Of a DNA stretch of 32,000 nt, positions 1 through 32,000 are shown piece after piece. Every line of letters begins with the position of its first letter. The first letter of the stretch is position 1. The translations under genes were made by a program, and so were the position numbers. The stretch comes from Ignicoccus pacificus DSM 13166. GTDB lineage: Archaea; Thermoproteota; Thermoprotei_A; Sulfolobales; Ignicoccaceae. The stretch covers positions 660,001 through 692,000 of the forward strand of contig CP006868.1 in the NCBI GenBank assembly GCA_025340205.1. Direction: 5' to 3'. The notes below the pieces were generated by a model, which had not been told where the DNA came from, made no database searches, and saw only the letters and a program-made list of their open reading frames with translations.

Positions 1-396
1 TTCGAAATGAGGAGAGAACACTTGGAGGTAGCCAAGAAAAACCTAAGGAGGTTCGGCCTAGATAAGAACGTGGTGTTCGTGAGAGACACCCTAGCTAATG
101 CCCCAAGGGTTTTCGGCGAAGAGGTATTCGACTTGGCTGTGGTGGACGTGGGAGACCCTTGGAACGTGGTAGAGGGGGTGTGGAAAGCCTTGAAAGGAGG
201 AGCTCCCACCGCCTTCTGGCTTCCTACGACGAATCAGTTGGAGAAGCTCAAGAAGGCGTTGGAGGGAAGGTTCTTGTGGATAGAGGCATTAGAAGTTACG
301 GAAAGGAGAATGAGGGTCTCCGTGGGAGCGGTTAGGCCCGAACAGTTCGGAATAACGTTTACGGGCTACTTAGTTATAGCTAGGAAGATCTCATAG
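1..396 (+). CDS. trmI: tRNA (adenine-N1)-methyltransferase, TrmI/Gcd14 family, C-terminal part; the 5' end lies outside the window
   Basis: Frame 1 is open from nt 1. The C-terminus VVDVGDPWNVVEGVWKALKGGAPTAFWLPTTNQLEKL...LEVTERRMRV...VRPE...FTGYLVIARK follows the D-x-PW / ALKPGG / Y-LP-Q / LE / R-RP / HT-FL-AR order that I recall for TrmI C-terminal halves. Confidence 0.75.
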   Translation, partial: FEMRREHLEVAKKNLRRFGLDKNVVFVRDTLANAPRVFGEEVFDLAVVDVGDPWNVVEGVWKALKGGAPTAFWLPTTNQLEKLKKALEGRFLWIEALEVTERRMRVSVGAVRPEQFGITFTGYLVIARKIS

Positions 397-1615
397 CCTC
401 TATCTCCTTGTGCAGTATCTCCCTGTCTACTAAGGCTAGAGCGACTATCCCGACGAGGCCTATCAGACCGGCTATGACGAATACCCAACCCCCGTCCATA
501 CCATTATCCACGAACCACTTGTACAGTATTGAACCAAATAAGGGGCCTATGATCATGCCGAAGTTGAAGGTAGATTGTTGTATTCCGAATACCTTTGCCG
601 TAAGCTCCTTTGGTATTAGATCGCTCTGCACGCTTCTCATTAACGGCATAGCAACGCTTGTAGCGAAGTTAAATACAGTTAATACCAATACCATGCTCGC
701 GTATCCTTTTGCTAGCATCATTGCCATCAGAGCTATCTTGTGTATTGCCCCGGTCCACACGAGTATCTGGAACCTTCTCTGAAAGCCTATTTCGTCCATC
801 TTCTTGGTTAATGGAACTGCCAGGAGCATGCCAACTATTCCACTTATCGCTAGAATACTCGCTAGCTCCATTGGAACTGAAGTTATGTATTGCATTATGT
901 ATATTAGCAGAACACTCATCATCATTCCTCCTGCTATTCCATTAACGAAACCATTCAAGAAGAAGACGTAAAGGGCTCCCATGATCTTTGCAGATAGCTC
1001 CCTCAACTTCTTGGACTTATGAATAACTTCCGGAACCTTAATCATCATAATTATTCCTAGTATAGCTCCTATAGGGAGCAACACAAAGGGAGTCCTTACT
1101 GCGACGTCAAGGGGAAGGGAAGCAGCTGCTTGAAGCACCGCTCCACCTAAGACCGGGCCGAAGATGAATCCCAAGTTCATTGCCATAACATAGAACATTA
1201 GAGCCTTAGTCTTGCTCTCTGGAAATAGGTCAACTAGCAAGGATTCAGCTATAGGCCACACTAAGGCTGAGGCAACTCCTTGAAGAGCCCTCCAGAGGAG
1301 GACTTGGAGGAATGAGTTTGAGAAGATCATTCCAATTCCGCTTATCAAGTAGAGAATCAATCCGCTCATTAACGCCCTCTTTCTACCCGTCCTCTCAGCG
1401 ATGAATCCGGACGAGAAGGCAACTATCACTCTAGTAGCCATGTAAGCCGACGTAAGGGTTCCGACCTCTACCACTACCTTTTCGGCCGGCAAGAACTTGG
1501 CCACTATCTGGTGCAGGGATCCCTTTAGATATAACATGAAATAGGGTAACGCTACGTTCGACGCAGCGAAGGTTATACTGATTATTAGCGACAGCAGTAC
1601 GAACCTCTTCCACAT
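380..1615 (-). CDS. MFS-type transporter
   Basis: About 12 hydrophobic segments and an MFS motif-A-like loop (ERTGRKRAL). The ORF is open up to a TTG at 1705. I prefer the ATG at 1615 (MWKRFVLLS...) because it avoids overlapping the upstream gene. The 3' end overlaps trmI convergently by 17 nt. Confidence 0.7.
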   Translation of the reverse strand: MWKRFVLLSLIISITFAASNVALPYFMLYLKGSLHQIVAKFLPAEKVVVEVGTLTSAYMATRVIVAFSSGFIAERTGRKRALMSGLILYLISGIGMIFSNSFLQVLLWRALQGVASALVWPIAESLLVDLFPESKTKALMFYVMAMNLGFIFGPVLGGAVLQAAASLPLDVAVRTPFVLLPIGAILGIIMMIKVPEVIHKSKKLRELSAKIMGALYVFFLNGFVNGIAGGMMMSVLLIYIMQYITSVPMELASILAISGIVGMLLAVPLTKKMDEIGFQRRFQILVWTGAIHKIALMAMMLAKGYASMVLVLTVFNFATSVAMPLMRSVQSDLIPKELTAKVFGIQQSTFNFGMIIGPLFGSILYKWFVDNGMDGGWVFVIAGLIGLVGIVALALVDREILHKEIEAMRSS

Positions 1616-1676
1616 GCTTAGACCCGCTGGTGCTGGATGGGAGGGACTTTTGACACGTTCGATGCTTGTGTACGCA

Positions 1677-2081
1677 CTAGTAACCCCTTCTAAGGAATAT
1701 TCCAAAATCCACCAAGTTAATAGCCATATTCGTCTTGAGCAAGGCCAATCCTAATAGGACGTCCTCCCAGTACACCAGTACGTAACCCCTCTTACAAGGC
1801 TTCTTGATCACTTCAAAGGATTTGGAGAATAGGTCACGGCCGTAGAGGAACAGCATAGCCTTTTTCTCGTCCATTACCTTTATAATTCCTCTACCCGCTG
1901 TGGAAGCTAAGAGCTTCACTCCTCCGGGGGTCACCTTTGCCCCTTCTTCTATCAAGTAACTTCCTCCTTCAACATGAGAAGCGAAGAGCTTGTTCCCCTC
2001 TCTCCTAAATTTCACATCATATAGCTTGGAACCGAGACACTCCTTTAATGCGAAGAAAGAGGGTGGAGAGGGCTTTCTCAA
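1677..2081 (-). CDS. PUA-domain protein, Nip7-like ribosome-biogenesis factor homologue
   Basis: 134 aa with a TTG start. The C-terminal ...GYVLVYWEDVLLGLALL...INLVDFGIFLRRGY resembles the PUA domain and the D-[IV]-G-E-[FY]-LR tail of Nip7 homologues. The N-terminal domain is shorter than I expect for this family. Confidence 0.5.
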   Translation of the reverse strand: MRKPSPPSFFALKECLGSKLYDVKFRREGNKLFASHVEGGSYLIEEGAKVTPGGVKLLASTAGRGIIKVMDEKKAMLFLYGRDLFSKSFEVIKKPCKRGYVLVYWEDVLLGLALLKTNMAINLVDFGIFLRRGY

Positions 2082-2106
2082 GGGCCCTCAGCCCTCACAC
2101 GGGTCA

Positions 2107-2721
2107 TCACTCTTCAGAGCCGGTGATCCTCTTCACTGGACCCATCACTTCCTTGTAGAAGATGAACTCTTGGAGCTTGTTAAGTATGTTGGTAACGTAG
2201 TCTATCTTTCTCCTAAGCTCATAGTCTCTTGGGTTCACGTGCAGCATGAATAGATATATCTCTTCTATTACATTCCTAACTTTCTTGGCGAACTCCACAT
2301 CTCCAGCTATCATCTTATCGGTCGCTATCCTGAGCAACTCTCCAGCGGCGTCCATGATACCGGCGATGTACTCTTGAACGGTCGTTTCGAGTTCTTCCTT
2401 TGTCGGAAATCTACCTTCCTTCATGAAGTAGTATATTGCTGCCGCTTCAACGTACTCCTGATCAGCGTTGAATATCATGTTTATCGTGGAAAGCCTTGGA
2501 TTATCCTTGGCTATCTTGAACATCTCTGTTCTCATCTCCTCCATTTCCTTTAGCCTCTTCTCTGCCTCCTCCATGTTGCTCCTTCTAACGGCGTAGATGC
2601 AAAGCTTGCTGTTCTTGATTACCTTTCTGGCTAAATCATATATCTTATCCTTGAGATCGTCGTAGACATCGAGCTCTTGAGCGAGCTTTTCTGCATAGTC
2701 CTTGGTGAGAGGCTCTACCAT
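2107..2721 (-). CDS. translin-family protein
   Basis: 204 aa and all-helical. EYIAGIMDAAGELLR matches the translin Y-[LI]-x-G-[LI]-x-D-x-[TA]-GEL-x-R core. Length is typical for the family. Confidence 0.65.
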   Translation of the reverse strand: MVEPLTKDYAEKLAQELDVYDDLKDKIYDLARKVIKNSKLCIYAVRRSNMEEAEKRLKEMEEMRTEMFKIAKDNPRLSTINMIFNADQEYVEAAAIYYFMKEGRFPTKEELETTVQEYIAGIMDAAGELLRIATDKMIAGDVEFAKKVRNVIEEIYLFMLHVNPRDYELRRKIDYVTNILNKLQEFIFYKEVMGPVKRITGSEE

Positions 2722-2724
2722 CCC

Positions 2725-3294
2725 TCACACCTCTATTCCCGCTTGCCTCAATCTACCCTTCATAGTGGGCACATCGGTCTCGGGAAATAGCTCCAACCTC
2801 TCCTTGATCTTCCTTATGTTCAAGCTTATCTTCTTCTGATCGGCTAAAGCCTTGACTCCCCTTATCACGTCTATTGCCTCTGGATCCTCCGACCTGGACT
2901 TCAACACAACGTAGTCCTCAGGAGAGATCTTCCTTATCTTAACTCCCTTTATCTCTATGGTCTTTGCCTCGTCAAGTATCTCCTGGGGTACGTAGAAGTC
3001 CATTATATTATCGTAGAACTCTATCTCTACTTGAGATTTTGGACCGTCCGCGACCATCTTCGGGGTTCCCAGACCGGTGTGGCCGTATTCCCAACCCATT
3101 TCCAGAGCAAAGCTTCTGAAGAGGTCCTCCTCTACTAAGGCGAAGTGGTTAGTCGGAAAGAGGTCCAAGTCCCCGGTGAACTGCTTCTTCCTCAGCTCGA
3201 GCTCTATGGTAGTACCGCCTATGATTACCGCCTCCAGACCGGCCTCAGACAGCTTCTTCATTACGTACAATAAATCGTCGAGCGTATAGGTCAA
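2725..3294 (-). CDS. hypothetical protein, possibly a minimal nucleotidyltransferase fold
   Basis: 189 aa. The N-terminal ...AVIIGGTTIELELRKKQFTGDLDLF resembles a GG/GS...DxD Pol-beta NTase signature. There is a 4-nt gap to the translin gene and a 6-nt gap to rpl40e. Confidence 0.35.
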   Translation of the reverse strand: MTYTLDDLLYVMKKLSEAGLEAVIIGGTTIELELRKKQFTGDLDLFPTNHFALVEEDLFRSFALEMGWEYGHTGLGTPKMVADGPKSQVEIEFYDNIMDFYVPQEILDEAKTIEIKGVKIRKISPEDYVVLKSRSEDPEAIDVIRGVKALADQKKISLNIRKIKERLELFPETDVPTMKGRLRQAGIEV

Positions 3295-3300
3295 CGTTCA

Positions 3301-3468
3301 TTACCTCTTGCCTCCGATCTCGTAGTGCTTCGGCCTCAAGTTGGTGCTCTTACACCTTCTGCACTTCTTGGCTCCCCAAGGGTTGAGAGCTCCGCATCTC
3401 CTGCACACGTACTTCTTTAGCACTCTCTTCTGAACTATGGCTATCAGCTCGGGGTCCGTGACTGGCAT
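3301..3468 (-). CDS. rpl40e: 50S ribosomal protein L40e
   Basis: This 55-aa ORF falls below the ORF-track cutoff, so I translated it by hand: [55 protein letters not shown]. It has the C-x2-C...C-x2-C zinc ribbon and the basic tail typical of archaeal L40e. Confidence 0.9.
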
Positions 3469-3482
3469 TCTTTCCTCACCGC

Positions 3483-3741
3483 TAGGCCCATTGGGTAGAG
3501 AGCTTTAAAGGAAAGCGGGATCCCCTTCCATGACAACCCGCCGAGGCTCCCGAGGGGAGGCGATGAAAGCGGGAGTTACTCCCGGATTCCTTGTCACATA
3601 CCTTATAGAGAGCCTTAAGCTCTATATCATAGCACGGTATAAGGATGAGGGTACTAGCGCCCTTACTTCTGTCGCTTTCCTTAGCACCTGTCCAGAGCAC
3701 CTAATGATAGTCCACAATCCGAGCTCTCAAAGTTTGACCTA
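3483..3741 (+). ncRNA. rnpB: structured ncRNA, best explained as a compact RNase P RNA
   Basis: No credible coding frame. UUAAAGGAAAGCGGGAU (3505-3520) resembles the GAGGAAAGUCCGG junction and P4 5' strand. CCUAAUGAUAGUCCACAAUCCGAGCU (3698-3724) resembles the conserved ...CCUAGAUGAAUGACUGUCCACGACAGAACCCGGCUUA... 3' region of RNase P RNAs as I recall it. The nested helices are GAGAGCU 3498-3504 with AGCUCUC 3722-3728 (P2-like), CGGGAU 3515-3520 with AUCCG 3717-3721 carrying one bulge (P4-like), and UAGG 3483-3486 with CCUA 3738-3741. A U4 run follows at 3742-3745. Many internal hairpins are present, for example GGGAG-UUA-CUCCC. Confidence 0.55.
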
Positions 3742-4066
3742 TTTTCCAAGTAAGGGCAAAGCTTCCTACAGATCTTCAGGAAAAGATCATCACGATCAAA
3801 CGTGTAAGGTTACTCTAACTCCTAACTGGACTAGCTTTGAAGAGATAAGGCAATTGAATTCATAAAGGTAATTAAGCATTATAGAGGTTTCTATGTTTTC
3901 TCCGAAACACTAGTGCTGAGGGATCTGAGCTTCATCGATAAAGCCTTGAAGCAGATGATATCAAAGGTAGGAAAGCTGAAGAAGGAAGTTAATGAGTATG
4001 AGAGCTTAACCAAGTTAGCGCTAAGCGGTTGAGCTAATTAATCCCAGATCGCTCCTCCTTCATGAA

Positions 4067-4136
4067 GGCGGGCGGGTCAGAGGTGGACTCTTCGCTCATC
4101 GATCACCCAAGACCCCATTCATCATTCCCGCCCGCC
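4067..4136 (-). ncRNA. C/D-box sRNA (2'-O-methylation guide)
   Basis: The minus strand reads GGCGGGCGGG-AAUGAUGA-AUGGGGUCUUGG-GUGA-UCGAUGA-GCGAAGAGUCCACCU-CUGA-CCCGCCCGCC. That gives a C box AUGAUGA, a D box CUGA, internal D'-like GUGA and C'-like (UC)GAUGA, a 12-nt guide before D' and a guide of about 15 nt before D, all closed by a perfect 10-bp GC terminal stem. Confidence 0.75.
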
Positions 4137-4379
4137 AATGCTCTCTAACTTCGTGAGGATAATCACAATAGAGAGCTAGGTGAAAGTGATCACAGCTTTA
4201 ACACACAATCAAATCGAGTAAGACATCCTGAAGACCAAGTACTCATTTCCAACGAAGAATAAAGAGTTGATCCAAAATGAGAATGCTTCTCCATTTCATG
4301 CGATATTTTTTCGCACTTATACCTTACTCTAACTAGAAAATTTATTAATCGAGAATATTCTAATGCTATTGGTGAGAAT

Positions 4380-4670
4380 GTGGTGGAGTTATTCCAGTCA
4401 CGCCCTCTAAGGCCTCCAGACAAGAGGATACTTGAACCTTGGAATGAGGTCATAGAAGTATGGAAAAACGGTGACTCATCCATAGTGGAAATGAACGGAT
4501 GGACACCCCTAGGCAGGGCACTCTTCGAAGTAAGAACCGACTCTTTAGGAAGGTTAAACGTGGAGGCACTCAATCCTGAAGCACAGATGATTCTCTCAAA
4601 CTTACAAACGACTCCTACCGATGAGGCCATGAAGAAGTTCCTCGAGAGACTTAAGAGATATTCCCTATAA
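4380..4670 (+). CDS. hypothetical small protein (96 aa), orphan
   Basis: GTG start. Composition is balanced and hydrophilic (…RILEPWNEVIEVWKNGDSSIVEMNGWTPLGRALFEV…). A TATA-like TTTATTAA at 4341-4348 lies about 32 nt upstream, consistent with a leaderless transcript, and T-runs follow the stop. I recognise no family. Confidence 0.4.
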   Translation: MVELFQSRPLRPPDKRILEPWNEVIEVWKNGDSSIVEMNGWTPLGRALFEVRTDSLGRLNVEALNPEAQMILSNLQTTPTDEAMKKFLERLKRYSL

Positions 4671-4678
4671 GTAGAGAC

Positions 4679-4697
4679 TTTATTTTCGCATGTTTTT
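4679..4697 (+). terminator. oligo-T termination signals
   Basis: CTTTATTTTCGCATGTTTTTGG lies directly after the stop at 4670, with T4 at 4683-4686 and T5 at 4693-4697. Archaeal RNA polymerase terminates at oligo-T tracts. Confidence 0.4.
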
Positions 4698-4869
4698 GGT
4701 ATAGTAATATAGTAAGCTAATAATGATCTAAACGATCTATTTACTAATAATGCATACCAGAGAAGGCCACATGATTCAAGCTGAGAGGGAAAAGTGAAAG
4801 TAACTAAATCGCTATCCTAAATCACCTAGACTTTTAGGTAATTATGTGTAGCTTCGCAAGGGTCTCCCT

Positions 4870-5415
4870 TTGTCCCTCCTCGAAGAGCTCCAAAGGAAAG
4901 CTAATGAAGAAAGCAAGTACCCAAACGATCAAGAGTTCTTGGAAAGGAAGGCAATTGATGTAGTTTACGAAATGCTCAAGGCAAAGGAACTGCTCGAAAA
5001 GGGAGATACGAGAAACGCTGCTGGCAAGGCATTCCAAGCTTGGAAGGATCTGCTTTCATGCTTGGTCTACTTGAACTTGGATAAGCTAGCTAAAGATGAG
5101 AAGGAGAAAGAGTGGTACCTCAAAAAGGGAATAATAGTTCCAACCACCAAAATGCAGCCCTTGGCGTTGAAACTAGAGGAGCTAGGCTTCAAGGGGATCT
5201 CTTCTTGGAGTGATAAAGCTCTACTTCTCCACAACTACCAGTACAACGGACCGGATCCAGACAACTACTACGGAGGGATCGTAAGCGAAGAGGTCGCTAA
5301 GGAGTACGTGAAGCTCTTGCTAAAGGCTACTAAGGAGTACTTGGAGAAGTACGTTCTTCCTCATATCAAAGGGAAGAGCTTGGAGATGATAAGGGAAGGG
5401 ATGAGATTAGTTTGA
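4870..5415 (+). CDS. PaREP1-like (HEPN-like helical) family protein
   Basis: 181 aa with a TTG start. ...AKELLEKGDTRNAAGKAFQAWKDLL... followed by ...SSWSDKALLLHNYQYNG... fits the E-L-x-x-GD-x-x-A-x-EK-x-W...W...LH...Y/F-x-G layout I recall for archaeal PaREP1 proteins. Confidence 0.5.
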   Translation: MSLLEELQRKANEESKYPNDQEFLERKAIDVVYEMLKAKELLEKGDTRNAAGKAFQAWKDLLSCLVYLNLDKLAKDEKEKEWYLKKGIIVPTTKMQPLALKLEELGFKGISSWSDKALLLHNYQYNGPDPDNYYGGIVSEEVAKEYVKLLLKATKEYLEKYVLPHIKGKSLEMIREGMRLV

Positions 5416-5426
5416 AGTTGTGAAAG

Positions 5427-5504
5427 TGGCGCCGCGGCCGGGATTTGAACCCGGGTCACGGGCTCGACAGGCCCGCATACTAGGCCTGGCTATACTACCG
5501 CGGC
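5427..5504 (-). tRNA. tRNA-Asp (anticodon GUC), CCA encoded
   Basis: Folded by hand. Acceptor GCCGCGG/CCGCGGC, D stem GUAU/GUAU, anticodon stem CGGGC/GCCCG with loop CU-GUC-GA, T arm CCGGG-UUCAAAU-CCCGG, discriminator G, then genomic CCA. No intron. Confidence 0.95.
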
Positions 5505-5532
5505 ACTTCCGTGCAGGGGAAGAGTGACTATC

Positions 5533-5539
5533 TTTATAA
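5533..5539. promoter_or_regulatory. palindromic TATA element shared by divergent tRNA-Asp and the B3/4-domain gene
   Basis: The element is CTTTATAAG, whose reverse complement is CTTATAAAG. It is centred about 30 nt from the tRNA 5' end (5504) and about 30 nt from the ATG at 5570. This is the only TATA-like element in the 65-nt spacer. Confidence 0.45.
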
Positions 5540-5569
5540 GCTTTTCCCTTCAAGCGCTTTTGAACTTGA

Positions 5570-6265
5570 ATGGATCGCCTCCTAGAGGGCAAAGGCTTGG
5601 TAAGGATCACACTCGATGATTATGCCAGAGAACTCGGAGCCTTCTTGGCCTATGACGAAGCACTAAACGTAAAAGTGTTAGAAAATGATAGCGATGTAGA
5701 GAGACTTCTTAGAGAAGCAGAAGAGGAGGTCAGAAGAGAGCTAACCATAGAAAACTTGAAGAGTAATAGCATCATAAGGGCTTACAGAGATTTCATGTGG
5801 AAGATAGGAATCGATCCCACTAAGATTAGGCCGGCCTCAGAGGCTCTGATAAGAAGGGCGCTAAGAGGAAACTTGCCTAATATAAACTCCTTGGTAGACT
5901 TAGGAAATGCTATAAGCATAAAGTATATGGTCCCCATTGGCATATATGATTTAAACAAAATAGTCTCAGACTTAAAGCTCAGAAGGGCTAGGGAAGGAGA
6001 GAAGTTCGAGCCCATAGGTAGAGGAGAAGTTATCCTTAAGGGGAATGAACTGGTTTTAGCTGATGATGTAGGTATTCTCCATTTATTCCCTTATAGAGAC
6101 TCAAGGAGAACTATGATCACTTTGGATACAAGGAATGCCTTGGTTGTAGCTGCCGGAGTTCCTGGAGTAGATATCGATAGGGTAAAGGGAGCGGTTCACG
6201 AGATATTAAAGTTCTTAGAGGGAAAGGGTGCCAAGGTGAGCCACGATGTGTACCTCGCCAAGTGA
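5570..6265 (+). CDS. B3/B4 tRNA-binding-domain protein (PheRS beta B3_4-like, COG3382-type)
   Basis: 231 aa. ...IRAYRDFMWKIGIDPTKIRPASEALIRRALRGNLPNINSLVDLGNAISIKYMVPIGIYDL...HLFPYRDSRRT matches the B3_4 domain pattern (R-P-S-x-E-x-L-x-R...N-x-x-V-D-x-x-N). Confidence 0.65.
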   Translation: MDRLLEGKGLVRITLDDYARELGAFLAYDEALNVKVLENDSDVERLLREAEEEVRRELTIENLKSNSIIRAYRDFMWKIGIDPTKIRPASEALIRRALRGNLPNINSLVDLGNAISIKYMVPIGIYDLNKIVSDLKLRRAREGEKFEPIGRGEVILKGNELVLADDVGILHLFPYRDSRRTMITLDTRNALVVAAGVPGVDIDRVKGAVHEILKFLEGKGAKVSHDVYLAK

Positions 6266-7049
6266 GTGCAGGAAGGCAGCGCTGAGAGCAGCGGAAAAAG
6301 GAATTGAATACTTGAGGAAAAGCTTCCTTAAAGAGGAACTTACCAATGTAGTGGAGGATCACAAGACCGACGTAAGCAGAAAGGTCGATTTGGAAGTCGA
6401 GGACATAATAATAAGAACGCTAAGAGAAGAGGGCTTCAAGGGAAGCATAGTCACCGAGGAGAAAGGCGTAGTAGGGGATGGGGAGGACCACGCGATAATA
6501 GACCCCCTTGACGGAAGCTTGGATTTTAGTGTAGGAATGCCCTACTTCATAGTAAGCGTCGCCATAGCCAAAGGGGAGACCCTAAGGGATGTAGTGGCCG
6601 GCGCCCTCTGTCCCTCCTTCGGCCATCCTTGCTACTCCTTCGATGACAGAGGAGTGTACGAAGGCGACTTGCCCTTGAAAAGGGGCAAGAGAGAAAAAGT
6701 GATGATCTTCTATGGCGATCCGGAGAGTAAACAATTAGAGTTCCTTAAGCGCAGTCATGAACTGTTGGGCAGACCTAAGATAAGAACTCCAGGAGCCATA
6801 GCTTTCGATCTGTTACACTTGGTAAGAGGTAAGGTTTTAGCAGTTATAGACATAAGGAATAAGTTAAGGAACGTCGATATAGCAAGTGCCATACCCATGT
6901 ACCTAAGGGTAGGTGGAAACGTCAACGAAGACGTACTCGACACGAAAGTAGACTCCGTAAGGGTTGCGGGAGACATAATAGCTCTGGACGATGAAGAGAA
7001 ATTCAAGGAGTTAATACAGGCCCGCGCCGCCCTCCTCGGTAGGCGGTGA
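6246..7049 (+). CDS. inositol monophosphatase / fructose-1,6-bisphosphatase family protein
   Basis: 267 aa with the metal-binding motifs TEEKG, IIDPLDGSLDF and a late VDIASA (WD-x-AA-like). It overlaps the upstream gene by 20 nt and the downstream gene by GTGA. Confidence 0.75.
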   Translation: MCTSPSECRKAALRAAEKGIEYLRKSFLKEELTNVVEDHKTDVSRKVDLEVEDIIIRTLREEGFKGSIVTEEKGVVGDGEDHAIIDPLDGSLDFSVGMPYFIVSVAIAKGETLRDVVAGALCPSFGHPCYSFDDRGVYEGDLPLKRGKREKVMIFYGDPESKQLEFLKRSHELLGRPKIRTPGAIAFDLLHLVRGKVLAVIDIRNKLRNVDIASAIPMYLRVGGNVNEDVLDTKVDSVRVAGDIIALDDEEKFKELIQARAALLGRR

Positions 7050-10000
7050 CATCTGTGAAGAAGTATACCGCCCCAGCGATAATAGCGATTGCACTGATCT
7101 TTGCAATAATAGCGTCGAGAGCAACCATAACTAAGACTTCTTCGATATCGATGATACTGTCACCAAACGCCGAATCCATGAAGGTAAGCTTACTAACAAA
7201 GTCATCCAAGACTACCCTTTCATCAAACGCTGTACTCATAATCGAAACAAAGGAGAAGTACTCCGCATTATCACCAAAGTTCTATAGAGAACTTCATGGC
7301 GCTATCTACAAGTACGGCTTGAACGTCTCTATGGATTACTACACTCTCAGGTCGAAGATCGAGAATAGTATATTGAAAGGAATATTCAACTACACTAAGA
7401 CCTATTACCCCTACATATCCTACTTGAAGAGCTTAGTAAATCAGCTCGATGCTGTATCATTCTACGTGATAGGTGCTCTGGAAAGCGCTTGGAAGCTTAA
7501 GCTCTTCTTAGTTAACCTTCCTAAGTTTTACCATCAGAACTACCAACGGTCCTTGGAATTCGTGAAGGCTGTTAACCATTTTGAAAAGAAATTCTATTAC
7601 ATGGAATTAAACGCTTCCGAAAACTTGGTATATGCGGAGTACAACGTGACCCAGCTGTTATATGAGATAAAAAGGGCCTATGAACTGTTCATTGCTGTTA
7701 ATAAAGCATTCAGCAACTTAACTATGTTATTCAAGAAGGCCCTCTACTTAGAGTGCTCTAATGGAACTCTTTCGATAAGGTTCATCAGTAACTATCTGGA
7801 AGAACATAGCAAAGGCTTAGCCAACTCCATGGCCCCAGTCTTCTCTGGGGCGGTGTTCGACACGGCCCTCGTGTGGCCAGGTAACTTAACCTCTATATGC
7901 AAGAAAAAGGAGCAATTCAACTACTTCGTTATGCAAGTTCTAGCGCGCTTCATCTCGATAGCACCCAATCAGATGCAAGATCTGCTTTCCCACAAGTATC
8001 TGCTACCCAAAGAGACCGTTAGAGCTCTCAGCACCTTAGCCTTGAGTATAGGTCCAAACGCTACAAGAGATATAATAAACTCAGCGCTCTCGGAGGCATT
8101 GAGAGTCATTTTCAATCTTGATACAAAAACTACTACCTTAGCGTTAAAGGCGATAAACGGCGACCGCGAGGCGTTCGCTTCCCTTGTAATACTATTCAGC
8201 GGGATATCAGATCCTTGTTTGACCAAGGTAGCTTACGAGAGCCTAATTACCAACACTTCCTTCACCTTTAACGTCAATGAATGTGAATTACAAAAGCTGA
8301 GGAATCTGGCTGAAAGATACGCTCCCAAGCCATACGACCCTTCCGTGTTAGAAGCGGCTATGGCATATGGGAGCCTCAACGGTCAATGGGCAAAGTATCT
8401 CACTTTCTACACAACTTACATGACTTTACTCTCCAAATCCATTCCTCCACAGATAGCCTACTCTATTGCTTCTACGGGAGAGGTAAAGAACCTCACAAAA
8501 GTACTATATATATACTTGAATAATAGTGGAACTTTGTACGCCAAGGAAATAGCAATAGCTACCGCTACTTCGAAGGACTTTGAACATGCCAGGAGGAAGG
8601 CCTTACTGCTCGTCTTCAGCAAGTTTGCCAAAGAAATGGTGTCGGGAGGCCTCAGCCCTGAAGCGGTCTCTGTGTTGCTTAATTACTTGTTAGCCTGGAG
8701 TCCTGGCTTAACTAACGAGATGATTAACGAAATTGTCTACAAGACTGCGTTGATAGAACTTCAGCAGAAGGCTTCCCAAAATCCCTTCTTACCCCTAATC
8801 AATAAGGTAATAGATCTTAATTCATTTATCAAGAAGGTAGTATGGTGTAACTCACTCAAATGTGCACTAGAGGTATCGAAGGAATATGGCATAATTGCGT
8901 CTAACAATTTCATGGAAAAATACGTTACTCTAGATGTTTTAGTTGGTAAAGACGGTAAACACCTTATAGTAATGTTATCTGGCGACGTCACATATCCTAA
9001 GGTTCTCTCGATATCATCAGAATTGAAGAAGCTGAGAGAGGTCAAGTCCGTTAGCTATACGGGTAGAAGTCTTCTTAACACCGATATACAGAGAAGCGTT
9101 ACCAAGAGCTTGGATGAAATAAACAAGATAGCTACCATATTCGTCTTAATAGCACTCCTCTTCAGCACGAGGAGCTTGAAACTCTCCATAATTCCCGTAA
9201 TAATAATATATATCGTATTACAATACTACAAAGTCTTAGTACTCTTAGTATCAAATTTAATTAAGGTTTATCCATCTAGCATAGATCTCATCGTAGCTAC
9301 TGCAACTATCTTGGGTATGGGAATAGATTACTCCCTGTACGCCGCTCACAAGTACTCGGTTGAAAGATCTATCAAGAAAGCGCTAAGACCTGTCTTGTTA
9401 GCATCTTCGATGGCATCGACGGGATTCATAATATTCGGCCTACTTTCCGTAATTCTACTCCCAAGCTTGGCAACCTTAGGTCTCTTCATCCCTCTTGCGA
9501 TAATGTTCACAGCAACAGTAGGACCTTTGCTCACTTTCACAATAGTAGACTTGATAAAGATTCAAGAGGAAGAAGAGGTAAGGAAGATACCGTTCTTAAC
9601 TGCAGTATCGATAGATTTCCCCAAGCTAACTATATTCACGGTGTTGATTCTGGCTGCTATCTCGCTATACGTCATAAGGGTAGCCCCACCCGGCTATGAC
9701 CTCTTCCTCTTCCTTCCATCGAATGCTCCCTCCGCCCAAGGCCTCAAGGTACTTCAAGACTACTCCAGTCCCGGAATTACCGGACCAACTGTAGTGTTGC
9801 TCAAGCTCAAACAGAACGCCAGCCTAGTTGAGGCGGGCAAGCAAGTTGAGTCGCTCATCCAGTACTTCCTCGAAGGCGGATACTTCGATCACGCCTTCAC
9901 CTTCACAAGGCCTTTGGGTAAATTCATATCGTACAACCCTGAGGTTCTAAAGGTCGTCGGCGGCTTTAACTACATTCAAGGGAATTACATCAAGTTATAC

Positions 10001-10690
10001 TTGCTCCCACATTACCCTCCGGACAGCAATAAGATGATTGAGTACATCAAGTTCATGAGGCAATTCATTCATGAATGGCTCAAGAAGAGGGGGAAGGCGT
10101 TTGACGAAGCCCTAGTAGGCGGCGAGAGCGCTATGAATTACGACCTCTCAACGATAACTAATACGATAATACTCAACTACATACTACCATCAATGATACT
10201 CATAATGGCTGCCGTACTGACCTTGGCATTCCAGAGGCCGGAGTTCGTCGTGTCGGCTCTCTTCGGAACTATTCTCCCAATGATAGTGGCCTTAGGCGCA
10301 GCTGACGTGGTCTTCAAGGTAATCTTTCACTTGCCACTGCTATGGGTAGTGGCGCCGCTACTCGTCACGACCGTGCTAAGCGTCGGTAGCGATTACTTAG
10401 TATTCTACTTGTTCGGAATTAAGGAGAGTTTCGAGGAGTGCAAGTTAGTGATAGATGGCGAGTGCTTGGAAAAGCTTTCCGTACTACTTTACAGCTCAGC
10501 GAAGCTCTCAAAGCTGATAATGGGATTCGCCACCACCTTCGCCGTGGCTTACTTCGCCTTGCTCGTTTCCAACATATGGGCACTGAAGCAGATAGGTTTG
10601 GCATTAGGCCTTTCAGCGCTACTATTGCTCATATCCATAGCATACACCTTAGTACCCGCCGTACTGTCACTAGCGTACAGGAGGCGATGA
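7046..10690 (+). CDS. very large MMPL/RND-superfamily (COG1033-like) membrane protein with an expanded N-terminal ectodomain
   Basis: 1,214 aa. One N-terminal TM is followed by about 650 aa of non-membrane sequence rich in N-x-S/T sequons. Two six-helix bundles then carry the paired signatures GMGIDYSLY and SVGSDYLVFY, separated by a second soluble loop of about 180 aa. Confidence 0.65.
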   Translation: MTSVKKYTAPAIIAIALIFAIIASRATITKTSSISMILSPNAESMKVSLLTKSSKTTLSSNAVLIIETKEKYSALSPKFYRELHGAIYKYGLNVSMDYYTLRSKIENSILKGIFNYTKTYYPYISYLKSLVNQLDAVSFYVIGALESAWKLKLFLVNLPKFYHQNYQRSLEFVKAVNHFEKKFYYMELNASENLVYAEYNVTQLLYEIKRAYELFIAVNKAFSNLTMLFKKALYLECSNGTLSIRFISNYLEEHSKGLANSMAPVFSGAVFDTALVWPGNLTSICKKKEQFNYFVMQVLARFISIAPNQMQDLLSHKYLLPKETVRALSTLALSIGPNATRDIINSALSEALRVIFNLDTKTTTLALKAINGDREAFASLVILFSGISDPCLTKVAYESLITNTSFTFNVNECELQKLRNLAERYAPKPYDPSVLEAAMAYGSLNGQWAKYLTFYTTYMTLLSKSIPPQIAYSIASTGEVKNLTKVLYIYLNNSGTLYAKEIAIATATSKDFEHARRKALLLVFSKFAKEMVSGGLSPEAVSVLLNYLLAWSPGLTNEMINEIVYKTALIELQQKASQNPFLPLINKVIDLNSFIKKVVWCNSLKCALEVSKEYGIIASNNFMEKYVTLDVLVGKDGKHLIVMLSGDVTYPKVLSISSELKKLREVKSVSYTGRSLLNTDIQRSVTKSLDEINKIATIFVLIALLFSTRSLKLSIIPVIIIYIVLQYYKVLVLLVSNLIKVYPSSIDLIVATATILGMGIDYSLYAAHKYSVERSIKKALRPVLLASSMASTGFIIFGLLSVILLPSLATLGLFIPLAIMFTATVGPLLTFTIVDLIKIQEEEEVRKIPFLTAVSIDFPKLTIFTVLILAAISLYVIRVAPPGYDLFLFLPSNAPSAQGLKVLQDYSSPGITGPTVVLLKLKQNASLVEAGKQVESLIQYFLEGGYFDHAFTFTRPLGKFISYNPEVLKVVGGFNYIQGNYIKLYLLPHYPPDSNKMIEYIKFMRQFIHEWLKKRGKAFDEALVGGESAMNYDLSTITNTIILNYILPSMILIMAAVLTLAFQRPEFVVSALFGTILPMIVALGAADVVFKVIFHLPLLWVVAPLLVTTVLSVGSDYLVFYLFGIKESFEECKLVIDGECLEKLSVLLYSSAKLSKLIMGFATTFAVAYFALLVSNIWALKQIGLALGLSALLLLISIAYTLVPAVLSLAYRRR

Positions 10691-10712
10691 GAGCCGCGTC
10701 GGAAGCTGAGCG

Positions 10713-11870
10713 GTGATGGTATTGGCTACATTTCGAGCCACTCTGAGAGCCCTCTACGTCTACTCCGCCATAATAGCAGTAGCGGGGAGCGTCCTCTATT
10801 CCGTCTTCGCACCTTATGCTAAGTCGGTGGGCATTGGTCCCTTCGAATACGGGATACTAACCGCCATCTTGACGCTTGTCGGCATGCTCTCAGCTCCCAT
10901 TTGGGGCTACCTCTCAGACAAGGTGGACCCGAGACTGCTCTTGGCAATAGCTTCCTTCACTGGCTCTTCCATTTTCCTCTTTCTGTTGATTAAAGCGAAG
11001 TGGGCTTATTACATGGCTGCGATGATGGCCGGAGTAACTGTCGGAAGCTCGGCTGTTTCCCAAGGACTAGTTGGAAAATTAGCTGAAGATAAAGATAAGG
11101 GCTTCGCCTATCTTCAGTTCTCTAACTTAATAGGAGGGGCTTTGGGGGCGCTCCTGGTCCTCACCGGCCTTTTCTCTAATTATAACCAAGCCTTCGCCTT
11201 TGGAGCGATGGTGATGATTTTCTCTTTGGCACCTTTAGCATTCATGAAGAGAGTCTCATTTAAGGTATCGATGCCCAAGCTCTCAGAACTTAAGGCTCTC
11301 CCTAGAGCAGTTTACTATATCTTCGCGTTTCAGCTGATCCTAGCGATAGGCGCAGCCGCTGGGGTTTGGATGATTGATTATTACTTCGTAAAGAAGTATA
11401 ACGTGGGAATGAGGTCAGTGGGCCTCTATGTTTTCCTCAGACAGACGAGCATTGCCTTGATGACTCTCCTTGTTCCGGATTTGAGTAAGAGAGAAGGAAG
11501 GCTTAAGGCCTATTTCTTGTTAGCTATACCGGCTACGGTACTTACGTTCATGGTTACGCTGGTCAACGACTTCTACTTAGCTTTGGCTCTAATAATAGCT
11601 AGGGGGGCTCTGATAAACGCCGGGAATCCGATAATAGATGCCATCTTGGCTGACTTCACTCCAAAGGAAATAATGGGAACGGTCATGGGTATACTTACTA
11701 CTTTGAATGCAATGGGAGCCACCTTAGGTAGGTTAATAGGCGGCTACTTAATGGAGATAGACGTGGAGTTACCCTTGCGATTTACTGCCCTGATGTACGC
11801 CTTAGGCATAGGTGAACTTGGTCTTACCATTGGTAGGAGATCTAAAGCTAGAACCTCCGAAGTAAGATGA
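10713..11870 (+). CDS. MFS-type transporter
   Basis: 385 aa with about 12 TM segments and a motif-A-like WGYLSDKVDPR. It starts 23 nt after the MMPL-like gene. Confidence 0.65.
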   Translation: MMVLATFRATLRALYVYSAIIAVAGSVLYSVFAPYAKSVGIGPFEYGILTAILTLVGMLSAPIWGYLSDKVDPRLLLAIASFTGSSIFLFLLIKAKWAYYMAAMMAGVTVGSSAVSQGLVGKLAEDKDKGFAYLQFSNLIGGALGALLVLTGLFSNYNQAFAFGAMVMIFSLAPLAFMKRVSFKVSMPKLSELKALPRAVYYIFAFQLILAIGAAAGVWMIDYYFVKKYNVGMRSVGLYVFLRQTSIALMTLLVPDLSKREGRLKAYFLLAIPATVLTFMVTLVNDFYLALALIIARGALINAGNPIIDAILADFTPKEIMGTVMGILTTLNAMGATLGRLIGGYLMEIDVELPLRFTALMYALGIGELGLTIGRRSKARTSEVR

Positions 11871-11882
11871 GGTGGAAGAAGG

Positions 11883-12068
11883 ATGCGCCTATGTCCCTTC
11901 ACGATAGCGTTCTTCGTGGTATTGAGTGCTGCTGAATCCTTGTACTTGTTCATATCCGTAGTGACCGGAAACTGGACGGGAGCTATCAACTCCTTGGGGG
12001 CGTTCTTCGTATTGATGTTGCTAACTTACTTGGTATCAGCTGTCTTAGCGCAGATGAACGTCTGCTAG
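11883..12068 (+). CDS. small two-TM membrane protein, hypothetical
   Basis: 61 aa with two clear hydrophobic helices. It lies 12 nt downstream of the MFS gene on the same strand. No family recognised. Confidence 0.3.
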   Translation: MRLCPFTIAFFVVLSAAESLYLFISVVTGNWTGAINSLGAFFVLMLLTYLVSAVLAQMNVC

Positions 12069-13166
12069 CTACTTAGCAAAGAGTATGAAGTCCGGTGGAG
12101 ATGACTTCCCTGATAGGTACAGCTTGTAATCCGGATTAGCGTTCAATATGATCTCAGGGAGGACCAGCAAGTCGTCCCACTTATGATAGGCGGCGAAGGC
12201 TAAGGTAGGTCTATACTCTTGCAAGACCTTCGAGAACGCCTTTAGGGCATATCTCTCATAGCCCTCTATATCAGATTTGATGAATATCTTATTTTTATTG
12301 AATTTTATTCCTAAGTTACTGAGGTCTACATCTTCCGAGATGAACTTATCTATTATTTTCCATGAAACGCGTTTCCTCCTTAGAAAGCTAGCCATTCTGT
12401 CTTCCCTCTCCAGATTCTCTTTTAATAGTTTCTTCACGTTTCCTGGTTCTATTGCATAGACGTCAACGTCCGATGCCTCTATAGCATACCACGCAATGGT
12501 CTCACCGGCATAAGCTCCGAGATCGATGAATATGCTATCGTTCTGTGGTCCAATATTATGTAAGTCGTCTTGATAGTTCCTAGCTATTAGACTTTCTGCA
12601 AGGAAAAACGGAAAAGTTTCAATGGTAAACAACCCTTTCACGTTAATTAGCTCAGTGAACTCATACGATCCCTCTCCCAGATATTGTAGACCATACTTGT
12701 TGAACACTTTGTCTAAGTTAGTATAGGCAAAGTTGTAACATTTCAAATTTAGCTTATAACAAGGTGATAGAGGGTAGACGGATTCTATGAACGCCATCTT
12801 GATATACTCAACAAAGAAACGCTTACTCGCTGCGTCATCGAACCTCTCGCAACCTTCAACCCACCTCTTCGGATCATCCCTTATACTCTTCCACGTCCTC
12901 CAAGCTCTGGCTGTTCCGAGAAGTTGTAGGGCTTGTTTAACTCCGAAACCCTTCGTTCTCCTCCACATAGCTTCCACTACATTTCTTTTCAGAACTATTA
13001 CTCCACCTAACTTCCTCAACACTCTGTTCAATAGACTGCCAGAGGGTTTCCTCCTAATGTTAGCTTCCGGGCTACCCATCATTATCTCTTCTGCAAACTC
13101 TGAGAGTTCCACTAGCAAGTTCATTAGTGTATCCTCAAAATTCTCTATTTCGGAGCAATGTGACAT
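12069..13166 (-). CDS. FkbM-family SAM-dependent methyltransferase with an N-terminal extension of about 200 aa
   Basis: 365 aa. The C-terminal half has FIDLGAYAGETIAWYA...VYAIEPGNVKKLLKENL...IKSDIEGYE, matching the FkbM pattern D-[IV]-GA-x-x-G...EP...K-x-DxEG-x-E. I do not recognise the N-terminal half. Confidence 0.65.
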   Translation of the reverse strand: MSHCSEIENFEDTLMNLLVELSEFAEEIMMGSPEANIRRKPSGSLLNRVLRKLGGVIVLKRNVVEAMWRRTKGFGVKQALQLLGTARAWRTWKSIRDDPKRWVEGCERFDDAASKRFFVEYIKMAFIESVYPLSPCYKLNLKCYNFAYTNLDKVFNKYGLQYLGEGSYEFTELINVKGLFTIETFPFFLAESLIARNYQDDLHNIGPQNDSIFIDLGAYAGETIAWYAIEASDVDVYAIEPGNVKKLLKENLEREDRMASFLRRKRVSWKIIDKFISEDVDLSNLGIKFNKNKIFIKSDIEGYERYALKAFSKVLQEYRPTLAFAAYHKWDDLLVLPEIILNANPDYKLYLSGKSSPPDFILFAK

Positions 13167-13285
13167 GTCTGACCCTGAGATTGAGAATACTCCAAAGTCT
13201 AAATCTGCATCCGATACTCTAGTGTTATTTTATATAGCATAGCGTTTTACGCCGAGAAATCAGTCAAAACAGGGGTTCTGAGAAA

Positions 13286-15454
13286 ATGATAGCATTAGGC
13301 ATAACAGCACCACTAGGTCACGATTTAACGCTTGCCGTCGTCCTTGACGGAGAACTAAAGCTCGCTGTTGAGCTAGAGAGATTGTCTAGGTTTAAACATA
13401 ACTATCCTAAACTAAGATCTCTTACCACACAAGGCAACTATGCTGAAGTCCGAAGGACTGAAATGTACTCATTAGTTATCGGATTACGCAAAGTTGATAA
13501 ATACCTTAACAAAAAATATGGTGTTAGACTTTACGACGCAGATGTTATTGCAATTCACGCCGACCCAAAAGTCTTAGATTCTCATCGCTCTGATATACTA
13601 TCATATTGTAACTCACTTTCACCAGATGATTTTAAATACGTTAAATACGTTCATCTACCTCCTAACGCGCTTTCGTTAATACACCTCTTGGAAGATTATT
13701 GGAGACTTACTGATCTAATGCATGAATCGAGAATAATTCAAGACGTCGGTAGAGTTGAGCGAGAGTTCGAGAAATTAGAAAAGTTGGATAGCATCTCTAC
13801 TGTAATACGCAGAAACTCTGTGCTACCAATGTTAGATCTCGTAAAGAGTATTTGGTCTTATATCATGTTGTCGCCATCAGTACCGCTAAGTCTCAAGCTC
13901 AAAATTAGAAAAGCCTTGAAGGAGGAAGACGTGCGCTTAATGCATGAAATCTCGAGAATCATGAAGAACATTTACAGTTCATATAAGAAGGCTATTTCAA
14001 AAAAAGATTGCACATCTCTGATCCACCTCAATACAATCTCCTTAACCTACCACGCTGCTGATATTATAAGAGTAGCATGGAAGTTAGCATTTAACCGAGA
14101 ACCACCAAGATTCGTATTTGTATCACACCATCTGACGCATGCAGCGTCAGCGTACTATACTTCCGGCATGAATAAGGCCGTGGGAGTGGTAATAGACTCC
14201 AGAGGCGAATGGGAGTCTACTTCGATATGGAGCATAAAAGATGGGGAGTTCGAGAGAATAGCTTCGTTATCACATCCGAAATATAGTTTGGGCATATTCT
14301 ATCAAGAATCTGGCGAGTGGATAGGTTACGGCGGATTAGAGGGGCCAGCCAAGATAATGGGTCTGGCTCCCTACGGTAAACCCAACGAGAAGTTTACTAA
14401 TGTAATAAACGAGCTCCTAAAGGTTTTCGACGAACCGAAGGATGTTCCTTATAGAATTGAAAAGGTGAAGTCCTCGGTTGCTGTCTTAGATTACTTGAAG
14501 TCCGTCTTGGGAGAACCTATAAAGTGGGATAAAAATGGGAAACCATTGAATAGAGATGCTACCGACTTCGCGTGGGCTTTACAACATAGAGTAGAAGAGG
14601 CTTACTTAGCTACCATGCGCTGGGCCAAGGAGTTAACGGGTCTCAAAGAGGCAGTGATCGCTGGAGGCGTCGCGCTGAACGCTAAAGCCAATATGGAGCT
14701 CTTATATTCTGATATATTCAACGACTTCTTCGTGTTTCCAGCTGCCAACGACGCTGGAACTGCCGTGGGAGCTGCATTATGGGCATACGAGCACGTCCTT
14801 GGAGGTAAGGTAAAGAACGTCAAAATAGAGAACGTGTTTTGGGGACTTGAGCACGACGAGGAGGACATAGAAGAAGCTCTAAATCTTGCTAAGAGGATGA
14901 ATTATCGCATAGAAAAGGATGTAGACATAGAACACCTAGTCGATAAATTACTAAAGAATGAACTCGTAGTAGTGTATCAAGGAAGGGCGGAGTTCGGACC
15001 TAGGGCACTAGGTCATAGAAGCATAGTTGCTGATCCAAGAATTGCGGAGAACTGGGAAAGGGTGAACTTCCACAAAGGAAGGGAATGGTGGAGACCCTTA
15101 GCCCCCTCGTTGCTACTCGACCATGCTAAAGAGTACTTTATCAAAGGCGAACATCTCCCCTTCATGATAGTCATGGAAAGATACAAGGACGAAGAGGTTT
15201 GTAAGAGAGTGCCCGTGGTTTGTCATGTGGACAGAACAGCTAGACCTCAAACGGTGACTACTTCGATCGACAGAAACTGGTACAACCTGATTAGAGCGTT
15301 CGGACAAGAAACCGGTGAGTACATAGTAATGAACACTAGCTTCAATCTAGGAGGAGAGCCGCTCGTAGAGACGCCGGCTCAAGCAGTGCTTAGCTTCACC
15401 TTCGGAGGCTTTGACGCCTTGTGGTTAGAGGGTTACTTGATCTCGAGGAGGTGA
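13286..15454 (+). CDS. NodU/CmcH/TobZ-type carbamoyltransferase with a large insertion in the N-terminal domain
   Basis: 722 aa. Motifs seen are IALGI...GHDLTLAVV...ERLSRFKH, SHHLTHAASAYYTSG, GRAEFGPRALGHRSIVADPR, HVDRTARPQTV and NTSFNLGGEPLVETP. Confidence 0.85.
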   Translation: MIALGITAPLGHDLTLAVVLDGELKLAVELERLSRFKHNYPKLRSLTTQGNYAEVRRTEMYSLVIGLRKVDKYLNKKYGVRLYDADVIAIHADPKVLDSHRSDILSYCNSLSPDDFKYVKYVHLPPNALSLIHLLEDYWRLTDLMHESRIIQDVGRVEREFEKLEKLDSISTVIRRNSVLPMLDLVKSIWSYIMLSPSVPLSLKLKIRKALKEEDVRLMHEISRIMKNIYSSYKKAISKKDCTSLIHLNTISLTYHAADIIRVAWKLAFNREPPRFVFVSHHLTHAASAYYTSGMNKAVGVVIDSRGEWESTSIWSIKDGEFERIASLSHPKYSLGIFYQESGEWIGYGGLEGPAKIMGLAPYGKPNEKFTNVINELLKVFDEPKDVPYRIEKVKSSVAVLDYLKSVLGEPIKWDKNGKPLNRDATDFAWALQHRVEEAYLATMRWAKELTGLKEAVIAGGVALNAKANMELLYSDIFNDFFVFPAANDAGTAVGAALWAYEHVLGGKVKNVKIENVFWGLEHDEEDIEEALNLAKRMNYRIEKDVDIEHLVDKLLKNELVVVYQGRAEFGPRALGHRSIVADPRIAENWERVNFHKGREWWRPLAPSLLLDHAKEYFIKGEHLPFMIVMERYKDEEVCKRVPVVCHVDRTARPQTVTTSIDRNWYNLIRAFGQETGEYIVMNTSFNLGGEPLVETPAQAVLSFTFGGFDALWLEGYLISRR

Positions 15455-15474
15455 AGAAAACTAAAGAAATTTCG

Positions 15475-16464
15475 TTACTCTTCGAGGCCCATCATCTTCC
15501 TTAGCTCCTTCCCAACCTTCTCAGCGGGATGGTTCTTCACCTTTTCCATAAGCTCGTTGAGGGTCGGCATACCCTTCTTGTACTCCTCTACCCATTCCTT
15601 GGCGAACTCTCCGTTAAGTACCCTTTCAGAGGCCTTCTTCATGTTCTCCTTAACGTGCTCATCTATTACCTTAGGTCCGACGGTCAGTCCTCCGTACTTG
15701 GCAGTGTCACTAACCCTCTTGAGCATTCCGTAGAATCCATACTGCCATATCAAATCCATAATCAACTTAGCCTCGTTTATGGCCTCGAAGTAGGCAACCT
15801 CTGGCTGGTAGCCTAACTCTACTAGGTTCTCGAATCCCTTTAGGAGTAGCTCCATCAGACCTCCTACTAGAACTGTCTGCTCACCTATTAGGTCGGTCTC
15901 GGTCTCCTCCTTGAAGGTGGTCTTTATCACTCCGGCTCTGGTGCATCCGATTGCCTTGGCTATAGCTAGGACTAGGTCCCAAGCCTTTCCAGTTGCGTCT
16001 TGGTGAACGGCCACCAGAGCTGGAACACCTCTTCCTTGCTCATAAGCCTCTCTGACCTTGGGGCCGGGACTCTTGGGGGCCACCATAACCACATCAACGT
16101 ACTTAGGAGGCTTGATCAAGCCGAAATGTATGTTAAATCCATGAGCGAAGACTAGAGCGTCACCCTCTTTCAAGTTGGGTTCGATGTACTTCTCGTAAAT
16201 CTCCGGCTGAGCCATGTCTGGTATTAGCATTATTATTACGTCGGCTTCCTTAGCGGCCTCGGGAATGGGCTTAGGTTTGAAGCCGTCTTGCTCAGCCAGC
16301 TTCCAGCTCTTGCCCTCGGGTCTGAGACCCACAACCACGTCTATTCCGGAATCCCTCATGTTGAGGGCCCATGCTCTTCCTTGAGATCCATATCCTATTA
16401 CAGCTACCTTCCTGCCCTTTAGAGGCTCGAGGGAAACCTCATCGTCCTTCCATATCTGTGCCAC
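15475..16464 (-). CDS. ilvC: ketol-acid reductoisomerase (class I)
   Basis: 329 aa with a GTG start. [21 protein letters not shown] Rossmann motif, ...FAHGFNIHF..., ...[14 protein letters not shown].... Confidence 0.95.
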
Positions 16465-16496
16465 GCGTGAACACCGCTAGGAGGAGTTTAGGGGAG

Positions 16497-16503
16497 TATA
16501 TAT
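16497..16503 (-). promoter_or_regulatory. TATA box for ilvC
   Basis: The minus strand reads GTCGAA-TATATAC, 33-39 nt upstream of the ilvC GTG at 16464. Confidence 0.4.
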
Positions 16504-16536
16504 TCGACTGTTTCCTCGAAGCACCACAGCTAAAAC

Positions 16537-16543
16537 TTATATA
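16537..16543 (+). promoter_or_regulatory. BRE/TATA for the thermosome gene
   Basis: GCTAAAAC-TTATATA-G lies 37-43 nt upstream of the ATG at 16580. Confidence 0.45.
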
Positions 16544-16579
16544 GAAGCGTTGAGCACCGCTTCATGGTGGGTGAGCACG

Positions 16580-18259
16580 ATGGCCGCCGGTGTACCCGTT
16601 CTGATACTCAAAGAGGGCGCTAGCAGGACTTACGGAAGGGAGGCCCTAAGGAGCAACATCCTAGCTGCCAGGATAATCGCTGAGGTCTTGAAGACCAGCT
16701 TGGGTCCCAGAGGAATGGACAAGATGATAGTTGACAGTTTCGGTGACATCACTGTCACCAACGACGGTGTTACCATACTCAAGGAGATGGACGTACAGCA
16801 CCCTGCCGCCAAGCTGATCGTAGAGACTGCCAAGGCGCAAGACGCTGAGGTAGGCGATGGTACTACCAGCGTGGTGGTACTAGCCGGAAGCCTCCTGGAG
16901 AAGGCCGAACCCCTCCTAGACCAGAACATCCACCCAAGCATAATCATTGAGGGTTACAAGAAGGCTATGGAGAAGGCCCTAGAGGAGCTAGACAAGATCG
17001 CTGTAAAGATTGACCCCAAGGACAAGGCTTACATGAAGAAGCTCGTCGGAACCAGCCTCAGCAGCAAGTTTGTAGGCCAAGAGGCCGAGGAGATCAAGGA
17101 GAAGCTTCTAGACATGATCATCGAGGCTGCTTACACCGTAGCTGAGGAGCAGCCCGACGGAACTCTCAAGATGAACATGGACGATATAAAGATCGAGAAG
17201 AAGAAGGGAGGAACTCTGCTGGACAGCCAGCTCGTGAAGGGTATAGTCCTAGACAAGGAGGTTGTCCATCCAGGCATGCCCAGAAGGGTGGAGAACGCCA
17301 AGATCTTGCTACTAGACACCCCGCTAGAGGTCGAGAAGCCCGACATAACCGCCAAGATCAACATAACTGACCCCAGGCAGATAGAGGCCTTCCTAGAGGA
17401 GCAGACCAAGATACTCAAGGAGATGGTCGACAAGATCGCCGCCACCGGAGCCAACGTCGTCATAACCCAGAAGGGCATCGACGACGTCGCCGCTCACTTC
17501 CTAGCGAAGAAGGGCATACTGGCCGTAAGGAGGGTGAAGAGGAGCGACATCGAGAAGATAGCCAAGGCCACCGGAGCCAGGATAGTGACTAGCATCAAGG
17601 ACGTCACTCCCGACGCCCTAGGTGAGGCCGAGCTGGTCGAGGAGAGGAGGGTTGGTAAGGACAAGATGGTGTTCATTGAGGGATGCAAGAACCCCAGAGC
17701 CGTGACCATACTGCTAAGGGGTGCCAGCGACATGGCCCTCGACGAGGCCGAGAGGAACGTCACCGATGCTCTGCACGTGCTGAGGAACATATTCATGAAG
17801 CCCATGATAGTGGCCGGAGGAGGAGCCATTGAGGTCGAGCTGGCCGAGAGGCTGAGGAAGTACGCCACCAGCGTGGGAGGCAAGGAGCAGCTAGCCATCG
17901 AGGCCTACGCCGAGGCCCTCGAGGAGATACCGGTGGTGCTGGCCGACACTGCTGGAATGGACACCTTGGAGGCCCTAATGGAGCTGAGGAAGCTACACAG
18001 GGAGGGCAAGATCTGGGCCGGCGTGAACGTGATCGAGGGCAAGATAGAGGAGGACATGACCAAGCTAGGAGTGATCGAGCCGGTAAGGGTTAGGGAGCAA
18101 GTGCTCAAGAGCGCTACTGAGGCAGCTAACGCCCTACTGAAGATCGACGACGTGATCGCCGCCGCTCCGCCCAAGGAGGGCAAGAAGGGCAAGGGCGGCG
18201 AAGGAGGAGAAGAGGAAGAAGAGGGAGGAATGGGCAAGTTCGGTGGCGGTGAGTTCTAA
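16580..18259 (+). CDS. ths: thermosome subunit (group II chaperonin)
   Basis: [22 protein letters not shown]...LGPRGMDKM...TNDGVTIL...VGDGTTS...VAGGGA.E, with a Gly/Glu-rich tail. The ORF track starts at a TTG at 16550, but the conserved N-terminus begins at the ATG at 16580. This is the highest-GC gene in the window, at about 57% in one 60-nt line I counted. Confidence 0.95.
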
Positions 18260-18274
18260 ATAGGAAATTTTTGA

Positions 18275-18697
18275 TCAATCCCAGTAATCATCGCTCATTA
18301 CCCTTCTCTGACTCTCTCTATAGTAAAAGGTTGGTACCTTCCTCAGCAACCTTCTTCTAAGACCCATGTCGGCTGTGGCCACAGGGACGCCATACCTCAA
18401 GGCTATTTCACACAACTCATCATCCGCTCTCTTATAGTTCAGATCTGTCTCTAAGATGAAACATCTCTGCTCAATTATCCGCTTAGCTAGCCTTGCGCTT
18501 CTCCCTCTCTTCCCCCCATTCTTCTCGTGCTTCTCGAGTTCTCTTAACACGCTCCGTGTAACTACACACTTGCAACCGAAGGACTCCAGTTGATCGATAA
18601 CATCTATTCCCTCTCCGAGCAACAGCAGTATCGAGGTATCCACGAGGACGTAACGCCTAGGTTTGTCGGTCAATTCTTCAAGACTGAGAGTTTTCAT
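18275..18697 (-). CDS. PIN-domain protein (Fcf1/Utp24-like or VapC-like ribonuclease fold)
   Basis: YVLVDTSILLLL..., ...CVVTRSVLRELEK..., ...DDELCEIALRYGVPVATADMGLRRRL show the acidic residues in the PIN order. I prefer the ATG at 18697, which is preceded by GGAAGGAG. The ORF is open to a GTG at 18724. Confidence 0.65.
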   Translation of the reverse strand: MKTLSLEELTDKPRRYVLVDTSILLLLGEGIDVIDQLESFGCKCVVTRSVLRELEKHEKNGGKRGRSARLAKRIIEQRCFILETDLNYKRADDELCEIALRYGVPVATADMGLRRRLLRKVPTFYYRESQRRVMSDDYWD

Positions 18698-18757
18698 GAC
18701 TCCTTCCAGAGGGTTTAAAATCACAAATATTTATTTAGGCTTAGGTGACTTAAAAGT

Positions 18758-19861
18758 ATGAAGGAAAAGGTCATTGCCACGGTCCTAGCGATATTCATGA
18801 TAGTCGATGCAGTCTTAAGTGTCAACGCCGCCCTACACGCGCCCTTCCCCGCTGCCGTGCCGCTGGGAAGTCCTGCCGCTTACTTGAACGTCTACCTCCA
18901 CGTCCCGATAGCTTGGGCAACGTACATGCTCTTCATAATAGGCTTCATACTAGCTATAGCTTACCTAGCAACCGGAAACAAGAAGTTCGATAAATATTCA
19001 GAGCTGTTCATCTACACGGCGTTAGTGTACGCGTTCTTGACACTAATAACTGGGAGCATGTGGGCCATGGAATCGTGGGGAAGCGCTTGGAACTGGGATC
19101 CCAGGGAGACGGCCGTTCTCCTACTCTTTATAGCCTACTTGGTGTACGTGGCCATAAGATACAGCATTAGAGATCCGGAGAGGAGGGCTACGGTCTCTGC
19201 AGTCTTCGCCATAGCCGCATTCGCTACCGTTCCGATAAGCTTCCTAGCCCCTTACTTGATCCACGGGAGCCTTCACCCCACGATGTCCAATACCGAGTCG
19301 TTCTTGTCACACCCATCCACAAAGACATACTTCTTCAGCAAGGTATTTACTACAGTCGTTACCGCTATACTAATACCTATAGCCATTGGAATGAGAGCCG
19401 ACAAGAAGATAGTGACGGCCGGCGCCTTGGGAATGTTCATAATACTGATCATTGGAGCCTTAATGGTCATGCCGTGGGGAGCTACGGGAAGGGTCGAGGC
19501 AGCTTACTTCACTAAGGGTAGCCTAAAGTTCCAGTTCTATACAGCAAACAACAAGATAATGACCCATACTGGAGGATTGATAATAACCGTTAATGGCAAA
19601 AACATAACCTTGACCACGTCGAAGGGCTTACCTAAACCCAACTTCATACCGGTACCAAACTTCGCCAGGGGAACGAACAAGACTGGAATTGTGGTGGAGT
19701 GCTGCGGAAGCAAGTACTGGCCAACCATATTAGGTCATATAGTCAAGGTTAGCAACGGTAAGGTAACCGTCTTGAAGCCCTTTACCGTAGCGTGGACCCT
19801 CCTAACCTATGGCATCTTCGTCCCTCTCTTCGTTGTATTGATGGTGAGGAGAAGGGAGTAA
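18758..19861 (+). CDS. ccmC: CcmC-type haem-handling protein (System I cytochrome c maturation) with a C-terminal CcmE-like extension
   Basis: WWD motif WGSAWNWDPRE at 19076-19108. The flanking loop histidines sit in YLHVPIAW and IHGSLHP, and there are six TM helices as in CcmC. A further TM follows, then about 100 soluble residues containing CCGSKY (19700-19717), then a final TM. Confidence 0.7.
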   Translation: MKEKVIATVLAIFMIVDAVLSVNAALHAPFPAAVPLGSPAAYLNVYLHVPIAWATYMLFIIGFILAIAYLATGNKKFDKYSELFIYTALVYAFLTLITGSMWAMESWGSAWNWDPRETAVLLLFIAYLVYVAIRYSIRDPERRATVSAVFAIAAFATVPISFLAPYLIHGSLHPTMSNTESFLSHPSTKTYFFSKVFTTVVTAILIPIAIGMRADKKIVTAGALGMFIILIIGALMVMPWGATGRVEAAYFTKGSLKFQFYTANNKIMTHTGGLIITVNGKNITLTTSKGLPKPNFIPVPNFARGTNKTGIVVECCGSKYWPTILGHIVKVSNGKVTVLKPFTVAWTLLTYGIFVPLFVVLMVRRRE

Positions 19862-19950
19862 GCGTTTATGTTTGAAAATGAATGTAAAAACCGTTTTTCG
19901 CCCCATGTCGTGACATAGCATAGGGAAAGAACAAAACGAGGGAACGGAAT

Positions 19951-20352
19951 ATGGTATGTCCGTTTGCTGTACAAAGAGGGCTACTGTCTAGGAGGGTCTT
20001 CTGCCTTGCCATAGGGATGTACGTTAACTACAAGAAACAAGGATGTTTGACTAACAAGTTCGTTGAATGTCCATACTACAAGCAAGCCATAGAAGAGGAA
20101 AAGAAGAAGGAAGAGGAGAGGATCATAGCACCTGATGCCCACGAAGTCCTAGAGGGAGAAAAAGACATACTAGAGAAAACCGTCAACGAAAGCGTCAAGG
20201 AAGCGCTAAAGAAGTACGCGGATCCAAAGAGAGGGATATACCCAGACACGTGTTACGACTGTCTTTACTTCTCTCCAACCACGGGGTTATGTCTGTATAT
20301 GAGAATAAAGGTAAAAGATCCAAACAATCCCCCTTGCAAGAGCAAGAAATGA
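19951..20352 (+). CDS. Cys-rich small protein, hypothetical
   Basis: 133 aa. There are four Cys in the first 40 aa and four in the last 33 aa (CYDC-x9-C-x14-C), separated by a highly charged linker (EEEKKKEEER). Its stop overlaps the next start as ATGA. Confidence 0.45.
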   Translation: MVCPFAVQRGLLSRRVFCLAIGMYVNYKKQGCLTNKFVECPYYKQAIEEEKKKEEERIIAPDAHEVLEGEKDILEKTVNESVKEALKKYADPKRGIYPDTCYDCLYFSPTTGLCLYMRIKVKDPNNPPCKSKK

Positions 20353-21116
20353 TAGTGGAGGGTTTCTTGCTTCTCTACAAGGACTTCATTTGGATGGCAA
20401 AGGGTATTGAACATCCAGAGGGCTATGCCGTAGCCTTCCCGCGCTATCACGGAGGTAAGAAGGTTTCTCTCTTCCCCACGCAATTTCTATCCCTCGTTAA
20501 GACTTGCGATTGTTCTCCTTCGCCCGTACCCTTAGTTCCTTTAGAGAGAGCCATAGTTTATGATCCGAGAGACTTAATAGAAAGGGACACGCTCGCAAGA
20601 GATTTCGCCTCTGTGTTAGCTAAGGGGGCCGGACTCACGGGATCTAGGGTAATAGGCGTAGAAGGCGACATAGACCTAGTCTTCTATGATAGTTATGAAG
20701 AAGTACTAAAAGCCCTAAAGGATCTTAGAGATGATGGGGAAATAGAACCGGAAATAGGGAAGTGGAAGAGTCTGGGCGAAGGAGCTATCAAATGTAAGCT
20801 CAAGCACACCCTTCTAGAAGGAAAGTGGAGAGGCGTTCACTACTCCATAAGACTCGTCTCGGCTCCTAGAGCTCCTTCAAGGCCCGTTTCCTTGGGTTTG
20901 AAGGCAGTTAAGGGAAGGATCATTGAAGCCAATAACACAGTAATGCCCTATGAATACGTATTGGAAAACGGAGTTATTATAGAGAGCTTGAGGATGCAAC
21001 ACTCCGAGATACCGGTGGGAGCGATAATAGAGGTGAAGGGATCGTGGGAGATGAGCTCGAGAGGAGAGAGACTCCACCTAGGGTTGAACTCATTCATGGA
21101 TGTGATCTCTTGCTAA
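20349..21116 (+). CDS. predicted Pol-beta-superfamily nucleotidyltransferase with a C-terminal beta-rich (OB-like) domain
   Basis: LTGSRVIGVEGDIDLVFY is an hGS-x7-DxD minimal NTase signature. The C-terminal about 70 aa (KGRIIEANNTVMPYEYVLENGVIIESLRM...IEVKGSWE) looks like an OB or barrel fold. I chose the ATG at 20349, which overlaps the upstream stop as ATGA, rather than the track start at 20250. Confidence 0.45.
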   Translation: MIVEGFLLLYKDFIWMAKGIEHPEGYAVAFPRYHGGKKVSLFPTQFLSLVKTCDCSPSPVPLVPLERAIVYDPRDLIERDTLARDFASVLAKGAGLTGSRVIGVEGDIDLVFYDSYEEVLKALKDLRDDGEIEPEIGKWKSLGEGAIKCKLKHTLLEGKWRGVHYSIRLVSAPRAPSRPVSLGLKAVKGRIIEANNTVMPYEYVLENGVIIESLRMQHSEIPVGAIIEVKGSWEMSSRGERLHLGLNSFMDVISC

Positions 21117-21856
21117 TAGCGGAGGCCTTAGAAGGAGCCTATCCCAAGGCAGGGAACGTGAGTCCCTTAAATGAAGGCCCGTTCAAGTACTTAGACCTAC
21201 TGGTTGAAGCGTGGAGACTTAAAAGAGTATGCGAGATGACCTTACCTCTGGGGAAGAGGTACTACACCTTCCTAACTTCACAAAGGGTAACTGCTCTAGC
21301 TGGCTTTGCGATACTCTCCATACCTCTCTTCGATTGCTTGAGTAGGGGTTTGAAGATGGGAAGATGTGGAAGGGATATTGTTAGGGGAAGCTCCCCTGAG
21401 GACGCCTACTGGTACCTCAAGGCGCTAAGGGATTCCGGTCTTTCTCATTTGAGGAGAGTTGAAGGAAGGGATTATCCTAATGTAGAGCGACCAGAAGAGG
21501 TCTTTGAGAAGGGCTGGAATTTAGAATACGTCTTTAAGAGAGTGGCCGATACCATCTCTTTGGAGATCATTAGAGGCTACCCCCTCTCCACGGAGGGGGC
21601 TCATTACCTTCTTGAGAATGGTATAGAAAGAATTAGGGAGCTCCAGCGAATTATCTTATCTAAGAGTATAGATGACCTAGTAGCGAGGAAGTGGGGCCTT
21701 CGAGTAGCTTATGAACTCACCTTAGCGGCTAGAGAAGGGCTTCATGAAAAATTCATTGAGGAGAAGGGGCTGAATCCTGGAACCACTGCTGACATAATCG
21801 GAGTCTCCGTTCTTATAGCCCTCTCCGAGCTTTTGAGAAGGAGGGAACTTTGGTAA
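21044..21856 (+). CDS. CitG/MdcB-like triphosphoribosyl-dephospho-CoA synthase family protein
   Basis: The N-terminal AYPKAGNVSP resembles CitG SPKPGLVD, and the C-terminal LNPGTTADIIGVSVLIAL resembles CitG LSPGGSADLL. Both occur in the expected order and spacing. The start is uncertain: the ATG at 21044 overlaps the upstream gene by 73 nt, and a TTG at 21110 overlaps it by 7 nt. Confidence 0.55.
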   Translation: MGDELERRETPPRVELIHGCDLLLIAEALEGAYPKAGNVSPLNEGPFKYLDLLVEAWRLKRVCEMTLPLGKRYYTFLTSQRVTALAGFAILSIPLFDCLSRGLKMGRCGRDIVRGSSPEDAYWYLKALRDSGLSHLRRVEGRDYPNVERPEEVFEKGWNLEYVFKRVADTISLEIIRGYPLSTEGAHYLLENGIERIRELQRIILSKSIDDLVARKWGLRVAYELTLAAREGLHEKFIEEKGLNPGTTADIIGVSVLIALSELLRRRELW

Positions 21857-22998
21857 TAGAGGTTAGCGAAGAAGCGCTTAGGAAGGCGTTAACCATCTCT
21901 CCGGTAATCTACCAGAAGCACGTCAAAGGGAGGGCAGAGATAGGTGAGCTGGTTGAGTTAGAGTATGAGGGAAGGACGATATGCGCTATGTGGGATGAAA
22001 CGGGGCCGGTGAGGTTAAGAGTGCTCCTTAACCACGAATGTCCGTCCACTCCCGAAGAAGCCCTAGAAGAAGCTCTAGAAAGGGCTTATAGGGTAAGAAG
22101 GCTTAACGGAGCCGCCAATTGGGATGCTTTCAGACTGGTCAATGGAGATGGAGATATGCTTTCAGGATTGATTATTGATATTTATAAGGAGATTGCTGTG
22201 CTCCAATCCTCAAGCTTAGCTATAGACAAGTATATCAAATTCATAGCTGAAAGAGTAAGGAATTTGCTAAAGCTGGAGTCCGTATATGAAAAGAGTGTTC
22301 AAAGGGTGAGGCGAAAGGTAGGACTACCAGAAAGGGAAGGCCTCATACTGGGAACGAAGAAAGAGACTGTGGTGGACGAGGAAGGAGTTAAGTTCTTGGT
22401 GAGGGTAGACAAGCAGAAGACGGGTCTTTACTTGGATCAAAGGGAGAACAGGGTATTCTTCGAGAGGTTCGCTAAAGGAGAGAAGGTCTTGGACGCGTTC
22501 TCCTATACCGGGGGATTTGGCCTTCACGCGTTGCACGGAGGGGCGAAGAAGGTGAAGTTTGTAGACGAGGATCACGAGGCTCTCTCGATACTAAAGGAGA
22601 ACTTAAGGCTTAACAGCTTCTCTGAAGAGATGGTAGAGATAGTCGAAAGCGATATATGGAGATACCTAAAAGAGGAGAGAAGTAGGTTCGGATTGCTGAG
22701 CTTCGATCCTCCAGCCTTCATTCCTTCAAAGGAGTATTACGACTTAGGAGTAAGAGATTACTTGAAGGTTTACATAAACGCGTTTAAGCTCGCTGAGGAG
22801 GGCTCCGTGGTCGTCCTCTCCTCGTGTTCCCAACCGCTCTCTAGGGACGATTTCTTGAGACTGATATCAAAGGCCTCCTTCTACGCCAAAGTGGACGCTA
22901 GGACGTTTGCTCTTCGTGGGGCCTCTCGTGATCACGTGATGCTTCCGAACGCTCGTCACTTGGAGTACTTGAAGGTGGCGTTCCTCTCAAGGCTTTGA
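21850..22998 (+). CDS. RlmI-like (PUA + class I SAM) RNA m5C methyltransferase family protein
   Basis: 382 aa. ...KTGLYLDQRENRVFFERFAKGEKVLDAFSYTGGFGLHA...FDPPAF... is the COG1092-type motif set. A TTG start overlaps the upstream stop by 7 nt. Confidence 0.75.
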   Translation: MVIEVSEEALRKALTISPVIYQKHVKGRAEIGELVELEYEGRTICAMWDETGPVRLRVLLNHECPSTPEEALEEALERAYRVRRLNGAANWDAFRLVNGDGDMLSGLIIDIYKEIAVLQSSSLAIDKYIKFIAERVRNLLKLESVYEKSVQRVRRKVGLPEREGLILGTKKETVVDEEGVKFLVRVDKQKTGLYLDQRENRVFFERFAKGEKVLDAFSYTGGFGLHALHGGAKKVKFVDEDHEALSILKENLRLNSFSEEMVEIVESDIWRYLKEERSRFGLLSFDPPAFIPSKEYYDLGVRDYLKVYINAFKLAEEGSVVVLSSCSQPLSRDDFLRLISKASFYAKVDARTFALRGASRDHVMLPNARHLEYLKVAFLSRL

Positions 22999-23842
22999 AG
23001 TACCTAACCAGCCTCACAACGTAGAACAACCAAGAGGGGCTTCCTTGGAGTTCGACGAAGGATAATAGGGCACCGGCGTCCATAAGACCGTCAACAATAT
23101 CCATGGGATAATCCTTACCTAGCGACTTCCACTTCACTGCCAAGTAAGCGTAAGCCAAGGCGCCCGTCATTCCTATTATTCCGTACAAATCATCTCCCAT
23201 TCCCTTCGAGAAGCCTAGCAACACTATCGCAATCTCTATGGATCCTATCCAAACGGCTAAAGGACTCTTGTAGCCCCACATTCTCTGTATCACTGTTAAC
23301 CATATCAAGGCGGCGACGCCGGCTATTATCGCTACCGTATACCTAGCCGTAGGTATGTTTAAGTGCATCTCTGCCATTTTGACTAGTATAATGATGATCA
23401 AGGCCACTATTCTGTCACTCCTCTCCATGAGTCCAACTCCTTCTCCCTTCCTTCCCTCCACCTCCGCCGCTGCTCTGATCGTGGATATGAGGATAGAGCC
23501 GGTGGCCCATAAGTAGGCCAATTCCCATGGGGCTCCCAAGGCTGGAAGTCCCAGAGCTAGCACCACATCCGTTAGCCTGTCCAAGCTGGAATCTAGAAAA
23601 GCCCCTGCCTTGCTGACCTTCTTCAGCTTCCTCGCTATGGCTCCATCTAGGACGTCGAACAGACCGGTTACTATCAAAGCTATTATTGCGTCAAGGTACC
23701 TTCCTTCCCATATCAAGTACAGGTAAACAAAAGCCGGCACGACCCCGATTACCGTTATTATGTTGGGACTCACCCACGCCGGAACTCGGGAAGCCAGCCT
23801 CTCCATCAACGGCGATATCTTCTTTCTCAGCTTGCTAAGCAT
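22898..23842 (-). CDS. CDP-alcohol phosphatidyltransferase family protein (polar-lipid head-group synthase)
   Basis: FDVLDGAIARKLKKVSKAGAFLDSSLDRLTD is the D-x2-DG-x2-AR-x8-G-x3-D-x3-D signature. It has extra C-terminal TM helices, and a hydrophilic tail runs antisense into the preceding gene. Confidence 0.8.
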   Translation of the reverse strand: MLSKLRKKISPLMERLASRVPAWVSPNIITVIGVVPAFVYLYLIWEGRYLDAIIALIVTGLFDVLDGAIARKLKKVSKAGAFLDSSLDRLTDVVLALGLPALGAPWELAYLWATGSILISTIRAAAEVEGRKGEGVGLMERSDRIVALIIIILVKMAEMHLNIPTARYTVAIIAGVAALIWLTVIQRMWGYKSPLAVWIGSIEIAIVLLGFSKGMGDDLYGIIGMTGALAYAYLAVKWKSLGKDYPMDIVDGLMDAGALLSFVELQGSPSWLFYVVRLVRYFKALRGTPPSSTPSDERSEASRDHERPHEEQTS

Positions 23843-23867
23843 TCCTTCCAGTACCCCAAACGCCTTC

Positions 23868-24995
23868 TCAAGTACCCCTCTTCAACCTCTCAGCAAGTTT
23901 GCCCAGCCTCGCTAGTGCCTTAGCCTTCTCCTTCTCTCCTATCTTTGCTTTCATAACTATTTCTTTCATAATTTCAATTACTTTATCAGCCGTTTTAACG
24001 TCATAAGGGTACGGAACGCCGTCCTTTCCCCCTACCGCATAGGCATAGGCAAAGGGGTCCAGAGGGGAGCTTACCGGATCCTCGAAAGAGGGAGAATAGC
24101 CATAGATTAGATGTGAAATTAGTGCCAAAGCTCTAACGGTCTTGGGACCTATCCCGGGTGCGACGAGTAAGTCCTCCTTCCTCGAGGGCTTAAACTCGTA
24201 TGCCTTCTTGAGGGCGTTTTCCAGTTGTCTCGATGGCCGGACGGGATAGTAATACCTTATGGCTCTGGGATCGATAACGAATTCCCCAGTCAACCTCCTT
24301 TGTCCCTTGAGTCCTGCCCTTGCCACCTTCAAGAGAGTCATTACCCTTGAAGGTCCTTCGTTTATCAAGTCTACGCTTATCTCCGCCATCTTCTCCGCAA
24401 CTGGTGCGCTAGCGTCCAAAGCTTCTCCTCGTATCCCGCTAACAGCAGAGTGAGGATTCCTCCAGGGTCTGTTCTCATCTGTTAGATGGTATCTCCTGGC
24501 TAGCTTACGCTCAACGTTCATGCCTTGTTGAACCACTGTCCACCTCTTCCTGCTCAGTACGACGAAGTGGACATAAAGGTCATAACCATCTTGAAGCAAG
24601 GCGCTATCGAGTCTCGCCGATGACTTGGAGAATTGAAAGACCTCTTCGGGGGCGATGTCCAGCTTCTTCCCAGCCTCCTCCGCCTCCTCCTTGACCTTAA
24701 GCATGTTCTTACCCTTTCCACCTAGAACTAAGAATTCCCATTCCTTCTCCCAGCTGAGTCTCTTCAATATCCCTAAGACGACCGCTGTACTTCCGGAGGA
24801 GTCCCAATCCATCCCTATAGCGTTATTGAACGCTTGAAACCAAAAGGGATCGGAAAGTCTCCTGACGACCTCCTCGGGCCCGAACTCCTCAACCATGAGG
24901 TCCACTATTACCTCACTGAGACCTATCATCCTCTTCATTAGGTGAGGTGGTACCTTTCCCCCATGTAGTATTAAGTCCGATATTCCTCCTTCCAT
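23868..24995 (-). CDS. DUF763-family protein with a helix-hairpin-helix motif
   Basis: 375 aa. LHGGKVPPHLMKRM...RLSDPFWFQAFNNAIGMDWDSSGSTAVV matches my recollection of the DUF763 N-terminus. LVAPGIGPKTVRALAL is an HhH motif. Confidence 0.55.
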   Translation of the reverse strand: MEGGISDLILHGGKVPPHLMKRMIGLSEVIVDLMVEEFGPEEVVRRLSDPFWFQAFNNAIGMDWDSSGSTAVVLGILKRLSWEKEWEFLVLGGKGKNMLKVKEEAEEAGKKLDIAPEEVFQFSKSSARLDSALLQDGYDLYVHFVVLSRKRWTVVQQGMNVERKLARRYHLTDENRPWRNPHSAVSGIRGEALDASAPVAEKMAEISVDLINEGPSRVMTLLKVARAGLKGQRRLTGEFVIDPRAIRYYYPVRPSRQLENALKKAYEFKPSRKEDLLVAPGIGPKTVRALALISHLIYGYSPSFEDPVSSPLDPFAYAYAVGGKDGVPYPYDVKTADKVIEIMKEIVMKAKIGEKEKAKALARLGKLAERLKRGT

Positions 24996-25022
24996 AGCTC
25001 CCTTTTAAGAAATATTATGAGA

Positions 25023-25946
25023 TTAAAGAGAGCTAGCCACCAAAACTCCCCTCTTCTCCAATGGGGGAGCCAAGTAGGGGTATGGTTTGAAGAACGTTAT
25101 TGAATATTTCCATTTCCTAAGAGCGGGCACCAAGGTGTCCCATATGAGTTCCCCGGAGTAGTCGATAACTATATACTTGAAGTTCTTGAGAGGTGTCAGA
25201 TCCCCCTTCAGGATATTCTTCAGACAACACGATATCCTTATCAAATCACCTTCCTTGATGCCCCAGAAGTCCATCAGATCCTCCAAGGGTATACTCTTTA
25301 CGGTCCCTCCTTTCCTACCCATTTCCTCTTGGAAGGGCGTAAGTAAGAACCTTTCCTCTCCCTTCTTACCAATGAGCGCGTTTAGCGTATCGATGTAAAC
25401 TTCGCTTAAGTCAGCATTCTCTTGGAGCCATTGATAGGCATAGGGATTAGGCTCCAACGAGTAGACTTTCTTGGCTCCTCTCCTAGATGCCCTCAGCGAG
25501 AACTCCCCTACCCAAGCCCCTATGTCAACTATTACCTTGTTCTTCGGGTTTATTCCAAGCGCGAAGTCATAGTTACCGAACACGTATGTTTCTCTTAATT
25601 TAGCAAGACCTTCCAATAGAGAGCCCTTATGGAACCTCACCTTAGGCCATAGTTCAACGAAGAAGTCACTGACCTCCATGTACCTAGAGCCTACCTTACA
25701 CCTTTCGGCATTGCTGACCCAGCCTCCACTAGTGACGAAGTCAGTGATATAGGATATGAGGAGGGCCTCGTCGGCGCTTATGCATCCCTTAAAGCATGCT
25801 GAGCTTAAGCAGACTCTATCTCCATACCACTCTATCCTAAACGTTCCCTCTTCTTCTAGCTTCTTTATCTTGCTTTCGACTATTCTTCTGGTCTCTAACT
25901 TCAAAGACTTCAAGAACTCATTTTTCTTATCTCTCAAGAGTTGCAC
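25023..25946 (-). CDS. FkbM-family SAM-dependent methyltransferase (second copy in the window)
   Basis: VIVDIGAWVGEFSLRASRRGAKKVYSLEPNPYAYQWLQENA. It has an N-terminal domain of about 130 aa that differs from the one at 12069-13166. Confidence 0.6.
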   Translation of the reverse strand: MQLLRDKKNEFLKSLKLETRRIVESKIKKLEEEGTFRIEWYGDRVCLSSACFKGCISADEALLISYITDFVTSGGWVSNAERCKVGSRYMEVSDFFVELWPKVRFHKGSLLEGLAKLRETYVFGNYDFALGINPKNKVIVDIGAWVGEFSLRASRRGAKKVYSLEPNPYAYQWLQENADLSEVYIDTLNALIGKKGEERFLLTPFQEEMGRKGGTVKSIPLEDLMDFWGIKEGDLIRISCCLKNILKGDLTPLKNFKYIVIDYSGELIWDTLVPALRKWKYSITFFKPYPYLAPPLEKRGVLVASSL

Positions 25947-26050
25947 CCTTCCCTGGAACTCGGGGCTAATTTAAATAATAATAGCTTTGATCAAAGACTT
26001 AAGGTTCCTTCCGTGCTCTTTCTAAAACCCATCTCCCTCAGCGGGAAGAG

Positions 26051-26863
26051 GTGGGGCAAGTGCTCAAGTTCGGTAGCTGTAGGAGGCTGTTCCACGAGGA
26101 CTGCGACTATTACGTCGTTCTCGAAGAGGAGTACTGTAAGAAGGAGGAAAACGTATTCTGCTTCCCGGTAATCAACTTCTCGATAGAACCCTTCGGGAAC
26201 ATAGTAGCTGCTGTAGCTACAACCTTGGACTTAAGCAATGAGGGAACCGTCTGCGTCTGTGATAAGGGAGGTTGCGGTAGAAGCGGGACCGTAGCAGCGG
26301 GGGCGCTGGCCTACGCACACTCCGAGTTGCCCTTTTCCCAGTTAAAGAAAATGTTAAGGAACGAGTACGGCCTATTGAAGGAGTGCCCGGAGAAGCCAGA
26401 ACAACTAGAGGCGGTCAGAATGATGTGGGCTGCATTTCACTTTTTCGGAGATGACGGCTTTAGGCTGTTAACTAGAACCACCTACGTCTACACATTCGGT
26501 AAGCCCTCGAGAAACGAGGAGGCTGGCGCTTTCGTGGTGAACGTTACCGATCCTAAGTACGCCAAGAAGGCGAAGTTCTTGCCAATAAGGGTCCTTGGGA
26601 AGAGAATACCATATGGAAGGGAGGCGAGGGTTACGATCAACTCCAAGGAGTTAAGGAGGTACATGGGAATTAGAGGCTCTATAATTCTAGACGAACTGGA
26701 GCGCGTTAGAACCGAAGGAAAGGTCGTCAGACTAGAAGAGCTGACGCCGGACGAGGTCTTGGGTTACGCCCTATCCTATTCGATATTGGAAGGGATGGCC
26801 TTCAAGACGTTGAACCCTGAAGAAGGATTGGTCCTCTTAACCAAATCTCTACTCTTCGATTAA
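26051..26863 (+). CDS. hypothetical protein with a PTP/DSP-like P-loop and an unrecognised C-terminal domain
   Basis: 270 aa with a GTG start. VCVCDKGGCGRSGTVAAGALAY (P-loop DNA at 26252-26290) resembles the V-H-C-x-G-G-x-G-R-S-G-T loop of Cys-dependent protein phosphatases, but the register differs (see findings). Confidence 0.35.
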   Translation: MGQVLKFGSCRRLFHEDCDYYVVLEEEYCKKEENVFCFPVINFSIEPFGNIVAAVATTLDLSNEGTVCVCDKGGCGRSGTVAAGALAYAHSELPFSQLKKMLRNEYGLLKECPEKPEQLEAVRMMWAAFHFFGDDGFRLLTRTTYVYTFGKPSRNEEAGAFVVNVTDPKYAKKAKFLPIRVLGKRIPYGREARVTINSKELRRYMGIRGSIILDELERVRTEGKVVRLEELTPDEVLGYALSYSILEGMAFKTLNPEEGLVLLTKSLLFD

Positions 26864-26904
26864 GAGTTGGTTTTACCCTCTCCCTCCCGCACTTCTTGGG
26901 TGTT

Positions 26905-27774
26905 ATGCTTCCCTTGAGGATCTTGGTTCTCCATGGCGGGACCGGATGGAAAGAGATTAAGGAGAGGGCTGTATTTGAAATAGAGAGGTGTGCTGAGGAG
27001 GGGTTTGGGTTCGACAGTGCCCTCGATGCCGTGGTCGAGGCCGTAAGATGTATGGAGGACTCGGGGGCCTTCAACGCCGGTAAAGGAGCCGTCTATGATC
27101 TCTTGGGGAATAGGTCTCTCGATGCCGGCGTCTCCTTTAAAGGAAAAATAGGAGCAGTTGCTAACGTTAGCGCCACTAGGAACGCTATACTGCTAGCGAG
27201 ATACGTTATGGATCTACCTCCCCACATGATCTCCGGTCCTCAAGCGGATGAGATAGCGAGACTCCTAGGTCTACCTCCCCTTCCTCCATTGGATGAAGAG
27301 AAGAGAAAAAAGTACGAAGAAGACATTAGAAAGGTACTAGGCTATATTCCCAAAGAACTTAGCTTAGACTTGCTGAGTTTCTTCAAGGGTAAGGAAGAAG
27401 GGTCTGGCACCGTGGGAGCCGTCGCTTTGATCGACGGGGAGTTAGCAGCTGCGACCAGCACGGGCGGAATAAGACTGAAAATGCCGGGGAGAGTGGGGGA
27501 TTCCCCGATCTACGGGGCAGGGTTCTATAGCGATGAAGTCATCGCTTGCTCTGCCACCGGTATAGGTGCCAAGATAGTGAAGTTCATGCCTTGTCTTAAG
27601 CTTGCAGAGGCAGTAAGGAAAGGGAGAGGTCTCAAGGAAGCGGGTAGGGAGATTGTGAAAGCGTCCAAGGATATGCTCGGTCCTTCAATGGGTCTTATTG
27701 CAGTATCCTCTAAGGGAGAGGTATTCTGGGGAACTAACTATAGGAAGATGTTGGTGTCAATGAAGGTTGAATAA
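26905..27774 (+). CDS. isoaspartyl peptidase / plant-type L-asparaginase (Ntn hydrolase)
   Basis: ILVLHGGTG..., NAGKGAV..., and the autoprocessing site G|TVGAVALID followed by TSTGG and GDSPIYGAG. I prefer the ATG at 26905 to the upstream in-frame TTG at 26896. Confidence 0.85.
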   Translation: MLPLRILVLHGGTGWKEIKERAVFEIERCAEEGFGFDSALDAVVEAVRCMEDSGAFNAGKGAVYDLLGNRSLDAGVSFKGKIGAVANVSATRNAILLARYVMDLPPHMISGPQADEIARLLGLPPLPPLDEEKRKKYEEDIRKVLGYIPKELSLDLLSFFKGKEEGSGTVGAVALIDGELAAATSTGGIRLKMPGRVGDSPIYGAGFYSDEVIACSATGIGAKIVKFMPCLKLAEAVRKGRGLKEAGREIVKASKDMLGPSMGLIAVSSKGEVFWGTNYRKMLVSMKVE

Positions 27775-27787
27775 AAAGACTCTCGGA

Positions 27788-28336
27788 TTAGACGGGTAGG
27801 ACTTGGCGTCCGGCGGCGTCGTTTATGAGCAAGGCTGCCGAGGTGTAAATCGCCGAAAGCCCTGTTAGCACGCCTTCGGCACCGGCTACCCTCAGTATAG
27901 CCTTACTTCCTGTGGCAAAAGCCGCCGAGAGCAAGAAGAACAGTATAATTAGTAAGAATAGTACCGCAGTAACAGCTCTGGCCTTGCGAAGCCACGAAGC
28001 TATAGTTAGGTAAGCGGTGAAGATGCCCCACATCGCCATCCACGCGGCTAGCTCTCCGGGACTGGTCTTCAGTCCCAGAGTGTTGAGCAAGGCAAAGCCT
28101 ATCCAGAAGAGGCCATAGGAAGTGAAAGCGGTCCCACCAAACATGTTCTTTCTCCTAAATTCGATGATACCCGCGATCACTTGGGCCAGTCCGCCGTATG
28201 CGAAGCCGTAAGCGACGGTGAAGCCGGCCGAAGGTATGACTCCCATGTTATATAGGTTCAACACGACTGTGGTCAGACCGAAGCCGGCCAGGCCTAAGGC
28301 TGCTGCATCAGCCCAAGTTTCTTCGTTGTCCGCCAT
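27788..28336 (-). CDS. GPR1/FUN34/YaaH (SatP) family acetate/succinate channel
   Basis: 182 aa with six TM helices. ...ALGLAGFGLTTVVLNLYN... and ...FGGTAFTSYGLFW... are the family signatures. Confidence 0.8.
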   Translation of the reverse strand: MADNEETWADAAALGLAGFGLTTVVLNLYNMGVIPSAGFTVAYGFAYGGLAQVIAGIIEFRRKNMFGGTAFTSYGLFWIGFALLNTLGLKTSPGELAAWMAMWGIFTAYLTIASWLRKARAVTAVLFLLIILFFLLSAAFATGSKAILRVAGAEGVLTGLSAIYTSAALLINDAAGRQVLPV

Positions 28337-28596
28337 GACTATTCGCCTTCCTCACAAGAATACCTAGTTACTGTGCTCATAAAGATTTTTCATTTTGGAA
28401 CATCATTAATTATAGAATTATCTGAATAGTTAGTTAGCCATTGCTCATGCTTTCGACTTGTGCCTACATAAAAGTGTAGATTAGGGTTACCTAATGCACA
28501 CCGTATCTTTTAGCTTTGTTAATTATCATTTTTCTACTCGTATGAGAGCTTCTAGCCAGGTTATTGTTGTTGAAGTTGAAAATTAGGAAAGGAGCT

Positions 28597-28684
28597 TGGC
28601 GCCGGGGGCGGGATTTGAACCCGCGCGGGGTTTCCCCCACCGGCTTAGCAGGCCGGCGCCCTAACCAGGCTAGGCGACCCCGGC
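28597..28684 (-). tRNA. tRNA-Ser (anticodon GCU), CCA encoded
   Basis: Folded by hand. Acceptor GCCGGGG/CCCCGGC, anticodon stem CCGGC/GCCGG with loop CU-GCU-AA, long variable arm UGGGGGAAACCCCGC, T arm GCGGG-UUCAAAU-CCCGC, discriminator G, then genomic CCA. Confidence 0.9.
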
Positions 28685-28705
28685 GGGTGTGACTTCAAGG
28701 TAGCC

Positions 28706-28714
28706 TTTTTAAAT
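28706..28714 (-). promoter_or_regulatory. TATA box for tRNA-Ser
   Basis: The minus strand reads ATTTAAAAA, 22-30 nt upstream of the tRNA 5' end at 28684. Confidence 0.4.
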
Positions 28715-28814
28715 CTTTTCTAATGTTAACGGTCATCTAAGTCGATAAGAATCCATAGAGGTTCGGGAGAACCCTAAATACTCTCACTGTACTCCCAGTA
28801 CTGGTAGCAGCATC

Positions 28815-31800
28815 ATGAAGCTTAGGGTAATGATATTACTAATGACATTGACCTCCTTGGCCTTCGCTATCAACTACAGCAACCTAACAATGTCAGTGGC
28901 GTTGCAGAACTTGGTGCCCTTGCAACCAATTCAATTGAAATCGTCATACGCCGCTATTAAGGCTCTCAAACTAATGAACGTGACATTACCTTCTAACTTG
29001 ACATCTCAGATAGTCCTCGTCACCAAAGAGGCAATAGAACAAGGACTTTACGATCAAGCTGCTTACGGAGTGGCCTCGCTGGCGATGCTAGGTGCTAAGT
29101 GTACTAATCCCACCTTTGTGAAGCTCCTCGATCAAGTAATTCAGAGCAACGACGTATTAGCTAAGCTCGTCGGTTTAGAGGCAATGAGCATAGCCAACTG
29201 TACTGTAAGTGATACGTTATTCAATCAAATAATAAGGGAGGCCGACGCTAAGGCGAGGTCTCTTATAGGAGTTGACAACGACGCGGTCGCTGAAATATAC
29301 TATCATCTACTCCTATTGAGGGTACATGACCCGCAGCTAAGGTCATGGGCTAAGAGAATGGTAATGGCATACGCGGTCCTGTCGACCAACTTCCAGAAGT
29401 CCTTAGCTGAAGTTCACAAACTCGTCCCAGAAGCCGTGTTCACACCAACGGGCTTCGGCTGGCTAGTAGATGCCTTGGCCATCGTAGGAGCTCCAGAGGC
29501 CCAAGTAGGATTAAACCTACTGCTTGACAACCCTCCAGCTAGCGTCCTACCAGCGCTGGTCCAGTTAAGGGTCCTTACAATGTCCAACTTACCTAAAGGA
29601 TACGTACTTCTAACCACCACAGAGTACAAGACGCTTACTTTAATAAAGAGAATCACACTAACTACTACGTCCCTAGAGTACAAGACTATTACATTCAATA
29701 AGACGGAACTCCTTCCCGTGACTAAGAGCTTTACCACTATTATAACAACAACCAAATTCATAGTGTTCCCAGTTGCAATTACTGTACCTTACACGGAAGG
29801 ACTGGCTTACAAGGTGATAAGCCCTAAGAACGCTACCGCCATTTCACTACCATTAGTGACTAGCGTCGTCGTTAAGGAACCAAAGTACAACTTCACTACG
29901 ACCACCTACATCCAGATACCTTTGCCTATAGTCAATAACTTAAAGGAAACTATAGCCACGTTAACTATAACTAACAAAGGAAGGATCTATGTAGTTGTGC
30001 TAGGTGTAGGGAATTTCGTGAAGACGCTCACCAACACGGTCACACTCTTCATCTCGACTACTATATACTCTACCATAACCTCAATAACCACTTCGACGTT
30101 CATTAAGACCATAGTTAACACAGTAACTACTGTAATAACATCACTAATAACAACTACCAGCGTCCTAACCAAAACAGTAACGACCACCGTAACACAGTTG
30201 AAATTCTTATTGGCTACAACCACCACTACGCTGCTTAAGACGGTAACTCAGACGCTGACCGAAACCTTGACCTCGATAGTGACTACTACGTTTAGCACTA
30301 CCTTAACCAGTATCAGTACCATAGTAACAACAACAACTAAGGTCATAACAAGCGTCCTAACTAGCACAATAACGCACATACTCTCATTAGTAAAGACCAC
30401 CACTCAGACGTTAATTAAATCAATAACCTACAGCACAACACTAACTTCATACATAACCAAGTTAAAGACGCTAACGTATTACATAACTAAGACTCTAACG
30501 CTAACTAACAACATAACCACAACAAAGTTAGTCCCAGTAACTAGGATAGTGACAGCTACGTCTACGCTGACTAAGACCTTAACTCTGGTGAACACTACAA
30601 CAGTAACTAACATGGTAAAGGTGATATCAAGTACCACTGTAGTGAAGCCAGTAACCGTAACGTCAGTAAAAACTGTATTAATGACGGTAACTACAACTAC
30701 CCCAACGACGATAACAAGCGTGATCACCAAAACTTACTATTCTACTATAACCCAAACAGTTACCAATAACTTGACCATAACGAGGATAGTCCCAGTTACG
30801 GAAACGCTCACATCCATAGTGACGAGGAACATAACTACCACCTTGACTAAAGTGCTGAAGTTTACCTATACTAGCACGGTTGAGAAGCCCGTCACCGTTT
30901 ACTCGACTGTCAGCGCCTTAGTGACACTGCTCAAGACGATCTATAGTACCATAACCGAAGTAACTCCCGTTGCAGTAACCACTACAGTGACTAACGTACT
31001 TACTAAGGTGTTAACCAGTACCGTAACCACCACGTTTACCTCTATATCTAAGATAGTCAGCACCTTGGTCCTTCCAATTAAGAGCGTAATCACTAAGACA
31101 GTAACCAGCACTGTATTAATGCCCGTCACAAAGACTGTAGTAAGTAAAGAAATCGTCCCAGTAACGACCACAGTAATGGTTCCTAAGACGGTAACTTACA
31201 GTACTACCTACACTAAAGTCGTGATAGAGAATCGCACGAAGATAATTCCTGTAACGACCTCTACAGTATTGTACAAGACTCTGACGACAACTTACGTAAC
31301 CACTTCGACGGTGACTCAGGTTGTGCCATTAGTGGTAAGCACATCTAAGGAGATCACACTCACAAAGGTACTAAGAGTTACCTCCACCGTAACTAAGCTG
31401 ATAAGAGTACCAACGACCGTAACGTTCAAGACCACGATAATAAAGACGGTACAAGAGACGCTCACGAAGACCTTAGTAAGCACAATAACCTCAACCGTAC
31501 TCGTTCCAATGAAGTTAGTTACTACATTGATCAGCACAGTAAAGGTGACGGTATCCAAGGTCGGATTACTACCCATATTCAAGACAATCACAGAAACGAG
31601 CAGCACGACAGTAACTGTTACCACACCTACGACGTTGATGATAACAAGTACCAAGATTCTCTTCAAGACGCTTACCACAACAGTAGAGAAGTTAGTATCT
31701 GCAATTAGTACCGTAACGAAGACTATACTTAACGTCATAAAGCTTGTAGTGACAACGACTAACAACGTCGAAAGAGTAGTCCCAGTGATCAAGACTCAGA

Positions 31801-32000
31801 CTTACACGACGACCCTTACTACCTTCTCCACTATAAACGTAACCAAGACGATTACGTATACCAAACTCCTCACTACAACTCTCATTAGTCCCCTGACTCA
31901 GAGGGTAACCACTACCTTGACGTACACCTCAATAATAGTAGAGCCTATGCTAGTGCCAAAGACTAAGACATTAACCGTTACCAAGGTTCTGGTGAAGACG
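28815..32000 (+). CDS. giant secreted or surface protein, extremely Thr-rich; 3' end beyond the window
   Basis: This ORF is absent from the ORF track because it has no stop in the window. I translated it by hand from the ATG at 28815 to nt 32000, which gives 1,062 codons with no stop. It begins with a signal-peptide-like MKLRVMILLMTLTSLAFA. About 260 aa of ordinary helical-repeat sequence follow, then T/V/I/K/L/S-dominated sequence. TAAATA at 28775-28780 lies 35 nt upstream. Confidence 0.75.
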   Translation, partial: MKLRVMILLMTLTSLAFAINYSNLTMSVALQNLVPLQPIQLKSSYAAIKALKLMNVTLPSNLTSQIVLVTKEAIEQGLYDQAAYGVASLAMLGAKCTNPTFVKLLDQVIQSNDVLAKLVGLEAMSIANCTVSDTLFNQIIREADAKARSLIGVDNDAVAEIYYHLLLLRVHDPQLRSWAKRMVMAYAVLSTNFQKSLAEVHKLVPEAVFTPTGFGWLVDALAIVGAPEAQVGLNLLLDNPPASVLPALVQLRVLTMSNLPKGYVLLTTTEYKTLTLIKRITLTTTSLEYKTITFNKTELLPVTKSFTTIITTTKFIVFPVAITVPYTEGLAYKVISPKNATAISLPLVTSVVVKEPKYNFTTTTYIQIPLPIVNNLKETIATLTITNKGRIYVVVLGVGNFVKTLTNTVTLFISTTIYSTITSITTSTFIKTIVNTVTTVITSLITTTSVLTKTVTTTVTQLKFLLATTTTTLLKTVTQTLTETLTSIVTTTFSTTLTSISTIVTTTTKVITSVLTSTITHILSLVKTTTQTLIKSITYSTTLTSYITKLKTLTYYITKTLTLTNNITTTKLVPVTRIVTATSTLTKTLTLVNTTTVTNMVKVISSTTVVKPVTVTSVKTVLMTVTTTTPTTITSVITKTYYSTITQTVTNNLTITRIVPVTETLTSIVTRNITTTLTKVLKFTYTSTVEKPVTVYSTVSALVTLLKTIYSTITEVTPVAVTTTVTNVLTKVLTSTVTTTFTSISKIVSTLVLPIKSVITKTVTSTVLMPVTKTVVSKEIVPVTTTVMVPKTVTYSTTYTKVVIENRTKIIPVTTSTVLYKTLTTTYVTTSTVTQVVPLVVSTSKEITLTKVLRVTSTVTKLIRVPTTVTFKTTIIKTVQETLTKTLVSTITSTVLVPMKLVTTLISTVKVTVSKVGLLPIFKTITETSSTTVTVTTPTTLMITSTKILFKTLTTTVEKLVSAISTVTKTILNVIKLVVTTTNNVERVVPVIKTQTYTTTLTTFSTINVTKTITYTKLLTTTLISPLTQRVTTTLTYTSIIVEPMLVPKTKTLTVTKVLVKT

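Follow-up and report, generated by a model that had tools for sequence, protein, structure and literature searches.

CitG and MdcB (EC 2.4.2.52, PF01874) use ATP to attach a triphosphoribosyl group to dephospho-CoA through an alpha-glycosidic bond, releasing adenine. CitX and MdcG then transfer the product to an acyl-carrier-protein serine, and PPi is lost. To our knowledge, triphosphoribosyl chemistry is known only from these two acyl-carrier prosthetic groups. Methanogens, many other archaea and methylotrophic bacteria carry C1 units on methanopterin or its relatives, and we know of no enzyme in the searched literature that has been assigned to attaching the alpha-ribosyl-5-phosphate or the terminal acid to the methanopterin side chain. 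A CitG-like gene, orf7, lies within the methanopterin-linked C1 gene islands of methylotrophs, and Chistoserdova, Rasche and Lidstrom reportedly found in 2005 that orf7 mutants were defective in dH4MPT synthesis. The gene order in the methylotroph H4MPT island is mch-orf5-orf7 (PMC3615186), and a gene annotated as 'triphosphoribosyl-dephospho-CoA synthase' directly follows mch and a glutamate ligase gene in a methylotroph island (PMC11533326, table).

We analysed a 32,000-nucleotide stretch of the Ignicoccus pacificus DSM 13166 genome (the window), which contains four same-strand genes including a CitG-like gene (gene 3) and a nucleotidyltransferase (NT) gene (gene 2). Reading of the sequence confirmed that every junction overlaps, as the preliminary description had reported (ATGA, 73 or 7 nt, and 7 nt).

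Table 1. Genes of the overlapping operon (window positions).
Gene	Position	Strand	Product
Gene 1	19951..20352	+	133 aa; two 4-Cys clusters; clade-specific
Gene 2 (NT1)	20349..21116	+	255 aa; Pol-beta-type nucleotidyltransferase with OB fold
Gene 3	21044..21856	+	270 aa from GTG 21044 or 248 aa from TTG 21110; CitG-like
Gene 4	21850..22998	+	382 aa; RlmI-like RNA m5C methyltransferase

At the first junction, the ATGA at 20349-20352 combines the ATG of gene 2 (20349) with the TGA of gene 1 (20350-20352). Gene 2 ends with TAA at 21114-21116, so the GTG start of gene 3 gives the 73-nt overlap and the in-frame TTG the 7-nt overlap; the short form is favoured because the homologue in a related genome (G177) lacks the first ~26 residues. 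At the third junction, TAA 21854-21856 ends gene 3 and TTG 21850 opens gene 4, with a 7-nt overlap. Three further members of the clade share this four-gene order and its overlapping junctions, with identities of 32-63%. The neighbouring genes in the window encode PIN, CcmC and archaetidylinositol-phosphate (AIP) synthase, the last of which the operon abuts, and no pterin or C1 pathway gene adjoins the gene 2/gene 3 pair within the window.

Gene 3 matched the Pfam CitG model with 40.3 bits (cut-off 27) over residues 32-258 (model positions 14-283), and a six-frame search of the genome with PF01874 matched only at this locus (34.7 bits). The two landmark motifs, PKAGNV (34-39) and NPGTTADI (244-251), were retained. 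Across 47 archaeal CitG-like proteins, 35 columns reach a conservation of 80% or more, and gene 3 keeps 25 of them, including E30, K35, G37, D120, D169, E174, D210, R215 and D250. The CitG/MdcB assignment in the preliminary description was thus borne out at the family level. The protein is very divergent: CitG-like proteins of other lineages score 140-260 bits where it scores 40, and its equivalents of N83 and R41 are altered. In contrast to CitG and MdcB, it reached no NCBIfam CitG or MdcB model (equivalogs TIGR03125, TIGR03132, NF002315 and NF007503) at E<=0.01; a typical archaeal CitG-like relative (L035) scored 62 bits against an NCBIfam equivalog cut-off of 282.

Such a low score could mean that gene 3 is a decaying remnant and that the overlaps merely reflect compact packing. 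Overlapping genes are common in small hyperthermophile genomes, and the neighbours in the window are functionally heterogeneous. However, the reading frame of gene 3 is intact, the 25 conserved columns, among them every conserved acidic and basic residue, are kept in four diverged genomes, and the linkage of CitG-like and NT genes recurs in many families with varied gene orders. The absence of any functional link is therefore highly improbable. Most likely, genes 2 and 3, together with a second NT paralog elsewhere in the genome, are a strongly diverged local copy of a widespread archaeal CitG-like/NT module.

The gene 2 product consists of an N-terminal beta domain (residues 1-72), a Pol-beta-type palm (78-176) and a C-terminal OB fold (178-255). 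Its signature, G98-S99-x7-D107-I-D109, fits the pattern hG[GS] ... D-x-[DE]; among 35 NT1 and NT2 sequences the G and both D residues are invariant and the S nearly so. In a model of residues 1-178 (pLDDT 93.1), the palm aligned by VIA to Pol X, TdT, Pol beta/mu/lambda, TUTases, ANT(2''), LnuA, MenT and CCA-adding enzymes, with Z scores of 6.5-4.4 (best match: Z 6.5, rmsd 3.5, 77 residues). Nearly all of the top 38 VIA matches belonged to the Pol-beta-type superfamily, and so did the top Foldseek matches, at weak E values of 0.09-0.4. The AF2 model of gene 2 (pLDDT 89.5) has the OB fold at residues 178-255, with VIA matches at Z 8-8.7, among them Z 8.7 (78 residues, rmsd 3.1) and Z 8.5 (72 residues, rmsd 2.0); in this predicted structure it most resembles nucleic-acid-binding domains, its best matches being SSB, RPA and the anticodon-binding domains of tRNA synthetases. 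Gene 2 itself matched no Pfam family at E<=0.01. Other members of the NT family matched PF01909 (22/35, best E 3.7e-7) or PF18765 (9/35, best E 1.3e-7), and the family profile gave weak PDB matches at the motif to MntA (E 0.014) and Trf4 (E 0.047). A tree showed an old split of this archaeal Pol-beta-type family into the paralog clades NT1 and NT2; gene 2 belongs to NT1, and the NT2 paralog of this genome lies elsewhere (G000:C1:1223801-1224679). Both parts of the earlier claim for gene 2, a GS-x7-DID nucleotidyltransferase and an OB-like C-terminus, were supported by the motif, the palm and the OB-fold matches. The profile searches suggested in the preliminary description placed gene 3 within the CitG family; for gene 2, it was the motif and the structure model that showed a Pol-beta-type signature and fold.

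Gene 2 resembles CitX and MdcG in being a nucleotidyltransferase-type enzyme encoded beside a CitG-type gene, and it would be expected to use its partner's triphosphate and release pyrophosphate. Unlike them, it belongs to neither family: PF03802 (CitX) and PF10620 (MdcG) gave no match to it in the Pfam search or in the genome-wide scans at the locus. It also differs in its architecture, in which a minimal Pol-beta palm stands between a beta domain and an OB fold, and in having two paralogs. We searched the genome (a single 1,685,057-bp contig, 99.9% complete) for the remaining parts of the citrate-lyase and malonate-decarboxylase systems. CitX, the citrate-lyase acyl carrier protein CitD and CitF (PF03802, PF06857 and PF04223) had no match in the complete genome, and MdcG gave only sub-threshold noise elsewhere in it (18.5 and 13.3 bits). 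This agreed with the earlier placement of the pair outside a citrate-lyase context and sets gene 3 apart from CitG and MdcB, since the genome is without citrate lyase, malonate decarboxylase, their acyl carrier protein, CitX and MdcG. Because the CitG-like/NT linkage is conserved and these genes are missing, a two-step logic, CitG-type synthesis followed by transfer, is reasonable.

The preliminary description had named the Cys-rich protein and an RNA as possible acceptors. Its account of gene 1 as a 133-aa protein with two 4-Cys clusters proved correct: the cysteines are at positions 3, 18, 32, 40 and 101, 104, 114, 129, and all eight are kept in 6/6 aligned full-length sequences, the window protein included, which makes the ATG at 19951 the likely start. 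Gene 1 (the Cys8 protein) had no match in Pfam or NCBIfam. Its homologues formed four protein clusters in 5.8 billion, confined to a small Desulfurococcales-like clade, and its linkage to gene 2 was limited to this genome, two others (G118 and G177) and one MAG (L088). The RlmI-like label of gene 4 held as well. Gene 4 aligned end to end with 23S rRNA m5C1962 methyltransferase models, covering positions 2-381 of NF053718 with residues 3-380 (216 bits, below the equivalog cut-off of 575), and matched PF10672 (E 1.9e-18, 67 bits, cut-off 27). It was linked to a CitG-like gene only in the same clade (f1) and L088.

The target of the pair could be a macromolecule that receives a phosphoribosyl-type group: the Cys8 protein, serving as carrier or prosthetic-group acceptor, or an RNA that the OB fold binds and the coupled RlmI-like methyltransferase also modifies. 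The translational coupling of the four genes, kept in four genomes at this level of divergence, the nucleic-acid-binding character of the OB-fold matches, and the CitX and MdcG precedents, which modify a protein, are consistent with such a role. We nevertheless consider it improbable. Genes 1 and 4 are tied to the pair in one clade and were never seen in the 47 other CitG-like neighbourhoods, gene 1 is nearly without relatives, and the recurrent neighbours elsewhere are pterin-pathway genes. In addition, some families lack the pair entirely, and beta-RFAP synthase with it, a pattern that is not expected for the modification of a conserved RNA. The two-step logic thus stands as a plausible model, but the protein and RNA acceptors proposed with it were not supported, as genes 1 and 4 are linked in a small clade only and the pair tracks methanopterin-pathway genes. 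It is likewise quite unlikely that the module was rewired in this clade alone, with the OB-fold NT binding an RNA or the Cys8 protein and, with the CitG-like enzyme, adding a phosphoribosyl-type group to it, and the RlmI-like enzyme acting on the same target. In a milder form of this improbable reading, the Cys8 protein would be a clade-specific metal-cluster partner in place of DUF447, whose gene comes first in the module operon of other lineages but is absent from this genome. Gene 1 is a co-operonic, clade-specific protein outside the core of the widespread CitG-like/NT module, and gene 4 is probably a passenger, unrelated to the pair and co-operonic in this clade only.

Neighbourhood analysis across archaea showed that the linkage of CitG-like and NT genes is conserved far beyond this genome, as the preliminary description would predict, although that of the Cys protein is not. 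NT genes were the commonest neighbours of CitG-like genes (22 of 51 sampled Thermoproteota neighbourhoods). The order varied with the lineage: CitG-NT1-NT2, DUF1464-NT2-CitG (Sulfolobaceae), NT2-NT1 without CitG, and NT1-CitG here. This shuffling argues for a functional rather than an inherited linkage. In five relatives (L034, L035, L038, L040 and L071), DUF447-CitG-NT1(-NT2) lies beside the genes for GTP cyclohydrolase MptA (PF02649) and/or pterin diphosphokinase MptE (PF01973), and in three genomes (G145, G180 and G187) an NT gene directly adjoins that for beta-RFAP synthase. Nitroreductase, MobB and an ECF-S-like membrane protein were also recurrent neighbours of CitG-like genes.

A close comparison is the Sulfolobaceae operon (L053-L055), DUF1464-NT2-CitG-like-small protein. 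It shares the CitG-like and NT families and the overlapping genes, and it also comes from a non-methanogenic crenarchaeon with a modified folate, which in Sulfolobus is sulfopterin (PMC3697235). In Sulfolobaceae, NT2 adjoins the CitG-like gene and NT1 lies elsewhere, whereas the reverse holds in this genome; here, the DUF1464 gene (C1:724671) and the small-protein homologue (C1:710454) are scattered, and the Cys8 and RlmI-like genes flank the pair instead. These comparisons help define CitG-like, NT1 and NT2 as the core module parts and DUF447, DUF1464 and the Cys8 protein as lineage-specific ones.

Among 301 genomes, 103 had both a CitG-like gene and beta-RFAP synthase, 155 had neither and 43 were discordant, counts that overstate independence because the sampled genomes are phylogenetically related. 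Within families the match was exact: both genes occurred in the identical 12 of 18 genomes of one family (f21) and in the identical 1 of 10 of another (f25). CitG-like, NT and beta-RFAP synthase were all absent from four further families (f8, 0/43; f12, 0/17; f14, 0/25; f17, 0/20). This genome encodes beta-RFAP synthase, the committed enzyme of methanopterin-type synthesis (C1:963972-964880; TIGR00144, 216.1 bits versus a cut-off of 113.5), and no Pfam-detectable MptA, MptE or DUF447 was found in it.

The pair might make or modify a different small molecule whose occurrence simply parallels that of methanopterin-type metabolism; a further ribosylated cofactor, a metabolite linked to a nucleotide and a precursor of lipid head groups are examples. 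We regard this as possible but rather unlikely. It would fit the 38 sampled genomes with a CitG-like gene but no strong beta-RFAP synthase match, the adjoining AIP synthase gene, and the recurrence of nitroreductase, MobB and ECF-S-like neighbours. It would also fit Haloferax volcanii, one of our control genomes, which matched the CitG, DUF447 and beta-RFAP synthase models and is described as lacking methanopterin-specific enzymes (PMC8305020). However, the MptA/MptE operon contexts and the beta-RFAP synthase adjacency are specific to the pterin pathway; the exact within-family matches in f21 and f25 also speak against it, and the proposed chemistry suits the known alpha-ribosyl-5-phosphate link of methanopterin.

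We estimate a probability of about 60% that the CitG-like, NT1 and NT2 module takes part in making C1 cofactors of the methanopterin type, which are modified folates. Several observations speak against this: no pterin gene lies beside the pair in the window, the genome lacks Pfam-detectable MptA, MptE and DUF447, gene 3 is very divergent, 38 genomes have a CitG-like gene but no strong beta-RFAP synthase match, and the OB fold looks most like a nucleic-acid-binding domain. Since the CitG-like/NT pair travels with methanopterin-type genes in related archaea, it would most likely build the ribosyl-phosphate tail carried by a modified folate resembling methanopterin, and a pterin cofactor intermediate, a small molecule, is a better-supported acceptor than a protein or an RNA. 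Gene 3 is a candidate ATP-dependent triphosphoribosyl transferase acting on the pterin-aminophenyl-ribitol intermediate. As in CitG and MdcB, ATP would be the ribosyl donor and adenine would be released, giving an alpha-linked triphosphoribosyl product; the acceptor would be a pterin-ribitol intermediate instead of dephospho-CoA, the 5-triphospho-alpha-D-ribosyl group being placed on the terminal ribitol hydroxyl of pterin-(4-aminophenyl)-ribitol. Gene 2 is a candidate for the transferase that would form the phosphodiester in the tail of the cofactor. The nucleotidyltransferase(s) would handle the triphosphate like an NTP, with a hydroxyl acceptor attacking the alpha-phosphate and pyrophosphate leaving, to yield a ribose-5-phosphodiester tail. 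The acceptor would be a small hydroxy compound in place of the acyl carrier protein serine of CitX and MdcG, and for true methanopterin it would be (S)-2-hydroxyglutarate; methanopterin contains (S)-hydroxyglutaric acid (PMC5695019). The scheme would mirror CitG-then-CitX (MdcB-then-MdcG), with a small molecule replacing the acyl carrier protein. Methylotroph orf7 is CitG-like, as gene 3 is, and lies in a methanopterin-linked setting, but it is bacterial. The bacterial product, dephospho-H4MPT, is without the phosphate and hydroxyglutarate (PMC8141765), so the NT step is not expected in methylotrophic bacteria.

A CitG-like enzyme with a dedicated nucleotidyltransferase offers a concrete hypothesis for the alpha-ribosyl-5-phosphate and terminal-acid steps of the methanopterin side chain. 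If it is true, triphosphoribosyl chemistry would have been reused for a small-molecule cofactor, and the window supplies a minimal, highly diverged version of the module from a non-methanogenic hyperthermophile.

The segment at 19951-22998 of the window carried four plus-strand ORFs, as read from the sequence, confirming the overlapping four-gene operon of the preliminary description. Gene 1 encodes a small protein with eight conserved cysteines (Cys8 protein), gene 2 a nucleotidyltransferase (NT), gene 3 a CitG-like enzyme and gene 4 an RlmI-like methyltransferase. For gene 3, TTG 21110 is the favoured start because a sister-genome homologue lacks the first ~26 residues. The source genome is a single contig of 1,685,057 bp, 99.9% complete.

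Overlapping genes of the operon, in window positions
Gene	Position	Strand	Remark
Gene 1	19951-20352	+	terminal ATGA doubles as gene 2 start
Gene 2	20349-21116	+	start within the ATGA of gene 1
Gene 3	GTG 21044 or in-frame TTG 21110 to 21856	+	two possible starts
Gene 4	TTG 21850 to 22998	+	start seven bases ahead of gene 3 stop

To place the operon in a wider context, we collected ~14 kb around CitG-like genes from 50 Thermoproteota genomes of ~30 families (51 loci) and clustered all ORFs. Genes 1 and 4 accompanied the CitG-like/NT pair only in the window genome, two congeners and a Desulfurococcales MAG; the preliminary description had asked whether the small Cys gene co-occurs with the pair across archaea, and beyond this clade it did not. 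The profile search for related loci with A1, the narrow gene 2 alignment, returned one locus, from a Desulfurococcales archaeon MAG. Gene 1 had no match in Pfam or NCBIfam and no usable match in the ESM Atlas, and a search of 5.8 billion proteins found only four clusters of homologues. Its eight cysteines (3, 18, 32 and 40; 101, 104, 114 and 129) were all kept in 6/6 aligned full-length sequences. The public gene call starts at M23, and the 22 residues that it omits (window 19951-20016) hold two of these cysteines; their conservation across the aligned sequences shows that the N-terminal cluster is coding, and the public annotation is probably too short. Gene 4 matched 23S rRNA m5C1962 methyltransferase models end to end, under their cut-offs. 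At its 3' end it overlaps a convergent, minus-strand archaetidylinositol-phosphate synthase gene by 101 nt (22898-22998), an arrangement also found in two genomes of the same clade (G118 and G177; loci L042 and L043).

Gene 3 scored 40.3 bits against Pfam CitG (cut-off 27), but it reached no CitG or MdcB equivalog model of NCBI. Gene 2 itself had no Pfam match. Among 47 other archaeal CitG-like proteins, 35 columns are ≥80% conserved; gene 3 kept 25 of these, including every conserved acidic and basic residue. With these columns retained, it looks functional, though fast-evolving. Profile searches of the complete genome found no CitX, citrate-lyase ACP or CitF, and MdcG gave just sub-threshold noise, away from the gene 2-3 locus. 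The claim that this CitG-like gene stands outside any citrate-lyase context was thus borne out.

The gene 2 family alignment contained four invariant residues, G98, S99, D107 and D109. Of 35 family members, 22 matched PF01909 and 9 matched PF18765. The gene 2 AlphaFold model (pLDDT 89.5) had three domains. Residues 178-255 form a predicted OB fold, as judged by VIA-align against HIN and SSB domains (Z 8.7, rmsd 3.1, 78 residues; Z 8.5, rmsd 2.0, 72 residues), and Foldseek assigned them to the same fold class; the whole model returned OB-fold matches only. A separate model of residues 1-178, built from the 35-sequence alignment (pLDDT 93.1), was used to search for the palm. Residues 78-176 aligned with the palm of Pol X polymerases, TdT, TUTases, ANT(2''), LnuA, MenT and CCA-adding enzymes (Z 6.5-4.4); nearly all top rows belonged to the Pol-beta-type nucleotidyltransferase superfamily, and the top Foldseek rows, themselves weak, agreed. 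A sequence search of PDB chains with A1 gave noise only (E of 1 or more).

When the narrow alignment was used in an exhaustive profile search, it retrieved 204 representative clusters, and a broader NT alignment retrieved >1,300 clusters at 90% identity, mostly from Bathyarchaeia and relatives, all named 'hypothetical' or 'predicted nucleotidyltransferase'. Methanobacteriota relatives were signalled solely by one ESM Atlas neighbour cluster, which is a lead. The NT tree resolved two old paralog clades, both keeping the GS...DxD residues: NT1, which holds gene 2 and, from many lineages, the gene that immediately follows CitG-like, and NT2, with the CitG-adjacent gene of Sulfolobaceae and a second copy from the window genome. 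That copy, located by an iterated HMM search of the fetched loci and the window genome, is outside the window (C1:1223801-1224679; fetched locus L086:7801-8676; 292 aa, E 5e-62 against the family HMM). It lies just downstream of hypD, and its other neighbours are genes without a Pfam family and one Asp-dehydrogenase-like gene; these surroundings are uninformative. In family f18 (L064 and L066), three NT paralogs lie beside CitG-like, two of them on deep, long tree branches.

The proposed NT/CitG-like linkage extended well beyond this genome: no other neighbour of CitG-like genes was nearly as common as NT (22/51 loci). The arrangements were CitG-NT1-NT2, DUF1464-NT2-CitG (Sulfolobaceae), NT2-NT1 without CitG, CitG with three NT genes, and NT1-CitG (window). 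DUF447 and an ECF-S-component-like membrane protein each recurred at 8 loci, the GTP cyclohydrolase MptA at 4 and the 6-hydroxymethylpterin diphosphokinase MptE at 3; a nitroreductase and MobB also recurred. DUF447-CitG-NT1(-NT2) lay beside MptA in G088 and G254, beside MptE in G085, and beside both in G120 and G248. In G145, G180 and G187, an NT gene directly adjoined beta-RFAP synthase.

Several further features of these loci were recorded. The ECF-transporter S-component-like protein (PF12822, at threshold; L037, L041, L060, L061, L064, L077, L078 and L082) may import a cofactor precursor. An Mrr_cat/UPF0102 nuclease-like gene lies between NT1 and NT2 on the opposite strand in L038 (3497-4183), L040 and L081. 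The Sulfolobaceae operon (L053-L055) consists of DUF1464 (ASKHA-like), NT2, CitG-like and a ~166-aa protein without a Pfam match; the window genome homologues of DUF1464 (C1:724671-725225) and of the small protein (C1:710454-710978) are scattered, about 33-45 kb past gene 3.

We then compared, over one set of 301 Thermoproteota genomes, where CitG-like genes and beta-RFAP synthase (TIGR00144, E ≤ 1e-20) occur. Of these genomes, 141 had CitG-like and 108 had the synthase; both occurred in 103, neither in 155, CitG-like only in 38 and the synthase only in 5. Since related genomes are not independent, no statistic is given; it is the contrasts within families that are informative. In f21, CitG-like and the synthase were carried by an identical set of 12 out of 18 genomes, and 11 of those 12 had an NT1-profile match; in f25, all three were found in the same single genome of 10. 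All three were absent from f8 (0/43), f12 (0/17), f14 (0/25) and f17 (0/20). The window genome encodes a beta-RFAP synthase (216 bits; curated cut-off 113.5) and no Pfam-detectable MptA, MptE or DUF447. One of the control genomes, that of Haloferax volcanii, described as being without methanopterin-specific enzymes (PMC8305020), gave matches to the models for CitG, beta-RFAP synthase and DUF447. Either its genes serve another product, or the view that it lacks methanopterin enzymes needs revisiting.

In the established chemistry, CitG or MdcB moves the ribosyl-triphosphate of ATP onto a hydroxyl through an alpha-glycosidic bond, with loss of adenine. The triphosphate then serves CitX or MdcG as an activated phosphate, and pyrophosphate is lost. 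The ribitol of methanopterin bears an alpha-linked ribose 5-phosphate, joined by a phosphodiester to hydroxyglutarate. In the reading that we favour (probability roughly 0.6), the CitG-like enzyme would, like CitG/MdcB, start a methanopterin-type ribitol-ribose link, and the NT enzyme would, like CitX/MdcG, complete the phosphodiester link. By this analogy, the two steps would give exactly the ribose-phosphate linkage of methanopterin. NT1 and NT2 could form a heterodimer, or each could act on a different acceptor. The two-step CitG/transferase logic of the preliminary description fits, but the acceptors that it proposed, the Cys8 protein or an RNA, do not.

Methanopterin contains (S)-hydroxyglutaric acid (PMC5695019), and neither the phosphate nor the hydroxyglutarate is present in the bacterial dephospho form (PMC8141765). 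The modified folate of Sulfolobus is sulfopterin (PMC3697235), and the Sulfolobus beta-RFAP synthase homologues fall into group 1, together with the methanogen enzymes (PMC6787355). In methanotrophs and methylotrophs, the H4MPT island has the order mch-orf5-orf7 (PMC3615186), and consecutive Methylomonas genes are annotated as methenyl-H4MPT cyclohydrolase, alpha-L-glutamate ligase and 'triphosphoribosyl-dephospho-CoA synthase' (PMC11533326). From these annotations and this order, we infer that orf7 is the CitG-like gene of the island. Methylobacterium orf5 and orfY were ruled out as the CitG-like and DUF447 genes, being the methylofuran (MYFR) glutamate ligases MyfB and MyfA (PMC8141765). Within the part of the literature covered, we found no enzyme assigned to ribosyl-phosphate or hydroxyglutarate attachment, and searches on CitG with archaea or methanopterin, or on COG1767, returned nothing directly relevant.

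Compared with other lineages, the window module has a Cys8 gene, specific to its clade, as the first gene of the operon, has no DUF447, and encodes a short NT1 (255 aa vs about 340 aa elsewhere). The window adds a stripped-down, fast-evolving copy of the module from a Desulfurococcales-like clade.

Follow-up and report, generated by a model that had tools for sequence, protein, structure and literature searches.

The surface proteins of uncultured hyperthermophilic archaea, which govern attachment, cell shape and encounters with viruses, are poorly known. In archaeal surface proteins, Thr-rich regions are described as spacers or stalks (PMC5744192, PMC6911244). SlaB of Sulfolobus has a Sec signal and beta-sandwich domains, along with a predicted Ser/Thr-rich coiled coil and a single C-terminal transmembrane helix, and its Ser/Thr-rich stalk regions are glycosylated (PMC6911244). 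Tetrabrachion of Staphylothermus marinus (Desulfurococcales) exhibits arms that are extremely rich in beta-sheet and a stalk with a non-heptad hydrophobic period (PMC5744192). The gene analysed here runs off the end of a stretch of 32,000 nucleotides, hereafter the window. Judging from its sequence, there is about an even chance that it encodes an S-layer-type surface protein whose Thr-rich stalk is of the crenarchaeal kind but extremely long, and made of two-faced beta-strands. The gene and its surroundings comprise the following features, in window coordinates.

28597 to 28684, minus strand: tRNA-Ser (anticodon GCT), found by ARAGORN and Rfam
28756 to 28814, plus strand: conserved upstream block, GAGAACCCTAAATAC...GGTAGCAGC.TC 5' of the ATG, from the alignment with L030
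28815 to 32000, plus strand: the gene itself, 5' part only, 1,062 codons, with the stop past the window edge
28815 to 28868, plus strand: putative Sec-type signal peptide, aa 1-18 (MKLR, hydrophobic core, AFA), read from the sequence
28902 to 29579, plus strand: predicted alpha-helical repeat (alpha-solenoid-like) head, aa ~30-255, from AlphaFold2 and conservation
29598 to 29996, plus strand: mixed beta-type transition domain, aa 262-394, from composition, parity and an internal duplication
29997 to 30533, plus strand: Thr-rich segment A, aa 395-573, from even Thr parity and hydrophobic periodicity
30534 to 32000, plus strand: Thr-rich segment B, aa 574-1062, from its (aliphatic-Thr-polar-Thr)n pattern and period-2 power

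As a preliminary description of this DNA had stated, the frame opened by the ATG at 28815 contains no stop over 1,062 codons, through nt 32000. The preceding in-frame stop ends at 28748, and the other two plus-strand frames contain 184 and 55 stops. Third codon positions and synonymous codon use are balanced. The same description was right that all four ACN codons are mixed (57/79/75/60) and that long DNA repeats are absent; Tandem Repeats Finder returned none. It was also right that the coding strand is poor in G, but the content per 60 nt ranges from 7 to 23% (mean 16%) instead of 7 to 17%, and on the opposite strand just two ORFs are at least 90 aa long (124 and 159 aa), not the five long spurious ones that it reported. 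The window has a GC content of 47%, and its two tRNAs of 69-75%. The host thermosome is 91-92% identical to metagenomic proteins and ~70-72% identical to those of Desulfurococcales, Aeropyrum and Pyrodictium. The host belongs to Thermoprotei, near Desulfurococcales, and is probably hyperthermophilic.

The tRNA-Ser is divergent from the gene and lies 130 nt 5' of its start. A tRNA-Ser that is 100% identical occupies the equivalent relative position in L030, so that the linkage between tRNA and gene is kept in this orthologous fragment. The final 48 nt before the ATG are ~85% identical to L030, with the remaining spacer being poorly conserved and the protein no more than 57% identical. We infer that the conserved block comprises an archaeal promoter, with a TATA-like TAAATA ~40 nt before the ATG, and a short 5' leader. 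The 1,062 open codons, the balanced synonymous codons, the conservation of the tRNA-Ser and of the putative promoter in L030, and a further homologue of matching architecture (L031) show that the gene is real. The full reading, set out below, in which it encodes a secreted cell-surface structural protein, is one that we place midway between doubt and acceptance.

Two metagenomic relatives were the sole matches among 1.84 billion representative proteins. Scans of aa 1-1062 against Pfam-A and NCBIfam and a sequence search of the PDB returned no family or match, in agreement with the initial impression that the family is not a recognised one. The P0001/L030 homologue shows 58% identity over aa 1-139. 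The L031 homologue, of ~1,270 aa, shows 31-40% identity over aa 28-208, after which it continues into a Thr-rich region of 883 aa. The composition of L031 is nearly the same (T 31, V 16, L 13, P 3.6, G 0.9 and D 0.2%), although its organism has 55% GC. Its Pro spacings are even, and its Thr residues form in-phase blocks of 100-220 aa. The Thr-rich regions of the two proteins align equally well at several offsets, which indicates that their similarity is not positional; selection appears to preserve the pattern, not the exact sequence. As a distant relative of other genomic GC obeys the same Thr rule, a structural constraint is suggested rather than drift. The end of L031, ...SKALVEIVNGVATTLSIPVLIYG, exhibits no PGF motif/PGF-CTERM signal, basic tail or clear membrane anchor, and the mean Kyte-Doolittle hydropathy of its final 21 aa is ~1.5 (computed by hand). 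In the visible part of the gene, whose C-terminus lies past the window edge, no transmembrane helix was seen.

The protein starts with a signal-peptide-like N-terminus, MKLRVMILLMTLTSLAFA/INY, followed by ~240 aa of helical sequence, as previously outlined. This signal peptide layout is common to P0001 and P0002, and all three family members have a signal peptide. For the head, AlphaFold2 predicts 13 helices spanning aa 2-254, with a pLDDT of 70-95 at aa 30-190 and below 50 beyond aa 190. A Foldseek search of the head against the PDB returned generic helical repeats only, with E values of 0.019 or worse. Cys96 and Cys129 are invariant in the family, and N-glycosylation sequons are concentrated in the head (N20, N23, N55, N61 and N128). 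The head is likely disulfide-bonded and N-glycosylated. The signal peptide in all three members, the clustering of sequons in the head and the invariant cysteines are consistent with the surface location proposed earlier, or with secretion. The transition domain comprises ~20% Thr, located at odd positions, which is the register opposite to that of the rest, together with turns rich in Pro and an internal duplication of 18 aa (TTTEYKTLTL / TTSLEYKTITF). The AlphaFold2 model of this domain is not confident.

The switch in composition noted from the letters occurs at ~aa 262, and a stronger one at ~aa 400. From aa 271 to 1062, the protein comprises 32% T, 15% V, 10% L, 9% I, 8% K and 7% S, against 4.3% Thr across the remaining 28 ORFs of the window. 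The richest stretch of 168 residues contains 69 Thr (41%), one fewer than first counted. Such a composition is not common: among 1,093 ORFs of the 1.15 Mb of loci searched, Thr exceeded 30% per 150 aa in three only: the present gene, its homologue and a short stalk unrelated to them. The alternation of Thr with other residues is much stronger than had been claimed. In aa 395-1062, Thr is found at 179/321 even positions and at 41/321 odd positions (binomial p ~9e-22), and the register does not slip across these 668 residues, up to the window edge. All 20 Pro residues of this region are also at even positions (p ~2e-6); they occur about once per 25 residues, at distances of 4-52 that are all even but irregular. 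At odd positions, aliphatic residues (V/L/I) alternate with Lys/Ser, which gives roughly (h-T-p-T)n. This part of the protein is strongly basic, with 61 K/R against 12 E and no D, for a net charge of +49.

Segment A contains no Pro, and includes a run of 129 aa without P, G, N or D. It exhibits a helix-like hydrophobic period of 3.75, which had been overlooked before, with a power of 8.5-9.0 that 0/200 parity-preserving shuffles match in the 3.4-3.9 band. In segment B, the hydrophobic period-2 power is 17-23, the hydrophobic autocorrelation of the odd face is -0.47 at one dipeptide, and h-P-h-T motifs (VPVT, KPVT, IPVT) are interspersed each 4-52 residues, always at even spacing. Beta-branched residues make up 58-59% of the Thr-rich region, and the mean Chou-Fasman values are 1.20-1.22 for P(beta) against 0.95-0.97 for P(alpha). 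The turn formers Gly, Asp and Asn are almost missing. The degenerate units of 85-110 aa proposed earlier were undetectable: no self-similarity lag between 1 and 200 exceeded the parity-preserving shuffles, the highest-ranked lags, 11 and 22, both being non-significant (best z 3.0, at lag 11, against a 95th percentile of shuffle maxima of 3.5). Likewise, the dozens of N-x-T sequons reduce to 14 N-x-S/T overall. Six of them fall in aa 395-1062, near the expectation from composition, and the 883-aa Thr-rich region of the homologue has just two sequons, which does not support heavy glycosylation through this motif. O-glycosylation of Thr is possible. A single-sequence AlphaFold2 run on aa 381-1062 gave long helices with a pLDDT of 39.5, which is uninformative.

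The Thr parity, the location of 20/20 Pro in the Thr register, the prevalence of beta-branched residues, the excess of P(beta) over P(alpha) and the period-2 power all suggest a beta-rich region, as the preliminary description had supposed. In addition, a Pro about every 25 residues would break long helices. In the reading that we favour, a Sec signal peptide would be followed by an alpha-helical head of ~230 aa, a beta-type domain of ~130 aa and an alternating region, 668 residues long or more, with Thr (now and then Pro) at every other position and aliphatic residues (V/L/I) taking turns with Lys/Ser in between. This region would form long two-faced beta-strands, one face exposing only the hydroxyl and methyl groups of Thr and the other aliphatic and Lys side chains. 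By packing, whether inside one chain or among several, the strands could build an elongated beta-sheet rod, which would either keep the head distant from the cell or contribute to an S-layer or matrix meshwork stable at high temperature. The role of such a rod would be like that of the beta-rich arms in tetrabrachion, and the logic of its sequence recalls the crystalline Gly-X blocks of silk. Several observations weigh against it. Segment A has its helix-like period, and AlphaFold2 gave helices, albeit uninformative ones, for aa 381-1062. With so few G/D/N residues available for beta-turns, strand reversal is hard to explain, and the net charge of +49 disfavours in-register parallel stacking. 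Also on this side is the end of L031, with no clear membrane anchor. A bolder version, to which we give a rather low probability, is that the in-register (aliphatic-Thr-polar-Thr)n constitutes an undescribed 'threonine silk', whose continuous strands would zip together along their all-Thr faces to give a heat-stable fibre, sheath or S-layer strut. Its fold might be a beta-helix of several intertwined chains or a stacked sheet; it would be absent from structure databases and limited to a small lineage of hyperthermophilic archaea.

The helix-like period of segment A raises the question of whether an alpha-helical stalk could instead be formed by the whole Thr-rich region or, failing that, by the Pro-free aa 395-573, with Thr coating the surface of a non-heptad coiled coil of the right-handed type. 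We consider this unlikely. The hydrophobic period of 3.75 corresponds to 15/4 and is matched by none of the shuffles, aa 372-573 comprise 203 residues without Pro, the top self-similarity lags are 11 and 22, AlphaFold2 produced long helices, and coiled coils are described in the literature both for tetrabrachion (right-handed, 11-residue) and for SlaB (Ser/Thr-rich). Nevertheless, Thr forms helices poorly, 59% of the residues are beta-branched, P(alpha) is 0.95 against 1.22 for P(beta), and a strict period-2 placement of Thr, which runs through aa 395-573 as well, is meaningless on a helix. The two lags do not reach significance, the confidence of the AlphaFold2 model is very low, and no match to Pfam Tetrabrachion is present in the visible part. 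From aa 574 onwards, the frequent Pro and the dominant period of 2 exclude a continuous coiled coil. The abundant T-x-T motifs would fit another idea, a regular beta-solenoid with a flat T-x-T ladder of the insect antifreeze or ice-nucleation type, which would bind a crystalline or mineral surface. One face would indeed be all Thr, and Thr ladders are a surface-binding device known from the literature. This idea is very improbable, as no coil-length periodicity appears at lags 1-200 or with Tandem Repeats Finder, the Pro spacing is irregular (4-52), Gly/Asn corner residues and a Cys ladder are wanting, ice binding makes no sense in a thermophilic host, and searches by structure and by sequence returned no matches. 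The analogy with beta-solenoids drawn at the outset is not supported.

The region might also not fold at all. As a scaled-up version of the Thr-cluster linkers of archaea, an extended, densely O-glycosylated, mucin-like spacer would simply set the distance between head and cell, in the manner in which the O-glycosylated Thr clusters of haloarchaeal S-layer glycoproteins and the Ser/Thr linkers of Sulfolobus act as spacers in the literature. A Thr content of 32%, low complexity, fast evolution, non-positional similarity to the homologue and low AlphaFold2 confidence all speak for such a spacer. What makes it rather improbable is that V/I/L amount to ~34% and overall hydropathy is positive, unlike in soluble mucin-type spacers, while Ser (7%) and Pro (3.5%) are modest. 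Moreover, a spacer needs neither a register held over 668 residues, nor an aliphatic/polar second face, nor Pro at one parity, all of which are kept in the homologue. Finally, low-complexity sequence, very few relatives and the frame changes in the head of the L031 homologue, which could mean a pseudogene rather than an assembly error and so tell against an intact gene, would agree with a non-functional locus, either an open frame arising by chance from strand composition or a decaying pseudogene. The likelihood of this is close to negligible: 1,062 codons are open against the 184 and 55 stops of the other two plus-strand frames, the confidently predicted head is conserved (57% and 31-36% identity), the gene has both a signal peptide and a conserved promoter block, and two of the L031 frame changes fall at N runs, that is, at scaffold gaps.

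The rule followed by the tail is simple, with Thr at each second position and the register held for hundreds of residues. An ordered beta-sheet rod, should the tail be one, would represent a natural fibrous material of great heat stability and minimal sequence code, relevant both to archaeal envelope biology and to the design of protein materials. If the tail is only a glycosylated spacer, it would be an extreme yet ordinary case of a known theme.

With regard to known systems, the silk fibroin heavy chain contains crystalline blocks of the type (Gly-X)n. The likeness lies in the strict dipeptide periodicity, which aa 395-1062 exhibit in one register for hundreds of residues, and which would give two chemically distinct sheet faces whose stacking upon each other could yield a tough beta-sheet material. 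The differences are that Thr rather than Gly is the invariant residue, that there are no exact DNA repeats, that the protein is archaeal and not from an arthropod, that no homology exists, and that the beta-sheet is here a prediction. Fungal Als adhesins contain Ile/Val/Thr-rich amyloid-forming segments, and MspA of Methanothrix (Methanosaeta) is an archaeal sheath amyloid. All of these are surface proteins with exceptionally many beta-branched residues, from which beta-aggregation is predicted, but Als adhesins and MspA have short cores or small subunits, whereas the present region is continuous over 670 aa and shows no homology to them. Its high Lys content argues against in-register amyloid stacking. 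With the beta-solenoid antifreeze and ice-nucleation proteins it shares T-x-T motifs and a potential all-Thr face, without their regular coil repeat or corner residues and in a thermophilic host. Mucin-like Pro/Thr/Ser spacers, dominated by these three residues, poor in hydrophobic ones and lacking a sequence register, differ from this region in view of its V+I+L content (~34%), strict period-2 register and ordered second face.

Tetrabrachion is likewise a very large secreted precursor, from the same order-level neighbourhood, and the beta-prone region and the segment with a period of 3.75 (aa 395-573 only) recall its arms and stalk. In contrast, the present protein starts with a helical head, and its domain order appears different; this comparison is made by description, the C-terminal half being outside the window. 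The Pfam-A and NCBIfam scans of aa 1-1062 gave no match to the tetrabrachion family in this visible part, the stalk being expected further C-terminal, and no similarity of another sort turned up; the Pfam library presumably includes a model of the tetrabrachion coiled coil. In tetrabrachion, a long right-handed coiled coil of 11-residue repeats would precede a C-terminal membrane anchor. SlaB resembles our protein in having a signal peptide and a Thr-rich region, but the first domain is here all-alpha according to AlphaFold2, and the Thr-rich part is far longer. The same scans of aa 1-1062 gave no SlaB match, the presence of a SlaB-specific model in these libraries being unconfirmed. There is also a likeness of plan with the Thr-rich stalks or linkers of crenarchaeal surface proteins and the Thr clusters of haloarchaeal S-layer glycoproteins, in that a Thr-dominated region comes after a folded distal domain in a secreted surface protein of an archaeon. 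An unrelated surface protein, L073, has a stalk of 130 aa that is 35% Thr, Ile/Leu-rich and of Thr period 2, adjoining a C-terminal membrane anchor. Here, no anchor is found in the visible part, and no named family is homologous. In addition, the region is 5-10 times longer (at least 668 aa against ~130 aa in L073), its register is unbroken, and its second face is ordered, with aliphatic residues alternating with Lys/Ser. The Thr-rich archaeal surface stalk is a kind already known.

The threonine-rich gene opens with an ATG at 28815 and continues without a stop to the window edge, giving 1,062 codons. The preceding in-frame stop ends at 28748, and the remaining two forward frames are interrupted by 184 and 55 stops over the same interval. 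At its N-terminus, the protein carries a Sec-type signal peptide (MKLR, a hydrophobic core, and AFA), followed by approximately 240 residues with an ordinary composition. At about residue 262, the composition shifts to one dominated by T, V, L, I, K, and S, and this shift becomes stronger at about residue 400. Threonine accounts for 32% of residues 271-1062, with 69 Thr in the richest 168-residue stretch. The possibility, raised in the preliminary description, that such a composition is common in this proteome is not borne out by the other 28 ORFs of the window, which average 4.3% Thr and never exceed 15 Thr per 100 residues. Among the 1,093 ORFs of 1.15 Mb of loci compared, the mark of 30% Thr per 150 residues is passed in just three cases, namely this gene, its homologue, and a short stalk that is unrelated.

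At the DNA level, Thr is encoded by all four of its codons, the third positions of codons are balanced, and Tandem Repeats Finder detects nothing in the gene, in which direct repeats are short and weak. The gene is therefore an old, diversified coding sequence. The mixed synonymous sites and the absence of DNA repeats rule out a recent microsatellite or repeat expansion, in agreement with what had been proposed from the first reading. The sole clear internal duplication is a 29-nt imperfect direct repeat with 54-nt spacing at 29621-29703 (+), which encodes TTTEYKTLTL and TTSLEYKTITF in the transition domain, the mixed beta-type part of the protein (aa 262-394). Only two stop-to-stop ORFs of at least 90 aa are present on the opposite strand (124 and 159 aa, 18-28% Val), instead of the five long ones previously counted. 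As these Val-rich ORFs are by-products of ACN/GTN-rich coding, a gene on that strand is ruled out. The Thr-rich gene is real and looks like an expressed gene.

The most significant feature of the Thr-rich region (aa 395-1062) is its register. Threonine recurs with a period of exactly 2 and in one register throughout, occupying 179 of the 321 even positions vs 41 of the 321 odd ones (binomial p ~9e-22), and its autocorrelation is still +0.2 at lag 38. All 20 prolines are on even positions as well, i.e., in the Thr register (p ~2e-6). They sit in h-P-h-T motifs (VPVT, KPVT, IPVT), and the spacings between them are all even, ranging from 4 to 52 and typically from 16 to 38. The odd positions hold V, L, K, S, I, and some T. 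Since aliphatic and polar residues alternate on this odd face (autocorrelation of -0.47 at one dipeptide), the sequence roughly follows an aliphatic-Thr-polar-Thr rule. The region is strongly basic, with 61 K/R, 12 E, and no D, nearly devoid of Gly (3 residues), and poor in Asn (16). Stretched out as one strand, its 668 residues would measure about 220 nm. In residues 261-380, Thr is in the opposite register, so a single phase switch is located near aa 385-395. A literature search on alternating-threonine proteins returned nothing relevant.

With regard to secondary structure, the evidence favours beta-strand in aa 574-1062, because 58% of the residues are beta-branched, the mean Chou-Fasman P(beta) is 1.20 vs 0.97 for P(alpha), the hydrophobic period-2 power reaches 17-23, no significant signal is observed in the helical band, and there is one Pro per about 25 residues. 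The Pro-free aa 395-573 are ambiguous between beta and helix. In this segment, the hydrophobic residues show a period of 3.75 with a power of 8.5-9.0, which none of 200 parity-preserving shuffles attains in the 3.4-3.9 band. Right-handed coiled coils of the non-heptad type, among them the stalk of tetrabrachion (PMC5744192), have periods in this range, which makes a coiled-coil stalk the main competing explanation for aa 395-573, although the Thr register is unbroken there and the beta propensity is equally high. AlphaFold2, run on the single sequence of aa 381-1062, returns long helices with a mean pLDDT of 39.5; these are uninformative and were set aside as evidence.

Several more specific architectures that had been suggested for the Thr-rich region are not retained. 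Degenerate units of 85-110 aa are rejected, as no lag between 1 and 200 is significant when the repeat autocorrelation is compared with parity-preserving shuffles: the best self-similarity, at lag 11, has a z of 3.0, for a 95th percentile of shuffle maxima of 3.5. Local self-similarity is modestly above that of the shuffles (mean best score of 128 vs 111 +/- 3.4), which is due to short motifs (TLTKTLT and VPVT, for example), not to true units. The resemblance to a beta-solenoid is unsupported, and a regular beta-solenoid is rejected, because the coil length is not constant, the Pro spacing is irregular, and corner residues are absent. As for the dozens of sequons, the count falls to 14 N-x-S/T in total, of which 6 are in aa 395-1062, approximately as expected from composition, and 5 cluster in the first 130 residues.

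The head domain (aa ~30-255) precedes the transition domain. AlphaFold2, applied to aa 1-420 with a three-sequence alignment, places 13 helices through aa 254, with a pLDDT of 70-95 for aa 30-190 and below 50 beyond aa 190. The Foldseek comparison proposed in the preliminary description for the N-terminal region yielded no specific fold: the head model matches only generic helical-repeat proteins of the PDB (Integrator IntS4, 14-3-3, HEAT-like), with E values of 0.019 or worse, and a profile search of PDB sequences yielded nothing. Based on these predicted helices, generic matches, and empty profile search, the head is modelled as an alpha-solenoid-like domain without a recognisable family. 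All three members of the family have Cys96 and Cys129, and several sequons are common to them, which would suit an extracellular, disulfide-bonded glycoprotein domain.

Relatives of the gene are very few. Pfam and NCBIfam scans of the protein gave no match, and a word-indexed search of 5.8 billion proteins returned zero hits both for the full ORF, for which low-complexity words probably saturated the candidates, and for the head domain alone. An exhaustive phmmer search with aa 1-420 against 1.84 billion cluster representatives retrieved two proteins only. The first, P0001, is a fragment of 140 aa with 58% identity over aa 1-139, located at the end of the 1.3-kb metagenome contig L030 (JGI 3300028838). 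The second, P0002, is a fragment of 101 aa from the 9.3-kb metagenome contig L031 (JGI 3300030446); the literature contained nothing relevant on either JGI sample number. Positions 2302-6112 of L031 encode a homologue of approximately 1,270 aa that shares the layout of the Thr-rich protein: a signal peptide is followed by a head domain (31-40% identity over aa 28-208), a mixed beta domain, and about 880 aa of Thr-rich sequence up to the stop. This only long homologue shows four frame changes, two at runs of N or scaffold gaps (4043-4083 and 4479-4488) and two within the head domain (~2595 and ~2870), where the contig is gap-free; the latter may be assembly errors or the mark of a decaying gene. 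Scans of the genome collection with the head domain and of metagenome contigs with the head-domain alignment gave no match. The genome-collection scan with the neighbouring YaaH-like protein reached only distant loci, mostly from Bacteroidota, that are uninformative on the Thr-rich gene. Phage records and viral contigs did not contain any match to the gene, and there is thus no sign of a viral or mobile origin. The family is a very small orphan one, with three known members, two of which are fragmentary or damaged.

The L031 organism has a GC content of 55% vs 47% for the window, and the composition of its Thr-rich part (T 30.7, V 15.7, L 12.9, P 3.6, G 0.9, D 0.2%) is almost the same as in the Thr-rich gene. 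Its Pro spacings are even save at two phase flips, its in-phase blocks span 100-220 residues, and only 2 sequons are present in this part. Several offsets give equally good alignments of the two Thr-rich regions, with 33-38% identity, so the similarity is in pattern, not in position. Selection maintains the rule of the Thr-rich region, not its sequence.

Upstream of the gene, the tRNA-Ser(GCT) at 28597-28684 (-) is 100% identical in L030 (666-753), where it is divergent and lies ~140 nt upstream. Over the 48 nt that immediately precede the ATG, the window and L030 are ~85% identical (GAGAACCCTAAATAC...GGTAGCAGC.TC-ATG), the rest of the spacer being poorly conserved, and we infer that this block corresponds to an archaeal promoter and a short leader. 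A perfect 10-bp palindrome, CCAGTACTGG, is found within the block at 28790-28799 (+), just 5' of the start codon; the L030 version (TCAGTACCGG) is imperfect. The palindrome may act as an operator or form a hairpin in the leader. A 32-nt piece of the tRNA-Ser is matched exactly in 69 metagenome contigs (L032-L100), several of which have hot-spring-style names such as CisS (Cistern Spring). Neither the Thr-rich gene nor its neighbouring genes in the window are found in any of these 69 contigs.

The genes of the window are archaeal and include a thermosome, a DUF763 protein, Trm5/TYW2-type methyltransferases, a CDP-alcohol phosphatidyltransferase, and other typical genes. Further features of the window are the following:
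7046-10690 (+), membrane protein of 1,214 aa, with weak MMPL/RND (HAE3-like) similarity over aa 669-921 only, the remainder being unassigned
10713-11870, MFS transporter, following the 1,214-aa membrane protein
16550-18259 (+), thermosome subunit, listed as an ORF of 569 aa with a TTG start
18758-19861 (+), CcsA/CcmC-like cytochrome c assembly protein (Pfam PF01578, E 6e-29)
20250-21116 (+), ORF of 288 aa without a Pfam or NCBIfam match
26051-26863 (+), ORF of 270 aa without a Pfam or NCBIfam match

The 288-aa ORF overlaps the 3' end of the ORF at 19951-20352 and the start of the CitG-like ORF at 21044-21856. Proteins from ENA metagenome assemblies share 91-92% identity with the thermosome, and its counterparts in Desulfurococcales MAGs, Aeropyrum, Stetteria, Pyrodictium, and Hyperthermus share ~70-72%; the contigs of its closest relatives are not syntenic around the Thr-rich locus. 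Relatives of the thermosome measure 546-558 aa, so that the listed ORF exceeds them by ~15 aa, and the family models begin to match only at residue 15-16; translation therefore probably starts downstream of the listed TTG. The CcsA/CcmC-like gene hints that the host archaeon makes c-type cytochromes, which are patchy among Thermoprotei. The two tRNAs of the window have a GC content of 69-75%, vs 47% for the window, and Gln represents only 1.5% of residues; both values fit a (hyper)thermophile. Combined with the thermosome identities, they place the host within Thermoprotei, in the vicinity of Desulfurococcales.

Taken together, the product is very probably a secreted surface structural protein. 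The alpha-helical head would sit on the envelope of this hyperthermophilic archaeon, held by a long stalk, arm, or fibre made of two-faced beta-sheet; for the Thr-rich region, we consider the chances of such a beta-rod to be about even. The protein would be of far greater interest if its in-register Thr pattern turned out to specify a new kind of ordered fibre.

The closest parallel in sequence logic, as an analogy only, would be silk fibroin with its crystalline (Gly-X)n block. Stalks and linkers rich in Thr are familiar from archaeal surface proteins: in haloarchaeal S-layer glycoproteins, the anchor is preceded by O-glycosylated Thr clusters that serve as spacers (PMC5744192), and Sulfolobus SlaB contains a highly glycosylated Ser/Thr-rich region (PMC6911244). 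The nearest characterised large surface protein is tetrabrachion of Staphylothermus marinus (Desulfurococcales), which is described as having a long stalk and arms extremely rich in beta-sheet (PMC5744192); the Pfam scan gave no sequence link to it. A short counterpart of the design is encoded at 6785-8128 (-) of the hot-spring metagenome contig L073, by an unrelated archaeal surface protein of 448 aa (stop-to-stop) with a folded N-terminal part. Its stalk of 130 aa (35% Thr with Ile/Leu, Thr period-2 power of 7.6) directly precedes a C-terminal transmembrane anchor ending in KKYRK. A similar protein, with a Thr/Ser/Pro linker and a C-terminal anchor, is encoded at 50-1267 of contig L100. The Thr-rich protein studied here looks like an extreme version of the archaeal Thr-rich stalk design: its Thr-rich region is at least five times longer than the L073 stalk, keeps its register throughout, and has an ordered second face.
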